Source of the DNA: an uncultured Candidatus Saccharibacteria bacterium
GTDB lineage: Bacteria > Patescibacteriota > WWE3 > UBA101185 > UBA10185
Length of the DNA stretch: 64,000 bases
Assembly: GCA_964490125.1 (NCBI GenBank)
Contig: CAZBAJ010000002.1
Span: 23,011-87,010 of the forward strand
Direction of reading: 5' to 3'
The notes under the pieces were generated by a model that searched no databases, was not told where the DNA came from, and was given only the letters and a program-made list of their open reading frames with translations. Below are positions 1 through 64,000 of this stretch, piece by piece. The position numbers and the translations under genes are program-made. Positions within the stretch are counted from its first letter, which is position 1. The number at the start of each line of letters is the position of its first letter.

Positions 1-1317
1 TAAAAATAAGACGAGCCCAAAGATTCCGGTTTCTACCAAAATTAGCGCAAAAATATTATGGACGGGCTGGTAAAACCTTGTTAAAACGGGATCGGTGTAA
101 AAAGGCTGGGAGCTGTATGTAAAAGAATTTAAACCCCAACCAAAAAAAGGCTTTTGTAAAAACATTTGGTATGACGCTGTAAGAAGCAGTGCGCGACGGT
201 CGACGGAAAGCTGGGATTGGGTTGAATCGGTCGGCATGAGTTTTAACGCAGGACTTTTTAAAAGCGGAAACGCCAGACCTACTACAACAATCCCCGCGCC
301 AATTAAAATAACGACCGATTTATAAACACCTCCATGTGTCAGAGTCGTTGCACCTATCCCGTCCCCTACATTAGAACCCATACGCCGATGTAAACCTGCT
401 CGTTCGACCAACCAACAACCTAATAAAAACACTCCACCAAAAATCAAACCAACTTGCGCGGTAGTACTTTTTGTCAAAAACACTACATAGACTCCTACAC
501 TAAACAACACTAATCCCACGGCACTTAAAATCAATCGCTTTCCTTCTTGTCGACAAAACCAGCCTGCCAAAAAAGTTAAAGTGACGACAAGGTAACCCGC
601 CAAGATATTTGGGTGCTCAAAAGTTCCGTAGGGTGGGATTTTAACCGCCCCGCCGTAGCTTTCCTTGGCGATAAAGGGCGTGTAAATGTTGTAGGGCTGC
701 TCACCAAAAAATAGATAGTTTTTAAAAACAGCGGACTGGTTAGCAAATTGGGCAGCGCTTAATAAACTTAACAGCAGTAAATTTACGACGATGGAGGAAA
801 AAAACATTTGCCTGACAAGCCTTTTTCTAAATAAATCGGCGGATGTGATAAAAAACACAAGATATAACCCAAGCCGACAGAGAAAATACAACGAGGGAGT
901 CGACCGTCCCGCAAAGAATAAGGAAAACAAGCAAGCGAGCAAAAACAAGAGAACCAGTCTGACGGATACGGTATTCCACCGCGAGCTGATTCGATCGGCA
1001 GATTTGTGGGTCAAACTGGCGAGCGTAACAAAAATAACCAGAATGTCCTGTAAATATAAAGTGGGCACGAGGTAAGGAATCAAAGTACCTTCTAGATAAG
1101 AAGCGCTGATCTCGAAGTGTTTTCCAATATTCCAAGGTAAAATTAAAAACAAAATTATTGAAAGTTTTTCACCTGCCGATTCCTTAGTAAAGTTAATATA
1201 TAAATTCAGTAGTGGTTGTATTAGGTAGTGTGAGTTTGTGGATAGCTTCTGTAGATGCTGTGGGACCAGCTTTGCGACTTTTACAGGATGTTTAAAAAGT
1301 GATTTGTTTTTATTCAT
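1..1317 (-). CDS. O-antigen ligase family (Wzy_C) polytopic membrane protein, 3' end beyond window; start uncertain (ATG at 1317, alternative ATG at 807)
   Basis: Uninterrupted minus-strand frame from the in-frame stop at 1591-1593 down to position 1, not in ORF track because it runs off the edge. Multiple TM helices and the C-terminal motif FGWGLNSF...HNIFALILVETGIFG typical of Wzy_C/WaaL. Confidence 0.5.
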   Translation of the reverse strand, partial: MNKNKSLFKHPVKVAKLVPQHLQKLSTNSHYLIQPLLNLYINFTKESAGEKLSIILFLILPWNIGKHFEISASYLEGTLIPYLVPTLYLQDILVIFVTLASLTHKSADRISSRWNTVSVRLVLLFLLACLFSLFFAGRSTPSLYFLCRLGLYLVFFITSADLFRKRLVRQMFFSSIVVNLLLLSLLSAAQFANQSAVFKNYLFFGEQPYNIYTPFIAKESYGGAVKIPPYGTFEHPNILAGYLVVTLTFLAGWFCRQEGKRLILSAVGLVLFSVGVYVVFLTKSTTAQVGLIFGGVFLLGCWLVERAGLHRRMGSNVGDGIGATTLTHGGVYKSVVILIGAGIVVVGLAFPLLKSPALKLMPTDSTQSQLSVDRRALLLTASYQMFLQKPFFGWGLNSFTYSSQPFYTDPVLTRFYQPVHNIFALILVETGIFGLVLFL

Positions 1318-1397
1318 AGACTTTTTTAGTGTGACAAATTTCCGCCGACTATCCCGTCGCCTTAAAACCTTTGTGCAAAACTTGCCCGTCGATGTGT

Positions 1398-1475
1398 GTA
1401 ATTTTGTGGAAAACTCTCCCAAGTTATCCACAAAACTTATAGAAATCTCTAAAGTTATCCACAATCCAGCTCGTT
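1398..1475. promoter_or_regulatory. oriC DnaA-box cluster downstream of dnaA: perfect TTATCCACA at 1424-1432 and 1455-1463, degenerate TGTGGAAAA at 1403-1411
   Basis: Exact matches to the 9-mer DnaA box consensus in the short intergenic spacer between the dnaA stop and the upstream gene start. Confidence 0.55.
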
Positions 1476-2939
1476 TTAGGCGTAGACCGTTTGCAGGATA
1501 TTTGCGACATCTTGTTGAGTTTTGCTCACCGTTTTTAACTCGTCCTCTACTTTTTTTATACCGTGCAGAATGCTGGTGTGATCCCGTCCGCTAAAAAACT
1601 GGGCAATTGTCATATAAGGTGTTTTTGTAATGTCGTAGATTAAATACATGGCCATGTGTCTTGGTACCACCAAGTCCTGGGTTCTTTTAGTGCCTTTAAC
1701 ATCATCCATTTTTACGCTGTAATAAGTACACACTGCTTTTAGAATTTGGTGTAGGTTTACAGATTTTTTGTTTTGTTCAGGCAGTCTTTGATTAAGCTCT
1801 TTTGCTACAAAGTCCTTAGTGAGTTCCGTATTATTTGCTTTGCTGGCGGTGGAAATTTGCAGGTATGCGCCAAGAAGATCGCGGACATTGGTTTTTACAC
1901 TTAACGCAATGTAATCAACAATGTCGTTGGGAATTTTGTCACCTGCCTCGTCGCGCTTGTTGCGTAAAATTGCCGTTCGCATATCCAAATCGGGCGGTTG
2001 GATGTCCACTATCATCCCGCTTCCAAACCGCGATTTTATTCTGTCTTCCAGATCGGTAAAGTCTTTGGGCGGACGATCGGAGGTTAGCACAATTTGCCTT
2101 TGATTCATGTACAAAGCGTTAAAAGTGTGAAAAAACTCTTCTTGCGTGGAGTCGCGACCGGCAATAAACTGGACATCGTCAATTAAAAGAACATCCGCGG
2201 TTCTGTACTTTTCTCTAAATTTGTTCATAGTGTATTGTCCGCGACCTTTGGAGGTTTGCAGGGCTTCTACCAGCTGGTTAGTAAAATTTTCCCCTGTGCA
2301 GTACACGACTTTTAGGTTAGGTTTGGTCGACAGAATTTCATTGCCTACGGCCTGCATTAAATGGGTTTTACCAAGTCCTACGCCGGAATGAATAAATAGC
2401 GGATTGTAAGTTTCTCCGGGCCTTTCCGCCACGGCTTTTGCTACGGCGTAAGCAAGCTGGTTATTGGAACCCATTAAATAGTTCTCAAACACATACTTGA
2501 CGGAAAGGCCGGCTCCGTTGGTACCCCCACTCCCGTTAGTTTGCATGTTTGCCGTTGGACCTGCTGTCGATTGCTCCTGCCAATCCCCCAGTTTATTCTT
2601 TTTAGGACTTTCCGGCGCTTCCGCTTGGGCAAAGAGCGAACCTTTAGAAAAATCCCGTCTTCCTCCGTCGCCCCCAGTCCCCCCTTGGTCAACCTTACCT
2701 ACCACAAATCCCACAGTTTTATCGCCCATACCACACTTTTTTAAAAACTCCTCTACTACATTTTTAAACGCTTTTTCTACCACACTCACAGCATGACCGT
2801 CCGGGCAGAGGATGTTTACCTCCTTGTCGTGGATTTGCACACCCATTCTTTGCGAGTACATTTTGTATACGCTGGGGTTACCGGCAAGCTCAAGCTCGCT
2901 GGACAATTTTATCCACAAAGATTTTTCCTGATCTGTCAT
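1476..2939 (-). CDS. dnaA: chromosomal replication initiator DnaA
   Basis: 487 aa. AAA+ Walker A (GVGLGKTHL), DnaA domain IV (DLVVPRHMAMYLIYDITKTPYMTIAQFFGGRDHTSILHGIKKV). Gly/Thr-rich low-complexity linker between domains I and III. Confidence 0.9.
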   Translation of the reverse strand: MTDQEKSLWIKLSSELELAGNPSVYKMYSQRMGVQIHDKEVNILCPDGHAVSVVEKAFKNVVEEFLKKCGMGDKTVGFVVGKVDQGGTGGDGGRRDFSKGSLFAQAEAPESPKKNKLGDWQEQSTAGPTANMQTNGSGGTNGAGLSVKYVFENYLMGSNNQLAYAVAKAVAERPGETYNPLFIHSGVGLGKTHLMQAVGNEILSTKPNLKVVYCTGENFTNQLVEALQTSKGRGQYTMNKFREKYRTADVLLIDDVQFIAGRDSTQEEFFHTFNALYMNQRQIVLTSDRPPKDFTDLEDRIKSRFGSGMIVDIQPPDLDMRTAILRNKRDEAGDKIPNDIVDYIALSVKTNVRDLLGAYLQISTASKANNTELTKDFVAKELNQRLPEQNKKSVNLHQILKAVCTYYSVKMDDVKGTKRTQDLVVPRHMAMYLIYDITKTPYMTIAQFFSGRDHTSILHGIKKVEDELKTVSKTQQDVANILQTVYA

Positions 2940-2974
2940 AGTTTTGCGGGTGGGCAGGGTTTTGCTGAAGTTAG

Positions 2975-3025
2975 TTATATATAGTTATCCACAAGGTATC
3001 AAGCAACTTTGGTTATCCAAAACAA
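2975..3025. promoter_or_regulatory. oriC DnaA-box cluster upstream of dnaA: TTATCCACA at 2985-2993, TTATCCAAA at 3013-3021, plus a box at 2909-2917 inside the dnaA 5' end; AT-rich tatatata stretch adjacent
   Basis: Exact or one-mismatch DnaA boxes directly upstream of the dnaA start. Confidence 0.55.
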
Positions 3026-3061
3026 ACTTTCTGCTATGTGTAAAACACCAATAAACATCTG

Positions 3062-3119
3062 CTTGACCCGTCTTGACTCCAGTCAAGAAATAAGATAGAA
3101 TAATTGGGCTGGAGTCAAG
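3062..3119 (+). promoter_or_regulatory. sigma70-like promoter (TTGACT 3073-3078, 17-bp spacer, TAGAAT 3096-3101) overlapped by palindromic half-sites CTTGAC/GTCAAG (3062, 3072-3087, 3111-3118)
   Basis: Read directly. Perfect inverted repeat cttgactccagtcaag and a third half-site gagtcaag between the -10 and the ATG, suggesting an operator. Confidence 0.4.
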
Positions 3120-3121
3120 AT

Positions 3122-4333
3122 ATGCAAAACCTCATAGAGTCGTACAACAAGTTATTAATTGAGCAAACCCCGTTATACAGGCGTAAGTTTTATGCCGATT
3201 TTAAAAAGGATGCTAGGTTTATCGGCATTATTGGTGCCAGGGGTGTTGGTAAAACCACCTTTCTATTAAACTATTTGCGGGAGAATTACAAGGATTCTGA
3301 CCAGGCTTTGTATGTGTCGGCCGACAATTTATATTTTGTAGAACACACGCTTTTAGAAACCGCGGACAAGTTTGTAAAAGAGTACAACGGTCAATTATTG
3401 TGCATTGACGAGGTTCACAAATATAAAAACTGGAATCAGGAATTAAAGAATATTTACGACTCATACCCCAAGCTTTCCGTACTTTTTTCCGGAAGTTCCA
3501 GCATGAGTCTGATTAAAGGACATTACGATCTTTCCAGGCGGGCAATCTTAAAAACCTTGTACGGCTTTTCTTTTAGAGAATACCTAGAGGTGCAAGAAAA
3601 AACAGAGTATCCCGTGCTTACCGTGTCGGACATTATAAAAAACCACACCAAATACGCCAAGGAATTAATGGCAACGCCAAAGCTACTAGGTCATTTTAAG
3701 TCGTACCTAAAACAAGGGTATTTTCCTACATTTATGGAGTTTTTATCTTACGATGCTTACAGAAGCAGTTTGCAAAGCGTTGTGGACAAAACGATTTTTG
3801 AAGACATCAGCTCTTTTTACTCGCTGTATACCTCAAGCCTAGATATTTTTAAGAAAATTTTGTACTTTTTTGCTACTTCGGAACCGGGCGGGGTAAACAT
3901 AAATAAATTGGCGCAAAGTTTGGCTAAAGACAATTCCACAATTTCCGACTACATTCAGATTTTAAAAGAACTGGGGTTGTTAAGGTTTTTGTTGACGAAC
4001 AAGCAAGGTCACGCTTTGGTTAGAAACGCGGAAAAGATTTATTTAGATAACCCCAACCTACTTTATGCTTTAAACGATGAGGCTGGTAGGGATGTTTTAG
4101 CGGGTACCCTGCGGGAACTTTTTGTTATTTCCAGTATTCAAAACTCCGGTGAGCGTGTGTACTTTTCACCGGTAGGGGATGTTGAGTGTGCTGGTCATGT
4201 ATTTGAAATTGGTGGGACGGGCAAGCGGACATCCTCCCTACACGGGGTGCAAAACGGTTTTATTGTTATGGACGACATTTTAATAGGCGATCCCAAGACC
4301 ATTCCTTTGTATCTGTTTGGATTTTTGTCCTAA
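3122..4333 (+). CDS. AAA_14/DUF4143-family ATPase (paralog 1 of 3); track start 3104 is a TTG, ATG at 3122 preferred
   Basis: Walker [10 protein letters not shown], Walker B LLCIDEVH, conserved C-terminal IPLYLFGFL tail shared with the 31243 paralog. Confidence 0.7.
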
Positions 4334-4353
4334 TCCTGTATAATAACCACGCT

Positions 4354-4512
4354 ATGCCAAAGACAAAAAGAACATTTCAACCAAAAGTCCGCAAACGAGT
4401 GCGATGCCACGGCTTTATGAAGCGCATGTCCACTACTGGTGGCAAGCGTGTGTTAAAAAGACGGATGTTAAAAGGTCGTAAAGTGCTGGCACGAGAGTTA
4501 AAGAAAAAGTAA
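4354..4512 (+). CDS. rpmH: 50S ribosomal protein L34
   Basis: 52-aa [55 protein letters not shown], below the ORF-track size cutoff. Canonical position upstream of rnpA. Confidence 0.85.
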
Positions 4513-4593
4513 GATCCTTGTAAACCCGTCGCTCGCAGGCAAGCCGGGCCGGTCATTCACCCAAAATACTGTCAAATATAGTAAACTTTACCC

Positions 4594-4980
4594 ATGCTAC
4601 CAAAGAAAAACAGAATCCATACTCGGTTTGAGTTTGGAAAAGTCAAAAAGTTTGGCGATTCGTACAGGTATCGCTACTTTTACCTTTCCGCTTTGCCCAT
4701 AAGTCGGTTAGAAAAAATCTCAAGAGGTAGGTGGGACATTGGCGGGCAGACGCAGGTGGGTTTTTTAATTTCTAACAAATTTCATAAAAACGCGGTGGTG
4801 CGTAATAGAGTCAAGCGACTTTTTAGGGAGAGCGTCCGCCAAAATTTTGATAGAATACCCAAAGTTACGGTGGGCTGGTGGTTGGTTTTTAACCCCAGAT
4901 TTAGTTGTTTAGGCGCAAGTTATGAAGACATTAATACTGAAGTTGCTAAAGTTCTACAAAAGTTATCTGTCGCCAGGTAG
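4594..4980 (+). CDS. rnpA: ribonuclease P protein component
   Basis: Basic 128-aa protein in the conserved rpmH-rnpA-yidD-yidC order. Confidence 0.7.
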   Translation: MLPKKNRIHTRFEFGKVKKFGDSYRYRYFYLSALPISRLEKISRGRWDIGGQTQVGFLISNKFHKNAVVRNRVKRLFRESVRQNFDRIPKVTVGWWLVFNPRFSCLGASYEDINTEVAKVLQKLSVAR

Positions 4981-5137
4981 GTTTGGGTTAAAGATTTGTC
5001 GGTTTGAACCCAGCTGTTCCAGATACACTTACGAGGCGGTGCAAAAGCATGGAATTGTCAAGGGGCTTTTGCTAGGTGGTTGGCGTGTGTTAAGATGTAA
5101 TCCGTTTAGTAAGGGTGGGTATGATCCTGTGGTTTAG
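4922..5137 (+). CDS. yidD: membrane protein insertion efficiency factor YidD
   Basis: KFYKSYLSPGRFGLKICRFEPSCSRYTYEAVQKHGIVKGLLLGGWRVLRCNPFSKGGYDPV matches the YidD family almost position by position. Overlaps the rnpA 3' end, as is common. Confidence 0.8.
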   Translation: MKTLILKLLKFYKSYLSPGRFGLKICRFEPSCSRYTYEAVQKHGIVKGLLLGGWRVLRCNPFSKGGYDPVV

Positions 5138-5173
5138 GAATTAAATAGTAATTAGATGGGTGGTTTGTGTAAA

Positions 5174-5249
5174 AGCGGGGTAGTTCTAACGAGCGATCCC
5201 GCAGTCCGCCAAAGGCGGACGAGGACCTAGCGAGGTGAACTACCCCGCT
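5174..5249 (+). ncRNA. candidate structured RNA element: perfect 13-bp outer stem (agcggggtagttc / gaactaccccgct) enclosing inner hairpin gtccgcc-aaa-ggcggac
   Basis: GC-rich nested inverted repeats in the yidD-yidC intergenic spacer. No ORF. No match to an RNA family I can name. Confidence 0.3.
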
Positions 5250-5273
5250 TGAAACTAGGACAGGAACTAACAA

Positions 5274-6047
5274 ATGTCAGAACTATGGAACACAGCACTA
5301 ATAAACCCGCTCATGAACGCGATGATTCTGTTGTATCGCTATGTGGGCAACCTGGGCTTGGCAATAATAATCCTATCTTTTTTTGTCCGACTGGTGATGG
5401 TGCCCTTTTTTGTCCCCAACCTAAAAACCGCTAAAAAACAGCGGGATCTTAAGCCGGAGTTGGATGCGCTACGAGAAAAATATAAGCACGACAAAAAAAA
5501 GCAGGCAGAAATGCAGATGGAGCTGTTTAAAAAACACGGCATTAATCCTGCCTCGGGCTGTCTAACCAACATTGTTACATTACTTATTCCCATTGCCCTG
5601 TACGGTGTAATTAACCAGGTTTCCCGGGCGACGGATATTACCGTTATTAACCCCAAACTTTACGCGGATTGGTTGCGGTTTGGCGCAGGCGAACTTTTGA
5701 ATAGTCGTTTCTTGCTGTTTGATATGGCCAAGCCGGACAGAACCTTTATCCTGCCGGTTTTGTGCGCTGTTTTGCAGTTTGCGTCGTCCAAAATGATGTT
5801 GCCCGCCATAAACAAAGCAGAAAAGCTGGCGGACAAAACGCCCCAAAAGTCGGACGATATGATGTACAACATGCAGGAGCAAATGCTGTACATGTTTCCG
5901 GTGATGATGCTGATTTTTGGTTTTAGTTTGCCTGCCGGTGTCATGCTTAATATTTTTGTCAGCACGGTGTTTACTTTAGTCCAAAGCTACTTTGTAATGG
6001 GCTGGGGCGGGCTTACTCCCCTTGTCCAAAAGCTAAAAAAGGCGTAA
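5274..6047 (+). CDS. yidC: membrane protein insertase YidC (short form)
   Basis: 257 aa, 5 TM, Oxa1/YidC core, positioned after yidD. Confidence 0.8.
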   Translation: MSELWNTALINPLMNAMILLYRYVGNLGLAIIILSFFVRLVMVPFFVPNLKTAKKQRDLKPELDALREKYKHDKKKQAEMQMELFKKHGINPASGCLTNIVTLLIPIALYGVINQVSRATDITVINPKLYADWLRFGAGELLNSRFLLFDMAKPDRTFILPVLCAVLQFASSKMMLPAINKAEKLADKTPQKSDDMMYNMQEQMLYMFPVMMLIFGFSLPAGVMLNIFVSTVFTLVQSYFVMGWGGLTPLVQKLKKA

Positions 6048-6065
6048 GTGTGGTAGAATAACGCA

Positions 6066-6512
6066 ATGCAAAAAACTATTTTAGAAAATTTAGTTAAAAC
6101 TACTTTAAATCAGTTGCGGGTTTCGTACGACTGTACAATTAAAGATGCGGACGACGGCGTGCTGGTGAAAATTACCGGTAACGAGCTTAATCATTTAATA
6201 GGTTATCGGGGCGACGCTTTAAATGCGCTCCAGCACTTTTTGAATTCTGCCTATTATAACGGGGCGGGCGAGTATGTTAGAGTGCTTGTGGATATTAACG
6301 GCTATCGCGATCAGCGCAAGGATAAGCTGGAGGACATGGCTAAAAGTTTTATCGACCGCGTGCGGTTTTTTAGTCAGGAAGTAGAAATGCCTCCCATGAA
6401 TCCTAGCGAGCGCAGAATTGTGCACAGCTTTGTTTCCGAGTACGACGATGTGACTAGTGAAAGCGTTGGGGTTGGACGGGACAGACGGGTAGTTCTAAAA
6501 CCTAAGAAATAA
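6066..6512 (+). CDS. khpB: Jag/KhpB RNA-binding protein (KH plus R3H domains)
   Basis: R3H motif ERRIVHSFVSEY. Conserved position after yidC. Confidence 0.7.
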   Translation: MQKTILENLVKTTLNQLRVSYDCTIKDADDGVLVKITGNELNHLIGYRGDALNALQHFLNSAYYNGAGEYVRVLVDINGYRDQRKDKLEDMAKSFIDRVRFFSQEVEMPPMNPSERRIVHSFVSEYDDVTSESVGVGRDRRVVLKPKK

Positions 6513-6526
6513 CAAATAGAAGTTTT

Positions 6527-7657
6527 ATGAAGCTAAAATGCACGCAGGAAAATTTATCCAGGGCGCTTTCCATCGTCAACAAGGCAGTGTCCGTTAAAGC
6601 TACCTTGCCGATTCTTGGTAATATACTTTTTACGGCAAAAGACGGCACCTTTTCTCTAGCGTCGTCCAACTTAGAAACCTCTATTCAAACCACCCTACAC
6701 GCTTCTATTGAGGAGGACGGTGTGGTGGCGGTGCCGGCAAAACTTTTTAACGAATTTGTCACCAGTTTGTTGCCCGGCAATTTGGAATTAATCACGGAAA
6801 AAAATACCATAAAGGTTGTAGCCACGGGTAGTAGCGCCAAGTTTACCTGCATGTCCGCGGAGGACTTCCCCGCAATTCCCGTGGCAAAAAAAGGTGTGGG
6901 GGTAAGTTTAAATGCCAGGGAGTTTAGTTTTGCGGTGCAAGTGTGTTCTTTTTGCGCGGCAACAGGTGATTCCAGACCAGCGCTTACGGGCGTGTTACTT
7001 AAAAAACTTGGGGGCGACTTTGTGGTTGTGGCAACCGACGGTTATAGACTTTCGGAAAAAACTTTAACCCTGGATGAAAATTCCTCCGGTGAGGAGGATT
7101 TTAGCTTGTTGGTTCCGGCAAAAACATTGGGGGAAATTGCCAGAATGTTTGGTACATCGGAGGATACAGTTAAGCTTACTTTTAGCGACTCGGAGAACTT
7201 GGCGGTTTTTGCGTGCGGAAACAGCGTTATTTCTATTAGAATTTTGGACGGTGAGTTTCCTGATTACAAAAAAATAATTCCTGCTAACCACACTTTAACC
7301 GCGCACGCAAAAACCGCCGAACTTTTGCAAGCCATTAAAGTTGCCAATGTTTTTGCCAAAGACTCCAAGGAAGGTAATAACCTTTTGCGACTTACTTTGG
7401 ATCCCTCCGGCAAATGCTTGGTTTATTCCACCACCTCCCAAAGCGGTGAAGGTTCCGTGGATTTAACAATGGTTGTTGATGGTCCGGAACCACAGACGCT
7501 TAATTTTAACTCTAAATATCTGCTGGACTTCTTTAATAATGTAAAATGTGAGGAAGTAGACTTGTTTAGCGGAAGCGAGTCCACCCCCTGCCTTTTTAAG
7601 TCACCCAGCATAGACAACTTTTTGCACCTGATTATGCCCGTCAAACTAAACAACTAA
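6527..7657 (+). CDS. dnaN: DNA polymerase III beta sliding clamp
   Basis: 376 aa with three-domain clamp architecture. N-terminal MKLKCTQENLSRALSIVNKAVS... typical of DnaN. Confidence 0.85.
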   Translation: MKLKCTQENLSRALSIVNKAVSVKATLPILGNILFTAKDGTFSLASSNLETSIQTTLHASIEEDGVVAVPAKLFNEFVTSLLPGNLELITEKNTIKVVATGSSAKFTCMSAEDFPAIPVAKKGVGVSLNAREFSFAVQVCSFCAATGDSRPALTGVLLKKLGGDFVVVATDGYRLSEKTLTLDENSSGEEDFSLLVPAKTLGEIARMFGTSEDTVKLTFSDSENLAVFACGNSVISIRILDGEFPDYKKIIPANHTLTAHAKTAELLQAIKVANVFAKDSKEGNNLLRLTLDPSGKCLVYSTTSQSGEGSVDLTMVVDGPEPQTLNFNSKYLLDFFNNVKCEEVDLFSGSESTPCLFKSPSIDNFLHLIMPVKLNN

Positions 7658-7692
7658 CTTACCAATAAATCCCGTTTATTGTATACGCTGGA

Positions 7693-9780
7693 CTAAATAA
7701 GCGGGGCGGAGTCGCCAATAGGTCTGTAAATCATTTTTTCAGGCGGTTCACCTGACGATGGGTTCGGTTGGGGACTTGTGCCAGATTGGCTTGGGTTTGA
7801 TTGAGGGTTAGAAGTGGGAGGTTGATTAGATCCAATCCCTTGAGAGCTTGATTGACTTCCCTGAACAACGGGTCTTGGTTGACTTGGCTGATTCGCTTGG
7901 CTGGCTTGATACGCCGGCTTAGGTTGGGGTCTGTTTGACGCTTCCAAAATAGCTTTACCGCTAATTAGTCCGCGCTCACGCAATTTTAATAACTCCGCTG
8001 GATTAGTAGTAATTAAATTATGCTCCGCCTCACTAGCTACCACCCTTATAGCCACATGATTCGCACCGGCAAAAAACAGCCCTTCACCCTGTCCAGCGCC
8101 CAGCAAAAGCCGTTTTTCTCCCTCGGACAAATAGAAAGTGTCAGCCACTTTGTCTATGGCGGCCGGGTGCTGTTTAAGCAAAACTTGAATAGACGAGTTA
8201 GTAACAATTGCCTTGCCGTATTCGCTGGTCAAAAAGTCGTCTACATCTTGGGAAATTGTTGTTAAACCCAAATAATACTTGCGCGCCCGCTTGGCAATGC
8301 CGTAAATAAATCGTGCAGAATCTTCGTTTTGCATTAGATACCACGCCTCCTCAACAATTAAAATCCGCTTTTTTAGGTCGCGCCTAATTTTTGTCCAAAT
8401 AAAGTCCAAAATAATATAAAACGCAATGGGGCGCAAAATATCTTCCAAATTTTTGGTAGAAAACACCGTCATTTTGCTATTTAGGTTGACATTAGACTGC
8501 GAGTCAAAAATGCCCGTGAGCGAGCCTTTAATATAGCGTTCTAACCGCTCCGCCATGCCTTTAGCCTCCGGTTCGTCCGCGCCCAGTAAGACTTTGTACA
8601 AGTCCTCCATAACCGGCGGTTCTTTGGACATTTGAGTTTCTGGGTCGGGCGTAATGCCTTTAATACGGTAAGTTTCTATAAGTGCGCGGTCTAAAATAGC
8701 CTCTTCCGCCGACGACATGTCCTTAAAAATTAGTTTTAACAAGGTGTGGAGTGATAAAATCTTTTGACCCAACTCGTTTTCCCCCTCTACGGCAATGTTA
8801 GAAAGGTCAAACGGGTTTATGCGCGACTGCGAGTTGGCGGAAAAGCTAATAAAGTCGCCACCTACCGCCTCACACAGCATTTTGTATTCTTCTTCCACAT
8901 CGATAATAATAATTTCTGACCCAAAGACCAGCGAACGCAAAGCCTCCAGTTTTACAAAATACGACTTTCCTGCGCCGGACTTAGCAAAAATAACCGTGTT
9001 GGCGTTTTCCATGGAGAAGCGGTCAAAAATAATGAGCGACCCGTTGTGACGGTTAATGCCGTACATGATGCCGGTTTCTTGGGTTAAGTCGGACGAAGTA
9101 AACGGAAAGGTTGTGGCAAGGCTGGTGGTGTCCATGTTGCGGGTAATTAGCAACTTGTCCAGCGCGGTAGGTATGGTGGACTGAAAAGCCTGTTCCATTT
9201 GGAGCGTTGCGGTTTTAGAAATAAGGAGAAGCGATCCTAAAGTGCTTTCTACCTTTGATTTTACAGTTTTAAGCTCGTCTAAAGTTTCCGCCGGAATAGT
9301 AATGTAAAAACTAAACTGAAAAAACCGCTCAATACCTTTAACTAATTGTTCCTGTAAAGCGTGAGCATCTTCTAGTGCGGAGGTTACGGTGGGGTCCTCG
9401 ATCTTGCCCCTTTCGCGGTCGGTTCTTACTGTCGCTTCCATTTCTGTAATCTTCTTTTTTAAATCCTCCAATATGCCTTTGGACTTTACGGGGTAGTAGA
9501 ACATAGAAAGATCCAAAGTGTGGTCAAAGTTAATAATGGGCGACAGCCAGTTAGCGCCAACAAACCTTGGATAGCCGGAAACAAACAAGGTGGTGTAATA
9601 ATTTGAGCCAATGCGGATGTGATCAAAATCCACCTCTACGGCGGATGGGGCAATAATATCTTTAATATTAATCATGCCCTTGGCCATATCCTCTGGCGTG
9701 GCTACTTTTTCGTGGTCGACTTTAGGCTTTTGCGCCTCGGTCTGTTTTTTTATATCCTTTTTACCTAATGTAAATTTCAT
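7693..9780 (-). CDS. virB4: VirB4/TrbE/CagE-family type IV secretion ATPase (Gram-positive type), with a Q/S/P-rich low-complexity C-terminal tail
   Basis: Walker A FAKSGAGKSYF, Walker B ILIVEEAW. N-terminal APSAVEVDFDHIRIGSNYYTTLFVSGYP segment characteristic of Gram-positive VirB4 homologs. Confidence 0.7.
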   Translation of the reverse strand: MKFTLGKKDIKKQTEAQKPKVDHEKVATPEDMAKGMINIKDIIAPSAVEVDFDHIRIGSNYYTTLFVSGYPRFVGANWLSPIINFDHTLDLSMFYYPVKSKGILEDLKKKITEMEATVRTDRERGKIEDPTVTSALEDAHALQEQLVKGIERFFQFSFYITIPAETLDELKTVKSKVESTLGSLLLISKTATLQMEQAFQSTIPTALDKLLITRNMDTTSLATTFPFTSSDLTQETGIMYGINRHNGSLIIFDRFSMENANTVIFAKSGAGKSYFVKLEALRSLVFGSEIIIIDVEEEYKMLCEAVGGDFISFSANSQSRINPFDLSNIAVEGENELGQKILSLHTLLKLIFKDMSSAEEAILDRALIETYRIKGITPDPETQMSKEPPVMEDLYKVLLGADEPEAKGMAERLERYIKGSLTGIFDSQSNVNLNSKMTVFSTKNLEDILRPIAFYIILDFIWTKIRRDLKKRILIVEEAWYLMQNEDSARFIYGIAKRARKYYLGLTTISQDVDDFLTSEYGKAIVTNSSIQVLLKQHPAAIDKVADTFYLSEGEKRLLLGAGQGEGLFFAGANHVAIRVVASEAEHNLITTNPAELLKLRERGLISGKAILEASNRPQPKPAYQASQANQPSQPRPVVQGSQSSSQGIGSNQPPTSNPQSNPSQSGTSPQPNPSSGEPPEKMIYRPIGDSAPLI

Positions 9781-9786
9781 GTTAGT

Positions 9787-10488
9787 TTATTCTTCCAAAA
9801 TTGCCGGTTGGACTACGGCAGTTTGATAGTCGCTTATATTAGTCCGCACCCGCTGACCGTGAATAGACGACGGATTGTAGATTTCAAAAAACAATTCTAC
9901 CAACTCCTGGGTTGTCAACCGCCTACTCCGTACGCCAATGCGGTTAAACTCTTTAACTACATGGTCAATTTTAGCGGGAAGCTCTATTCCAGCGCGCCTT
10001 TCTGCTTGCTCCAAATTTACAGACGACTTGCGTTTGTGCATACCAAAAAGTCGCCAAAGCGGGTCCATGGGGCTTGAGCCTAACTCTTTGGCATTAGTGG
10101 GGGCGGACGGAATAGATACATAAAACTTTTTATCCAAAACATCGTTGGTTTGAATTAAGTCCTGCACAAACTTACGGTACGCTTCACATTGAAATTTAAG
10201 TAACGGGTCTTTTTGCTGTTGTTCCACTTTATAAACTAAGTCAATATATTTAGAAATATCCAGTCTTTTTGACCTAACCATAACTTGGATAGGAAAAGTG
10301 AGCGAATTTAGCAACATAGAAAAAGCCCCAATCATAGCATCCTGCTCAATTTCGGAAAGCAAATCAAAGTTAACCGCTGTGGTTTGAATAACCGCCACCA
10401 CCCCACCCGTCTTTAAAAACACATAGTCGTTTTTTATGTCCTCAATGTCCAGATGTTCTTGAGTTGTACTTTTAATTAGTTCCGGCAT
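9787..10488 (-). CDS. hypothetical protein co-operonic with virB4 (6-nt spacing); weak resemblance to the VirB4 N-terminal CagE_TrbE pattern (DYVFLKTGGVVAVIQTTAVNFDLLSEIEQ)
   Basis: 233 aa, no TM. Call rests on gene context and a loose motif resemblance only. Confidence 0.3.
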   Translation of the reverse strand: MPELIKSTTQEHLDIEDIKNDYVFLKTGGVVAVIQTTAVNFDLLSEIEQDAMIGAFSMLLNSLTFPIQVMVRSKRLDISKYIDLVYKVEQQQKDPLLKFQCEAYRKFVQDLIQTNDVLDKKFYVSIPSAPTNAKELGSSPMDPLWRLFGMHKRKSSVNLEQAERRAGIELPAKIDHVVKEFNRIGVRSRRLTTQELVELFFEIYNPSSIHGQRVRTNISDYQTAVVQPAILEE

Positions 10489-10506
10489 TTGTTTTATTGT
10501 AACACG

Positions 10507-12315
10507 CTACGCCTTGCCCGCTATCTCCAAAGTTGGGATAAGTTCCCCCCTGGCGTCTACCGCGGTAATAGCAAATTTTAGTCCGCTCTTATTTTCTTTA
10601 TCTACTTCTATTGTGTACGACCCGTTAATAAGTGGTGTGGTGATGGCAAATTTACCTTGGGTGCTGGTTTTTACCGCCCTAACCACCTCACCCTTTTGAT
10701 TTCTTATTACAACCACTACTCCAGGTACGCCCACTTTACTGTCCTGATAGCTGGTGGTCACCATACCCCAAACAATATTAGGTACGCTTGGCGCATCATC
10801 AATTTGCGCCGGTTGTAGGGGGATTGGTTGGGGCTGGACCCTGGGCTCGCTTTGTTGTAGTACTTGCGCCTTACGCAACCTTTCTTCCTCCTCGCGTTGT
10901 TTTTTAAGCAAATCTTCCTTTTGTTGTCGTAACGCTTGTTCCTCTTGGCGCAACTTTTCTAGTCGTGCTTGTTCCTTAAATGCGTCCTCTCTTGCCTTGG
11001 CTTCTCTTTCCCGTATGGCACTCTCCTCTGCCCGCTTTTTTTCCAAAGCATCTTTTTCCTGCTGGTCCTGCGCTAACGCACTCTGGGCAAGTTTTTTGGT
11101 TTCCTCCTCCAGCGCGCGTCTCCTGGCTTCCTCTTGCTCTTTTAGCTTTTGTGCGGAAATTATTTGTTTTTGGACAAGTTCTTTGCTTTTAACGGAGTTA
11201 ATGAGCGCGTCCAACTCATCAATCTTTTGCTTTTCTCCCGCCTCAAACTCCTGCTCTTGCGTGCTTTTTAGCGTGCGCTCGCCCCGGATGGGTAAAACAA
11301 TCTCCCCCCTACTTGCCTCTTGGGAAAGATTAATAAACATTCTGCCTGCCCGCATATCCGGCGTAATGGTTGGCGAGTAATATCTGTTTGTCACTTGCGG
11401 TTGCGCAGGTAGTTTATATGCCTGAGTGCTAGCTCTGGCTTTAATTATCTCAACGGGTGGTTCTTGCGTTGGTACAGAATTTTGAGACTCCGGTTGTTTC
11501 TGCATTTGGGGTTCTTGGTTTGGTTGGACGACTTGGGGAGACGGCTCCGCTTGGTGTTTTTGTTCCACGAGCGTGGTTGTGGGCATAGGTGCTTTTAAGT
11601 CCGCTTGGTCGATCGAAGATGTAGTTCCCACAGGTAATTCTAACCGGGTAAGACTTTGTTGGGGTTGAACGCCGGGAGCAGGATTTTCCTGATCGTAGTC
11701 CTCTATAACCGTGGTGGTAACAATAGGCATGCCCAGTCCACCACCACTGCCACCGGCATTAACATCCGTGCCAAAACCCAGTCCACCGCCTTGCCCAGAA
11801 GTTGGCCAGTAGCTTGCGTTACTGTACGCCTCTTTAACCTTTAAAATAAAACCTTTTTCGTCAATGTCTAATTTGTCCACCGGCGCCTCTTGTTGTTCCA
11901 AATACGCCTCAATTTTTCTGCGACTGCTGGTGGGCGTTAAGGTTATAAGTTCACTTTTTAAGACATCTAGGTTTTGGTACAAAAACACGCTAGGGATATT
12001 TTCTTCTTTGCGGTAGACAAATTGGTTGGGTAAAAACATGGCGCGTAAAAAATTAACGATCCAAGTGTCCAGCCCCCTGTCGCCCAAAGGTAAAAACGCA
12101 AAGGCTAAACCCGTCCCCACAAAGAAAATTACAAACAGCCACTTAAAAATGACGGCTTGAATAGTCATAAAGCTTAAATACGCCAGCCCGCAAAAAATCA
12201 TTAAAAAGAAAAACTGCTTAAGCGTGAGATCGCCAATAATTTTAAATTCCACCGACATAATTGATTGCGGAATAGCGTGTTGCTTGTTGGTAGTTTGTTG
12301 TTCTCTAATGGGCAT
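10507..12315 (-). CDS. T4SS-associated membrane protein: N-terminal PrgI/VirB3-like two-TM module (…LPLGDRGLDTWIVNFLRAMF), Pro/Gln-rich linker, long coiled coil, C-terminal small beta-sandwich domain
   Basis: Two N-terminal TM helices followed by the G-L-D-x-W motif seen in VirB3/PrgI-like proteins. E/R/K-rich heptad region. C-terminal GVVVVIRNQKGEVV...GSYTIEV. Confidence 0.45.
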   Translation of the reverse strand: MPIREQQTTNKQHAIPQSIMSVEFKIIGDLTLKQFFFLMIFCGLAYLSFMTIQAVIFKWLFVIFFVGTGLAFAFLPLGDRGLDTWIVNFLRAMFLPNQFVYRKEENIPSVFLYQNLDVLKSELITLTPTSSRRKIEAYLEQQEAPVDKLDIDEKGFILKVKEAYSNASYWPTSGQGGGLGFGTDVNAGGSGGGLGMPIVTTTVIEDYDQENPAPGVQPQQSLTRLELPVGTTSSIDQADLKAPMPTTTLVEQKHQAEPSPQVVQPNQEPQMQKQPESQNSVPTQEPPVEIIKARASTQAYKLPAQPQVTNRYYSPTITPDMRAGRMFINLSQEASRGEIVLPIRGERTLKSTQEQEFEAGEKQKIDELDALINSVKSKELVQKQIISAQKLKEQEEARRRALEEETKKLAQSALAQDQQEKDALEKKRAEESAIREREAKAREDAFKEQARLEKLRQEEQALRQQKEDLLKKQREEEERLRKAQVLQQSEPRVQPQPIPLQPAQIDDAPSVPNIVWGMVTTSYQDSKVGVPGVVVVIRNQKGEVVRAVKTSTQGKFAITTPLINGSYTIEVDKENKSGLKFAITAVDARGELIPTLEIAGKA

Positions 12316-12417
12316 AGTTTTGACGACTATTTTGGGCGCTCAAGCGTCCTGCGCTACAATTTATAATATCACAAAGTACGACGGGTTTGGGGATGGGGGT
12401 TGACGGGTATTTACGAC

Positions 12418-13797
12418 TTATCTTCTACCGCCGGGTTTTTTAGGATCGCCGTTGATGAAAGTTTCGACCTTGCCCGGCAGTTTTAGTGCTTGGATATAAC
12501 CAAATATTAAAAATACGGGCGTGAATACTACAGTCAGAATGGTTGCAGATAGTCCTGGGGCGAAGGATGTGGAAACAGACCCCGCCATTTTAAGAATTAT
12601 CGCGTCCACAACAGCTGCCATTGCAAACAAAGCCACATAGCCCGCCACATAGGAGACCGCCTTCTTGAACCACGATTGCATAGAACTTTCGTTACCAGGT
12701 ATAGCGCCAATTGCAAACTGGATGGGTGCAAAAACTATAGAAAACACTAGCTTCAGCATCATCAGCCACGCTTTTATTATAATGAAGATTTTAAGCACGA
12801 GAATCACTAACGCCAGTACTGCAACAATAACTAAGCCGGGTATCCCCAAGGCAAGACCGCTAGACAGAAGGTCGACAAACAGTATGCCTATGAGAATTCC
12901 CGTAGCCGCACCTTTGGATAAACTCAATGAACTGTAGATTACACCCTCTATTATTTGGGAAAGGTAGTGCATGCTAGAAGCAAGAACTGCACCTATGGGA
13001 TAGCTAAAAACGATTAATATTACAGCTAAAGCAATTCTAGGTATGGCGTATTGGGCAGTAACTACTGCTTGTGGAGAAAGCTTTTTTCTTGTCATTATCA
13101 TAACACCCACAGTTAACATCACGATGGACAAGATACCAAAAGAGATGTTTCTAAAGATCTTCCATATTCCCAGTAACGGTTCCATAATAGCGGGTAAGGA
13201 TCCGTATGTAACATCGGCAGCTAAAGCACTTCCAGCGAGAGGAATGTTTTTTATGCTGTCGTTCCAAAAAAGTGCAAGGTTGACAGGTACAGGTTCGGTT
13301 TTAATTCCGCCCTCCAATGTGTTTGCGATACCCAGCAAAGAGCCTGCTGTTCTAGTTTTGGTGTATGATAGCATCCCGCCTTGGGTGTTTAGCGCGTAAT
13401 CGTATGTTTCTGTGAAGTCAGAGCAATCTGCGCTCGTGTTTAAAGAAGGACACGCCCCCCCAGCTCCTACCATCGCATCGGCCCTAGCCTCTAGTCCAGG
13501 GTTACCCGAGTTTTTGAAGGCGCTGTAGGAACATTCCACCATCTCACTGGGGTTTCTAGCCGCTATTAATTGTATAGGTCCATCTGTAAGCGCGGTGACA
13601 ATCATGTTTTGGACAGTTTTTCTTATATCCAGTGCTTTAAAGGCGTTACCGATTTTTTGGAATATCGTTTGATCGGGTTTGCATAGGGGGTTATCTGCGG
13701 CAAAAGCCCGACCACCACCAAATGTCAAAAGTGAAAAAGAAACCGCAACTGCAAAAAGAAGTTTTCTAGTCGTCATACCTAAAATAAAGTATTTCAC
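12418..13797 (-). CDS. VirB6/TrbL-like polytopic membrane protein (signal peptide, ~190-aa extracytoplasmic domain, about 6 TM helices)
   Basis: Topology matches the VirB6 family. First gene of the minus-strand operon ending in virB4. Confidence 0.4.
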   Translation of the reverse strand: MKYFILGMTTRKLLFAVAVSFSLLTFGGGRAFAADNPLCKPDQTIFQKIGNAFKALDIRKTVQNMIVTALTDGPIQLIAARNPSEMVECSYSAFKNSGNPGLEARADAMVGAGGACPSLNTSADCSDFTETYDYALNTQGGMLSYTKTRTAGSLLGIANTLEGGIKTEPVPVNLALFWNDSIKNIPLAGSALAADVTYGSLPAIMEPLLGIWKIFRNISFGILSIVMLTVGVMIMTRKKLSPQAVVTAQYAIPRIALAVILIVFSYPIGAVLASSMHYLSQIIEGVIYSSLSLSKGAATGILIGILFVDLLSSGLALGIPGLVIVAVLALVILVLKIFIIIKAWLMMLKLVFSIVFAPIQFAIGAIPGNESSMQSWFKKAVSYVAGYVALFAMAAVVDAIILKMAGSVSTSFAPGLSATILTVVFTPVFLIFGYIQALKLPGKVETFINGDPKKPGGRR

Positions 13798-13840
13798 AGC
13801 GTTTATACAAAATCAAGTGCTTTTAGTATAAAATGAATTT

Positions 13841-16800
13841 ATGCCAAGTAGCAATCCGTTATGGTTTGGATATTATCCGGGTGATCGACCCATACCTAAA
13901 CGACCCGATCAGCGCTTTCCCACCCCACAAGTAGATATGAGCGATATGGGTTTGAACGCAGCGTTGGATGAGGCGATTAACGCAGTAGAAGCACCTGCTA
14001 ATTTACCAAAACAACTTTGGGATTGGCATTCAGCGGATTGGAAGCAGAAGTTTTTAGTAACAGGCGTCGCGTATAAGCAAAGTGGTGGGGAAATTCTTGA
14101 GTACGATCCTCAGGAAGGTGCAGATGTAAAAGGAGTAAATCCAGCCCTTAACCTCTACGGTTTGGTTACAGATCCCAAAAAAGAATTAGGCAAAATGTGG
14201 GGTACTATGATCAACCCACTTAACCCTTTTGCTGGTATGGGGACACTCGAGGGGGAGTTTTGGACGGATTTAGATACCACTGTGGAGAAGGATATGTGGT
14301 CCAGACTTTTGGGCTACAGGGGCTCGGCTGTAGGCGGTAGTGATCCTCTTGGTTACGCTTGGGCAGAATCGGCTTTTGCTGGACCGGGTGGTGCCAAGCT
14401 TAACTTAAAAGGCCAGGGAATCTATAAGGACGAAGTAATTTATGTTACCGATACCTCAGCAAGGGGTTTGGTCTCAGATAAATTAGCTGTTACAGGGAAA
14501 ACCGATGCTTACGACGAACTTGCAGGTAACATAATGGGTTTCGTTGCAGGCAAAAAATCTGTTATCAGAAGAAACCCATCCTTTACTTCAATGCAGACAT
14601 CGTTTATAGAAGCTGCTGCAACAGAATTAGGTCAAAAAAGAACCGCAATTAGAACTACGGCATTTGCTCACGGAGGTGCTGGTCTGGCGGACGGTATAGA
14701 TATACGAATTGCCGACTTCCTTTACGAAGCCGACATTATAACTAATCTCGAGGGTTTTAGTTCCGGGATGGCGAATTTTGGGAAATTAGTATCTAAGAAC
14801 GGTATAACCGGACCGGCAGGGAGTGCCCTGTACAGTGGAACCACCGATCTTGACGCCTCTGTTAGATCGATGAGGGACGCTATTGATGTGGCTAGAAATG
14901 GAAGAGGTCCGGTGCGCGGATTGTCGGTTCCTCAACGCGCTTTATTTGACAGAGATATTAAAGGTATAGAGGGGGTTTTGGATAGAGTAGAGGCTTTTAG
15001 CACTAAAATCAAAAACAACGGCTCTACATGGGTTCCTGGGATGAATGAGACTCAAGCCGTGTTAAGCGAACTAAACACGATAACCGGATCTTTAAATAAC
15101 CTGAGGTACGGTGCTGGTTCTCAGGGTAGCTACTTAATGTCTGTAACAAGAAGATATTTTAGAGGTGATGCGTCGCTTCTTAAAACAGGATCTTCTTCTT
15201 TGCTTGGTTCTGGTGGGGCACCGGGTCTTTTAACCGATGGGTATAAATCTTTAGACGCCCTTTACCCCTATCTAGAGCGGATGTACATGTATGAGGATGG
15301 AAGGGATATTCTGCAAACTATCGCCAAGGGAAACTTTCCAAAGGTCTACGCCTGGTGGGGTCAGATCAATGTAAGGGTTCAGCACTATACGCCAGCATAC
15401 TGGACGGGGAGAATCATGAATAGCACCCACATGCTTGGTTTAGACTACGATTCTGATTGGGATGGGCACGAGGTTCTTTCGATCTTTAAGCCGGGTAAAA
15501 ATCCGTTATTGAGACAAAATAAGTTTGATTTAAGTTATGCGACTATGGGAGGGTCTGTTTCCAAACTTCAAGTTAATGGGGGACTGTATCTAGGTACTGC
15601 TAATAACGCATGGAATGCCCTTACTGACGGAAAATTAGTAGGAATTGTAGGTGGCGGTTCTACAGCTTACGCAGGCACTGCAGTGCAAAAACAGGCATTT
15701 TTTGACTTTATTAACGGCAAAGGTAACGATTTCTTAACATCCAACGCCGGTATGTCGTATGTGGCAGTTTTTGGCAAAAACCCGACAAAAGGGCAAGCTC
15801 AAGCGCTGGAGTTTAAAGACTTTTTGGTCAGAAATTCCAGCCAACTAGGTTTGACCCTAACCGGCTCGGAAATCGCCAACACCCCCCAAAACGAAGTGGC
15901 TCTGAAAGATTTTTTTAAAGCCCTTAATCAGCACAAGGCCAACCCAGGCACTCTTGATTACACGGCTAAATATTTCGGTGGTTTGCAGTGGCTTTCTGCA
16001 AAGCTTACAGGCGTCCAGCAAATCATGTTTAACAAGGTAGGAAAGTTCTTTGCTCCTGTTGTTTATGCCAAGAACGCGATAATCAAAAAAGTAGCTGACT
16101 TTGGGGCAAAAGTAGCCGCCAAATTACTAGCCAAAGCTGGTATAACGGCTGCCCTAGGAGCGGCTACTGGAGGTATTGCTACAGTCTTGGCTCCGCTAAT
16201 AGAAAAAGTCCTTCAGGCTACTTTGTCAAAAATAGCAGACAAGAGCAAGGAGTTAATAAGAGCGGTTATCAAGGGAAATTTTACCCAAGCGCTAGACAAT
16301 ATGATGAACGATGCCATGAAGGCTACCGAAAAAGTAATTACCTGCGGTTGTTTTGTCCCATTATTTTTAGCCTTTGCCGGGTTTATGATGATGGCAAATA
16401 TAATAGTATCCATCTCGCCTGTGGATAGGGCTAAAAGCACCGCAAGTTCTGCATCCGCCGGTGGAACCCCCTTTACTACACCGCCTCCTGTTGCATCCGG
16501 CGTTAATTGTCCGCTTCAAGGTGCCAGTCTTACACTAGGTTCTTATACGGTAGGTGGCGGTTATGCCAACGCAGCAGGTCATGGTTCTAGATACTACTGG
16601 GAAAGAATATTTGGAGGTGGTACTACTTCTCTTTTTTCCATTCCTTATTTAGGTTCTCCTCGCGGATTTACCTGTCCAGGAGGATACTGTTCCCCTAATG
16701 ATTCCGCGCCGTATGAGGTTGAAAACCCCATGAACATGCCTGGCGCACCCTCTAAAGCTTTAAACTCCACGCCATACTATGGCTATGCGGGTGACTTTGC

Positions 16801-17119
16801 TAGCGGAAATCATAATGTAAACGCACCGGGGCGTATTTCCTGCGGGGGTGTTGACACGGCCGTTACTTCTTGGCAAGTTACCGGTACAGTTTCCACCAGC
16901 TATGGTTGTGGAGTAGTAATGAGTAGCACGCCCGCTAGATACAGAATATTTCTTTTACATTTAAATACCTGCGGTGGAGGTGGGTGTTCTTGTTATTCCG
17001 GAACAACCTATAATGCTGGCGATGGTATAACCACCTTATGGTCTACAAACCCGCATGTACACATAGAGCTCACGGATGCCGGTACCCCACAAAGACCAGA
17101 AAGTTGTGTATGCAGATAA
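13841..17119 (+). CDS. 1092-aa protein: large N-terminal region without signal peptide, TM segment near aa 830, Cys/Gly-rich C-terminal domain with M23/LytM-like HxH motif (TNPHVHIEL)
   Basis: Single long ORF divergent from the VirB6-like gene. C-terminal YRIFLLHL...GDGITTLWSTNPHVHIE resembles the M23 peptidase signature, but the first His motif is not evident. Confidence 0.35.
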   Translation: MPSSNPLWFGYYPGDRPIPKRPDQRFPTPQVDMSDMGLNAALDEAINAVEAPANLPKQLWDWHSADWKQKFLVTGVAYKQSGGEILEYDPQEGADVKGVNPALNLYGLVTDPKKELGKMWGTMINPLNPFAGMGTLEGEFWTDLDTTVEKDMWSRLLGYRGSAVGGSDPLGYAWAESAFAGPGGAKLNLKGQGIYKDEVIYVTDTSARGLVSDKLAVTGKTDAYDELAGNIMGFVAGKKSVIRRNPSFTSMQTSFIEAAATELGQKRTAIRTTAFAHGGAGLADGIDIRIADFLYEADIITNLEGFSSGMANFGKLVSKNGITGPAGSALYSGTTDLDASVRSMRDAIDVARNGRGPVRGLSVPQRALFDRDIKGIEGVLDRVEAFSTKIKNNGSTWVPGMNETQAVLSELNTITGSLNNLRYGAGSQGSYLMSVTRRYFRGDASLLKTGSSSLLGSGGAPGLLTDGYKSLDALYPYLERMYMYEDGRDILQTIAKGNFPKVYAWWGQINVRVQHYTPAYWTGRIMNSTHMLGLDYDSDWDGHEVLSIFKPGKNPLLRQNKFDLSYATMGGSVSKLQVNGGLYLGTANNAWNALTDGKLVGIVGGGSTAYAGTAVQKQAFFDFINGKGNDFLTSNAGMSYVAVFGKNPTKGQAQALEFKDFLVRNSSQLGLTLTGSEIANTPQNEVALKDFFKALNQHKANPGTLDYTAKYFGGLQWLSAKLTGVQQIMFNKVGKFFAPVVYAKNAIIKKVADFGAKVAAKLLAKAGITAALGAATGGIATVLAPLIEKVLQATLSKIADKSKELIRAVIKGNFTQALDNMMNDAMKATEKVITCGCFVPLFLAFAGFMMMANIIVSISPVDRAKSTASSASAGGTPFTTPPPVASGVNCPLQGASLTLGSYTVGGGYANAAGHGSRYYWERIFGGGTTSLFSIPYLGSPRGFTCPGGYCSPNDSAPYEVENPMNMPGAPSKALNSTPYYGYAGDFASGNHNVNAPGRISCGGVDTAVTSWQVTGTVSTSYGCGVVMSSTPARYRIFLLHLNTCGGGGCSCYSGTTYNAGDGITTLWSTNPHVHIELTDAGTPQRPESCVCR

Positions 17120-17140
17120 TTTTTGTGGTAGGTTAGATAT

Positions 17141-17638
17141 ATGAAAAAATTGACTAGAAAAAAGCTAATGTTATTTACCGGGTTGGGCTTGTTACTAGTC
17201 TTTGTTATTATAGCCATTCTAACATTAAGAAATAAGAAACCCGGTGTTGTTATTCCTCCCATCGGTTCTAGCGTCGTGCCTCCAGTTGTCACTACCGCGC
17301 CTGCGTTAACCCTAATAAGTGTAGATCCGCCTTCAGGTAAGCGGGAATCTATCGATGGTTTTACACCAACAGCATTTAAGTTTTCGGCGCCCGTGGATCA
17401 ATCGTCTGTAAAAGCTTCCACAAGTCCAACGAACCTTTTGCGTATCACAGTTTTTCCAGAAAAGCCCGATACAGTATTTGTAGAGCCACAAAAAACAGCA
17501 TGGCAAACCGGCGTCGAGTATGTTATTACCATCAAGGCTGGGTTAAGAGGTACTAGTGGTGAGGAGTTAAAAGAAGATATTGTATACAGTTTCTCCAATA
17601 CTCCTCCGGAATTTATTGAACTTACAAACCCTATTTAA
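17141..17638 (+). CDS. membrane-anchored Ig-like (Big-like) domain protein
   Basis: Signal-anchor MKKLTRKKLMLFTGLGLLLVFVIIAIL, Pro/Val-rich linker, ~100-aa beta-rich domain. Confidence 0.35.
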   Translation: MKKLTRKKLMLFTGLGLLLVFVIIAILTLRNKKPGVVIPPIGSSVVPPVVTTAPALTLISVDPPSGKRESIDGFTPTAFKFSAPVDQSSVKASTSPTNLLRITVFPEKPDTVFVEPQKTAWQTGVEYVITIKAGLRGTSGEELKEDIVYSFSNTPPEFIELTNPI

Positions 17639-17639
17639 T

Positions 17640-18122
17640 TTAAGGGGCGGAGACGCCAAATTTCTCCAGCAGTCGTGCAAGATTTTTGCTTAAAGTGTCA
17701 AACGGATTTAGAATTCCCGCGTCAAGCCCTAAAATATTTTTAAGAATTGTGAGGATAGTCCAAACTCCAATAACCACCAAAAATCCAACAAGCGCCATGG
17801 TTAAAGTTTGTTGGGACGCCTGCAAAGCCTTGGGGTCGCCCTGTGAAAGAGCGTATTTAATAGCGGCAACAAATACAAACATTACAAAAAAGGCGGCTGC
17901 GGAGTAGACAAAAACATTCATCAATCTGGCAATTGGACAAAGTATTGCCATGGGCGATGGCGCCTTTTCCCAGTTTGTACTTTCTAACTCTGCGCAGGTG
18001 CTTTGGTAGACATTGTTCACCCCGGCATGGGCTGGATTAGTTAGTCCAACAAACACCGTCATACAAACTACAAATAATGTTAGTGTTTTAAAAGTTTGGT
18101 GTAGCATTCCACAAGTCTCCAT
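17640..18122 (-). CDS. T4SS pilin-like two-helix hairpin protein (paralog A; track start 18134 is a TTG, ATG at 18122 or 18107)
   Basis: Signal peptide, then TM1-IKYALSQGDPKALQASQQTLTMALVGFLVVIG-TM2. Motif shared with paralogs B-E. Confidence 0.5.
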   Translation of the reverse strand: METCGMLHQTFKTLTLFVVCMTVFVGLTNPAHAGVNNVYQSTCAELESTNWEKAPSPMAILCPIARLMNVFVYSAAAFFVMFVFVAAIKYALSQGDPKALQASQQTLTMALVGFLVVIGVWTILTILKNILGLDAGILNPFDTLSKNLARLLEKFGVSAP

Positions 18123-18435
18123 AATCCCCGCCAATTACATTAAAGACAATAGTTTTTACAGTAAAGGCGCCTATAGCCAAAACAAAAGCTACTACAGCAA
18201 AAGTTAGTGCTTGTTGGGCGGACGCTTTGGCTTTGGGGTCGCCTTTGGCGGTTACAAATTTTATGCCCGACATAATAATGGCGATAATAGAGATGGCTAA
18301 AGTTACACCTAGTAGAATATTTAGTCCCACTCCTAAAAAGTCGCTTACATTATTATAACCCGCGGTTCTGTCGGGGGCGTTAGGCGCCCAAGGTTTTAGG
18401 AATTGAAATACATCATTATCTGCTGCGTAAACCAT
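18088..18435 (-). CDS. T4SS pilin-like two-helix hairpin protein (paralog B)
   Basis: TM1-SGIKFVTAKGDPKAKASAQQALTFAVVAFVLAIG-TM2. Architecture like VirB2/TrbC. Confidence 0.5.
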   Translation of the reverse strand: MVYAADNDVFQFLKPWAPNAPDRTAGYNNVSDFLGVGLNILLGVTLAISIIAIIMSGIKFVTAKGDPKAKASAQQALTFAVVAFVLAIGAFTVKTIVFNVIGGDYGDLWNATPNF

Positions 18436-18493
18436 AACAAAGCTAGAATGACATAAAAGGGCGTATTTTGCAATAATTTTTAAGGACGACTAA

Positions 18494-18517
18494 AAACCCC
18501 GCCTGTTGGCGGGGTTT
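18494..18517 (-). terminator. rho-independent terminator (aaaccccgcc-tgtt-ggcggggttt followed by a T-run on the minus strand)
   Basis: Perfect 10-bp GC-rich stem plus TTTTT, read between pilin paralogs C and B. Confidence 0.6.
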
Positions 18518-18540
18518 AAAAGTCAAATTAGACTAATGGC

Positions 18541-18894
18541 TTAGTAATCTCCGTATCTGACAACATTTCCTACATCAAGATTACCGGTTTTTCCGATAAC
18601 ATTAAGTAAAATTGTTCTAATAGTGAAGGCGCCAATAACTACAATAAAACCAATTACTGCATTGGTAAGGGATTCCCTAGCAGCACCAGCGGCTTTCTGA
18701 TCTCCTCTAGCTGTAATGTACTGAATACCACCAAGAATCAAAAAGATAATTGTGACAGCAATACCTACACCCAATACCACATTAACTAAGAAACCGAACA
18801 CATCGGCAAGGTCGTTAAATGGAAGGTTAATTCTTTGTGCGGTCCTTGCTGTTTCCGCAAAAACATAGCCTGTTAAAACATCCAAATTTGTCAT
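18541..18894 (-). CDS. T4SS pilin-like two-helix hairpin protein (paralog C)
   Basis: …GGIQYITARGDQKAAGAARESLTNAVIGFIVVIGAFTIR… 157 nt identical to paralog D. Strong SD ggaggggaggtg upstream. Confidence 0.5.
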   Translation of the reverse strand: MTNLDVLTGYVFAETARTAQRINLPFNDLADVFGFLVNVVLGVGIAVTIIFLILGGIQYITARGDQKAAGAARESLTNAVIGFIVVIGAFTIRTILLNVIGKTGNLDVGNVVRYGDY

Positions 18895-18921
18895 TAATGG
18901 TTACACCTCCCCTCCAAACCG

Positions 18922-19272
18922 TTAGAAGTTTACAATCTCATTCACTTTTAATTCAGCCTCGTTGGTTCCACCTATAACATTAATAAGAATAAGCCTAATA
19001 GTGAAGGCGCCAATAACTACAATAAAACCAATTACTGCATTGGTAAGGGATTCCCTAGCAGCACCAGCGGCTTTCTGATCTCCTCTAGCTGTAATGTACT
19101 GAATACCACCAAGAATCAAAAAGATAATTGTGACAGCAATACCTACACCCAGCACAACATTAATAAGGAACCCAAAGACATCTGCTAAATTATTGAACGG
19201 TAAATTTATTCTTTGGACAGTAGTGTTGGTAGCTGCCTGTACAAACCCCGTTATAAGATCTTGTAGATACAT
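18922..19272 (-). CDS. T4SS pilin-like two-helix hairpin protein (paralog D)
   Basis: Near-identical core to C, differing at the N- and C-termini. Confidence 0.5.
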   Translation of the reverse strand: MYLQDLITGFVQAATNTTVQRINLPFNNLADVFGFLINVVLGVGIAVTIIFLILGGIQYITARGDQKAAGAARESLTNAVIGFIVVIGAFTIRLILINVIGGTNEAELKVNEIVNF

Positions 19273-19304
19273 AATTTTCCTTTCTTAAAATTTGTCTAAA
19301 TTTA

Positions 19305-20042
19305 CTATGTACTAAACGGATCGGTGTCTCCGGTGATAAGGGCTTTTATAATTACCCTTAAGATGGAAACCGCCATCAATACAAATATTAAGCCAATTAT
19401 TGCGGATGTCAAGTTTTCTTTGCCGGTCTGAAGTTCTTGGGGGTTTCCTTGACTGGTCATTATTTTGTAGCCAGCCAGGATGATGATGAAAATTCCCACT
19501 ATAATTATGATGGGGATCATAATTCCGTTGATAAGGTTAAACAGCTCGATTAACTCGTCGTTCGCGTCCTCACAGGTACAGGTTTGACCGGGTATTGTGC
19601 CAGACACTTTAGGAAATTGACCGGGATTACAGTTTTGTGTAACACTTCCGCTCGCGTCTACTGCGCAGGTGCCTGCAGGCAGACCCCCTCCGGGTGGTGG
19701 TGCTGGGGGCGGTACAGCTGGAACACCCACACTTACGCATAAGCCTGCAAAAGTGCACCTGTAGAGAAGATTTGGCATAGGCGATGTTTGTGAACATTCT
19801 GCGGGTACAGTTGTACGCAAGAACGCTTCCACCCAACCCTTAAATGTTGCGGGACAGGCATATCCGGGATCACAGTTTTCAGTTACCGACGCACATGCTG
19901 GCCATGGAGGGTTGCTTACAGGTCTAGTACAATCGACCGCAACACACTCGTTAACTGCGTGAACCGCATTGTTTTGACTTAAACCGAATAAAACCGTTAA
20001 GATAAAAGTTACGCCAATCTTGCGATAAACATGCAACTTCAT
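19305..20042 (-). CDS. pilin-like protein with N-terminal secreted Cys-rich/Pro-rich domain fused to the hairpin module (paralog E)
   Basis: Signal peptide, about 14 Cys, PPPAPPPGGG, then TM1-AGYKIMTSQGNPQELQTGKENLTSAIIGLIFVLMAV-TM2. Confidence 0.45.
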   Translation of the reverse strand: MKLHVYRKIGVTFILTVLFGLSQNNAVHAVNECVAVDCTRPVSNPPWPACASVTENCDPGYACPATFKGWVEAFLRTTVPAECSQTSPMPNLLYRCTFAGLCVSVGVPAVPPPAPPPGGGLPAGTCAVDASGSVTQNCNPGQFPKVSGTIPGQTCTCEDANDELIELFNLINGIMIPIIIIVGIFIIILAGYKIMTSQGNPQELQTGKENLTSAIIGLIFVLMAVSILRVIIKALITGDTDPFST

Positions 20043-20113
20043 GTTAAGATTATCCTTATCCTTGTTCTAATAGTCAATGCCCGTGCAGAAAATCCTGTTA
20101 TAATAAGTCCGCC

Positions 20114-21976
20114 ATGCCCAAAAGAATCGTACAAATAGTAATTTTATTATTTTTAATCGCCGTCTTGATCCCATCGTTAACAAGTGTTCTTCTGTCGCCC
20201 GTAGGTATTATCTTGTCGCCCAACCAGACCAACCCGTCTAGCCAAACCAACTTAATCACCAGTCTTACAAATATTACTATCACCAAAACCCACGCGGAGG
20301 ATTGCAGTTCCGTGGAAGAATGCGCCAAAGAAATGGAAAAATATAGCTCCAAACTGGCAAAAACCAAAAGTCAAATTACCGCCATCGACGCCCAACTTAA
20401 AGATTATTTAGCAAAACTTAATGTTACCGACGCGCAAATAGACGGGCTAAAAAAAGACATTGCAAAAGTAAGCTCGGAGCTTGCGGTGTTGGAGGAAAAT
20501 TTGGCCGACAGACGGGGATCGCTTAGCAAAAAGACGGAGGTTCGTAATACTATTGTCCGTGACTTTTATAAATTTGGCAGACCTTCTGTTTTGGAGTTAC
20601 TACTTGCGGGCGGTGGGAGTGTTAATTCTGGAAAATCGTCCGGAGGGGGTTTAGCAGGTTTAGCTGGCGGACAGGTTTTTGCCGTGCGCGATATTTTTGA
20701 AGACACCGTGGGGCGGGAAGCTGTTAAGTCCATTATTTCTTTAAATATGGAGATTGCGGATTTTGAGGGCGACAAAAAAGAGGCAAGTGAGTTACGGGCA
20801 AGTTTAGAATCGTCTCAAAGAAAATTGCTATCTTTAAAAGCGGACATTGACGCAAAAAAGAAGGACGCGCAGGCAGACTTGGCGGATTTGGAGAAAAAAG
20901 AAGTGTCGTACGAAAAAGCGTTAGCGGAACTTTCTGCCAAGCAGCAACAGATTCTAGCGGAAAAAGCCGGCGACGATAGCGGAAGCGTTGGAGATTACGA
21001 ACCGCCCGAAGCAAAATTGCCATCGCCCAAATTTAGTCCAGCCTATGTTGCTATAAGTTACGGGGCGTACACGCACTATAAAGGTATGAGTCAGTACGGG
21101 GCTAGGGGGCGGGCGCAAGATGGTCAGGATTACAAGGCGATTCTAAAGTTTTACTACAAGGCGGGGACAAAAAAGGTGGATATGCCCAGTATTACAGTTT
21201 CCGGCGTGGGAAAAATGGACATGCAAAAGTATTTGTATGGGATTGCAGAAATGCCTAGTACCTGGCCTGTTGATGCGTTAAAGGCGCAAGCGGTGGCGGC
21301 TCGTACTTATGCGTATAGATACGCTAAGGATGGTAAGACTATTTGTACCACACAATCGTGCCAGGTGTTTTTAAAATCTAAATCCGACAACCCCCCGTCA
21401 GCCTGGAAAAAAGCCGTAGACGATACTGACGATGTTATTTTGGACAGCTCGGTGATTGCGTATTATTCCTCTACTACCGGTGGTTATATTGAGGGAATAG
21501 GTTGGGATAGTAAGGGCGACTGGCCAAACGGGGCTTATGAAAAGCGCGCGGGTTCACCGTGGTTTTATAAAGCGTGGTGGACAAAGTCGTACAACGATAG
21601 TTCTAATTGTGGACGGAGCGATCCGTATTTGTCGCAGGAGGAAATGGCGGACATTTTAAACGCGGTGACGGTTTGGGAAAAAGGCAGTTCCGGTGACCGC
21701 GACCGGATTTCCCCCGTGACTACAAAGTGTTGGGGCGGGAATCCGTTTTCTTTGGACGGCATGAAGGAAAAGGCGGACGATTTGGGGACAGCGTACGGGA
21801 GCGTGAGTTCTGTGGATGTAACAATTGGTAATAATGGCAGGACTACCCAGGTTAAGTTGGGGACGGACAAAGGGACGGTTACTATTGACGGGGAAAAATT
21901 TAGAACTGTATTTAATTTACGCGCCCCCGGATACATATCTATTAAGAACCGTTTGTACGATTTGGTGAGAAAATAG
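20114..21976 (+). CDS. SpoIID/LytB-domain peptidoglycan lytic transglycosylase with N-terminal TM anchor and coiled coil
   Basis: C-terminal YLYGIAEMPSTWPVDALKAQAVAARTYA is the SpoIID/LytB signature. N-terminal heptad-rich region. Confidence 0.65.
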   Translation: MPKRIVQIVILLFLIAVLIPSLTSVLLSPVGIILSPNQTNPSSQTNLITSLTNITITKTHAEDCSSVEECAKEMEKYSSKLAKTKSQITAIDAQLKDYLAKLNVTDAQIDGLKKDIAKVSSELAVLEENLADRRGSLSKKTEVRNTIVRDFYKFGRPSVLELLLAGGGSVNSGKSSGGGLAGLAGGQVFAVRDIFEDTVGREAVKSIISLNMEIADFEGDKKEASELRASLESSQRKLLSLKADIDAKKKDAQADLADLEKKEVSYEKALAELSAKQQQILAEKAGDDSGSVGDYEPPEAKLPSPKFSPAYVAISYGAYTHYKGMSQYGARGRAQDGQDYKAILKFYYKAGTKKVDMPSITVSGVGKMDMQKYLYGIAEMPSTWPVDALKAQAVAARTYAYRYAKDGKTICTTQSCQVFLKSKSDNPPSAWKKAVDDTDDVILDSSVIAYYSSTTGGYIEGIGWDSKGDWPNGAYEKRAGSPWFYKAWWTKSYNDSSNCGRSDPYLSQEEMADILNAVTVWEKGSSGDRDRISPVTTKCWGGNPFSLDGMKEKADDLGTAYGSVSSVDVTIGNNGRTTQVKLGTDKGTVTIDGEKFRTVFNLRAPGYISIKNRLYDLVRK

Positions 21977-22002
21977 CATTAACTTTAGTGGCGCCTTTAC
22001 AA

Positions 22003-22036
22003 TTGGCTTCGTGAAGTCACGAAGCCAATAATTTAT
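22003..22036 (+). terminator. rho-independent terminator (ttggcttcgtga-agtc-acgaagccaa then TAATTTATT)
   Basis: Perfect 11-bp inverted repeat directly after the SpoIID-like gene. Confidence 0.5.
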
Positions 22037-22140
22037 TGTAATACAAGCAAATATGCCAATACAATTATTGTTTGTATTAACATAAATAGCTTCCATTTTT
22101 CTGCAAAACCTGCTAATATAAAAATACTATTAAGAGCAGA

Positions 22141-22968
22141 ATGGATACTCAAATTATAACCAAACTTCATAGGAACTTTGAATCCTGCGTACATAAGGAT
22201 GGCGATCTTGAGTATTGGTTGGCTAGAGATTTGCAGGTTTTGCTAGGTTATGATCGTTGGGAAAATTTTCAAAATGCTGTCGACAAGGCTAAGATTTCTT
22301 GTGAAAAGGCTAAACAGCAACTTTCCGATCATTTTTGTGACACTTTAAACACATATACAAGCGGTAAAGGTGCTACCAAATCAGTAAAAGATATAATGCT
22401 CACCCGCTACGCCTGTTATTTAATAGCCCAAAACGGTGATCCTAAAAAAGATGAAATCGCTTTTGCTCAAACTTATTTTGCCGTCCAAACCAGAAAGCAA
22501 GAAGTTATTGCCCAGCACTTGGGAGACTATGAGAGATTGCAGGCAAGAAGTCGTCTAACTGCGTCAGAAAAGAAACTTTCCGGGGTAATTTTTGAGCGAG
22601 GTGTGGATCATCGGGGTTTTGCCCGTATTAAAAGCAAAGGCGACGAGGCATTGTTTGGTGGATTAAATACCCAGGACATGAAAGATAGGCTTGGAGTTCC
22701 CGATAAGCGTCCGTTGGCAGATTTTTTGCCCGCGGTAGTAATTTCCGCCAAAGATTTAGTCAACCAAGTTACCAGCTTTAACATTAAGAAAAATCCAAAG
22801 TTGGTTGGAGAAAAACCTATTTCTGTCGAGCATGTCAAAAATAATACTAATGTGCGTGAGATGCTTAAGAAAAGCGGTGTTAAGCCAGAAGAATTGCCTC
22901 CGGAACAGGATATTAAAAGGCTGTCGTCTAAGATGAAGACTTTAGAAAAGGGAAAGTTGCTGGGATGA
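22141..22968 (+). CDS. dinD: DNA-damage-inducible protein D (BRO-N/KilA-N like)
   Basis: Colinear with E. coli DinD: GDLEYWLARDLQVLLGYDRWENFQNAVDKA, MLTRYACYLIAQNGDPKK and AQTYFAVQTRKQE blocks. Same length of about 275 aa. Confidence 0.75.
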   Translation: MDTQIITKLHRNFESCVHKDGDLEYWLARDLQVLLGYDRWENFQNAVDKAKISCEKAKQQLSDHFCDTLNTYTSGKGATKSVKDIMLTRYACYLIAQNGDPKKDEIAFAQTYFAVQTRKQEVIAQHLGDYERLQARSRLTASEKKLSGVIFERGVDHRGFARIKSKGDEALFGGLNTQDMKDRLGVPDKRPLADFLPAVVISAKDLVNQVTSFNIKKNPKLVGEKPISVEHVKNNTNVREMLKKSGVKPEELPPEQDIKRLSSKMKTLEKGKLLG

Positions 22969-23021
22969 ATGCCGGGCAAGTTTTTTTGACATTATAAATA
23001 ATATTGCATAGAATACAAAAT

Positions 23022-23306
23022 ATGCCTCAATTACAGATAGAGCCTAAAAAAGAAATCACGGAGCCAAATTTGGCGTATCTTGAAGTTGGAAGCCTCTCAC
23101 CGTTAGAAAGCGTGGAAAAATTAGTTGCTAGAGCGGGTTTAAATTATTTTAGTAGAAAGGACGACATGGTAGACAAAAGAAAACTTGCATATTTAGAAAA
23201 AGCCGGTGGTTCTTGGGCAAATATTAAAAACATTGATAAAGTGCAGAAAAAGCTTAGAGCAAATGACCTAAAAAATACCAGGAGAATGAGGGAGCGTACC
23301 TTTTAG
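23022..23306 (+). CDS. putative antitoxin paralog (MPQLQ… start shared with the 23556 antitoxin), upstream of a decayed vapC
   Basis: N-terminus and 5' DNA similar to the 23556 gene. 3' end overlaps the vapC remnant in typical TA fashion. Confidence 0.35.
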   Translation: MPQLQIEPKKEITEPNLAYLEVGSLSPLESVEKLVARAGLNYFSRKDDMVDKRKLAYLEKAGGSWANIKNIDKVQKKLRANDLKNTRRMRERTF

Positions 23307-23445
23307 ACACCGATGTTTTACGGACGCGACGATTGCAGCGACGGCTATTTACAAGCGGATAGCGTTAATAACCGCTAACACCAAGCATTTTGAGAAAATA
23401 GATAATTTAGTTTTACACACCCCCGACGATTGGGATTTTTCCTGA
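23297..23445 (+). pseudogene. decayed PIN-domain (VapC) toxin gene: N-terminal fragment YLLDTDVL… in one frame joined to C-terminal fragment …IAATAIYKRIALITANTKHFEKIDNLVLHTP in another, with an internal deletion
   Basis: Translated manually. The C-fragment is paralogous to the intact VapC at 23939 (SAIAATAMFMDAELATINTKDFYRIKGL). No start codon. Frames differ. Confidence 0.45.
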
Positions 23446-23555
23446 CCGCCCATCTTATCAGGATAGTCATTGTTTCAACATTTATTTTGATTCGCCGACA
23501 CGAGCGTAGCTAAATAGTTATTGACATTGTAGAGTAGGCGTATTAAAATCCTACC

Positions 23556-23945
23556 ATGCCACAGTTACAAAAAGAATCACAAAAAATTACCATCGCGCAG
23601 TTTGCAAAGCAGTTGCCCGGTGTACTTATAAGCGTTATAGAGGATAGGCAGCCCTTGGGGTTTTATATCCAAGTAGGTAGTTATCCAAGCAACCTAGTCG
23701 AACTTTCTTTGAAGAGTGTTCAGAAGAAGTTACCTAAAGATCCAACCCGCACTATAGGATCATACAAGAAACTGTCGACCGGTCACGATCCGGAAAGCAA
23801 GTATGAGATGAAGCAGAGAGCGTGGAGAAGAAAGCTTTTTCAAGAGACGAGTGGTGCCATAAAAGATACCGAGAAGTTGGATAAAGAACTAAAAGCCAGA
23901 AGAATCAGTGAAACTGCCGCCTCAAAAAGGTTGGCAAAATGGTAG
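23556..23945 (+). CDS. antitoxin of the VapBC pair
   Basis: 129 aa. 7-nt overlap with the downstream PIN toxin. Confidence 0.45.
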   Translation: MPQLQKESQKITIAQFAKQLPGVLISVIEDRQPLGFYIQVGSYPSNLVELSLKSVQKKLPKDPTRTIGSYKKLSTGHDPESKYEMKQRAWRRKLFQETSGAIKDTEKLDKELKARRISETAASKRLAKW

Positions 23946-24364
23946 TCGTAGATACAAATATTCTTATAGATAACTTAAGAACTCAAGGAAGGTCTCCCAT
24001 TATCACTAAACTTTCGGATAGCTACTCCACCCGTGATCTATATGTTTCCGTGATAACAATCCACGAGCTTTTTGCCGGCGATAGTGCTGACGATGAAGAT
24101 GCGGTATTAAAAATAAGAAAGACGCTTATTCCATTTACGATTGTTACGTACGGTCAGCAAGAGGCGGAGCTTGCTGGTAAGTTAATTAGGGACGCCAGAA
24201 AATATGGACAGATACTCCATGTGGCTGATTCGGCTATTGCTGCTACGGCAATGTTTATGGATGCCGAGTTGGCAACAATTAATACCAAAGATTTCTACAG
24301 AATCAAAGGATTGAAGCTAGTAGATTTTGCCGAGCTAAAGCCCTTAAAATATGCGCGGATTTGA
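23939..24364 (+). CDS. vapC: PIN-domain toxin VapC
   Basis: MVVVDTNILID… and the D…E…D acidic residues of the PIN fold. 141 aa. Confidence 0.75.
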   Translation: MVVVDTNILIDNLRTQGRSPIITKLSDSYSTRDLYVSVITIHELFAGDSADDEDAVLKIRKTLIPFTIVTYGQQEAELAGKLIRDARKYGQILHVADSAIAATAMFMDAELATINTKDFYRIKGLKLVDFAELKPLKYARI

Positions 24365-25952
24365 TTTTAAGATAAGTTATAGCAGAATTGTGCTTATAGC
24401 GACTGTTCTTTTTGGAATTTTTGCGTTATTTAAATCCCCGGGCGATCCGGATTTTGGTTGGCACTACAAATATGGAGAGTACTTAATTCAGCACGGGCAA
24501 ATTTTACGCGCCAACATTTTTTCCTACACTTTTGCGGATTATCAATGGGCTAATTCGTATTGGATTTCTCAAGTCGCCATTTATTTGACGCACCATTATT
24601 TAGGACACTTGCTGGCGGGACTGTTGTTCGCTCTACCGTTGTCTTTAGCAACTGTTTATTATGCCCGTGCGCTTGCCAAAAATCTATCCTCTGGAATAAT
24701 TTTGACAACCTTAGTCACGGTAATGTTATTTGTAGAGTCTTCCGGCAGCGGAGTCATCGGTCGTCCAATGTATTATAGTAGTTTATTGTTAATGTTTTTA
24801 TGCGCGACGCTTTTGCATTCAGACGACAGTATCAAGCGAATTTGGATTTTACCGCCACTTTTTTTAATTTGGGCAAACACTCACGCGGATTTTGTTCTAG
24901 GGCTTTTTATACTAGGACTGTATGTTTTTGACAAGTTTGGTGTGGCAGGATTTTTTGCAGGACCTTTGAGCCCCGCCCTCAAAAAATTGACCAAATGCTT
25001 TTGGCGGGGCGAGGCGGAGCGAGCTGGGGTTGTAGATGTGAATCGGCAGGAAGCTTTAGCGAGCGTTCCTAAAAAAACCCTGCCACACCTGTTTAATTTC
25101 GTACAAAAACCTTTGCCACTTGTTCTTATAGCGTCAACATTGCTCACACTAATAAACCCTTTTGGCGTTCATCTGTGGGTTACGCTTATTAAAGAGTCGC
25201 ACCCGTACCAATTTAGCCACATTAACGAATGGGTGCCCGTGGCAACGGACAACATTTACTATTTTGCGGTTTACTGTGCCGTTTTGGGTTTGCTGGTTTC
25301 CGCTTTGGTTGGCGCGCGCCAAAAACTCCCGCTTTGGTACATGTTGGCGGTAGGCTTTTTTTGTATTTTTGCCGTTAGAAGTCAATATTTTTTCCGAATT
25401 GCCGTTATTTTAGGTGCGTACGCGGTATTGGTTTTTTGGACGCCTTATTTTGTCGACTTAAAATCTGCGCTCTCTGTTAATCTGGTTAAAAAAGTGCGAC
25501 TTGGTTTTTTGGCGTTTCTAATTTTGTCGACTTTAATAATTTCCGCTATTTTTGTTACCGAAGTTCGCGAATCAACCGACAACGCCTATTGGATAGAAAA
25601 GCAAAGTTACCCGCAACAATCATTGGATTACGCTCTTGCTAACGGCGTTAACGGCAATGTTTTTAATTACTACGGTTGGGGTGGCTATATGATTTGGAAA
25701 TATCCGCAAGTTAAAACTTTTGTGGATGGACGCATGCCCTCGTGGCGTGAAAACGGTAAATCTGTGTTTGAGGATTATATTAAACTTGTGGATGCTCCAC
25801 GAAGTAATCTTGAGCTTTTAAATGTTTACAATGTTTCGTGGGTCATTTATCCAACGGAAAGCAAATTTACAGCTTATTTAAAATCATCCGGCGATTGGCA
25901 AGAGATTTATTCTGACGACACCGCTACAGTTTTCATTCGTCGAACTCTTTAA
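24351..25952 (+). CDS. polytopic membrane protein, GT-C-like fold suspected (function unknown)
   Basis: 533 aa, at least 10 TM. N-terminal GDPDFGWHYKYGEY loop motif reminiscent of membrane glycosyltransferases. Confidence 0.35.
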   Translation: MRGFDFKISYSRIVLIATVLFGIFALFKSPGDPDFGWHYKYGEYLIQHGQILRANIFSYTFADYQWANSYWISQVAIYLTHHYLGHLLAGLLFALPLSLATVYYARALAKNLSSGIILTTLVTVMLFVESSGSGVIGRPMYYSSLLLMFLCATLLHSDDSIKRIWILPPLFLIWANTHADFVLGLFILGLYVFDKFGVAGFFAGPLSPALKKLTKCFWRGEAERAGVVDVNRQEALASVPKKTLPHLFNFVQKPLPLVLIASTLLTLINPFGVHLWVTLIKESHPYQFSHINEWVPVATDNIYYFAVYCAVLGLLVSALVGARQKLPLWYMLAVGFFCIFAVRSQYFFRIAVILGAYAVLVFWTPYFVDLKSALSVNLVKKVRLGFLAFLILSTLIISAIFVTEVRESTDNAYWIEKQSYPQQSLDYALANGVNGNVFNYYGWGGYMIWKYPQVKTFVDGRMPSWRENGKSVFEDYIKLVDAPRSNLELLNVYNVSWVIYPTESKFTAYLKSSGDWQEIYSDDTATVFIRRTL

Positions 25953-25980
25953 AAGTAAATTATTATTGTAGTATCTAGGA

Positions 25981-26214
25981 TTACCATTTTTCTGCTTTTT
26001 TATGGGCAGAAATTCTCTCAAAACTTTTTCTTTCTAGGTATTCTTTATACGCTTTTTCTCCGCCAAGTCCTTTAGTTTTAGTTAACCATGTATCCTCAGC
26101 AGATGTTTTTGAATGTATTTGAGGTAGAGATGAAGAATCCGCAAAAGATTCCATGCTTGGTCTAATTCTGGGTCTGTAATATTTTTGATCGTTTTCTAAC
26201 TGCGTCTGCAACAT
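25981..26214 (-). CDS. small basic hypothetical protein
   Basis: 77-aa ORF. Only ORF in this gap. Confidence 0.25.
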   Translation of the reverse strand: MLQTQLENDQKYYRPRIRPSMESFADSSSLPQIHSKTSAEDTWLTKTKGLGGEKAYKEYLERKSFERISAHKKAEKW

Positions 26215-26293
26215 TTTTCTATCCTACCACTTGCGTTGTAGTGTGTCAAAGCCAGCTGTGTATAAAAGTGTATAATAAGTATATAATAAGTAT

Positions 26294-26857
26294 ATGTCAG
26301 CCTTACTGGGAGCCTTTATTAAAAAACCGCGCGGTGTGTACTTTGATGGTCAGGACAACGAGGAAGAAATTCTGTTATTCATGCGCCAGCATGTCGTCGT
26401 CAACCTAAAATGGATTCTAATTACCGCCATACTTTTTTTTGCCATTCCTATTTTGGACTTTTTTCTAGCCATGGGTAATACCAGCGTCGCCCAGCTTCTC
26501 CCGTCAAATTACAACTTTATAGTTAGATTTATGTTAGGGCTTTTTACCTTTGGCTATTTTTTTGAAAACTTTTTAAGTTGGTATTTTAACAGTTATATTA
26601 TTACCAACAAGCGCGTGGTTGACATAGATTTTTACGGCATTACGCACCGCAGATTTTCCGAGGCGCCACTACGCAATATAGAAGATGTCACTAACGACAT
26701 TTCTGGCTTTGCGCAAGTAGTCTTTCACTTTGGCGATGTGTCCATTCAGACCGCCGCGGAAGCCAGGGAAATTACTTTTGAAAATGTTCCCAACCCAGAT
26801 CGCGTTCAGGACATGCTATCCGACCTTATTTCCGCCATCAAAGGAGAAAGCGAGTAA
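26294..26857 (+). CDS. membrane protein with bacterial PH (bPH_2/YdbT-like) domain
   Basis: Two TM helices, then the IITNKRVVDIDF…FGDVSIQT pattern. Confidence 0.4.
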   Translation: MSALLGAFIKKPRGVYFDGQDNEEEILLFMRQHVVVNLKWILITAILFFAIPILDFFLAMGNTSVAQLLPSNYNFIVRFMLGLFTFGYFFENFLSWYFNSYIITNKRVVDIDFYGITHRRFSEAPLRNIEDVTNDISGFAQVVFHFGDVSIQTAAEAREITFENVPNPDRVQDMLSDLISAIKGESE

Positions 26858-27084
26858 TATGTTTCAACCGTGGGAGAATAATTTTCTGCTGGTCATTAGT
26901 AAAATCTTTTTTATGGCAATTTCTGTTATTTACGCGGTTTTTGCCTTTATGGTCGTCCGCCAGGTTAGTCTCATGAACAAAAGCTTTACCAGCTCGCTTC
27001 ACAGCTTTTTTACTTTTTTAGCGTGGGTGCATTTTTTTTGTCGCCCTGCTTGCCGTTGTGCTGGTTTTTCTTGTCCTGTAGCCT

Positions 27085-28872
27085 ATGCTTACTATTAAAT
27101 CGCAGACAATTACGCCCGTTCTTGCCCCCCAGTCGCCTAAAATTTCCTTTGCCGTCTCGCAGGAAAAATATTACGCGGTTTTTTCTTTGGAGAGCAGGGA
27201 GGCTTTAAGTACGCAGGTGGCGCAGAATATTCTAACCGACATTTTGGCGCATACGCTCCTTTTGGATGATTCTCAAGCGGTTTTGCCTGTAATGGAGGAG
27301 TCGCTCAAAGCGTGCAAGGAGGCGTTGCAAAAAATCGAGCCTAATGTAATTTTTAACGCGGTGCTTGCGCTTTTTAAGGACGACTTTGTGTATGTGTCCA
27401 TTTATGGCGACGCTAAAGCTTTGTATTTAGACGGCTCCGGCGTGGTGCATGTGGATACGGATAGCGAGGGCAAATATGCGGGCGGGTCGCAAAAAATCGA
27501 GGACGGTAAAGTTATGATTTTATGTTCGGCCGACTTTTTTAAGAGATTTCCGCCAAAGTCGCTTGTTTCTTTGGACAAACCCATTTTGGCGCAGGATTTG
27601 GACGACTTAAGTAGCGCGGTAATTTTAAAAGTGGACAAGGTTGACGAGGAAAAAGCCGACAAAGCTAAAGAAAAAGGTGAGGACGGAGACGAGAAAAAAA
27701 AGCGTGGTGATAAAGATGCGGATGCAAAAGACAACAAGGACGAGGTCGGCGGGAAGAAAAAACCTGGTACAGGTGCCGTCGTAACATTATCGGGGGATAG
27801 TTCAACCAAAGTAGCAACTAAAGCATCGGCTGGATTTAATTCCAAGCAGGATTTTAGGAAGTTCCTCAAGCCTTTGTTAATCGCTCTTGTGGCTATTGGT
27901 TTATTGATAGGCAGTTATTTTATCCTTAAAGTTGCGGTTCTAAAATCAAACGGCACTCCGTCCGTCAACCAAACTACTAACACAAACAGCGACCAAAATA
28001 CTGCCGTTAAAGAGACCCCAGCTCCGAGTGATTCCCAGGAAAATCCGCAGGACAAAGAAATCCAAAGCGAGCTTAGCAAAAAGTTGGACGAAGCCAACAA
28101 AGTCAGGCGCGTCCAGCCCCAGGTTTTTTACGACATCTCGATAACGGATGCTAGAGCAAATCCTACGGAGTTGGCGCAAGGACAAAAATATTTAGCAGTT
28201 TCAGACGCGTCGCAAGGCAAAATTTATATTTCTGCAAAGGATGTTACCAAGTTTGAGGAACTACCCCAGCTGTTTCCGGGCGTCAAAAATCTGCTGTTTG
28301 ACGGCGATACCTTGATTTTTACCGACAACGAAGGCGTTAAGTTTTACGCCATAGCAACAAAGTCAGTAAACAAAAGCTATTTAGTCGACCCAAACCACCC
28401 TGTACTAGGACCTTCCAGCGAATATTTGGGTTTTACTTACGCAGTTTCTAGCGACAAGCTGGTTAAATTTACAAAATCAGGGACAAGGCTTGTGGGCGCT
28501 TTGTGGTCGCAAAAAGAGGAATTTACTAACGCAGTTTCTTTGGATATTGACGGGAGTATTTATGTTTTATTTTCCAACGGAAATTTGGAAAAGTACACCG
28601 CCGGCGCTAAAGCCGATTTTTCTATTGTCGGACTTGATAAGGCAATCCAGGAACCATTAAAAGTTGTGGCGGATGCAGATTTTAAGCAGATTTATGTTGC
28701 CGACGGGGAAGAAGGTAGAATTATTGCGTTTGACGAGGACGGTGTTTTAGATTTTCAATTAAAGCCGGAACTTGGTAGCGAGTGGACAGCGTTAAAAAGC
28801 TTTGACATTTCCGCCGACGAAAAAACCTTTTACATTCTTTCCGGCACCAAGGTGTTTGAGTTTAAATTGTAG
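27085..28872 (+). CDS. hypothetical membrane protein: N-terminal globular domain, K/D/E-rich low-complexity region, single TM, C-terminal beta-propeller-like repeats
   Basis: 595 aa. Composition and repeat pattern only. Confidence 0.35.
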   Translation: MLTIKSQTITPVLAPQSPKISFAVSQEKYYAVFSLESREALSTQVAQNILTDILAHTLLLDDSQAVLPVMEESLKACKEALQKIEPNVIFNAVLALFKDDFVYVSIYGDAKALYLDGSGVVHVDTDSEGKYAGGSQKIEDGKVMILCSADFFKRFPPKSLVSLDKPILAQDLDDLSSAVILKVDKVDEEKADKAKEKGEDGDEKKKRGDKDADAKDNKDEVGGKKKPGTGAVVTLSGDSSTKVATKASAGFNSKQDFRKFLKPLLIALVAIGLLIGSYFILKVAVLKSNGTPSVNQTTNTNSDQNTAVKETPAPSDSQENPQDKEIQSELSKKLDEANKVRRVQPQVFYDISITDARANPTELAQGQKYLAVSDASQGKIYISAKDVTKFEELPQLFPGVKNLLFDGDTLIFTDNEGVKFYAIATKSVNKSYLVDPNHPVLGPSSEYLGFTYAVSSDKLVKFTKSGTRLVGALWSQKEEFTNAVSLDIDGSIYVLFSNGNLEKYTAGAKADFSIVGLDKAIQEPLKVVADADFKQIYVADGEEGRIIAFDEDGVLDFQLKPELGSEWTALKSFDISADEKTFYILSGTKVFEFKL

Positions 28873-28874
28873 GA

Positions 28875-29582
28875 TTATTTGTTAAGGTAAACATTCACCA
28901 GCCCGTTTTCCACCTCAATAAAGGCAAAATCTGCGGGTGCGTATTTTTTAATTAGCGCCTCTTGTTGACTTTCAAAATACTTTACGATGACCGGCTTTAG
29001 AAATTTTGCTCCAATACCTAAACCTTCAATATCCAGCGCGTCGATTTTTAACCGCGTACCATCTTCCACTACCTTTATTTTGGCGGACGCGTTTACGGGC
29101 TTTGTTGAGTCGTTATTCATTACGACTTGGGCAGTCAGTCCGACTATGTTGTCGTCCAAAAACTCCAACTTGCCGGACTTTACAACGATACCGTTCCCTA
29201 GGTTTTTTCCTATAATTTGGGTTTTAATTAGGTTGTTGACTTGATCTTGGGTAAACACAAGTTTGGTATAGGCACCCATGTCCTTTAGTTTTGTATCCGA
29301 TTCTGTAGTTTTTTGGTTCGTGCCATTTGCCTTGTTGTTGGTTTCTTGAGATGGGTTTACGACAACGGGGATTTTAGGAAGACTTACGCCAAAAACCTTT
29401 TCCATCACTATGTGTTTTATATTGGAATAAGACGCCTCAACATCCCAACCGAAGATTTTTGTCCCCGCGTACGCCTTATTTACAGGCCCAATCGCTAGGA
29501 GAACCGACAAACCCACCGCCGACATTACTATTTTGCCTTTTCGGTTTCTCATGCTGGCTATTTTACCACAGACCGCAGTCAT
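28875..29582 (-). CDS. secreted hypothetical protein
   Basis: Signal peptide MSAVGLSVLLAIGPVNKAYAG. 4-nt overlap with the upstream gene. Confidence 0.4.
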   Translation of the reverse strand: MTAVCGKIASMRNRKGKIVMSAVGLSVLLAIGPVNKAYAGTKIFGWDVEASYSNIKHIVMEKVFGVSLPKIPVVVNPSQETNNKANGTNQKTTESDTKLKDMGAYTKLVFTQDQVNNLIKTQIIGKNLGNGIVVKSGKLEFLDDNIVGLTAQVVMNNDSTKPVNASAKIKVVEDGTRLKIDALDIEGLGIGAKFLKPVIVKYFESQQEALIKKYAPADFAFIEVENGLVNVYLNK

Positions 29583-30157
29583 GCAGAGAATCGTAAAGAA
29601 TCTGCAACAAGCTCCCTCATTTCGTTTGGCACATGATTATATACATTGCTTTGGAAATCCGATCTTTTCGTACCTGCTGAAGAGAAGGCATCGGTAGCCT
29701 CAGTGTCGGGTTCGTATCTCACAACTTCTAACTGGGCTACGCCCTCCCTTTTTAACGCGTACACCGCTAAGCCAGTCAAAAGTGCGCCAAACGGATCACT
29801 TTCGCAGGCAAAACCATCGCCAGAGGAACCCGCCCCATCTAATTTTCCAAATTCAGTTGGAGCTTTATGGTTTCTTGTAGTTCCGCACACCGCTTTGCCT
29901 CTTCTGCGGTCTAAACCCACATCCATGTAAGCAATCACCTTAGAATCTTCCGTTATTACAAACAGTTGCCTTAAACCGTTTTCTGCTTGATAAATTCGTG
30001 AAGAAGCAAAAGCACGACGATTGGGAATCAGTAAAATTACAAGTCCGCCATTTCCCTTCGCCAGAGGTGCTATCCGATCGCTTATTTTTTGTTCTAACAA
30101 TTTTATGCGGGTTTCTTCAGACTCGTCGTGCGTTGGAAATTGTCCTGGTTTTCCCAT
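29579..30157 (-). CDS. hypothetical protein
   Basis: 192 aa, no confident family assignment. Confidence 0.35.
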   Translation of the reverse strand: MGKPGQFPTHDESEETRIKLLEQKISDRIAPLAKGNGGLVILLIPNRRAFASSRIYQAENGLRQLFVITEDSKVIAYMDVGLDRRRGKAVCGTTRNHKAPTEFGKLDGAGSSGDGFACESDPFGALLTGLAVYALKREGVAQLEVVRYEPDTEATDAFSSAGTKRSDFQSNVYNHVPNEMRELVADSLRFSA

Positions 30158-30192
30158 GTCGACATTCTACTACAAATTGGTATACTTTGCCC

Positions 30193-30642
30193 ATGCTTCT
30201 TGCAAAGAATAAAAAAGCCACATTTGAATACGAGGTTTTGGACAAATACACCGCGGGGCTGGTGCTTTATGGGCATGAGGTTAAGTCGGTGCGAGAGGGT
30301 AATGTCAATTTTGAGGGCTCTTTGGTGACGGTTTTGCACGGGGAGGCGTTTGTGGTCAACTTGCATATTGGGCGCTATTCCCACCAAAGTCAAAAATATA
30401 ATGAAAAAGAGGCAAAGCGCACACGAAAATTGCTACTTAATAAAAAAGAGGTTTTAAAACTGGCGCAGGCAATTAGTCTAAAAGGACGATTTGCGGTGCC
30501 GTTAGCCTTGATTTTGCAACATAATCTGGTAAAATTAGAGCTGGGTGTGGTTAGAAGCAAAAAGCAGTACGAAAAAAAGCAGGTTTTAATAGAGCGACAA
30601 ATTGAGCGCGACTTGGACAGAGTTCGTAAGGACGGAATCTAG
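30193..30642 (+). CDS. smpB: SsrA-binding protein SmpB (track N-terminal extension from 29998 rejected)
   Basis: MLLAKNKKATFEYEVLDKYTAGLVLYGHEVKSVREG… is canonical SmpB. Immediately upstream of tmRNA. Confidence 0.85.
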   Translation: MLLAKNKKATFEYEVLDKYTAGLVLYGHEVKSVREGNVNFEGSLVTVLHGEAFVVNLHIGRYSHQSQKYNEKEAKRTRKLLLNKKEVLKLAQAISLKGRFAVPLALILQHNLVKLELGVVRSKKQYEKKQVLIERQIERDLDRVRKDGI

Positions 30643-30722
30643 TAAGTTTAAGTGGTTGACGGTTTTGGAGCGGATTTTAATGTCGCACGGACTTCTTACT
30701 TTGTCGCCCAGCACTTTAACAA

Positions 30723-31164
30723 GGGGATGAACGGTTTTGACTAGCTTTTCTTTTTTACGCCGGCAAGCCAAAGGCGCTGGTATTTTGTGAGGCTAACGCC
30801 TCCCGTCATCGCTAAAGCGCTGACGGTAAGCCCAGCAAACCAAAAATGCAGATAATGATGCATTCGAGTACGCTTATGCAGACGCGGTTTACGAACCAGC
30901 TTACGCCTAAGCTATCCGCCTTCGGCGGACTCGGATCCTAGGAAGTTGCGTCCGGAAGGCTTCTTGTGGGTCTTATTAAACCGGAATGCGGATGTTTGGC
31001 GTGGTCGACTAAATGTCCAAGAGGGCAAACCTTAAAAACTTGACCTTAAAAAGGGTTTGTGCGTGCCAGAGCGCCTCCTTTTGAAATTACTCTCCGGCTA
31101 AGCTTGTAATACTTGCGCATTAAAGAAAGTTAGAACGGGAGTTCGATTCTCCCCATCTCCACCA
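30723..31164 (+). ncRNA. ssrA: tmRNA (ssrA)
   Basis: 5' ggggatgaacggttttgac pairs with 3' catctcc-ACCA. 3' T-arm gggag-ttcgatt-ctccc. Internal tag reading frame ending …YEPAYA then TAA at 30908-30910. Adjacent to smpB. Confidence 0.8.
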
Positions 31165-31201
31165 CCAACCGAATACTACCCGTAACAGGTGTAAACTGCA
31201 G

Positions 31202-31230
31202 TTGACAAAAAGTGGCTATAAGTGTAAACT
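31202..31230 (+). promoter_or_regulatory. sigma70-like promoter TTGACA-17-TAAACT with flanking gtgtaaact direct repeats
   Basis: Read directly upstream of the ATPase gene at 31243. Confidence 0.4.
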
Positions 31231-31242
31231 CCACTTTACACT

Positions 31243-32460
31243 ATGGTACAACTACAACGGCTCATAGAGCTCCAAACAGAATTAGCAGAAAAGCTACCGT
31301 ACACCAAAAAGCGGTACCTTTTTACCCAAATAGATTGGACACAAAAAGGTCTGGCTATAACCGGTGCAAGGGGGGTGGGCAAAACAACCCTGCTTTTACA
31401 ACATTACAAAGATGCATATAACGATCCCAAAAAATGTTTGTATGTGGTTGGCGACGATATTGATGTGGTGAATCTAAAGCTTATAGAAATAGCAGATACT
31501 TTTTACAAATCGGGCGGTAAATGTTTAATTATAGACGAGGTTCATAAGTACCCAAACTGGTCGCAAGAATTAAAAAATATTTACGACAGGTATCCGGATT
31601 TGCAACTTATAGTTTCCGGAAGCTCAACTTTAGAAATAAATAAAGGCAAGTACGATCTTTCCAGAAGAGTGGTTTCTTATTACCTTCACGGGCTTTCTTT
31701 TAGGGAGTTTATCTCTTTTCAGGTGGACAAAGAATTTGAGGTCGCGTCTCTGCAAGATGTTGTTAAAAATCATGTGGAGTTGTCAATCAAAATAAAAAAA
31801 GAGCTGGGCGACAATAAAATACTGGGTTTGTTTAGTAAGTACTTAACTTACGGCTATTTTCCTTATTACCAAGAGGGAACAGACACCTTTAATTCAAAAC
31901 TGGTAAATTCGTTAAATAAAGTGATGTACGAGGATATTCCGGTGAGTTTTGGTCTTAAAGTTGCATCCGTACCAAGTCTACAAAAGCTTGTGGCTTTGGT
32001 GGCGGGAATTAAGCCGTTTATGGTGGACATTACCAGAATAGCAAGTTCTGTGGGAATTTCTCGCGAGTATGTTAGTTTGTATATAGATTATCTGGAAAAA
32101 GCAGGCGTTTTGTTAGGTTTGCGTAGTGCTTTATATGGACACGCTTCCGTGCGAAAGCCGGAAAAGCTTTATATTAACAATACAAACTTGTACCTAGCAA
32201 TAAATAACGTCGATATAAATCAGGAAAATGTAGGCATGCTTAGGGAAGTTTTTGTGGCAAATCAGCTGATTAGTACTCACAATGTCACCAGTCCCGGCGA
32301 GTCGGATTTTGAGGCTGACAAGCTTACTTTTGAAGTAGGCGGTAAGAGTAAGTTAAACAAGTTGGGAAATTACACAGAAAGTACCTACTTTTTAATTGAC
32401 GACATAGAAAACGGTAACAACAACATAATTCCTCTGTATTTGCTGGGTTTCTTGTATTAA
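31243..32460 (+). CDS. AAA_14/DUF4143-family ATPase (paralog 2)
   Basis: Walker [10 protein letters not shown]. Colinear with the 3122 paralog, including the C-terminal IPLYLLGFL. Confidence 0.7.
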   Translation: MVQLQRLIELQTELAEKLPYTKKRYLFTQIDWTQKGLAITGARGVGKTTLLLQHYKDAYNDPKKCLYVVGDDIDVVNLKLIEIADTFYKSGGKCLIIDEVHKYPNWSQELKNIYDRYPDLQLIVSGSSTLEINKGKYDLSRRVVSYYLHGLSFREFISFQVDKEFEVASLQDVVKNHVELSIKIKKELGDNKILGLFSKYLTYGYFPYYQEGTDTFNSKLVNSLNKVMYEDIPVSFGLKVASVPSLQKLVALVAGIKPFMVDITRIASSVGISREYVSLYIDYLEKAGVLLGLRSALYGHASVRKPEKLYINNTNLYLAINNVDINQENVGMLREVFVANQLISTHNVTSPGESDFEADKLTFEVGGKSKLNKLGNYTESTYFLIDDIENGNNNIIPLYLLGFLY

Positions 32461-32816
32461 TTAGGAATTTACCCCCTAGTCTTGTCATTCCCAGTGACAC
32501 ATTTACCCGGTAAGTTTGGCAAAAACCTGCACAAACCGGTGGGTAGATTTGCCACTAATCATATATAAGGCTTTACTGCGCCAAATTCTAATAAAACTAG
32601 ATGTCAAGAGGTTGACGGATTTCGCGCGCCAAAGTATAACAACTATGGGATACGACTCTATATATAACTATGGGTTGCAGTAGGCTTCGGGGTTACTGTA
32701 ACGGTGTTAAGATGTATGTGGGAAAAGTCTGAATAAGTCCAGCAAGCCAGAAAACCGAGCGGATTTGGTATGTTGGGTACATCGCGCAAACTGGTTAAAT
32801 TACAAGCGAATGTTTT

Positions 32817-33557
32817 ATGGAGACCTTACTTACTACTATTTTTGGTGAAAAATGCTTTTTTTGCGGACGACCTGGACGGATAATTTGTTACGGTTGCGAG
32901 TCTAGCATCAAGCTTGCTAAGAATGGGGTTTGCATAGTCTGTCAGCAACCCAGCGTGATGGGTTTTACCCACCGGCAATGTAACAAGTCGGCTTTGATTC
33001 CAAGTCAACTATGCTGTGTTTACAATTACGACGGTATAGTCGCCCAGATTATTAAAAAGTCAAAATATAATCCCAAAAGGTTTGCGCTACTCCGACTTTT
33101 AAGCGCCAGTGGGGCAAAGCAGGCCTCTAAATTAGGCTTTGATTTTACGGGCTTTACGGTTGTGCCAATACCAATTTCTAAAATGCGGGAAAAAGAGCGG
33201 GGTTTCAATCAGGCGGAGTTTATTGCCAAGGCGGTGGCTAAGGAATTTGGCTTGGCAACGGACTTTTCTATTCTGGTTAGAATTCGTGATACTACCAAGC
33301 AACACGGGCTACATAAGGACGAGCGGGCGCAAAATATTGCTGGGGCTTTTGCGGTTGCTAGAGGGTCGTTTGGTCAAAAGTCGTCAGGTGGTGAAACAGA
33401 TGCGGGGGTGAGTGGGTACAAGGGTTTAGGTGGCGGTAAATTTCTGCTGGTGGACGACATTTGTACTACGGGCTCAACCTTGATTTCTGCTTCCTCTGCT
33501 CTGTACTGCGCCGGAGCTAAAGATGTTAGGTGTCTAACCCTGTCGCGCAAGCTTTAG
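32817..33557 (+). CDS. comF: ComF family protein (phosphoribosyltransferase domain, N-terminal Cys4 zinc finger)
   Basis: CxxC…CxxC N-terminus. PRTase motif LLVDDICTTGSTL. Confidence 0.65.
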   Translation: METLLTTIFGEKCFFCGRPGRIICYGCESSIKLAKNGVCIVCQQPSVMGFTHRQCNKSALIPSQLCCVYNYDGIVAQIIKKSKYNPKRFALLRLLSASGAKQASKLGFDFTGFTVVPIPISKMREKERGFNQAEFIAKAVAKEFGLATDFSILVRIRDTTKQHGLHKDERAQNIAGAFAVARGSFGQKSSGGETDAGVSGYKGLGGGKFLLVDDICTTGSTLISASSALYCAGAKDVRCLTLSRKL

Positions 33558-33623
33558 CTAAATTGACCGCAAAACCGGTTTAGCGATCACTTGACTGACC
33601 GCAAAACGGGTTTTATACTCAAA

Positions 33624-33754
33624 GAGTACAGCAAACCACCGCAGGTGGTGCTGATAATCAACGGGTACAGCTAGCCAAGGCAAGTGGCGCTGATATTCGA
33701 AGAATACAGCAAGCCACTGTAAGTGGCGCTGATAATCAATGAGTACAGTAAAAT
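33624..33754. repeat. 3.3 tandem copies of a 39-bp repeat (RgtacagcaaRccaNNgNaRgtggYgctgataWtcRa), each with a small ccacN5gtgg palindrome, ending at the ATG of the next gene; preceded by two copies of tgaccgcaaaacSggttt (33563, 33596)
   Basis: Periodicity 33624/33663/33702/33741, read directly. Confidence 0.5.
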
Positions 33755-35116
33755 ATGCAAACGAACAGATTAGAGATTACAGAAAAATATAACCAGCAAA
33801 GGCAAAAATTTTTGGATTTGGAATTAGGCGTGCCTAGGGAAGTAACGGAGACCGTTTTATCCAAGCTGGAACAGGATAATGTAACTATCCTTACGGGTTT
33901 AAGGCGGGTTGGCAAAACAACGGTTATGCGTCAATTAGCCCAACGCTTGTTAGAAAGCGGGGTGCAGAATACAAACATCCACTTTTTTTCTTTTGACGAT
34001 GTTTCTACCAGAAATGTCGATTTTTTAGACGGTTTGTTGGTCTACTTGCTAGAAAATCAGCCCAAGGAAAAGGTGTATATTTTTTTGGACGAAATTCAGT
34101 ATATAGAGGATTGGCAGGGTACCGTCAAAAAATATTATGACTTTTATAAAGGTGTAAAAATTGTTATCTCGGGATCGTCCTCCGTATTTATTAAAAACAA
34201 GATGGCGGACAGTTTGGCAGGCAGAACCTACGAGTTTTATATTACGCCCCTAAATTTTAAAGAATACCTTTCTATTTTTGAAGGGGTGAATCAAAGCTTT
34301 TTTAACCTGGGCGACTTTTTAGCTAACCCAACAAGCCAAAGTTTTAGAGAAATCGAATCGGTGTGGGCGGAAAAATCAGCGGTTTTAACACGGCAGTTTT
34401 ATAACTACCTGTCCTTTGGTCAATTTCCGGAATGTGCCAAACTCACGGAGCTGGAAGACAGGTATAAGTACATAAATTCCGGTATTTACACAAAACTTTT
34501 GGAAACGGACTTGCCGGATATTTACGGTATTACCAACATTTTTGAATTTAAGCGACTTTTTGAGGTGTTAATTATGGAAACTGGCGACTATTTTGAGGTC
34601 GACAAGTTTTCCGGGGAAATCGAGCTTGCTAAAAACACCGTTAAAAGATACTTGGATGTTTTGGTGCAAGGATTTTTGGTTGGGGATGTAAAGTCGTTTA
34701 ACAAGTCGTTAAGGAAAGCCGGCAGATCCAAACAAAAGTACTATGTAGGTTCGCCTAATTTTTACACAGCTTTTGCCGGTTTGCGCGGGGACAGTATGGT
34801 GAGTGGTTTGTATGGCAAGGTTTTTGAGACTTATGTATTTTGGCTCATGAGACGACTTTACAACTATTTATTTTTTTATTATAAGGACAAGGATGAAGTG
34901 GACTTTTTGGGGACTGATAATCCGCTGTTTAAAAACTTGACGGTGGTGGAGGCTAAATTTGTAAGTAGGGTTGATTCCCAGGATTTTAGAGTAGTTAAAT
35001 CGCTAATGCTAAAAAAGGATATTAAAAACGCTTTTATTTTGAGTTTGGATTGTAGATTTTTTGACTTGGAGGACGGCAGGCGGATTTGGGCATTACCCGC
35101 TCCGGTTTTTGGTTAA
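33755..35116 (+). CDS. AAA_14/DUF4143-family ATPase (paralog 3, divergent)
   Basis: Walker A GLRRVGKTT, Walker B IFLDEIQ. Same domain order as the other two paralogs. Confidence 0.65.
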   Translation: MQTNRLEITEKYNQQRQKFLDLELGVPREVTETVLSKLEQDNVTILTGLRRVGKTTVMRQLAQRLLESGVQNTNIHFFSFDDVSTRNVDFLDGLLVYLLENQPKEKVYIFLDEIQYIEDWQGTVKKYYDFYKGVKIVISGSSSVFIKNKMADSLAGRTYEFYITPLNFKEYLSIFEGVNQSFFNLGDFLANPTSQSFREIESVWAEKSAVLTRQFYNYLSFGQFPECAKLTELEDRYKYINSGIYTKLLETDLPDIYGITNIFEFKRLFEVLIMETGDYFEVDKFSGEIELAKNTVKRYLDVLVQGFLVGDVKSFNKSLRKAGRSKQKYYVGSPNFYTAFAGLRGDSMVSGLYGKVFETYVFWLMRRLYNYLFFYYKDKDEVDFLGTDNPLFKNLTVVEAKFVSRVDSQDFRVVKSLMLKKDIKNAFILSLDCRFFDLEDGRRIWALPAPVFG

Positions 35117-35181
35117 GACTCTCTTGTTTTTGGAAAACTCCTTCCTACTTTTTATTGTTAAAATCTATAACAGCAGTTAAA

Positions 35182-35892
35182 ATGATCACCATGTACAAAT
35201 ACTTTAGAGTTAGTGTAACGGTACCTGCCTACAACGAAGCGCAGTTTATAAAAAAAGTTCTAAAAGGGTTTCCTAATTGGGTTGATAATATTGTGGTTGT
35301 TGACGATTGTAGTACGGATGGAACATATAGCAATGTATTAGCTGTTGCTAGGGAGGATAGAAGGATCCACCCCATCAGATCTTTTGAAAATCAAGGTGTT
35401 GGTGGTTCCGTGATGTTGGGGCATGAGAAAGGCATAGAATATGGAGCCGATATCCTCGTTGTTATGGCGGGAGACGGTCAAATGAATCCGGCGTTTCTTC
35501 CCTTATTGTTGGATGAAATCGTGGAAACGGGTTGTGCCTATGTTAAAGGTAATAGATTTCTGAATATCGGTAGTCTAAAAGCCATGCCTCCGTTTAGAAT
35601 TGTCGGCAATGCGTTCATGACATTTCTCACAAGAATCCTAATTAACAACCTCGCCATTGGCGATCCGTTAAACGGTTATACAGCTATTAATGCGGGGGTT
35701 TATAAATCTTTAGATAAAACAAGAATCGGCAGGAGATATGATTTTGAAATCTCACTACTTATAGAATTGGCGAGGTTTGGTTACAAGGTTAGGGATGTGT
35801 ATATACCGGCTGTTTACGGTAAGGAAAAATCGGATATTAACTGGCTAAAGGATACCTTTATGATAATGAAGAAGCTTGTGTTTACAAGATAA
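35182..35892 (+). CDS. family 2 glycosyltransferase (polyprenyl-phosphate sugar synthase-like); ATG at 35182 preferred over the overlapping track start
   Basis: VTVPAYNEAQFI…VVDDCSTDGT… are the GT2 DxD-region hallmarks. Confidence 0.65.
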   Translation: MITMYKYFRVSVTVPAYNEAQFIKKVLKGFPNWVDNIVVVDDCSTDGTYSNVLAVAREDRRIHPIRSFENQGVGGSVMLGHEKGIEYGADILVVMAGDGQMNPAFLPLLLDEIVETGCAYVKGNRFLNIGSLKAMPPFRIVGNAFMTFLTRILINNLAIGDPLNGYTAINAGVYKSLDKTRIGRRYDFEISLLIELARFGYKVRDVYIPAVYGKEKSDINWLKDTFMIMKKLVFTR

Positions 35893-35928
35893 AGCGGTTT
35901 TTACTTACTGATAGATTGACAGAACGAG

Positions 35929-37725
35929 ATGCTGAAAAAGTTAGCTACATACTTCCAAGAGCTCAAAGGCGATCGCAGGCAGACCATCTTTGTAATCGTG
36001 CTGATGTGTTCGTATTTTTCGTACTGTGTAACTAGGACCGTATACGAACCGGATTTTATTGTTGGCTGGTTTGGTGGCGTTTACTTTGGTGTATGCGCCT
36101 TAAACCATACTAGGTTTTCAAAGTTTATTAGAAGGTACACCAAAGTCGTGTTGGTTTTTTTAACGATCGCCTTTTTTTTCTACTCCGCATTCTATTATAG
36201 AACAAACTCTTGGGACGGTGGGAATCTTTATTACCGTAACGCATTTTTGGTGAAGGAGAAAGGTCACTCTGCTGTATTACAGGGCGCGATATATCCTTAT
36301 TTTAGCGAGTTGTTTCTAGGTTTAATAGGCAGAATTTTTAATGATAATTTTATGTTTTTTATGTTTGGGTTAGCCTCTGTAATTTGTATTTACTCAAGCT
36401 ATCTAATATACAAAAGACTTTCACTGTCCCCTTTTGTTACTAGATACGCCCTTTTGATCTTCATAACCTCCCCAACATTTATTATGCTTTCTCTTCACGA
36501 ATTCAAAGTAGAGCTGTTCTTACTTCTTTTATACAATTTTTTTACATTGCAACTTATCTCGTGTATTCAACATCCGAGTACAAGAAACATCATAATTCTA
36601 GGTTTGTTGGCTTCTTTTAGTTTTTTAACTAAAGTGTCTGTCCTTCCTCTAATAATTATCAGTCCCTGTTTTTTGTTAATCGTGAAAATTGTCCGAAAAG
36701 AATTGATTACAAAAAAGGCGATCTTACACCTTGCCACATTTTCTCTAGCTGTATGTTTGCCGATATTTCTTTGGGTTTTGTACACGCCTACCCTTCTGCC
36801 TATAATTGGGGTTTTGCACCCTCGTTCCACAGGCACAAATGTTCAATTTACTGATTTAGAAAGAGATAGTGGGATACTCGCGGAATGTCGTAATCAGGAG
36901 CGATACCGCGACCTATCTGGTTGGATTTTTTATAAAAACGAGCTTTGGTTGCTAATCCAACCGATTCAGTACTTCTTATTTGTAGGTTTAGAGAGGGGAC
37001 AATTTGTTTTTCATACTGGAAATCCCGGTCCTTATATTTATCTTGGGATATGGTTAACGCCTTTAGTGGCATATCTTTTCTATATGGGCAAAAAGTACAA
37101 GCAATGGACAATTTTTGCTTCCTCTATTCCTTTTATTATTGCAATTTACTACTTATCAAAAGGTGTTTTCTGGTATTATTTTCCGATTTATCCGATTTTG
37201 GCAGCTGTTATCCCGTTTCTGGCCGAACGGTATATTAATACACGGTTTGCAACCAGTGTGTTTAAGGTTACCGTGCTATCCTTAGCGTTTACTCATGTAC
37301 TTTGGGGTTTTGGTGCCGGCATTACTCTTTTTGGCACCTTCGGATTCAACAGTAGCCTAGAAACCAGCAGTCCCGTAATTTGGAATTTAAGCAAAACCGC
37401 CCAAAACTTACCAGCCGATTTTTTCATAATGGATGCTACCCAACACCAATTTATTACATTTTTACCTTTTATGAATAACTACGACACTAGGATCGTGCGA
37501 AGCGACTTTTATTTTGCTAGTTCTAAGAAAAACATCGACGATATGCGACAAGAGTTACTCGTTAAAAACATCAAGTACATAATTGCCAGAAAATCTACTT
37601 TGTTTAACAGTTGGTATGCGGGTTGTCCGCTTCGAAACAACGAAATTCTTTTTCAGTTTTTAGAAAAACATACCAAAATGATTTACGATTCTATTTATGT
37701 CGGCGAAATTTACGAAGTTATCTAG
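35929..37725 (+). CDS. GT-C-fold polytopic membrane glycosyltransferase-like protein (PMT_2/ArnT-like)
   Basis: 598 aa, about 12 TM. Placed directly after the GT2 gene. Confidence 0.4.
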   Translation: MLKKLATYFQELKGDRRQTIFVIVLMCSYFSYCVTRTVYEPDFIVGWFGGVYFGVCALNHTRFSKFIRRYTKVVLVFLTIAFFFYSAFYYRTNSWDGGNLYYRNAFLVKEKGHSAVLQGAIYPYFSELFLGLIGRIFNDNFMFFMFGLASVICIYSSYLIYKRLSLSPFVTRYALLIFITSPTFIMLSLHEFKVELFLLLLYNFFTLQLISCIQHPSTRNIIILGLLASFSFLTKVSVLPLIIISPCFLLIVKIVRKELITKKAILHLATFSLAVCLPIFLWVLYTPTLLPIIGVLHPRSTGTNVQFTDLERDSGILAECRNQERYRDLSGWIFYKNELWLLIQPIQYFLFVGLERGQFVFHTGNPGPYIYLGIWLTPLVAYLFYMGKKYKQWTIFASSIPFIIAIYYLSKGVFWYYFPIYPILAAVIPFLAERYINTRFATSVFKVTVLSLAFTHVLWGFGAGITLFGTFGFNSSLETSSPVIWNLSKTAQNLPADFFIMDATQHQFITFLPFMNNYDTRIVRSDFYFASSKKNIDDMRQELLVKNIKYIIARKSTLFNSWYAGCPLRNNEILFQFLEKHTKMIYDSIYVGEIYEVI

Positions 37726-37768
37726 CAACAATAAGGTATAATATCAGAGTTGCGCGGTTAGGTGGTAT

Positions 37769-37844
37769 GCCAACATAGCTCAGTGGTTAGAGCGGGCGTT
37801 TCATAAGCGCTAGGTCGCAGGTCCGACTCCTGCTGTTGGCACCA
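37769..37844 (+). tRNA. tRNA-Met (anticodon CAT), elongator-type (G1-C72)
   Basis: Manual cloverleaf: acceptor gccaaca/tgttggc, D-arm gctc-agtggttag-gagc, anticodon loop ttCATaa, T-arm gcagg-tccgact-cctgc, 3' ACCA. T-loop deviates from TTCGAAT. Confidence 0.65.
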
Positions 37845-37872
37845 AGATTAAACATAAGAAAAGGAGTCAAAA

Positions 37873-39990
37873 ATGGCAAAAATTAACGGGACGACAAGTA
37901 AGAAAGTCAAGACGCAAGAAAACACGGCGGATATGCAAAAAAGCACGGTGAAAAATAGTAATAACAATCTGCTAAAAACGGTAGTCAAACAAATGGGTGG
38001 GGGCGCTACAACGGCGCAGGGGGAGCAAAATATGGGTTTTCCGCCCATGCCCAATCTGCCGGGTTTGCCAAAACTTCCCCAAAAGTCGCCCCAAAACCTG
38101 TTTAGCAACATTTTCTTTTGGATGCTTTTGGTGCTGGGCTTTTATCTGGTCTTCAACGCGTTTTCCACCCAGTCGCAACAAGCTTTGCCAGAAAAACCCA
38201 TTACGGAGGTTTTAAAACTAATTAAGGACGACAAGGTTCAGGATGTTGCAGTTACGGGCGACGATTTGGAGATTTTGCTTAAGGACGGGGAAAGGTTTAC
38301 GGCAAAAAAGGAGCTGGGTTTAAGTTTTGATCAACTTCTTAAAAATAACGATCTTTCTGTGGACAAAATCGGCGGGAAAATCTTGGTAAAAACGCCGGTT
38401 TCATGGGAGCAGGTAATTAGCACAGGTTTATCGATTTTGTTTCCTATAATCCTGCTGGTATTTTTGTACAGACAATTTAAGATGGCAAGTGGCGACATGT
38501 TAAGTTTTGGTCGCGCGCGGGTTAAGATTTTTAATAAAGAGACGGCGGTTAAAACCACCTTTGCCGATGTTGCAGGTAATATTGAATCCAAACGCGAGCT
38601 TATAGAAATTGTGGACTTTTTAAAGAATCCAGATAAATACCGCAAACTTGGCGCACGGATTCCCAAAGGCGTGTTGTTGGTTGGACCTTCCGGCGTGGGA
38701 AAAACTTTGTTGGCTAAGGCCGTAGCGGGTGAAGCCGATGTGCCGTTTTTTAGTGCGTCCGGCAGCGAGTTTATGGAAATGCTTGTTGGCGTAGGTTCTG
38801 CGCGGGTGCGGGATCTTTTTGCTCGGGCGCGCGCCGCACAACCGTCGCTCATTTTTATTGACGAGATTGACGCCATAGGCAGACAGCGGGGGACGGGTTT
38901 TGCCGGTGGTGGACATGACGAGCGGGAACAAACCCTTAACCAGATTTTGGCGGAAATGGATGGTTTTGATACTCGCACCAATGTTTTGGTTTTGGCTGCA
39001 ACTAATCGCGGTGAATTGTTGGATCCTGCGTTGGTTCGTGCGGGCAGGTTTGACAGACGGGTTGTAGTACCGCTACCGGATCTAGCCGACAGAAAAGAAA
39101 TTATTAAACTGTATACTAAAAATAAACCCATGGCGCCGGATTTCGACGCGGACAAACTAGCCAAAAAAACCGTGGGTTTTAGTGGTGCCGACATAGAAAA
39201 CATGATGAACGAGGCAGCAATTTTGGCGGCTAGAGAAAGCAAAGTAAATATTAGCAATAAAGATTTAGACGAAGCTTCGCTTAAAGTGACCATGGGGTCA
39301 GAAAGAAAAACCATGCAGACGGAGGCGGAGCGCAAAACCACGGCGTATCACGAGGCGGGTCACGCTTTGGTGGCCACTTTTAGCAAAGACATGGATCCAG
39401 TCCAAAGAATTTCTATTGTCGCACGTGGGGCTTCACTTGGTCATACCAGTTTACCGCCGGAGCGCGACAGGTACGGGGAAACTAAAACCCGGCTAATTTC
39501 ACTAATTGCTACTATGTTGGGTGGTCGGGCAGCGGAGGTGGTTGTGTTTGACGATGTGACAACCGGGGCGTCCGACGATTTGGATAAAGCTACAAAAGTC
39601 GCGCGGGATATGGTGACGCAGTACGGTATGAGTTCCATGGGGTTGGTGTCGTACGGGGGAAAATCTATGTTTGGCATCTGGCGTAATCCGTTTGACGATG
39701 AGCCTAAATACAGTCAAGAAATAATGTCTAAAATTGATGCGGAAGTTAAAAAAATTGTGGACGACGCTTTTGAGTCGGCTAAAAAAATTCTTGTCGACCA
39801 TAAAGAGAAGTTGGACTTGCTGGCTACCAAGCTTTTGGAGGTGGAAACTTTGGACGGTGACGACTACCGCGTGCTTTTAGGTTTGCCAAATCCTGTGCCG
39901 GTTAACGGTGGGAATGGAGGTAACGGAGGTAACGGGGTTAAAGAGGCTGACGGGAAATCATTAGAGGAATCGGTATCCGGAACAAAGTAG
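37873..39990 (+). CDS. ftsH: ATP-dependent zinc metalloprotease FtsH
   Basis: AAA Walker A GPSGVGKT, SRH, HEAGHAL zinc motif. 705 aa. Confidence 0.9.
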   Translation: MAKINGTTSKKVKTQENTADMQKSTVKNSNNNLLKTVVKQMGGGATTAQGEQNMGFPPMPNLPGLPKLPQKSPQNLFSNIFFWMLLVLGFYLVFNAFSTQSQQALPEKPITEVLKLIKDDKVQDVAVTGDDLEILLKDGERFTAKKELGLSFDQLLKNNDLSVDKIGGKILVKTPVSWEQVISTGLSILFPIILLVFLYRQFKMASGDMLSFGRARVKIFNKETAVKTTFADVAGNIESKRELIEIVDFLKNPDKYRKLGARIPKGVLLVGPSGVGKTLLAKAVAGEADVPFFSASGSEFMEMLVGVGSARVRDLFARARAAQPSLIFIDEIDAIGRQRGTGFAGGGHDEREQTLNQILAEMDGFDTRTNVLVLAATNRGELLDPALVRAGRFDRRVVVPLPDLADRKEIIKLYTKNKPMAPDFDADKLAKKTVGFSGADIENMMNEAAILAARESKVNISNKDLDEASLKVTMGSERKTMQTEAERKTTAYHEAGHALVATFSKDMDPVQRISIVARGASLGHTSLPPERDRYGETKTRLISLIATMLGGRAAEVVVFDDVTTGASDDLDKATKVARDMVTQYGMSSMGLVSYGGKSMFGIWRNPFDDEPKYSQEIMSKIDAEVKKIVDDAFESAKKILVDHKEKLDLLATKLLEVETLDGDDYRVLLGLPNPVPVNGGNGGNGGNGVKEADGKSLEESVSGTK

Positions 39991-40066
39991 CTATCGGATA
40001 AAATAATCGGCTTGGGTTGAGGTTGACCTAGGTTTGGTTCAATCGCTAACTTGGATTTGAATTAAT

Positions 40067-41023
40067 ATGAAAAAGTTTTTAATCATCGACCTGTTTAACC
40101 TTATCCATCGTGCGTACCACGCCTTGCCTAAAGAATTTACTGACCGCCAGGGAAATCCCACAAACGCTATTTACGGCGTCGCCTCAATGCTCATAAATGT
40201 TCTGCAACAAGTGTCGCCCGACTATGCCGTGGCGGTTTTGGATACCAAAGTCCCTACTTTTAGGCATGTCGACTTTACGGGTTACAAGGCTCACCGTCGC
40301 CCTATGGAGGATACGCTGTCCGTGCAAATTCCTAAAATTATGGACATAGTTAGTGCGTTTGGGATTAAGATGATTTCGTCAGACGGTTATGAGGCGGACG
40401 ACTTGGTGGGCACGCTGGCTATAAAAAACGCATGCGACTGTCAGATGATTTTGCTTTCTAACGACCGGGATTTATGGCAACTAGCAGGGCAAAATATCTT
40501 AATTATGCTTCCGTCAACTAAGGGCGACAAAATTGAATGGGTAGGAAAAGCCGAGGTTTTAGCACGACTTGGCGTAACACCGGAGCAGGTGCCTGATTAC
40601 AAAGGTTTGGTGGGGGACTCCAGCGATAATATCCCGGGTGTTTACGGTATTGGACCAAAAACCGCCGGAGAATTAATTAAGGAATTTGGGTCGGTGGAGG
40701 AAATTTATAATCATGTGGATAAAGTAAAGCCGGAAGCTTTGCGCAAAAAATTGTTGGATGGATATGAGCAGGCGGTTATGAGCAAAAAATTGGCGACGCT
40801 GGATTTGGAAACACCCGTAGAATTTTCCCGCGAGGATTCTCGTTACGGGAAATTGCCTTTGGAGACTGTTGTTCCAATATTAGAGTCGTACAACTTTAAA
40901 TCTTTGCTTAAAAGGGTTGGTGCGGATGTTGGTGATGGCGGTAAAAGCAGCGTTAACGGTAAAACCGTTGGGAGAAAAAAAGAGGTCGCAGACAATCCGC
41001 AGAAAGGTCTTTTTGATGACTAA
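40067..41023 (+). CDS. 5'-3' exonuclease / flap endonuclease (Pol I N-terminal-like, H3TH motif GIGPKTA)
   Basis: Acidic-cluster 5'-nuclease domain plus H3TH. Confidence 0.75.
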   Translation: MKKFLIIDLFNLIHRAYHALPKEFTDRQGNPTNAIYGVASMLINVLQQVSPDYAVAVLDTKVPTFRHVDFTGYKAHRRPMEDTLSVQIPKIMDIVSAFGIKMISSDGYEADDLVGTLAIKNACDCQMILLSNDRDLWQLAGQNILIMLPSTKGDKIEWVGKAEVLARLGVTPEQVPDYKGLVGDSSDNIPGVYGIGPKTAGELIKEFGSVEEIYNHVDKVKPEALRKKLLDGYEQAVMSKKLATLDLETPVEFSREDSRYGKLPLETVVPILESYNFKSLLKRVGADVGDGGKSSVNGKTVGRKKEVADNPQKGLFDD

Positions 41024-41720
41024 TCAAAAGTATGTTGCAGATAAACCATCCCGTGAGGATTTGAATAGAGATTCCGCTCAACATCTCCCGGATCTAAAAG
41101 ATCGAGGCGAGATGATCGCGAAGAAGCTAAAGGAGCTGTATCCAAATCCCAAAACAGAGCTCGTCCACCAAAATGAGATGCAACTTGTGGTGGCGGTTAC
41201 GCTTTCTGCCCAAACAACCGACAAAAAAGTCAACCAAATTACCCAGTCGCTTTTTAAAAAGTATAAAACTTGGGACGATTTTGCGGGTGCGGATTTGCAA
41301 ACGCTGCAGAAAGAAATCCGTGGGGTTAATTTTCATTTGGGTAAGGCAGAAAGACTAATTAAGGCCGGCAAATACATTGTAGATAATTTTAATGGCAAGG
41401 TTCCGCAAAAACTTGTCGATCTGATAAAAATCCCGGGTGTCGCCAGAAAATCCGCTAATGTAATTTTGCAGGAACTTTGGGGTGTTGCGGAGGGTATTGT
41501 GGTTGACACGCATGTGACGCGGGTGAGTAATCGGTTGGGGTTGACGCGCGAGCAGGACGCGGTAAAAATTGAGCGCGATTTGATGAAAATTATTCCCAAG
41601 GAGTATTGGCGCAACTTCTCTGGTGCGGTAGTTTTACACGGTCGCTATGTTTGCGTCGCCAGAAAACCAAAGTGTGGTGAATGTGGGTTGAATAAACTTT
41701 GCCCCAGCGCCTTTAAATAA
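41016..41720 (+). CDS. nth: endonuclease III (HhH-GPD, C-terminal 4Fe-4S Cys cluster)
   Basis: LVVAVTLSAQTTDKKVN, GVARKSANVIL, CX6CX2CX5C. Start set to ATG 41016, overlapping the 5'-nuclease stop. Confidence 0.8.
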   Translation: MTNQKYVADKPSREDLNRDSAQHLPDLKDRGEMIAKKLKELYPNPKTELVHQNEMQLVVAVTLSAQTTDKKVNQITQSLFKKYKTWDDFAGADLQTLQKEIRGVNFHLGKAERLIKAGKYIVDNFNGKVPQKLVDLIKIPGVARKSANVILQELWGVAEGIVVDTHVTRVSNRLGLTREQDAVKIERDLMKIIPKEYWRNFSGAVVLHGRYVCVARKPKCGECGLNKLCPSAFK

Positions 41721-41739
41721 GGAGGCGTAAAATTAACTA

Positions 41740-42348
41740 ATGAAGCCTTTTTACTTCTACCATCTTATTTCTACCGATGTCGTACTAGATGAAAACGGCA
41801 TCCTGTCGCCACAATTTATGTACGACATCGGAAGATTCGCCGATTTTGACAAGTGTGTTAACAAGTACAGAGAAAGATTGGTAAGCGGGTGGGGCTTGTA
41901 TCCCGACAAGAAGCCGGAAGATCTCACTCGTTCAGAAATAGTAAAGGGAATAAATGAATTCAGGAAATCCGAGGATGGACTGGCAAAAATCTACGCCTTT
42001 AGATATTCACCTTATCGCGGTATGGGAAAAAATATGGATAGGGCAATTATGAACAAAACGGTATTAAGGCTCGATCTTAACCAACTTATTGCCGATAAAT
42101 TAGTAAAGGAAGTAGATTGGGGGTACTGGATGAGTCGCTCTGATAACACACCATTAGACAGAGGCTACTACGAAAAGGTTAGTACCGAAGAGTATTTCAA
42201 GAATTTCGACGATGATAATTCACCGGTTTTTGCCTCACTGAATCACATCGGCGTTATAACATATACAAAATGTATACCGCTAATATATCTTTGTTCGTTT
42301 GATGTTCCGGGCAACATGAGCGAAAGCGTTAGATTGGAAAGTCGTTAG
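41740..42348 (+). CDS. hypothetical protein
   Basis: 202 aa, no recognisable family. Confidence 0.3.
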   Translation: MKPFYFYHLISTDVVLDENGILSPQFMYDIGRFADFDKCVNKYRERLVSGWGLYPDKKPEDLTRSEIVKGINEFRKSEDGLAKIYAFRYSPYRGMGKNMDRAIMNKTVLRLDLNQLIADKLVKEVDWGYWMSRSDNTPLDRGYYEKVSTEEYFKNFDDDNSPVFASLNHIGVITYTKCIPLIYLCSFDVPGNMSESVRLESR

Positions 42349-42475
42349 TTTTACCTTGATGGGTTGGCATCAGTGATTTAATAGAACCACACCTCATGTC
42401 GCCTCTAGAGTTTTGCGATAACTACAACTTTTTTAGCCAGAGAAGTTAGAAAAAACGGCGTTAAGTGGTTTGAAA

Positions 42476-43282
42476 TCACTTTACAACTTCTACTTCCTCT
42501 AATAACCTCCTCGCCTCCTGTTTTCTTATTTCTGACATATCCGGCGAATTCAAGATCAAGTTGCAATAAATCTTTGCTAACGGGTAATTTCCTAGTCTAT
42601 GGTGGAATTGAGCATAAGTTAGGTAAATCCCGCCAATCCAGGCAGAAAGCTTTAAGGTTGCCTGATCGTTATTTTCAAGCTCCTCTTTGGCACCTCTGTT
42701 CACTTCGGTTTGAGCCTCGGAGAGAACTTGCCACGCTTGATCTACTCTATCTTGATTGTTTTCTAATATACCAAGCTCAAACAGTACCTTAGCTTTGTCC
42801 TTTTTTAACCAGCCTTTTGAAGCTAAGGTTCCTGCATGTAACTGTTCAGCTTGTTCAATCTTCTCCAGGGCATCTTTTAGCCTGCTGAGTTTTTCTCCTT
42901 GATCCTCTGTATTCAAAGCCATGTCGTAATAAACCATAGACATGTGAACATAAAGGTTGGAAGTGTTTCCTTGCATGTTTGGCGTTTCCGGGTGTTGATC
43001 TATCTTGTCAAGACCTTGTCGACAATATTCTAGTGCTCTGGTTTTTAATGCCTGTCTTTCCTGCGAGTCGTCAAACTGATCTGCCCATTTCCTATACAGA
43101 ATACTCAAGTGTCCGCAAACATCAGCAAAACCTCTTACATTGCTATTAGATTTGTCCCACCCCAAAACCCCTTCAAACAATTGTCTCGACTTCTCGTATT
43201 CCATCCCTTCACGCAGTTCAACGGCGCTGTTTTTTACTCCCTCCCGCTCATCCCTACTCGTTATCTTGTGTATTTTGTCCAT
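42476..43282 (-). CDS. all-helical (TPR-like) hypothetical protein
   Basis: 268 aa. Composition only. Confidence 0.3.
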   Translation of the reverse strand: MDKIHKITSRDEREGVKNSAVELREGMEYEKSRQLFEGVLGWDKSNSNVRGFADVCGHLSILYRKWADQFDDSQERQALKTRALEYCRQGLDKIDQHPETPNMQGNTSNLYVHMSMVYYDMALNTEDQGEKLSRLKDALEKIEQAEQLHAGTLASKGWLKKDKAKVLFELGILENNQDRVDQAWQVLSEAQTEVNRGAKEELENNDQATLKLSAWIGGIYLTYAQFHHRLGNYPLAKIYCNLILNSPDMSEIRKQEARRLLEEVEVVK

Positions 43283-43285
43283 AAG

Positions 43286-43735
43286 TCAAACAGTACCAGC
43301 CAATTTTTTATTTGCATTTTCAAGTAACAACTTTACATCACCTACAAATTCCTCAATTTTTCCGCTGATGCGCTGGGCATTTATTCTCCCATATGTGTGG
43401 ACTATTAAATTTCTATTGTCGGTATATTCCAGCCACTTGTTGGGATTTGTAATTAAGCCGTTTTTTATAGCTAACCTGACACATTCTTTTGGACTAAAAC
43501 ACGGCGTCCCCAGACTGTCGTTAAGACCCTTCATCAGCTTCCATGCAGTCTCAAATGTGTAGTCAAATCTTAGTATAATTCCGTCCCTAGAAAGTTCCGC
43601 CTCTGCTTTTTCGCGTGGATCCTCTATGTTCTCAAGCTCTTCCTCATCCTTTAAACCCCAAAGTAGAACGCCCTCCAATGTTAGCAAAGCGTCTTCACAC
43701 TCCTTTAATAATTGTGTCAGTTTTAATTTGTCCAT
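43286..43735 (-). CDS. HEPN-fold nucleotidyltransferase substrate-binding protein (HI0074/HepT-like toxin candidate), Rx4H motif RNLIVH
   Basis: 149 aa. Overlaps the upstream MNT gene by 13 nt. Confidence 0.55.
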   Translation of the reverse strand: MDKLKLTQLLKECEDALLTLEGVLLWGLKDEEELENIEDPREKAEAELSRDGIILRFDYTFETAWKLMKGLNDSLGTPCFSPKECVRLAIKNGLITNPNKWLEYTDNRNLIVHTYGRINAQRISGKIEEFVGDVKLLLENANKKLAGTV

Positions 43736-44034
43736 ATTTGCTTACTTTGTAGTGCGACTTTTTTGAACTCATCTTCCACTGTAGAAAAGTCCACCAAATC
43801 CACTATAAACGGAACATTTAACCTGTCAAGCTCCAGTTCTATGTTGTATCTAACCTCTGCCGGAATCGATTGACCGTTTCTACCTATAACCCCGATATCA
43901 AAGTCGCTCCATTGTTTTTGTTTGCCCGTTGCTTGGGATCCAAAAAGAAAAATCTCGTATTCGATGGGGGAAAGATATTTTAATATAATTGACTTTATTA
44001 CATCCCGGTATTTAGTGTTGTCGCTAGTATTCAT
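43723..44034 (-). CDS. minimal nucleotidyltransferase (MNT, HI0073-like antitoxin candidate)
   Basis: GS…D.D signature (FLFGSQATGKQKQWSDFDIGV). Confidence 0.6.
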   Translation of the reverse strand: MNTSDNTKYRDVIKSIILKYLSPIEYEIFLFGSQATGKQKQWSDFDIGVIGRNGQSIPAEVRYNIELELDRLNVPFIVDLVDFSTVEDEFKKVALQSKQIWTN

Positions 44035-44068
44035 GTCGACATTATACCAATAAATCGTACGACACTAT

Positions 44069-44941
44069 TTAAGCTTTACCCGCAGAGCCAAAAAGCATAA
44101 TTTTTCTTTCCACCACTTCCTGTACGGCTTTTATGGCGGGAGGTGTTAGTTTATAAAAAGCTACCTCGTTTGACGAATTTAGACTTTCTTGGAGCGATAG
44201 TTTAAATGCAATCCGCATCTCGGAATTTACATTGACCTTTACAATATTAGACTTTACTGCTTGCCTAACATCGTCGTCATTTATCCCGGAACCGCCGTGT
44301 AAGGAAAGAAAAGTGTTTGGTAATGCCTTCTGAATTTTGTCGAGTAACTCTAAATTAAGTCTTATCTCGTCAGCATAAATACCATGCAAATTTCCTATAA
44401 AACTGGCAAAAGTATCAATACCGGTTTGTTCTACAAAGTAACGCGCCTTTTCCGGGTCGGAATACATGTCCATCTGCTGAAACTTTTTAGGATCTTCTTT
44501 AGTATGATCCTCCGAGCTACCTTGAATGTAGTCCATCTCTCCCTCTACCAAAACTTCATGCGCGTGAGCCAGTTTTACCACTTCCTTAGCTACCACGATA
44601 TTTTCTTCCAAAGGCAGTTTGCTGGTATCTATATGGACATAATCAAAGCCCGCCTCAACGGCCAGTTTGCAAGTTTCAAAATCTTTGCCGTGGTCTAGGT
44701 TTAAAATTATCGGCAGACCCGTTTGCTCACGACAAATGTTTACAAGTCCAACCAATTCTTTTATCCCTATGTAGTTAACTTCCCCGTCTGACGCTTCTAG
44801 AATTAAGGGCGACTTAAGTCTTTGCCCCGCCTGAATTACGGCTTTTAAGGTTTCCAGGTTGCAGACATTAAACGCGCCTATGGCGTACCCTTGATCTTTG
44901 GCTTTTTGTAAAATTTCCCGTGTTTTTGTTTGTGTTGACAT
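44069..44941 (-). CDS. fba: class II fructose-bisphosphate aldolase
   Basis: LNLDHGKDFE and HGGSG motifs. Confidence 0.85.
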   Translation of the reverse strand: MSTQTKTREILQKAKDQGYAIGAFNVCNLETLKAVIQAGQRLKSPLILEASDGEVNYIGIKELVGLVNICREQTGLPIILNLDHGKDFETCKLAVEAGFDYVHIDTSKLPLEENIVVAKEVVKLAHAHEVLVEGEMDYIQGSSEDHTKEDPKKFQQMDMYSDPEKARYFVEQTGIDTFASFIGNLHGIYADEIRLNLELLDKIQKALPNTFLSLHGGSGINDDDVRQAVKSNIVKVNVNSEMRIAFKLSLQESLNSSNEVAFYKLTPPAIKAVQEVVERKIMLFGSAGKA

Positions 44942-45034
44942 TATTTATGAGTATACTACAATGGCTGACGAGAGTCCTGCGCGGTCACCGGACACACGGT
45001 TGGGATGAGTTAAAGCTCGCACACGCGGGCTTTT

Positions 45035-46078
45035 TTATCCGTCAATTTGTTTTATATCCGATAAGCCATTCATGGGACCGACTTCTCTAATGCAGGCGGA
45101 AGAATTTTTAAGACCCCAAGTCAGGGCGGTTTTTACATCTTTGCTGCGGACTAGGGCGGACAGAAAGCCACTGGCAAAAGCGTCGCCCGCGCCAGTTTTG
45201 TCTACGACTGGTTTGTCGATTTCATAAACTTTGGATTCGTAATAATTTTGACCGTCGTGTACGCTGGCACCATTGTCTGCGTCGGTAATTATCGTCATTT
45301 TTGGACCCAGTTTTTGGAGGACTTTGTGTAAGTGTTCCGTTTTTTGTTTTAACTCGACTTGATTGGGTTGACCGGGGAGGATGGTCTGCCTATCCGCCGA
45401 ATGGGCGCGAAGCCGGGACCCGTTCGGCGGGGGGCAGACCTCCGACCCGTTGTCGCTCTGTTTTAAAATGCGCTCCGCCTCCTCCTTGTTTACAAACAAA
45501 ACATCCGTAATTGCCAAAAACGGTGCGTAAGCTTTAAAACCGGCCTTAAAATGATAGACCCCCGGATTAAAAGCAGTAAGCACTTTGGGATGCGTCTTTA
45601 AATAGTCAACCAGTTCCCGCTGAAATGGCTCAAAGTCTTTTGGCAACGAGGAATAGTACAACCATTTTGGTTCTTCCCAGTTTCGTATTTTGTAGGTTTT
45701 AGGTTTATGGTACGACAAAATTGTGCGCTCGCCTTTGTAAATAATTATGGAATGAATATCAGTTTCGCCGTGATTTTGTACCAGCAGGGAAGTATTTACC
45801 CCCCGCTCGCCCAGCTCGCGCACAAACCTGTTCCCGTTTGCGTCGTCGCCAATTTCTGAATACACCGCCACATTTAGCCCCAATTTTGCCATGCCAACCG
45901 CCACATTGGCGCTGTTACCACCCAAGCTTGTACTAAACTGGGAAACCGGGATTTTCTCTGCATAGTCAAAACAAATTTTGCAATTATCGTGATTGATGTC
46001 GCAAATTACCTGGGCATCGTCCACGCGCAAAAACTCGTCAATAGAAACATCGCTAATTAAAATTGCGTCAAAAGGCAT
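45035..46078 (-). CDS. PfkB-family carbohydrate kinase with in-frame GC-rich hairpin insertion
   Basis: GGNSANVAVGMAKLG and DKTGAGDAFASGF motifs. 58-nt 70%-GC nested palindrome at 45383-45440 encodes the extra PPPNGSRLRAHSADRQ loop. Confidence 0.7.
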   Translation of the reverse strand: MPFDAILISDVSIDEFLRVDDAQVICDINHDNCKICFDYAEKIPVSQFSTSLGGNSANVAVGMAKLGLNVAVYSEIGDDANGNRFVRELGERGVNTSLLVQNHGETDIHSIIIYKGERTILSYHKPKTYKIRNWEEPKWLYYSSLPKDFEPFQRELVDYLKTHPKVLTAFNPGVYHFKAGFKAYAPFLAITDVLFVNKEEAERILKQSDNGSEVCPPPNGSRLRAHSADRQTILPGQPNQVELKQKTEHLHKVLQKLGPKMTIITDADNGASVHDGQNYYESKVYEIDKPVVDKTGAGDAFASGFLSALVRSKDVKTALTWGLKNSSACIREVGPMNGLSDIKQIDG

Positions 46079-46322
46079 AGGCAGTTTCCGGTGTCACGCT
46101 ACCGGCAAATAGGGCAATAACAACCATTTTTCCTATCATATAGCCAAGCGAACCCAAAAACATGCTGACGGAGAATTTGGCCGCCGGTTTAACATGGCTA
46201 AACCCACCAAGATGCATGCCCCAGTAAGTTACAATGACCATAGTAATAATTAAAGAAAACTCCACCACAGGGAAAATCCTAGAGTTTAAAACTACATTGA
46301 CGATATTTTGCGACACAACCAT
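46068..46322 (-). CDS. small membrane protein
   Basis: 84 aa, two TM. Overlaps the pfkB start. Confidence 0.3.
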   Translation of the reverse strand: MVVSQNIVNVVLNSRIFPVVEFSLIITMVIVTYWGMHLGGFSHVKPAAKFSVSMFLGSLGYMIGKMVVIALFAGSVTPETAYAF

Positions 46323-46350
46323 ATATTTTTCTTAACTTTATTTAACTTGT

Positions 46351-47304
46351 CTAGCTTTTCAAATTAACGACCCTACTCGATTTTAACACAGCTTGGGCAA
46401 TGCCGTTTTTGTCCAGCCCGTGCTTTGCTAGCAGTTGACTGTAGGTACCTGACTCCCCAAAAGTATTGTTTGCGCCAAGAATTGTAATTTTGGTTGGCTG
46501 ATAGGCGCTTAAAAATTCACAAATTGCGCTACCTAGTCCGCCAGCTTGTTGATGTTCTTCTACCACAACCAAATGTCCAAAAGTTTTTGCCAAGTCTAAA
46601 AGCAGTTTTTCGTCCAAGGGTTTTATGGTTGACGCGTTGACGACTTGGACGGAAAGTTTTTCTTCTTCCAATAACTTTTTGCCAGCTTCTAGGACTTGAG
46701 CTAAAACCGGTCCGCTTGCTATAACGCAGGCGTCGGTGCCATCCCTCAAAACAGTCCATCTACCAACTTCAAACGCGTCCTCTTTTGCAGTCAAAACTGG
46801 TGTGGCTTCCCTAAAAAGTCTTATGTAAACAGGTCCGGTAATTTTGGTTGACGAGGTAACAGCCTTTTTTGCTTCCCAATAGTCGCATGGGGAAAGTACC
46901 GTGGTATTTGGCAAAACGCGCATTAGAGCGACATCTTCTAGCATTTGGTGTGTGGCTCCGTCCGGTCCCGCGCTAAAACCCGCATGACTTCCAACAATTT
47001 TTACATTTGCGTTAGAATAACAAATTTGCGTTCTAATAAAATCGTAGTTGCGACCGGGGGAAAAGCTTGCGTAGGAAGCCATAAAAACCGTTTTACCACT
47101 CAAAGCAAGTCCAGCAGATATACCCGCCATATTTTGTTCCGCCACGCCCACCTGAAAAAATCTTTCCGGGAATTTTTGGGCAAATTTGTCGGACGCGGTG
47201 GACTTTGTTAGGTCGGCACACACCACTACAATGTTTGGATCTTTTTCAGCCAACTCCACCAAAGCGTCCCCATAGCCCTCTCTTGTCGATTTATATTCCG
47301 TCAT
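46351..47304 (-). CDS. transketolase, C-terminal (pyrimidine-binding) subunit
   Basis: QVGVAEQNMAGISAGLALSGK… Split-tkt arrangement. Confidence 0.85.
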   Translation of the reverse strand: MTEYKSTREGYGDALVELAEKDPNIVVVCADLTKSTASDKFAQKFPERFFQVGVAEQNMAGISAGLALSGKTVFMASYASFSPGRNYDFIRTQICYSNANVKIVGSHAGFSAGPDGATHQMLEDVALMRVLPNTTVLSPCDYWEAKKAVTSSTKITGPVYIRLFREATPVLTAKEDAFEVGRWTVLRDGTDACVIASGPVLAQVLEAGKKLLEEEKLSVQVVNASTIKPLDEKLLLDLAKTFGHLVVVEEHQQAGGLGSAICEFLSAYQPTKITILGANNTFGESGTYSQLLAKHGLDKNGIAQAVLKSSRVVNLKS

Positions 47305-47389
47305 GGCAGTTACTTTAACTAAGCCTACTATTAGTCATCCAACACATCTAACACCAATCGGCTCGTTAACCAGTCGTCCAGATTATTTT

Positions 47390-47929
47390 TTAGTCACAAC
47401 TTCGATTTTGCTTGACCACATCAAAACCAATTTCATTGTCGGACCGTTCTATTTTTACAATGTCCACCAGCACATTTTTCTTAACTTCTGGCACGCAGGT
47501 TGCGTCCGGGCTGTACTGAATCAACTGCACTTTTAGTTTTTTCTTGACTTTATCTAACTCCACCCGCTTTATTCTTAGCAAACCTTCCGTTTCTTCTTGG
47601 GTATCGCTGGTAACGCCAATTACCAACTCTTTATTAAAGTCCACCTGACCCAAAAGGCTATCTAGCGACGCTTGATCTGCCGTCATGTCGGCATAGGCAA
47701 AAAACTCCTGCAACTCCGCCTCATTTTCTATTACCCGTCGTACCTTTTTTATTTCTTTATCAGTTACCCACGCCCTAGGAAAACCCTCCATTCTGGTAAT
47801 TTCTATTGTATTGTCGTCCCTAAACCACGGCAATTTTAAAGTGTCCTTAAGGAGCAGGTAGCCCGCGCCTAAAATAAGTACAAAAATTAGGATAACCGGT
47901 ACTATATTCATGTTGCTTTTTCTTGTCAT
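47390..47929 (-). CDS. hypothetical N-terminally anchored protein inserted between the two transketolase subunit genes
   Basis: 179 aa. Single N-terminal TM. Confidence 0.35.
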   Translation of the reverse strand: MTRKSNMNIVPVILIFVLILGAGYLLLKDTLKLPWFRDDNTIEITRMEGFPRAWVTDKEIKKVRRVIENEAELQEFFAYADMTADQASLDSLLGQVDFNKELVIGVTSDTQEETEGLLRIKRVELDKVKKKLKVQLIQYSPDATCVPEVKKNVLVDIVKIERSDNEIGFDVVKQNRSCD

Positions 47930-47932
47930 AAA

Positions 47933-48823
47933 CTACTCACTTTCTAATTGACCTTCCAGCGTCCGTAAGTCGTGCAGTGCCTTTTGGGCTAGCTCTTTTG
48001 ACGGAGGCTTTCCGTGCCATTCAAATTTATACTCCATCTCGGCAACGCCTTTGCCCGGGATGGTATGAGCAATTATAGCAGTCGGGCGTTCGTAAATGTT
48101 TTTTGCCAGTTCACAGGCGCTAATAATTTCTTCCATGTTGTGACCGTTAATTTCTATTACATACCACTTAAAGGCTTCCAGCTTGTCGCGCAAGGGTTCT
48201 AACGGCATGGTTTGCTCCGTGTAGCCGTCAATTTGAATGTTATTGCGGTCTATAATCCAAGTTAGGTTGTTTAATTTGTGGTTGGGGGCAAACATGGCGG
48301 ATTCCCAAATTGCGCCTTCGTCAAGTTCACCGTCGCCTGTTATGCAATAAATTCTGTACGACTTTTGACTAAGTTTGCCGGCAAGCGCCATGCCACAAGC
48401 CAAACTTAAGCCCTGACCTAAAGGTCCGCTGGTAAAATCTATGCCTAATTGTGGGTTTATATGCGGATGACCTTGTAAATTAGACTCAAATTTGCGCAAT
48501 GTTTTTAAGTCCGACTTTGGCAAAAAGCCCTTTTTAATTAGTGTAGCGTACAAAATAGGGCAGGCATGTCCGTTTGACAAAATTAGTCGGTCACGATTTG
48601 GATCCGCGGGTTTTTTTGGGTCGACATTAAGAATACTAAAGTACAGCGCGGTAAAAATGTCCGTAAGCCCCAATGACGACGCCGAATGCCCCGATCCCGC
48701 CGTCAACAACATTTTTATGACATCCTGACGGAGTTGCACCGCAAGTTCTTCTAATTCCAGCAGGTAGCTGTTTTGGGCGTGAAAATGCGACTTAGATAAT
48801 TTACTGACTTTTGGTTGGGGCAT
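47933..48823 (-). CDS. transketolase, N-terminal (TPP-binding) subunit
   Basis: GHSASSLGLTDIF…GDGELDEGAIWE. Confidence 0.85.
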   Translation of the reverse strand: MPQPKVSKLSKSHFHAQNSYLLELEELAVQLRQDVIKMLLTAGSGHSASSLGLTDIFTALYFSILNVDPKKPADPNRDRLILSNGHACPILYATLIKKGFLPKSDLKTLRKFESNLQGHPHINPQLGIDFTSGPLGQGLSLACGMALAGKLSQKSYRIYCITGDGELDEGAIWESAMFAPNHKLNNLTWIIDRNNIQIDGYTEQTMPLEPLRDKLEAFKWYVIEINGHNMEEIISACELAKNIYERPTAIIAHTIPGKGVAEMEYKFEWHGKPPSKELAQKALHDLRTLEGQLESE

Positions 48824-48854
48824 TGAATCGATTATAGACTAATCCGATGGTAAC

Positions 48855-49484
48855 TCAACCAAGCGAATTAATATAGTCCAAAACTTCCTGCGGGGAATTG
48901 CAAAAATGAATCAAATCGGTTTCCTGGTCGGTTATAAGCATACACTTTTGGAGCGTTGCCATAACCTGTCTCCAAGAGTCGCCAAACAAAATTATAGGTT
49001 TATGGTTTGGTTCATGAATCCACGAGCTTATCCAGGTCATACCAAGCTCGCTTAGCGTACCCAAACTGCCGTTGTAAACTATATGCAGGTCGGAGTTTTG
49101 GAGCATGACTTTTGTGCGGTCAAAATAATCCAAAGTCATAATTTCCTCATCGGGTTTGTTGTTCGGGTCAACGCCTTCGTAGTGTCTCTTTGGTTTGTTG
49201 GGGTGATAAGTTACCGCCAAAGTTTTCCCGCCACCCATGCGTCCGCCCATAGTAGAAGCCCGCATAACCCCTGGTCCGCCACCATTAACAATTTCATAAC
49301 CGTTTTGGGCCAAAAGTCTGGCGGTTTCGTAGGCGTCAATATAGGTTTGATCGGTTTCTTTCCATGCCGCGCCACCTAAAAACGCAATTTTTTTAATCTT
49401 CTTTAAGGGTAAGTTCGTCGCCAAAGCTGTGGCGTTTTCTGCTAGCGAGGTAATTGTTGCGGGCATGATCGTATTGTAACACAA
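48855..49484 (-). CDS. LOG/TIGR00730-family Rossmann-fold protein
   Basis: …GGGPGVM… core. Overlaps the rpe 3' tail. Confidence 0.55.
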   Translation of the reverse strand: MCYNTIMPATITSLAENATALATNLPLKKIKKIAFLGGAAWKETDQTYIDAYETARLLAQNGYEIVNGGGPGVMRASTMGGRMGGGKTLAVTYHPNKPKRHYEGVDPNNKPDEEIMTLDYFDRTKVMLQNSDLHIVYNGSLGTLSELGMTWISSWIHEPNHKPIILFGDSWRQVMATLQKCMLITDQETDLIHFCNSPQEVLDYINSLG

Positions 49485-50139
49485 AATTTTGGTACGACTT
49501 TATGGGATCCGGTGATTTAAAAATTGCCGAGCCGATAATTAAATCGTCCGCACCGGCTTCTATGACCATGGGTAGGGTGTCCTGCGCAATTCCCCCGTCA
49601 ACCTGCAAAACTGTAGTTGGGTAAAGCTCTTTAAAGCGGGCAATTTTGTCAAGCGACTCCATTATAAATGGGCGACCCTGCGCGCCCGGATCCACCGTCA
49701 TAAATTGGACAAAATTACATTGTTTTATACAGTCGCCAAAATCCTCAAACGGCGTTGAGTGATTAAAAGAAAGCCCTACCCGGATATTTTTGGCCTTTAG
49801 AACATCGTCAAACGCCTCTAGGCAAAGCGGTTTGTACATAAACGCCTCCGCCTGAATACATACTTCTTTGACGATGGAGGGCAAAAACATAAGCATTTCC
49901 TCCGGTTTTTGGACCATTAGGTGAAGTTGAAGTTGGACGGGGTTGGGTTGGATTTGGGTGGGATTGGACCGGTTTGTATCGCTAAGTTGGTTAAGTAAGG
50001 TTAAATCCGTAAAGGTTTTTCCGCTAACCAACTCACCGTCGGCAATGTCCAGCTGGATTTTTGGGGCAACGATCTTTATTATTTCTATCCTATTTAGCGC
50101 CTCTTGCGATGTTTGTTCTAAGATTCCAGGTATTACCAT
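49393..50139 (-). CDS. rpe: ribulose-phosphate 3-epimerase-like (TIM barrel) with low-complexity insert and extended C-terminal tail
   Basis: N-terminal VIPGIL…IQLDIADG and C-terminal DGGIAQDT…GSAIF blocks. Confidence 0.55.
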   Translation of the reverse strand: MVIPGILEQTSQEALNRIEIIKIVAPKIQLDIADGELVSGKTFTDLTLLNQLSDTNRSNPTQIQPNPVQLQLHLMVQKPEEMLMFLPSIVKEVCIQAEAFMYKPLCLEAFDDVLKAKNIRVGLSFNHSTPFEDFGDCIKQCNFVQFMTVDPGAQGRPFIMESLDKIARFKELYPTTVLQVDGGIAQDTLPMVIEAGADDLIIGSAIFKSPDPIKSYQNFVLQYDHARNNYLASRKRHSFGDELTLKED

Positions 50140-50141
50140 AT

Positions 50142-51197
50142 TTATCCTAAGGCAATCTCCTCCAGCTTTTTTAGTCGTCTGGTATGTCTTTCTTCATTAC
50201 TAAATGGCGTTTCCAAAAAAGCCAACGCCGTTTGTAGGGCGGCTTCTTTGGTAATGTAGTCGGCGGGGAGAGCTAAAAAGTTGGCGTCATCGTCTTGTCT
50301 GGCAGATTTTGCATGCTCCGGATTAAATGAAAGCGCGCATCTAACGCCTTCCATTTTATTAGCTAAGACGCTTACCCCAACCCCGTTTTTACAAATTACA
50401 ATTGTGGGGATGGTTGACTTCTGACCCTGCCTCTGGTAATCTTGGTCTAATATTGGGAGCTGAGGGATAATCGGCGCTTCGGCGTTAGAAAGTTCCCGAC
50501 GTCGCCAACAAGCGAGAGACAGCTCCTTTATTGTTTCATCGTCTACCTTTATTCCTTGGTTTGCTACGCTACCTTTCCACATTACGGAAAGGAAAGTTAC
50601 AGGTCCTTTGTTTGTTGAGTTCAAAACCACCTTTACCTTTACAAATTCAACAACATCATCATACGCCCAATACTCATCCGTGGTGTTTTGATATATTTTT
50701 TTGATGTAGACAGGGTCGGCTTCTGTTTTACAAAGCAGGTAGGGTACTCTCGGTAATGCAAAAAACCTGGTGATTAATTCGTTTAAAGATCGTTTTTTCT
50801 CCACCATGTGATTCCATCCTGTGCTGGAAAAAACTATTCTCTGATTGCGGTCTGCAGGATTAGTAACATCTTTTTTACATAAAACATCGTTGTAATACCT
50901 ACCGGCGATTTTTTCTGTGTACTCAAAAGACTTTTTCTGAATCGTATTAACATCCTCTTTATAATCTAGTCCGTAGTAGGCCAATTGTTTAAGGGTGTCC
51001 GGGTAATCGTCGTCAGGTTTATATTTCCAGGGTCCAAAATCGCGTACCTGGTAGCCTAGTAGCTTAAGTCTGCTCACGATATAATTTTTTAATCTAAAAC
51101 CACCGTGGTCACTGGCAATAAAAACATTTTTTGGTTGTTGAGTGTTTGCAATTTCCACAGGAAAAACATAACACACATTGCAGTTATCCGTCAACAT
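50142..51197 (-). CDS. rpiB: ribose-5-phosphate isomerase B interrupted in-frame by a ~190-aa insertion domain
   Basis: N-terminal block FIASDHGGFRLKNYIVSRLKLLGYQVRDFGP and C-terminal block ICKNGVGVSVLANKMEGVRCAL…ANFLALPA…EERHTRR are colinear with RpiB residues 1-60 and 65-145. About 190 non-RpiB residues in between. Confidence 0.6.
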   Translation of the reverse strand: MLTDNCNVCYVFPVEIANTQQPKNVFIASDHGGFRLKNYIVSRLKLLGYQVRDFGPWKYKPDDDYPDTLKQLAYYGLDYKEDVNTIQKKSFEYTEKIAGRYYNDVLCKKDVTNPADRNQRIVFSSTGWNHMVEKKRSLNELITRFFALPRVPYLLCKTEADPVYIKKIYQNTTDEYWAYDDVVEFVKVKVVLNSTNKGPVTFLSVMWKGSVANQGIKVDDETIKELSLACWRRRELSNAEAPIIPQLPILDQDYQRQGQKSTIPTIVICKNGVGVSVLANKMEGVRCALSFNPEHAKSARQDDDANFLALPADYITKEAALQTALAFLETPFSNEERHTRRLKKLEEIALG

Positions 51198-51217
51198 TTG
51201 TGGTGTAAAATTAGCTC

Positions 51218-52087
51218 ATGTACGGCTTTTGTATTTTTTTGGGAATTATGTGTGCGACTTTGGTAGGTGAGCGGTTGTGTAAAAAGCACGGTTTGGATGC
51301 CCAGGTTTTTTGGCGCATGGTATTTTTTGCTTTAGTTTTTGGACTTTTGGGGGCGCGTCTTTATCATGTGATACATCGTTTGGATTATTTTTTGGTTCAC
51401 CCACAGGAAGTTTTTATGGTTTGGCAAGGTGGATTTGGCATTTGGGGCGCAATTTTTGGTGGACTTTTTGGGCTTTATCTTTCGTCTATAAATCTACGCA
51501 AGTTAGGGTTTGCCGAAACAAGGGCGACGGTAGTAGGTACGAAGATTGTTTCCAGTCGTAAAGATGCTGTGTCTTATTTAGACATTTTTGCCGTTTGCGC
51601 CCCTTTGGCTCAAGCAATCGGGCGGTGGGGAAATTACTTTAACAAAGAGCTTTTTGGTTTTCCCACAAATTTGCCTTGGGGAATTTATATTCCGCCCCAC
51701 CTCCGTCCAGAAACTTTTAAATACTACGATCGCTTCCACCCGCTGTTTTTATACGAGTTGCTTTTATCCTTTGGACTTTTTGTCTTGTTGTACAGAATTT
51801 ATAGTTTGCAGGATGTACACAGTCGGCAGGACGGGAGGAGTAAACAGTGTCAACACTTTATCGGATGGATCCTTTTACCTCGCGGTTCTTTTGCCCTACT
51901 TTACTTGTCAGGCTACGCCGTTATAAGATTTTTTCTGGAATTTCTACGCCCAAATCCTTGGAAAGTCCTAAATCTTCCAGTCGCTAGCATTGTAGCAATT
52001 ATAGTATTTTCGTCGTCCCTAACTTTGTTTTTTATTGCTAACATTAAAGCCAATAAGCGCCAGCATAAAAAAGATAATTCCACTTAA
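51218..52087 (+). CDS. lgt: prolipoprotein diacylglyceryl transferase
   Basis: Lgt signature region RWGNYFNKELFG…PWGIY. 7 TM. Confidence 0.8.
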   Translation: MYGFCIFLGIMCATLVGERLCKKHGLDAQVFWRMVFFALVFGLLGARLYHVIHRLDYFLVHPQEVFMVWQGGFGIWGAIFGGLFGLYLSSINLRKLGFAETRATVVGTKIVSSRKDAVSYLDIFAVCAPLAQAIGRWGNYFNKELFGFPTNLPWGIYIPPHLRPETFKYYDRFHPLFLYELLLSFGLFVLLYRIYSLQDVHSRQDGRSKQCQHFIGWILLPRGSFALLYLSGYAVIRFFLEFLRPNPWKVLNLPVASIVAIIVFSSSLTLFFIANIKANKRQHKKDNST

Positions 52088-52301
52088 ATTAGAAAGTATG
52101 ATGTCCGTAACTTTTGCTCTAAACGCGTCTTCCATTACGGCTCTAAAAATAAACAGACAAAACACAAACAGAGCAATCACAAAAACTCCCAAAAGTGCCC
52201 ACTGGCGTAATCTTTTTTGGAATTCGTATAGGTCGTTTTTTTTCCAGTTGCTTCAACTCGTCGTCCGAATATAGTTTTTTAGCTTCTTGTTCCATAGGCT
52301 G

Positions 52302-52826
52302 TTACGCAAACGAAACATACTCAACTTTGTAACCCAAATCTTTAAGTCGCAAAAGCGCCACGGCAACAGAAACCTTAAATTTTTCTGCCACCCGCCTAAG
52401 CGCTTCCGCGTTAATAAAGCTTTTAGCGTCAGCCGTTTTTTTAAGCGATTCCAACACCATTTCTTTTGGCATTAGAATTTCCGCCGCCAGTTTGTTAGCT
52501 TCGTCCTCAAGTTTTCTGTCCGCCGTATGAAAAACCTTTGCCCTGTCAATTGCATGTCTTTCTTTAACAATTGGCGCGTGTTTAATAAAATGGGCAATTT
52601 CATGAGCTATGGAAAATCTTTGCCTATTTACGGGATGGGCGCTGTTGACTTGAATAGTAAAAGCATTGGTTTCTGCCTGATACATAAGCTGGGAATTAAA
52701 ATCGTTGGATTCCTGCACGGCGTACACTTCCATACCTAAAGTATTTGCCAGTTTAACAACATCAATCGAGTCGCCTGTTAGACTTTTATGTTGAAGTATT
52801 CTATTTAAAAGTTCCTGCTCTACCAT
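52302..52826 (-). CDS. ImmA/IrrE-family metallopeptidase (DUF955, HEIAH motif)
   Basis: SIAHEIAHFIKH zinc-binding motif. Confidence 0.65.
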   Translation of the reverse strand: MVEQELLNRILQHKSLTGDSIDVVKLANTLGMEVYAVQESNDFNSQLMYQAETNAFTIQVNSAHPVNRQRFSIAHEIAHFIKHAPIVKERHAIDRAKVFHTADRKLEDEANKLAAEILMPKEMVLESLKKTADAKSFINAEALRRVAEKFKVSVAVALLRLKDLGYKVEYVSFA

Positions 52827-52970
52827 GCCCCCACCTTACACGAATATTAACCGAAATGCAAGTGGATAAATTTGCTACCAAAAAAACTAAGGACGACTGG
52901 GTTACAAAAACTTCTGTCACCATCCTGTAATAATATTGACAGATGTCTCTAAACCTGTCACACTAAAAAC

Positions 52971-53252
52971 ATGGTCGCTCAACTTATTGCCAAAGAAAAA
53001 TTTACTAGTGTTCAAGTTGCCCAAGCCGGTATAACAAAGCTGTTTCAAAATGCAGAAGCAGAAGGCACCTTTTACAGAGTTCTTAGAAACAACGAGCCCT
53101 TAGGTGTATTAGTGCCAAATGAGTTTTGGGACGAGTTATTAGAGGACATGGAGGCTTTGTCTAGCCCTACTTTAGGAAAAGATTTGGAGGATGCTCTAAA
53201 GTACGACAAAACCTACACACCGCAGGAAGTCAAAAAAGTTTTAGGATTGTAA
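52971..53252 (+). CDS. Phd/YefM-family antitoxin
   Basis: 93 aa. 1-nt spacing to the RelE-like gene. Inverted repeat tgacag-N12-ctgtca in its promoter region. Confidence 0.6.
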   Translation: MVAQLIAKEKFTSVQVAQAGITKLFQNAEAEGTFYRVLRNNEPLGVLVPNEFWDELLEDMEALSSPTLGKDLEDALKYDKTYTPQEVKKVLGL

Positions 53253-53253
53253 A

Positions 53254-53511
53254 GTGCAATATTCCTACTCCTATAAAGCATTAAACGACCTTGGAAAATT
53301 GCCAAGAGAACTGCAAACCAGGATTACTGAAAAGCTAGAATTTATTTTTGAAAACAACCTCTTGGCAACCCACTCTCGTCCGCTTGCGGGTAGTAAATCA
53401 GGGTGCTCAAGAATCAGAATCGGTGACTATCGCGCAATTTTTCACATTCAGACGACTGGAATTGCAGTAGTTATTAAGGTTGCGCACAGAAAGGATATTT
53501 ACAATTTGTGA
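53254..53511 (+). CDS. RelE/ParE-family toxin
   Basis: C-terminal GDYRAIFHI…VIKVAHRKDIY matches RelE/ParE. Confidence 0.7.
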   Translation: MQYSYSYKALNDLGKLPRELQTRITEKLEFIFENNLLATHSRPLAGSKSGCSRIRIGDYRAIFHIQTTGIAVVIKVAHRKDIYNL

Positions 53512-54035
53512 CATACATAATGGTCGACATAGAGGCAGATGGACCGATTCCGGGCGATTATTCCATGATCGCGCTTGGGGCGGTTTTGGTTGACGCCACG
53601 CTGGACAATACTTTTTTGGGTTTGCTTAGGCCCATGTCAGACAAATTTATTCCGGAGGCGCTGGCAGTTTCCGGCTACTCCCGCGAGCAGACTTTGCAGT
53701 TTGACGACCCCGCTCGCGTAATGAGCAACTTTAACAGTTGGCTCACCGTCCATGTAAAAGATCGTCCAATGTTTATAAGTGACAATAACGGTTTCGATTT
53801 TATGTTTGTGTGTTGGTATTTTCACCATTTTTTGGGCGACAATCCGTTCGGTCATTCGTCAACAAATTTGGGGAGTTTGTATAAAGGACTTGTTGCCAAC
53901 ACGCGCAAAAATTTTAAGCATTTGCGTCAAACCAAGCACACGCATAATCCGGTGGACGACGCTATGGGCAACGCTCAAGCCTTTTTGCAGTTGGCTAAAG
54001 AGTATAATTTGGATGTTTTGCCGAATATTGCCTAA
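53508..54035 (+). CDS. DEDDh-type 3'-5' exonuclease, co-transcribed with the toxin (4-nt overlap)
   Basis: Exo I MVDIEADG, Exo II DNNGFDF, Exo III HNPVDDA. Confidence 0.55.
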   Translation: MTYIMVDIEADGPIPGDYSMIALGAVLVDATLDNTFLGLLRPMSDKFIPEALAVSGYSREQTLQFDDPARVMSNFNSWLTVHVKDRPMFISDNNGFDFMFVCWYFHHFLGDNPFGHSSTNLGSLYKGLVANTRKNFKHLRQTKHTHNPVDDAMGNAQAFLQLAKEYNLDVLPNIA

Positions 54036-54051
54036 TGTTGCCAAATGCTTC

Positions 54052-55044
54052 CTAATCTTGCGGAGCGGGTTTGTAAAACACACCGTTAGTAGTACCCATT
54101 TTATTAATAAACCCGCCATCCTGGAGTCTTTTTAAATCGTACCGCAAAGTTCTTTCATTCACGGCTAAAAATCGCCTTCTTATAGCGTCAAAATTTAGCA
54201 AACCATGTTCCTTTATCAGTCTAACTAATTCTGCGCGACGGGGTAAAAGCAAGTCTTCCGGTTCCACCTTTTTGTGATTTAACACCATTTCTTTGGCTTT
54301 TTCTGCCGACTCGGCAATAGACTCCAACATAAATTCTACATATGCAGTAACATCTTTTTCCGGTTCTTCAAGCATTTGATAATAAGTTGTCCTGTGATTT
54401 TCCAAATACTCCTCCAGGGGTAAAATTCCTTTCATGTCGTACCCGTCATTTTTAAGAATCTGCCTAATTAAAAGTCGCCCAACCCGCCCGCTTCCGTCCA
54501 AAAAGGGATGAATTTTTTCAAAAATATAATGCGCGACAACAGCTTTAATTGGCACAAACCGCTCACCAGACCCATTTATATAGTCTACAAGTTTGTCAAG
54601 CAGTTCTTCTATGTGACTTGGGGGTGGGGGCATATAAACAACTCCACCCGCCGAATTAAAAATTGCCTCCATATTATCGCGGATTTTTCCTAGGTGACTC
54701 TGGTGGAGCAAACCCTTCATGACAATCGCATGGAGTTTTAAAATCAGGTTTTTGGTTATTGGGGCGGGGTTTTTTTCCTGAATTAGGTTAATTGCTTTAA
54801 GGATGTTAAAAACCTCAATTTTCTTTTTATCCTTTGGACTTAGTAGGGCGAGCTCGTCAAATATTAGCGGATTACCCTCGATGTTGGCAGAGTACAGGGA
54901 ACTTTTAAGTGTAGACTTTCTGCGAATATTCAATTCTACTTCTGGTGGGATGTTTACGGCGTCAATAACCTGCTTGCACGCCTCTATCTTTGCCAGCAGT
55001 TCTGACATTGTAGGATTAAAAATGTAGATAGGTGGTATTAACAT
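54052..55044 (-). CDS. Fic-family protein with C-terminal winged-helix domain
   Basis: Fic motif HPFLDGSGRVGR (Asn replaced by Ser). Confidence 0.7.
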   Translation of the reverse strand: MLIPPIYIFNPTMSELLAKIEACKQVIDAVNIPPEVELNIRRKSTLKSSLYSANIEGNPLIFDELALLSPKDKKKIEVFNILKAINLIQEKNPAPITKNLILKLHAIVMKGLLHQSHLGKIRDNMEAIFNSAGGVVYMPPPPSHIEELLDKLVDYINGSGERFVPIKAVVAHYIFEKIHPFLDGSGRVGRLLIRQILKNDGYDMKGILPLEEYLENHRTTYYQMLEEPEKDVTAYVEFMLESIAESAEKAKEMVLNHKKVEPEDLLLPRRAELVRLIKEHGLLNFDAIRRRFLAVNERTLRYDLKRLQDGGFINKMGTTNGVFYKPAPQD

Positions 55045-55119
55045 TGCCTAATGTTACCAGATGTTGCCTAATAATGCCTAATTTTGCCAAATAAAGAGGT
55101 TGACATAGAATGGTGCGAC

Positions 55120-55443
55120 TTAAAGAGTTGGACGGAGGACAAGCAAAATTATGCCGACAAAGTAGAAAAAGCCCCAGCCCAGCGTCCAACCAAGCAAATT
55201 AAACGCTTCGCGATAGTTTTTATTCCAAAAAAGCACGCCCGCCCTGCCCAAAACCAGCAAAGCAGAAATTACCGCGGAAAGAATAAACAAAAGCAACATC
55301 AAAATTGGACCGTAAAATTTCATTGTGTCGATTTTGCTAAAAAGTGGTCCTAGGGTAAAAAAGTACGCCACCAGTCCTATGTAGACAACAAGTCCGCTTG
55401 CCTGCAAAAATCCTAAAAACGGTGTGGATAATTTCTTAACCAT
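55120..55443 (-). CDS. small membrane protein
   Basis: 107 aa, 3 TM. Preferred over the overlapping plus-strand ORF. Confidence 0.3.
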   Translation of the reverse strand: MVKKLSTPFLGFLQASGLVVYIGLVAYFFTLGPLFSKIDTMKFYGPILMLLLFILSAVISALLVLGRAGVLFWNKNYREAFNLLGWTLGWGFFYFVGIILLVLRPTL

Positions 55444-55476
55444 GGATATTATTATAACATCTGGTAAAATTAGTCC

Positions 55477-56328
55477 ATGCCTTGGATGTCATTAGCATTA
55501 ATCAGTATATTAACAGTTTCTATCGCGACAATATTAGAGAGAGTTCTTATGAAGAACGACGATAGTGATCCTATTAGCTACGCTATTGTTTTTCAATTTA
55601 TGTTAGGGTCCATATCATTGATTTTCGCACTTTTCTTTGGAAGGTTCGTGTTTCCCTCGCTTAGTATTTTGGGCTCTAGATTCATCCTTGCCACTTTTTT
55701 ATGGGCAGGTTCTACCGTATTCAGTTTCTCGGCTATGAAGAGATTGACCGCTGGGGAAGTTACCGTACTTACAACAAGTAGTACCGTTGTTTCTGTTGTT
55801 CTCGGAGTGTTACTTTTAAGAGAGCCGTTTTCCTTAAGGATATTTCTAGGGATAGTTTTAATTTTATTGTCGGTATGGTTGGTTAACAGTGCTAAAGTTA
55901 GTTTTGCTTCAAAGCAGGGAGTCGGGTTTGCTTTGTTGGCGGCGACATTCTGCGGTGTTGCCGTTGTTAATGATTTAGTAATTTTAAAAAACTACGAGGC
56001 GTTTTCTTACACTGCTGTTATGTCGTTTCTTCCCGGTTTGGCGTTGATGTTCATTTTTCCTGGGAAGGCAAAAAAGATAAGAACCATGTTAAAGCTCCAG
56101 ACGCTAAAAGTCATGTCGATTTTTTGTTTTTTCTATTCTATCCAAGCCATTACTTATTATCTTGCCTTTCAGGCCGGTGCTCCAGTTTCTTTATTATCCC
56201 CGCTTATTAAAACTTCCATTATTCTTACTGTAATTCTAGGTGTAATTTTTCTTGGTGAGCGCAATAATTTATTACGAAAAATTGTTGCCTCGTTATTAGT
56301 TACGATAGGTGCGGTGTTTTTAGGCTAG
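55477..56328 (+). CDS. EamA/DMT-family transporter
   Basis: 10 TM, duplicated EamA halves. Confidence 0.6.
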   Translation: MPWMSLALISILTVSIATILERVLMKNDDSDPISYAIVFQFMLGSISLIFALFFGRFVFPSLSILGSRFILATFLWAGSTVFSFSAMKRLTAGEVTVLTTSSTVVSVVLGVLLLREPFSLRIFLGIVLILLSVWLVNSAKVSFASKQGVGFALLAATFCGVAVVNDLVILKNYEAFSYTAVMSFLPGLALMFIFPGKAKKIRTMLKLQTLKVMSIFCFFYSIQAITYYLAFQAGAPVSLLSPLIKTSIILTVILGVIFLGERNNLLRKIVASLLVTIGAVFLG

Positions 56329-56386
56329 CGGGGCTACTGTGTCGCGGAATTTTGACTCCAACCCCCTATTTTAGTACCATTGCCTG

Positions 56387-57703
56387 ATGAACAAGCCGTT
56401 AACGGGGGCGCAGGTCCGTCAAAAATTTATTGACTATTACAAAGCGTTGGATCATGTAGAAATTCCCGCCAGCCCGTTGGTGCTTAAAGACGACCCTACC
56501 ACGCTTTTTACCGGTAGTGGCATGCAACAAATTGTGCCGTATCTTTTGGGTCAGCCGCATCCTGCTGGCAAGCGCTTGGTGGATGTTCAACGCTGTCTTC
56601 GCGCGGAGGACTTAGAAGAAATTGGCGACGCTTGGCATCACACTTTTTTTGAGATGTTGGGTTGTTGGTCTTTGGGCGACTATTTTAAGGCAGAGCAAAT
56701 TCCCTGGACCTTTGGTTTTTTTGTGGACGAGTTGGGGATCGACCCTCATAAATTGTATGTTTCGGTCTTTGCGGGCGACGGAAAACTTCCACGGGATGAT
56801 GAAGCGATGGAGATTTGGAAAAACATGTTTGCCAAAAAAGGTATTAAGGCGGAAGCCACGGACGACATCAGCAAGGTTGGGCAAGGCGACTACAGAATAT
56901 TTTATTACGGAAAGGAAGCTTGGTGGGAACGCTCGCAAGCGCCAATAGGCGATCCAGCTGGACCGGATAGTGAGATCTTTTATTTTACCGGAGTTGAGCA
57001 TACTAAAAAGTTTGGCGAACACTGTCATATCAACTGTGATTGTGGTAGGTACATAGAAATCGGCAACGATGTATTTATGCAGTACAAAAAAATATCGGAA
57101 ACTGATTACGAGCCACTAGCCCAGAAGAATGTTGACTGTGGTTGGGGATTTGAAAGACTAGTTAGAGTCGTCCAGAACAAGGAAAATAACTACGAAACGG
57201 ATCTTTTCTTTCCGATAATTCAAAAGATTGAGACCATGGCTACAAGCAAGTATGGAACAAAAAACGAGATAGATAGGGTTTATAGAATCGATGCGGATCA
57301 CTTGCGGGCGGCGGTATTTCTAATTGCGGACGGCGTTATTCCTGGCAATAAAATGCAGGGCTATGTTTTGCGCAGGCTACTCCGTCGCGTCATTTTTCAG
57401 TCGCAAAAATTAACTAGTCACAAAAACTTTTTGGCGGATGTGGCAAAAGTAATTATTGAGCAATATGGCGACTACTACAAGCATCTGCTAGGTGCGTCCG
57501 ACAAAATAGTTGCGGAAATTTCTGCCGAGGAGGAAAAATTCAACCGGACTTTGGATAAAGGCTTGCGTGAGATGGAAAAAATGTATGAGAAAAACGGGTT
57601 CAAATTAAGAGAAGCCGACTTAGAGATGCTGTATCAAAGCTACGGTGTACCCGAAGAACTTGCCACGGAAATTGCCAAAGAAAGGTCATGGAGATTGGAT
57701 TAA
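56387..57703 (+). CDS. alaS: alanine--tRNA ligase, aminoacylation domain only (438 aa)
   Basis: Class II AlaRS catalytic blocks (TLFTGSGMQQ, VQRCLRAED, HHTFFEMLGCWSLGDYFK). No editing or C-Ala domain. The next gene is unrelated. Confidence 0.7.
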   Translation: MNKPLTGAQVRQKFIDYYKALDHVEIPASPLVLKDDPTTLFTGSGMQQIVPYLLGQPHPAGKRLVDVQRCLRAEDLEEIGDAWHHTFFEMLGCWSLGDYFKAEQIPWTFGFFVDELGIDPHKLYVSVFAGDGKLPRDDEAMEIWKNMFAKKGIKAEATDDISKVGQGDYRIFYYGKEAWWERSQAPIGDPAGPDSEIFYFTGVEHTKKFGEHCHINCDCGRYIEIGNDVFMQYKKISETDYEPLAQKNVDCGWGFERLVRVVQNKENNYETDLFFPIIQKIETMATSKYGTKNEIDRVYRIDADHLRAAVFLIADGVIPGNKMQGYVLRRLLRRVIFQSQKLTSHKNFLADVAKVIIEQYGDYYKHLLGASDKIVAEISAEEEKFNRTLDKGLREMEKMYEKNGFKLREADLEMLYQSYGVPEELATEIAKERSWRLD

Positions 57704-57706
57704 TAG

Positions 57707-58183
57707 ATGATCGAGATCGTAGAGAAGTCTGTAATAGATGCGCCCCCAAATAAAGTATTTTGGTTTTTGACTAACATTGACAAGCTTTACAAGTACTGGC
57801 ACCCCAAGGATCATGTGTTTTGTAAAACATTACGAGGGAATATTGCCAAACAAGGCGCTATTCATCATTTTTTTGAGTTTTTAAGATTTATCCCGCTATA
57901 TCTTGTAGTCCAGAACATTCTTGTGGTAGAAAATAAAAGGATAGAGTGTGGGTTGGCTTTTCCTTTGTCGCTACTTGGAATTGGTAAGGGGGGATTTGGT
58001 ATTGAAGAAACAGAGGATAAAGATAAGACTTTATTAACTGCTTTCGTAACAATTGGCTATAAATCCTTCCCGGGTAAGTTACTAGACAGACTTGTTTATT
58101 TACTAGTGCCACGAGAGGTGGCGTTACAACACATGCGGGATGAAAGCCACAACATTAATCGATATTTCTCGGAAAACAAGTAA
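57707..58183 (+). CDS. SRPBCC (Bet v1-like) fold protein
   Basis: 158 aa. Composition and pattern only. Confidence 0.35.
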   Translation: MIEIVEKSVIDAPPNKVFWFLTNIDKLYKYWHPKDHVFCKTLRGNIAKQGAIHHFFEFLRFIPLYLVVQNILVVENKRIECGLAFPLSLLGIGKGGFGIEETEDKDKTLLTAFVTIGYKSFPGKLLDRLVYLLVPREVALQHMRDESHNINRYFSENK

Positions 58184-58973
58184 TTTTTTGTTGGCGGTAC
58201 TTGCATTTGGGATCCCATCTTTTGCAAGTGGTAATATTGGTTATATGGAAACACCGCAAAAAACAAAAGTGCTTTTTATCCATCATTCCACTGGTGGGAA
58301 TATCATCAAACAAGGAAAGTTGCGCGACTTATTAAAGGTTAAGAATCCAGATATTGAGTTTTGGGACCACAGTTACAATTTGTTTCCGATTTTGCCAAAT
58401 ATAGTGGCAAAGTTTACTAACTACACAGGTCTTACGGACAATGCTGGCAGGATGACGACGACCGATTACGATATAGTTTTAAGTAACAATTCCCCAAAAG
58501 AATACGCGGAAATTTTTTCCCGTGATTCCTCCGACCCCACCTTGTCAAAGATCCTTGAATACGATGTTGTAATTTTTAAAAACTGTTTTCCCACCAGTAA
58601 TATAAAAGACGACGGTCAGTTGAGCCAAAATAAAGCGTATTACAAGCAAATACGCGATAGTTTGAAAAATTACCCGACCAAGAAATTCGTTTTGTTTACA
58701 TCGCCACCCTTAAGGCGAGAAGTTACAAGTTTCGAAATTGCAAGTCGTGCTAGAGTTTTAGCCGATTGGCTAAAGTCGCCAGAATTCCTTGAGGATTCGT
58801 CCAACCTCTATGTTTTTGATTTGTTTGGTTTATTGATTGAGCAAGAAGGTGATAATAAAAATACCTTGCGTCGTGATTTTACTAGTTTTATTTGGCTAGA
58901 CTCTCATCCCAACAAAAAAGCTAACAAACTTGTCGCCGAAATCTTGTCCGATTATCTTGTCAAGCTGATTTAA
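58140..58973 (+). CDS. secreted hypothetical protein
   Basis: N-terminal signal-like segment. 277 aa. Confidence 0.35.
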   Translation: MKATTLIDISRKTSNFLLAVLAFGIPSFASGNIGYMETPQKTKVLFIHHSTGGNIIKQGKLRDLLKVKNPDIEFWDHSYNLFPILPNIVAKFTNYTGLTDNAGRMTTTDYDIVLSNNSPKEYAEIFSRDSSDPTLSKILEYDVVIFKNCFPTSNIKDDGQLSQNKAYYKQIRDSLKNYPTKKFVLFTSPPLRREVTSFEIASRARVLADWLKSPEFLEDSSNLYVFDLFGLLIEQEGDNKNTLRRDFTSFIWLDSHPNKKANKLVAEILSDYLVKLI

Positions 58974-58997
58974 CTTTTCTTTAGTATAATAGTCCCA

Positions 58998-60056
58998 ATG
59001 CCTCTGCTTACTAAACTTTTTAGTCAATTTAACAAGCCCGCCAGCAATAACTTTTTTGGCGCGGTGGTTGATTCCGGCAAGTTAAACCTAATTTTATTTA
59101 AAGACGGCTACCCGTTGTGTTACTCGCAGGAGCATTTAACCCACGGTGTAGTTATAGACGGGCGACTCATAGACAAAGATCAATTTACCCAAACGCTTAA
59201 TGTGTGCGTAGAAAGGTGTCTGTCGCAACAGCCCGACGAGCAGGCAAACCGGATTTTTTTTGGTGTGGGGGGTGGGAATGTTGTGTCCGCGTTAACTTCT
59301 GCCCGGCAAAAAAGGAGTTTGACGGAAAAAATCACCAAAAACGCGCTGACCCAAGTCTACCAAGAGTTGGAAGCAAACAGTTTAACTACCGCGCTGGAGG
59401 AAGTCTACCAAACCACCGGTAACGATAGCCTGGAGCTGGAAAGCGTGCTAAATGAAACTACCTATATTAAGCTGGACGGGGCGGTGGTGTATAACCCAAT
59501 TGGGGAAAGCGGAGAGCTTTTGGAGACAGAAGTTTTTAACGCCTACTGCGCCCCAACCTTTATTGATGCGTTAGAGGATGTAGCGAAAGGGGTTAAATTG
59601 GAATTAGGCGGGGTGTTTCCGTTGCAGTATTTATTGTCCAAAAAGCTAACCGCCAAGTTAGGCGCAAATTACGACGCCACGCTTCTTACCGTCCACACCG
59701 ATTTTACTGATATTTCCGTGGTTTTTGGTGGTCGACTGGTAAAAACTTACGCGCTCCCCTTGGGTAGTAAAGACTTGGAGCGGGATTTGGATTTTTGGAT
59801 GGAGGGTTTGGAACTTACGCTCCTTAATTTTAGTGGCGTTAAAACTTTTGGTCATCTGGTGTATGTTTGCGGGAGTGGTCTTGAGCGCACGGACTTTTGG
59901 GAGATGCTGGAATGGCGCGAGTGGGAAGAAAAGGTGCCGTTTAAAACCAGGCCAGTGTTTACTAAGTTGGACGCGTCTTATGTAGACCTTCCGCAGGATT
60001 ACAAGGGCGACTTATTAATTTGTGGACTGTTAAGTGTATGCAAAGAATTAGCTTAG
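58998..60056 (+). CDS. pilM: PilM/FtsA-like actin-fold ATPase (type IV pilus assembly PilM candidate)
   Basis: N-terminal AVVDSGKLNLILF and C-terminal YVCGSGLER pattern. Followed by a bitopic membrane protein. Confidence 0.45.
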   Translation: MPLLTKLFSQFNKPASNNFFGAVVDSGKLNLILFKDGYPLCYSQEHLTHGVVIDGRLIDKDQFTQTLNVCVERCLSQQPDEQANRIFFGVGGGNVVSALTSARQKRSLTEKITKNALTQVYQELEANSLTTALEEVYQTTGNDSLELESVLNETTYIKLDGAVVYNPIGESGELLETEVFNAYCAPTFIDALEDVAKGVKLELGGVFPLQYLLSKKLTAKLGANYDATLLTVHTDFTDISVVFGGRLVKTYALPLGSKDLERDLDFWMEGLELTLLNFSGVKTFGHLVYVCGSGLERTDFWEMLEWREWEEKVPFKTRPVFTKLDASYVDLPQDYKGDLLICGLLSVCKELA

Positions 60057-61633
60057 AAATTTATACAACCGCATACGAAGCAATAAAGATTTTAGAAAGT
60101 GTAGCTGACCATAAAGTGGAGCTGGAACTTCCCGCGGGTTCGGTTTTGCTGGACAATATCTTGAATCTAAAACTTATTGCGGAGGGCGCTAAAAAAACGG
60201 GTAAAAGTGTGGACTTTGTAACTGCTGATCCATTTGGTCAAAATTTAATTAAAATTCTACGGGGCGAGACGGATCAGGTGGTGGTTAGGGAGAACGAGGC
60301 GGTTGGGGTTGGTGGTGGCGCTAGCTTTGGCGCTGGTGGAGCCGTTGGTGGGGCTGTCGGCAGTGGCACCATTGCGGTAGCGTCCAATTCGTTAAAAAAT
60401 AAAGGCGTGGGACTTAAATTGCCGTCAATAAGTTTGCCCAAATTTAAAGTCGCTCTAAATTTAAGGAAACTTGGCTTGCTACTTCCCATTATTTTATTGT
60501 TGGGTGTGGGGTTGGGGTTTTTGTATCTAAGTCGTATGCATAAAGCAAAAATTGTATTGCATTTTTCTGCCCAGCCATTAACAAAAAGTGTAACAGTTAA
60601 GGTGGGCGACGGGCTAAAAACGGATTTGGATAAAAAAGTTTTGGGGGGATTAAAGATTTCACGGTCGCTGGAGCATTCTTTAGAACTAGCTTCTACTGGT
60701 ACAAAGTTAGAAGGGGAAAAAGCTAAAGGCAAGGTTACGCTTTATAATTCCACGGAAGAGGACATTGCGCTAAAAAAAGGCAGTCAAATAACTTATAAAA
60801 AGGACGACACTTCCTATAACTTTTTTACCGACGCGGAGGTTAAAATCCCGGCCCGAACGGATTCTCCGCCCCCAGATACCACTATTACCAAAGGTACAGT
60901 GGAGGTTAGTGTGACGGGGGAAAATATTGGCGATGCGTACAACCTTAAAAAAGAGCGGGATTTTAGCGTAAAAGGCTATAAATCAAGCGAGCTAGTAGGT
61001 TCTAACTCCGCGGATTTTAAGGGCGGTTCCAGTAAAGAAGTCAAAATTGTCACCCAAGCGGATTTAACAAAACTGGAGCAGGATCTTACAGCCTACATTT
61101 TAACTAATCCTAGTGAGGGGTTAACTACGGCGGTGCCTAATGGCTTTAATTTTGTGACCAAATCAGAAAAAATCACCAGCAAAAATGTCGTCCAAAATAA
61201 TAAGGTGGGCGAAGAAAAAGACAAGCTTTCTGGCAGTATTACCGCGCAGGTAGAAGGTCTTGCGTATTCCAAAACCGAGCTGGCGGATTTTATGGGCAAA
61301 ATTAGCCAAAATTTGGTGCCACCTGGGTTTGAGTTTTATTCCTACAATAAAGATATTACCGTGGAAGTTTTGGGTAATACGGAAACTACGGTTTTGTCGC
61401 CTACGGAAGCGGATTTGCAGGTGACTTTTAGGTTTTTTATCTCGCCAAAAATTGATAAAGAAAAAGTTTTTGACAGTATTGCAGGGCTACCTCCTACCGA
61501 GGCTAGCGATGTTCTAAAATCCATAAACGGCGTGGAGAATGTCGAGCTTACTGTCACGCCGGGGTTTCCGCTATTTAGAAATGTGCCGACAAAAAGTTCT
61601 GCGGTAGAAATAGAAACTAAAATTGGAGATTGA
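60038..61633 (+). CDS. bitopic membrane protein with Gly-rich segment and large extracellular beta-rich region (PilN/PilO-like candidate); ATG at 60038, track start is a TTG
   Basis: Single TM LGLLLPIILLLGVGLGFLYL. Context only. Confidence 0.3.
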   Translation: MQRISLEIYTTAYEAIKILESVADHKVELELPAGSVLLDNILNLKLIAEGAKKTGKSVDFVTADPFGQNLIKILRGETDQVVVRENEAVGVGGGASFGAGGAVGGAVGSGTIAVASNSLKNKGVGLKLPSISLPKFKVALNLRKLGLLLPIILLLGVGLGFLYLSRMHKAKIVLHFSAQPLTKSVTVKVGDGLKTDLDKKVLGGLKISRSLEHSLELASTGTKLEGEKAKGKVTLYNSTEEDIALKKGSQITYKKDDTSYNFFTDAEVKIPARTDSPPPDTTITKGTVEVSVTGENIGDAYNLKKERDFSVKGYKSSELVGSNSADFKGGSSKEVKIVTQADLTKLEQDLTAYILTNPSEGLTTAVPNGFNFVTKSEKITSKNVVQNNKVGEEKDKLSGSITAQVEGLAYSKTELADFMGKISQNLVPPGFEFYSYNKDITVEVLGNTETTVLSPTEADLQVTFRFFISPKIDKEKVFDSIAGLPPTEASDVLKSINGVENVELTVTPGFPLFRNVPTKSSAVEIETKIGD

Positions 61634-61649
61634 TGGATTGAGATAAATT

Positions 61650-62090
61650 ATGACCAATTCTACTGAAAGCAAGTACAAAGATAAGTTTATTGCGGGTGTG
61701 GACTTTGGCGACGCGGTAACGGGCTTGGCGCTTGGAAAAAATGGCGTAGTTACGCCGGTTAAATCAGTTGAGTCTAAGGATAGCATGACGGTTGTTAAAG
61801 AAGTTATTCGACTGGTTAAAGAAAACAAAGTTTCTGGTGTGGTTTTGGGTTTGCCGTTAAGTTACGATCACAAAGAGACGCCCCAGTCTGCAGAAGTGCG
61901 GAGGTTTGCCAAAATGTTAAAAACTAGGTTGGGAATTCCGGTAATGTTTGTTGACGAATTTGGAACTACGCGCGAGGCTACGGCGGAGGCTATCGGCGAG
62001 GAACTTCCGCAAAAAGCCCGTAGGCGGGTGGACAGCATAAGCGCGGCAATAATTTTAAAACGCTTTTTCTCCGATGAGGGTTTAGCATGA
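61650..62090 (+). CDS. ruvX: Holliday junction resolvase-like RuvX/YqgF
   Basis: IAGVDFGDAVTGLALG … VVLGLPL … DEFGTTREA. Confidence 0.75.
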   Translation: MTNSTESKYKDKFIAGVDFGDAVTGLALGKNGVVTPVKSVESKDSMTVVKEVIRLVKENKVSGVVLGLPLSYDHKETPQSAEVRRFAKMLKTRLGIPVMFVDEFGTTREATAEAIGEELPQKARRRVDSISAAIILKRFFSDEGLA

Positions 62091-62521
62091 CCAAACTTAT
62101 CTACATTGCGTGGATTCAGTCCATTGTGGCGGTAATTGGTAGCTTGGTGTTTGACAAAGTAGTCGGCATACCGCCTTGCGAGCTTTGTTGGTATCAAAGA
62201 ATGTGCATGTTTCCCTTGGCGGTTATTCTTACAGTTGGAATCTTGCGCAAAAGTAAGGATATTTATTATTATGTTTTGCCGTTAAGTATCATAGGGCTTC
62301 TGGTTGCTGTGTATCACAACTTGCTCTATTACGGGATCCTGTCGCAGGAACTATTTGCCTGTTCCGTGGATGTTTCTTGCGTCGACAGGTCTTTTGAAGT
62401 GTTTGGGTTTTTATCTATCCCACTTCTTTCTTTACTGGCGTTTGTTGTTATTAACTTAGCCGTGGTTGTAGAATTTAGTTGTGGAAGGAAGTTGACGACC
62501 GTTGTTTTGGGTGAAGCATAA
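62087..62521 (+). CDS. disulfide bond formation protein B (DsbB/BdbC-like)
   Basis: PPCELCWYQR motif. 4 TM. Confidence 0.55.
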   Translation: MTKLIYIAWIQSIVAVIGSLVFDKVVGIPPCELCWYQRMCMFPLAVILTVGILRKSKDIYYYVLPLSIIGLLVAVYHNLLYYGILSQELFACSVDVSCVDRSFEVFGFLSIPLLSLLAFVVINLAVVVEFSCGRKLTTVVLGEA

Positions 62522-62935
62522 GCAACAATGCTTTACTAAAAGGAATAATCTGCTCCCGACCAAGGCTATATGTCCAAACGGCATTTTTGAATGTTTACAT
62601 ACTTTTGGGGGTATGAGGTGGTTTTTTGGTTGTAGTTACGCCATAAAATTACCAAAACCAGTCAACACAAATTCCCGGTTGCTATTACAATATAAAACAT
62701 CTGCCTGTCATACTTTTAATTGTAAACATTAAAAATCGGCAGTTTACCGTGTAGAGGTTAAAGTTTAAAGTTAGAAGTTCAAGTTTAAAGTGCTCCACCA
62801 CCCACCCGTTTCCCTGGGTTATGCTACAATACACCAAGATGTTGAGCCTAATCCATTAACTTAATACTTTGTGACCGTAAAACCGGTCCACTTTTTGTTT
62901 CTTTTACATTACAACTAAATAGTTAGAAAGGTTAT

Positions 62936-64000
62936 ATGAAACTAGGCAATCGTTTAGAAACGATACACAACATCTTAACAGAAATGAACGCCCCGCCTTA
63001 TAGGGAAAAACAAATGTGGGAAGGAATTTTCCGTAGCAATTTTAGTACTTATAGTAGTATGACTTTTTTGCCCGTCAACCTAAGAAATAGGCTGATTGAC
63101 TCTTTGGGCGACGATGTTATTGGGCTTACGAAAATTGTCGAGACCAGTGACAATCAAACCTTAAAAATTCTTTTTAAGACGAGCGACGGTGAAAGAATAG
63201 AAGCAGTATTGATGGACTTTAAATCTAACAAAGAACGCCACGATGACCACGAATCACTTTGTATCTCATCCCAAGCCGGTTGCGCCATGGGTTGCAAATT
63301 TTGCGCGACAGGGGCTATTGGTCTTAGAAAAAACCTTACGGCGGATGAAATTGTCGACCAAGTTTTGTATTTTTTGCGACAGGGTAACAAAATCGACAGT
63401 GTTTCTTTTATGGGTATGGGCGAACCACTTGCCAACCCCAATATTTTTGATGCTTTGCGGATTATGACGGATAAAGATAAGTTAGGCTTAAGTCAGCGGA
63501 GAATAAGCATATCCACGGTTGGGATTATTCTCGGGATCAAGCGTTTGCAAAAGGAATTTCCGTCAGTAAATTTGGGATTTTCTTTGCACTCGCCGTTTCC
63601 GGAGCAACGACTTGAGCTTATGCCCATAACCAAGGTTTATCCAATTGCGGATGTTATGCTGGCCCTTAAAAATTATGTGGAGGAGACCAACAAGCGCGTT
63701 TTACTTGCCTATGTTTTGTTGAAAAATATCAACGACTCGTTGGAGCATGCAAAAGCCTTAGCCCGACTTATTAAAAACCAAGGCGCAAAAAGCTATTTGT
63801 TTGAGGTTAAACTAATCCGGTTTAATCCGGGTCCGACTAAGGAGAATTTTGTGGGTTCTACAACCGAGAAAATTCGCGCTTTTCAAAAAGTGCTTGACGA
63901 CTTTGGAGTAAAAAACACCTTGCGCCAGAGTTTTGGTGTCGGCATCCAAGCTGCCTGTGGTCAACTTTATGCGGATTATCTGAAAGACACTCGTTCTTCT
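62936..64000 (+). CDS. rlmN: 23S rRNA/tRNA m2A methyltransferase RlmN (radical SAM), 3' end beyond window
   Basis: Not in ORF track (runs off the edge). CAMGCKFC radical-SAM motif. MGMGEPL block. Confidence 0.8.
   Translation, partial: MKLGNRLETIHNILTEMNAPPYREKQMWEGIFRSNFSTYSSMTFLPVNLRNRLIDSLGDDVIGLTKIVETSDNQTLKILFKTSDGERIEAVLMDFKSNKERHDDHESLCISSQAGCAMGCKFCATGAIGLRKNLTADEIVDQVLYFLRQGNKIDSVSFMGMGEPLANPNIFDALRIMTDKDKLGLSQRRISISTVGIILGIKRLQKEFPSVNLGFSLHSPFPEQRLELMPITKVYPIADVMLALKNYVEETNKRVLLAYVLLKNINDSLEHAKALARLIKNQGAKSYLFEVKLIRFNPGPTKENFVGSTTEKIRAFQKVLDDFGVKNTLRQSFGVGIQAACGQLYADYLKDTRSS

Follow-up and report, generated by a model that had tools for sequence, protein, structure and literature searches.

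Five hairpin genes in two expression units

The window, the whole 64,000-nucleotide stretch of DNA that was analysed, carries five genes for homologous two-helix hairpin proteins on its minus strand, running from position 20042 down to 17640 in the order E-D-C-B-A. A sequence-only reading of this DNA had described five minus-strand open reading frames sharing a transmembrane hairpin. The frames are present, and protein alignment and hydropathy agree with that description: a TM1-loop(GD[PQ]K)-TM2 layout is common to all five paralogs, each of which has two hydrophobic stretches. A and E add an N-terminal signal-like stretch, and B, C and D have no canonical signal peptide by inspection and hydropathy, the same two grounds on which the earlier assignment of signal peptides to A and E alone holds. 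Paralog D (18922-19272, 116 aa), the upstream partner in the C/D pair, is identical to P0021 on an NCBI contig that carries all five. The candidate major subunit, paralog C (18541-18894, 117 aa), was modelled by AlphaFold2 as a helical hairpin with helices at residues 29-61 and 66-100 (pLDDT 77, core 85-94). Paralog B (18088-18435) is a 115-aa hairpin with clear orthologues in every relative. Paralog A (17640-18107) has a signal peptide (AHA-G) and an ectodomain with two cysteines ahead of the hairpin, and extends beyond it at the C-terminus. Translation most likely starts at the ATG at 18107, which has GGAG upstream and gives the 155-aa form on record in the protein collection; this start overlaps the end of B, suggesting translational coupling.

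Paralog E (19305-20042, 245 aa) is the only one with a large head. A signal peptide (approximately residues 1-29, VHA-V) is followed by a Cys-rich N-module (~30-110, low confidence), the PPPAPPPGGG linker that had been noticed earlier, a conserved 4-Cys beta module (~125-159) and, last, the hairpin, with predicted helices at 160-196 and 201-237. In the AlphaFold2 model the beta module has a pLDDT of 86-89 and the N-module one below 60. The Cys-rich head of the sequence-only reading is therefore real, but smaller than the 150 aa with about 14 cysteines given there: the ectodomain is ~130 aa, and E has 12 cysteines, all within residues 33-157. Among relatives the E hairpin and the proximal Cys module are conserved and the head is variable, and judged from these alignments the head is modular and lineage-specific. 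A search of the whole library with the E head returned essentially its own cluster alone and gave no functional clue.

An intrinsic terminator lies after C (18492-18517, minus strand), with a stem of AAACCCCGCC/GGCGGGGUUU, an AACA loop and a U-run. The C-B spacer folds at -23.9 kcal/mol (z = -2.65), and a GC-rich hairpin with a U-run occurs at the same position in four other lineages (L001, L003, L027 and L033), where the stem sequences are different. This conservation bears out both the strong terminator proposed earlier between C and B and the view that the array is not a single transcript. Downstream, a promoter-like element for B-A (18445-18473, minus strand; TTGCAA, 17 nt, CATTCT) ends 9 nt before the B ATG; its TTGCAAA and TG.CA.TCT are invariant in five lineages, pointing to a putative promoter function. 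The predicted promoter for E-D-C (20049-20077, minus strand; TTGACT, 17 nt, GATAAT) matches at 10 of 12 positions, and ATTGACTA and AAGGATAAT are invariant in five lineages. Its -10 element ends 6 nt before the E ATG, which suggests a leaderless mRNA. As predicted from these signals, there are two expression units: E-D-C, from promoter to terminator, and B-A, with its own promoter and overlapping genes.

The array adjoins a type IV secretion system (T4SS) cluster that lies ~5 kb from dnaA (1476-2939) and dnaN (6527-7657), close to the origin. On the minus strand, the cluster includes a VirB4-type ATPase (7693-9780), which scores 108 bits against P-loop_TraG and 371.8 bits against NF045971 conju_CD1110 (cut-off 325). 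Beside it is a 233-aa TrsD/TraC-like protein (9787-10488, minus strand) that resembles the N-terminal part of VirB4, with 36 bits against TrsD (cut-off 200) and a match to Mbov_0397 over residues 106-233; its orthologues carry PF26593 TraC-like. Next is a PrgI (VirB3-like) domain fused to Ig-like domains (10507-12315, minus strand; PrgI 29.1 bits, cut-off 27), with TM segments at residues 26-79. A polytopic 459-aa protein (12418-13797, minus strand) is a VirB6/PrgH-like candidate by topology and position: it has at least five hydrophobic segments in residues 214-440, its position is conserved in relatives, and family searches returned no match.

Between this protein and the array are two plus-strand genes. 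The first encodes a conserved 1092-aa protein (13841-17119) in which two hydrophobic segments precede a Cys-rich C-terminal domain; its syntenic counterparts have 1015-1083 aa, and searches of Pfam, NCBIfam and PDB sequences found no match. We considered an M23-type peptidase for its Cys-rich C-terminus, which has an HVH motif, and rejected it, as those three collections were unsupportive. The second encodes a membrane-anchored, syntenic Big_5 Ig-like protein (17141-17638, 24.5 bits), convergent with A. On the other side of the array, divergent from E, a syntenic plus-strand gene (20114-21976) encodes a SpoIID-domain protein (68.9 bits) that is anchored at its N-terminus and contains a coiled coil. 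The surroundings hold chromosomal housekeeping genes (dnaA, dnaN, yidC, tmRNA and ftsH), and no relaxase or T4CP domain was found among the open reading frames scanned, which covered the window up to ~55 kb. The locus thus has a monoderm-type VirB4 by the array, a position near dnaA and a tandem gene number within the range of 2-11, as in the MPF_FATA-related chromosomal T4SSs of Patescibacteria. A BRO-N protein and a PIN toxin are encoded 2-4 kb from the array.

A homogenised core and reassorting tips

C and D share a perfectly identical tract of 157 nt, at 18995-19151 in D and 18617-18773 in C (both minus strand, 378 nt apart), that encodes TM1, the loop and TM2. The length and identity are as the sequence-only reading reported, and the coordinates are each one base lower than it gave. 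The two proteins are 79% identical. At the nucleotide level 76 of 330 aligned positions differ, none of them within the tract, and no run of 157 arose in 200,000 permutations (longest 59; P < 5e-6). In the flanks, 24 of the 35 codons with identical amino acids differ synonymously, which is nearly saturated; in the core only one of 52 codons does, and that codon is on the tract boundary. In orthologues whose protein core is identical, synonymous differences are numerous in these same codons, so the identity of the C and D cores is attributable to gene conversion and not to constraint; constraint at the nucleotide level, such as an embedded RNA or regulatory element, was rejected on the same ground. 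The pattern of substitutions thus points to an old D/C duplication whose hairpin-coding cores were recently homogenised by gene conversion. Of the two origins offered earlier, recent duplication or gene conversion, the second stands, while the flanking synonymous differences make the duplication old. Identical cores were also found in L033 (194 nt) and L010 (197 nt), two other lineages, and by this measure core conversion recurs across lineages.

A perfect repeat of this kind could also have been produced by assembly, either from a single gene mis-expanded into the C/D pair or from two strain alleles stitched together in tandem. Assemblers do struggle here, as three cases make plain. In an independent assembly, the Logan contig L044 of run SRR11845627, the sequence matches the window at 100% except that D and C are fused exactly at the tract, with exactly 378 nt gone; in another lineage, the one-copy contig L031 is a collapsed form of the two-copy L033, with 100% identical flanks; and in scaffold L035 the C/D repeat is interrupted by a run of Ns. 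The expected direction of error at a repeat is, however, collapse and not expansion, and the window contains a unique junction of D tip, 27-nt spacer with GGAGG, and C tip (18895-18921) that no single-copy genome could supply. Tandem D then C with matching tip types occurs in two JGI samples (L001 and L002), and other lineages, assembled independently, also show two copies with identical cores (L033, L034 and L010). We therefore consider an artefact quite improbable. A practical consequence is that identical cores lead to collapsed or gapped assemblies, and pilin copy numbers in metagenome-assembled genomes of the Candidate Phyla Radiation (CPR) are probably under-counted.

The E-(D)-C-B-A order and the flanking genes recur in WWE3 relatives, and arrays of 2-10 paralogs were found in 23 genome loci from WWE3, Woesebacteria and Dojkabacteria. 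Across 58 C/D-type proteins the mean identity is 53% for the N tips, 52% for the C tips and 94% for the core. N-tip and C-tip identities are weakly correlated (r = 0.18), and all four combinations of N and C tips are found among relatives; on this evidence the two tips appear to assort almost independently. Termini and core thus evolve under different rules, fast divergence and reassortment for the former and concerted evolution for the latter, just the contrast to expect of a polymer with exposed termini. In a filament, should the proteins form one, the tips would lie at the surface. The sequence-only reading had raised surface variation as something the locus could indicate, and the mosaic tips across relatives lend weight to it.

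Family membership and the relation to known pilins

The sequence-only reading had likened the paralogs to VirB2/TrbC pilins and had named PF18895 and PF04956 in that connection. The two families fared differently. PF18895 (T4SS_pilin, gathering cut-off 26.6 bits) is the top Pfam match for all five, and its cut-off is passed by E (35.9 bits), C (33.4) and D (31.7); A (19.7) and B (18.4) fall below it. Alignment and an HMM built from the five place A and B as divergent members of the C/D/E family. PF18895 was matched by all 50 aligned relatives, and the 152 homologues of paralog C are all PF18895 proteins and all in WWE3/Patescibacteria. The architecture agrees as well, with two TM helices and a short loop in the AlphaFold2 models of C and E and by hydropathy.

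For PF04956 (TrbC/VirB2, cut-off 27.9 bits), all five missed the cut-off: four paralogs scored 12.1-16.3 bits and A gave nothing. Among the relatives, 12 of 50 matched at E <= 1, no commoner than for unrelated membrane families. Using hhalign, we compared the family alignments A4 and A1 with a VirB2/TrbC alignment made for the purpose from MPF_T plasmids, Ti-type ones among them; against these eight genuine MPF_T VirB2/TrbC proteins the probability was 0.7-0.8%, from shallow alignments (Neff ~2-3). The C-family profile, searched against PDB sequences, returned spurious matches only. When the C and E models were compared with the PDB by Foldseek, no match reached E < 0.4 and what came back were generic helical hairpins, a fold too simple to discriminate. 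The archaeal conjugative pilin 8dfu appeared at E 2.9-7.2, with a target-normalised TM-score of 0.61-0.63, which is not significant. 'VirB2-like' is thus a description by architectural and contextual analogy, one that does not imply homology, and we know of no report of a filament made by a PF18895 protein.

Outside Pfam, the closest curated family is NF045849 (Mbov_0395, Mycoplasma ICE). All five paralogs align over nearly the whole of its 80-position profile, with E-values from 4e-9 to 3e-3 and scores of 35.9 (E), 31.9 (B), 25.1 (C), 23.3 (D) and 17.0 bits (A), all short of the equivalog cut-off of 40. By these scores the paralogs and NF045849 appear to be related families, and the paralogs are not members of it. 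The NCBI name of the family contains 'pilin-like', and its hosts, mycoplasmas, are not known to us to make pili. In a review, the small mycoplasma ICE membrane proteins CDS13 and CDS15 have been likened to VirB3.

A candidate pilus and its possibly variable surface

We favour, as the probable explanation, that the array supplies the set of PF18895 'T4SS pilin' subunits for an origin-proximal chromosomal T4SS in candidate division WWE3 (Patescibacteria/CPR). Each protein would insert in the cytoplasmic membrane as a two-helix hairpin, with the basic GD(P/Q)K loop cytoplasmic and both hairpin termini outside; the Sec signal peptides of E and A would export their larger Cys-containing ectodomains, and B, C and D would present short N-tails only. 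By analogy with VirB2/TraA and the archaeal Ced/Ted systems, the VirB4 ATPase with the PrgI/VirB3-like and VirB6-like proteins may extract the hairpins from the membrane and polymerise them into a pilus-like conduit to a host cell. Conjecturally, C and D would be the major subunits, B and A minor ones, and the head-bearing E would sit at the tip or act in adhesion. Since the searches gave no sequence, profile or fold link to classical VirB2, pilus formation is something we infer.

The same lack of a detectable VirB2 relation by HMM, hhalign or fold would suit hairpins that are integral-membrane channel or assembly parts of a monoderm T4SS and do not form an extracellular filament. The paralogs would then be specialised stator or adaptor subunits, akin to small mycoplasma ICE membrane proteins or VirB3-like subunits, and the E and A ectodomains would touch the cell wall or the host directly. 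The near-complete match of all five to NF045849 is in keeping with this, as is the general absence of pili from Gram-positive T4SSs according to two accounts (PMC12102498, PMC10633639). A separate PrgI/VirB3-like domain is, however, already present at 10507-12315; NF045849 is itself named 'pilin-like', and the scores lie below its cut-off; and copy number, tip hypervariability and modular heads fit an exposed polymer better than buried stoichiometric parts. On balance we regard a channel or assembly role as unlikely, though by no means negligible. That the paralogs have no such kinship and are small membrane proteins from a mobile element, be they holins or others of phage or plasmid origin, is so improbable that it can be set aside: small two-TM proteins do stand in tandem here, with the BRO-N protein and PIN toxin nearby, but none of the five matches PHROG (E <= 0.01), synteny of the locus extends over an entire bacterial class in a chromosomal housekeeping context, and PF18895 is matched. 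Against holins there is also the lack of an endolysin neighbour.

A T4SS pilin array of this kind has already been published for Patescibacteria. The literature reports 441 VirB2-like arrays of 2-11 genes, in which the T4SS often lies close to dnaA and in most cases has no relaxase (PMC12102498), and the pilin array is described as essential in Southlakia epibionticum (PMC10633639, PMC12857230). Few machines have been shown to be essential for epibiotic life in Patescibacteria, and the T4SS with its pilin array is one of them. The WWE3 array shares PF18895 with those of S. epibionticum ML1 (SEML1_0006-0019), Nanosynbacter lyticus TM7x and the 441 of Quinonero-Coronel et al. 2025. It likewise is chromosomal and close to dnaA, has tandem divergent hairpin genes beside VirB4, PrgI and candidate VirB6-like genes, and showed neither a relaxase nor a coupling protein among the frames scanned. 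It differs in lying in class WWE3, where those are in Saccharimonadia/Microgenomatia, and in the C/D pair, at 79% identity with a 157-nt perfect core, where the published arrays have a within-array identity of at most 54% (PMC12102498). Mosaic tips, an internal terminator and promoter, and modular first-gene heads are not mentioned in what is available of the published accounts. The core conversion, mosaic tips, two-unit layout and modular E head are what is new here, and the locus is a clean WWE3 example, its layout readable as two conserved transcription units that encode one subunit with a head, a candidate major subunit in duplicate and two minor subunits.

Comparison with more distant systems is mixed. 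As with the conjugative pilins of diderm T4SSs (A. tumefaciens VirB2, RP4 TrbC and F TraA), the paralogs have a two-helix hairpin of ~70 residues with a short basic loop, genes beside VirB3/VirB4-type genes and, in E and A, cleavable-looking signal peptides. Unlike them, they are encoded by a monoderm, number five instead of one, lack long leader peptides in B, C and D, include one 130-aa Cys-rich head and show no significant sequence, profile or fold similarity. Archaeal conjugative and DNA-import pilins (Aeropyrum pernix, 8dfu) share the hairpin, a VirB4-type machine and the absence of an outer membrane; 8dfu was the only pilin in the fold searches, with a non-significant match and no sequence similarity. 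The Mycoplasma ICE proteins Mbov_0395 and MMCAP2_0565 share a monoderm host and an MPF_FATA-like system, and the VirB4 and TrsD-like neighbours of the WWE3 array also match the mycoplasma ICE VirB4 model NF045975. Those elements are mobile and conjugative, with a VirD4 homologue (CDS5) and a DDE transposase (CDS22), whereas the cluster here is chromosomal, and no relaxase or coupling protein was seen in the open reading frames scanned. In the VirB2/TrwL arrays of Anaplasma phagocytophilum and Bartonella, pilin paralogs also stand in tandem, with a conserved hairpin and diversity near both termini, and an antigenically variable surface organelle has been proposed (PMC3556328, PMC12102498). The paralogs there are true VirB2 members of PF04956, from diderm bacteria that are intracellular pathogens of animals, whereas the target here is likely another bacterium, and core homogenisation and tip reassortment are directly visible in the WWE3 array.

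We suggest that the invariant hairpin core may be a recombination hinge, at which expressed paralogs, adjacent or not, would time and again convert one another's cores, swap N- and C-terminal tips and switch between one and two copies. The paralogs consistently resemble the Mbov_0395 family of mycoplasma ICEs, from which it may also follow that the hairpin subunit is ancestral to monoderm MPF_FATA-type systems, and not borrowed from diderm T4SSs. We put these two ideas forward jointly as a tentative possibility. If the hinge exists, it would equip episymbiotic WWE3 to vary combinatorially what an essential host-contact organelle exposes at its surface, which could serve host range or the evasion of phages or of the host's defences. 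A C/D filament and the E head offer structural targets, and the array lends itself to population-genomic tests of surface variation.

Five hairpin genes and their family

Five consecutive minus-strand hairpin ORFs lie between 17640 and 20042, as the sequence-only reading had described: E (20042-19305, 245 aa), D (19272-18922, 116 aa), C (18894-18541, 117 aa), B (18435-18088, 115 aa) and A (155 aa). The ORF of A is listed from a TTG at 18134; the ATG at 18107 is a more plausible start because it has a GGAG upstream, overlaps the last codons of B, and yields the 155-aa form recorded in the public protein collection. The common unit (TM1, a short loop with GD[PQ]K, and TM2) aligns across all five proteins. 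Hydropathy shows two hydrophobic stretches in every paralog, and a signal-like N-terminal stretch in A and E only, again as first described. AlphaFold2 models C as a helical hairpin (helices 29-61 and 66-100, core pLDDT 85-94), and likewise the C-terminal part of E (160-196 and 201-237). In B, C and D, a near-invariant Ala (A13 of C, present in at least 90% of 50 sequences) stands in a (V/A)-x-A setting reminiscent of a signal-peptidase site (C 18856-18894; D 19234-19272; B 18424-18435), and the leader before it comprises only 4-17 residues without a hydrophobic core.

All five proteins belong to PF18895 (T4SS_pilin), the best Pfam match of each. Its cut-off of 26.6 bits is exceeded by C (33.4), D (31.7) and E (35.9) and not reached by A (19.7) or B (18.4), and the family matches 50/50 aligned relatives of C. 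PF04956 (TrbC/VirB2), the other family proposed from the sequence alone, scored only 12-16 bits, and among relatives it was matched no more often than unrelated membrane families. When a comparison alignment was built from eight genuine VirB2/TrbC proteins of MPF_T plasmids, profile-profile probability was <1% for both the C family and the five paralogs. A profile search across all PDB sequences found no match, and Foldseek with the C and E models returned generic helical hairpins only; the archaeal conjugative pilin 8dfu came up at a non-significant E of 3-7. As none of these comparisons gave anything significant, 'VirB2-like' is an analogy of architecture and context rather than demonstrated homology. 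A holin identity is unsupported, since no paralog matched a PHROG family.

All five paralogs matched NF045849, the 'Mbov_0395 family pilin-like conjugal transfer protein' of Mycoplasma ICEs, over nearly the whole profile, at 17-36 bits and thus below the cut-off of 40 bits. The mycoplasma ICE VirB4 model NF045975 was matched by the adjacent VirB4 and 233-aa proteins (7693-10488), the latter covering only the N-terminal part of the model, as a split VirB4 would do. Taken together, these matches are a hint that the hairpin subunit may be native to monoderm MPF_FATA-type systems instead of a loan from diderm T4SSs.

Gene conversion and mosaic tips

C and D are perfectly identical over 157 nt. The length is as originally read; the coordinates lie one base lower, at 18617-18773 and 18995-19151. 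The two genes differ at 76 of 330 aligned positions, and no run of at least 157 arose in 200,000 permutations (longest, 59). Synonymous differences occur in 24 of 35 same-amino-acid codons in the flanks of the tract and in 1 of 52 in the core, at a codon on the tract boundary. Nucleotide constraint as the cause of this identity is excluded, because orthologues in two relatives (L003 and L004) have exactly the protein core of C with many synonymous differences in the same codons. Both tip types, D and C, can be told apart in the related contig L001, and therefore the C/D duplication predates the split from L001. Together, the tract statistics, the L003 and L004 orthologues and the L001 tip types indicate that an old duplication has recently undergone gene conversion in its core. 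Of the two explanations offered by the sequence-only reading, gene conversion thus stands and recent duplication does not.

Judged from the contigs of relatives, the identical-core pattern recurs independently in other lineages. Identical cores span 194 nt between the two copies in L033 and 197 nt in L010 (WWE3 UBA1401; paralogs at 6007-6360 and 7333-7683), with shorter identical tracts in L014 and L001. The C-type pair of L010 has different tips and two other pilin genes between its members, so conversion is not limited to adjacent copies.

Diversified tips on an invariant core had been proposed, and among 58 C/D-type proteins mean identity is 94% in the core, 53% in the N tip and 52% in the C tip. 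N-tip and C-tip identities are weakly correlated (r = 0.18) in this set, and all four combinations of the window's two N-tip and two C-tip types are found in other sequences. Some pairs are identical in C tip and core with N tips only 38-41% identical; the reverse, divergent C tips with a shared N tip, was also found. At the level of sequence, such mosaics are the signature of recombination running through the conserved core, and they have a parallel in Anaplasma, whose VirB2 paralogs are hypervariable in their N- and C-proximal regions (PMC3556328).

Caution is needed with such arrays, as identical cores make assemblers collapse them. L044, a Logan contig from run SRR11845627, was compared with window positions 16580-19299 and is 100% identical over 2.3 kb except for a D-C fusion: exactly 378 nt are missing, and the gene fused across the repeat encodes a chimera with the N tip of D and the C tip of C. 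Similarly, the one-copy L031 is an exact fusion of the two L033 copies with 100% identical flanks, and the L035 scaffold has Ns inside the repeat. These three forms could be real deletion variants, or the assemblies may have collapsed. That two copies exist is well supported by the assembled sequences, because the window contains the unique tip-spacer-tip junction, D then C occur in tandem in L001 and L002 (two samples), and two-copy arrays are present in several independent assemblies. Either pilin copy number in CPR MAGs is underestimated, which is probable, or there is a real 1-to-2 copy polymorphism.

Transcription units and the head of E

A GC-rich hairpin with a U-run (18517-18492) follows C, and L001, L003, L027 and L033 have a hairpin and U-run of different stem sequence at the equivalent position. 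The earlier claims of a terminator between C and B and of more than one transcript are both supported, with the conserved terminator position splitting E-D-C from B-A. Downstream of it, a conserved TTGCAA-17-CATTCT element ends 9 nt before the ATG of B, and upstream of E an invariant TTGACT-17-GATAAT ends 6 nt before the ATG. GGAG-type ribosome-binding sites stand at D, C and A, and A overlaps B. The terminator, the two promoter-like elements, the ribosome-binding sites and this overlap argue that the array is most likely two operons, E-D-C and B-A, whose first genes (E and B) may be leaderless. The divergent SpoIID gene has a TATAAT on the plus strand ~9 nt before 20114. At E, B and SpoIID, only 6-9 nt separate the end of a conserved -10-like hexamer from the ATG (20043-20113; 18436-18473), and these three genes seem leaderless; D, C and A have GGAG instead.

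The PPPAPPPGGG linker of E was correctly read; its Cys-rich ectodomain has 12 Cys rather than about 14 and spans ~130 aa rather than 150, with 20 Pro, linker included. In alignments of 36 relatives (A5) and 13 sequences (A3), the hairpin of E is highly conserved, with an ITGDxDPF tail. The membrane-proximal 4-Cys module is also conserved, and in the AlphaFold2 prediction it forms a small beta sheet that leads directly into TM1 (pLDDT 86-89). The N-terminal Cys-rich part varies in the same alignments from absent to ~250 extra residues, the first array gene across loci ranges from 132 to 613 aa, and a search of the head against 1.84 billion representative proteins found essentially only its own cluster. 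By these comparisons the head is a modular unit specific to its lineage, which would be expected of a part for host contact or adhesion.

Genomic setting and a possible pilus-like conduit

The window comes from the chromosome, near the replication origin, with dnaA (1476-2939), yidC (5274-6047) and dnaN (6527-7657). These are followed by genes for a VirB4-type ATPase (7693-9780; NF045971, 371.8 bits vs 325), the TrsD/TraC-like 233-aa protein (9787-10488), a PrgI/VirB3-like domain fused to Ig-like domains (10507-12315), a 459-aa polytopic membrane protein (12418-13797), a 1092-aa protein (13841-17119, plus strand) and an anchored Big_5 protein (17141-17638). The SpoIID-domain gene (20114-21976) diverges from the hairpin genes. 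Other scanned parts of the window are housekeeping (tmRNA, ftsH, pentose-phosphate genes), and no relaxase or coupling protein was seen in any scanned part.

Homologues come from candidate division WWE3 and other Patescibacteria, and the order SpoIID, E (D) C B A, Big_5, ~1000 aa, ~460 aa, PrgI, TraC-like, VirB4 recurs in independent contigs of relatives. A scan of species-representative genomes gave 23 loci, and an HMM from the five window proteins detects arrays of 2-10 paralogs in nearly all of these, the largest (10) in a Woesebacteria genome. Every window paralog has orthologues in relatives' arrays, which argues from sequence comparison that the five types are old and specialised, with no recent burst. 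The 1092-aa protein, without a Pfam, NCBIfam or PDB match, is syntenic in relatives (1015-1083 aa there). It has two hydrophobic segments (about 768-861), a C-terminal domain of ~230 aa, and all 12 of its Cys from residue 835 onward, and could act with the T4SS as a surface protein or an effector.

Quinonero-Coronel et al. 2025 describe a T4SS that is specific to Patescibacteria and related to the MPF_FATA systems of monoderms; it often lies near dnaA and usually lacks a relaxase. Using PF18895 and PF04956 they count 441 arrays, each with 2-11 VirB2-like genes, and a within-array identity of 25% on average and 54% at most (PMC12102498). Wang et al. 2023 showed the T4SS and its pilin series to be essential for epibiotic growth of Southlakia epibionticum (PMC10633639), and a 2025 review considers it possible that this monoderm T4SS builds a pilus-like conduit (PMC12857230). 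The window array matches these published systems, so a system of this kind has been described before. The sequence-only observation is confirmed and its interpretation essentially right; our analysis adds evidence that the core evolves in concert while the tips reassort, a layout of two operons, a resemblance to a Mollicutes ICE family, and the warning of assembly collapse.

We lean towards a filament model for the five proteins. Each hairpin would sit in the membrane with its basic loop on the inside and its two termini on the outside, and the VirB4 machine would extract the hairpins and polymerise them into a pilus-like conduit, with C/D as the major subunit, E as a tip or adhesin subunit, and A and B as minor subunits. 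The tips would be surface-exposed and under diversifying selection, and co-assembly would keep the cores identical. The main rival, on which the hairpins are non-filamentous membrane components, as their mycoplasma ICE relatives might also be, we consider less likely.

Next to the T4SS, a conserved block at 24351-28872, syntenic in relatives, encodes a 533-aa protein, a bPH_2 protein, a DUF5657 protein and a 595-aa protein and may hold further parts of the apparatus. Between SpoIID and the following syntenic genes, one gene encodes a BRO-N domain protein (22141-22968), and another, preceded by a small ORF (23556-23945), a PIN-domain toxin (23939-24364). The absence of BRO-N/PIN genes from the corresponding interval in L001 and L003 suggests that 22141-24364 arose by a small insertion that carried mobile or toxin-antitoxin genes. 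Elsewhere, three paralogous AAA_14/DUF4143 ATPase genes (3104-4333, 31243-32460 and 33755-35116) all fall inside 32 kb, in a genome that is itself very small.
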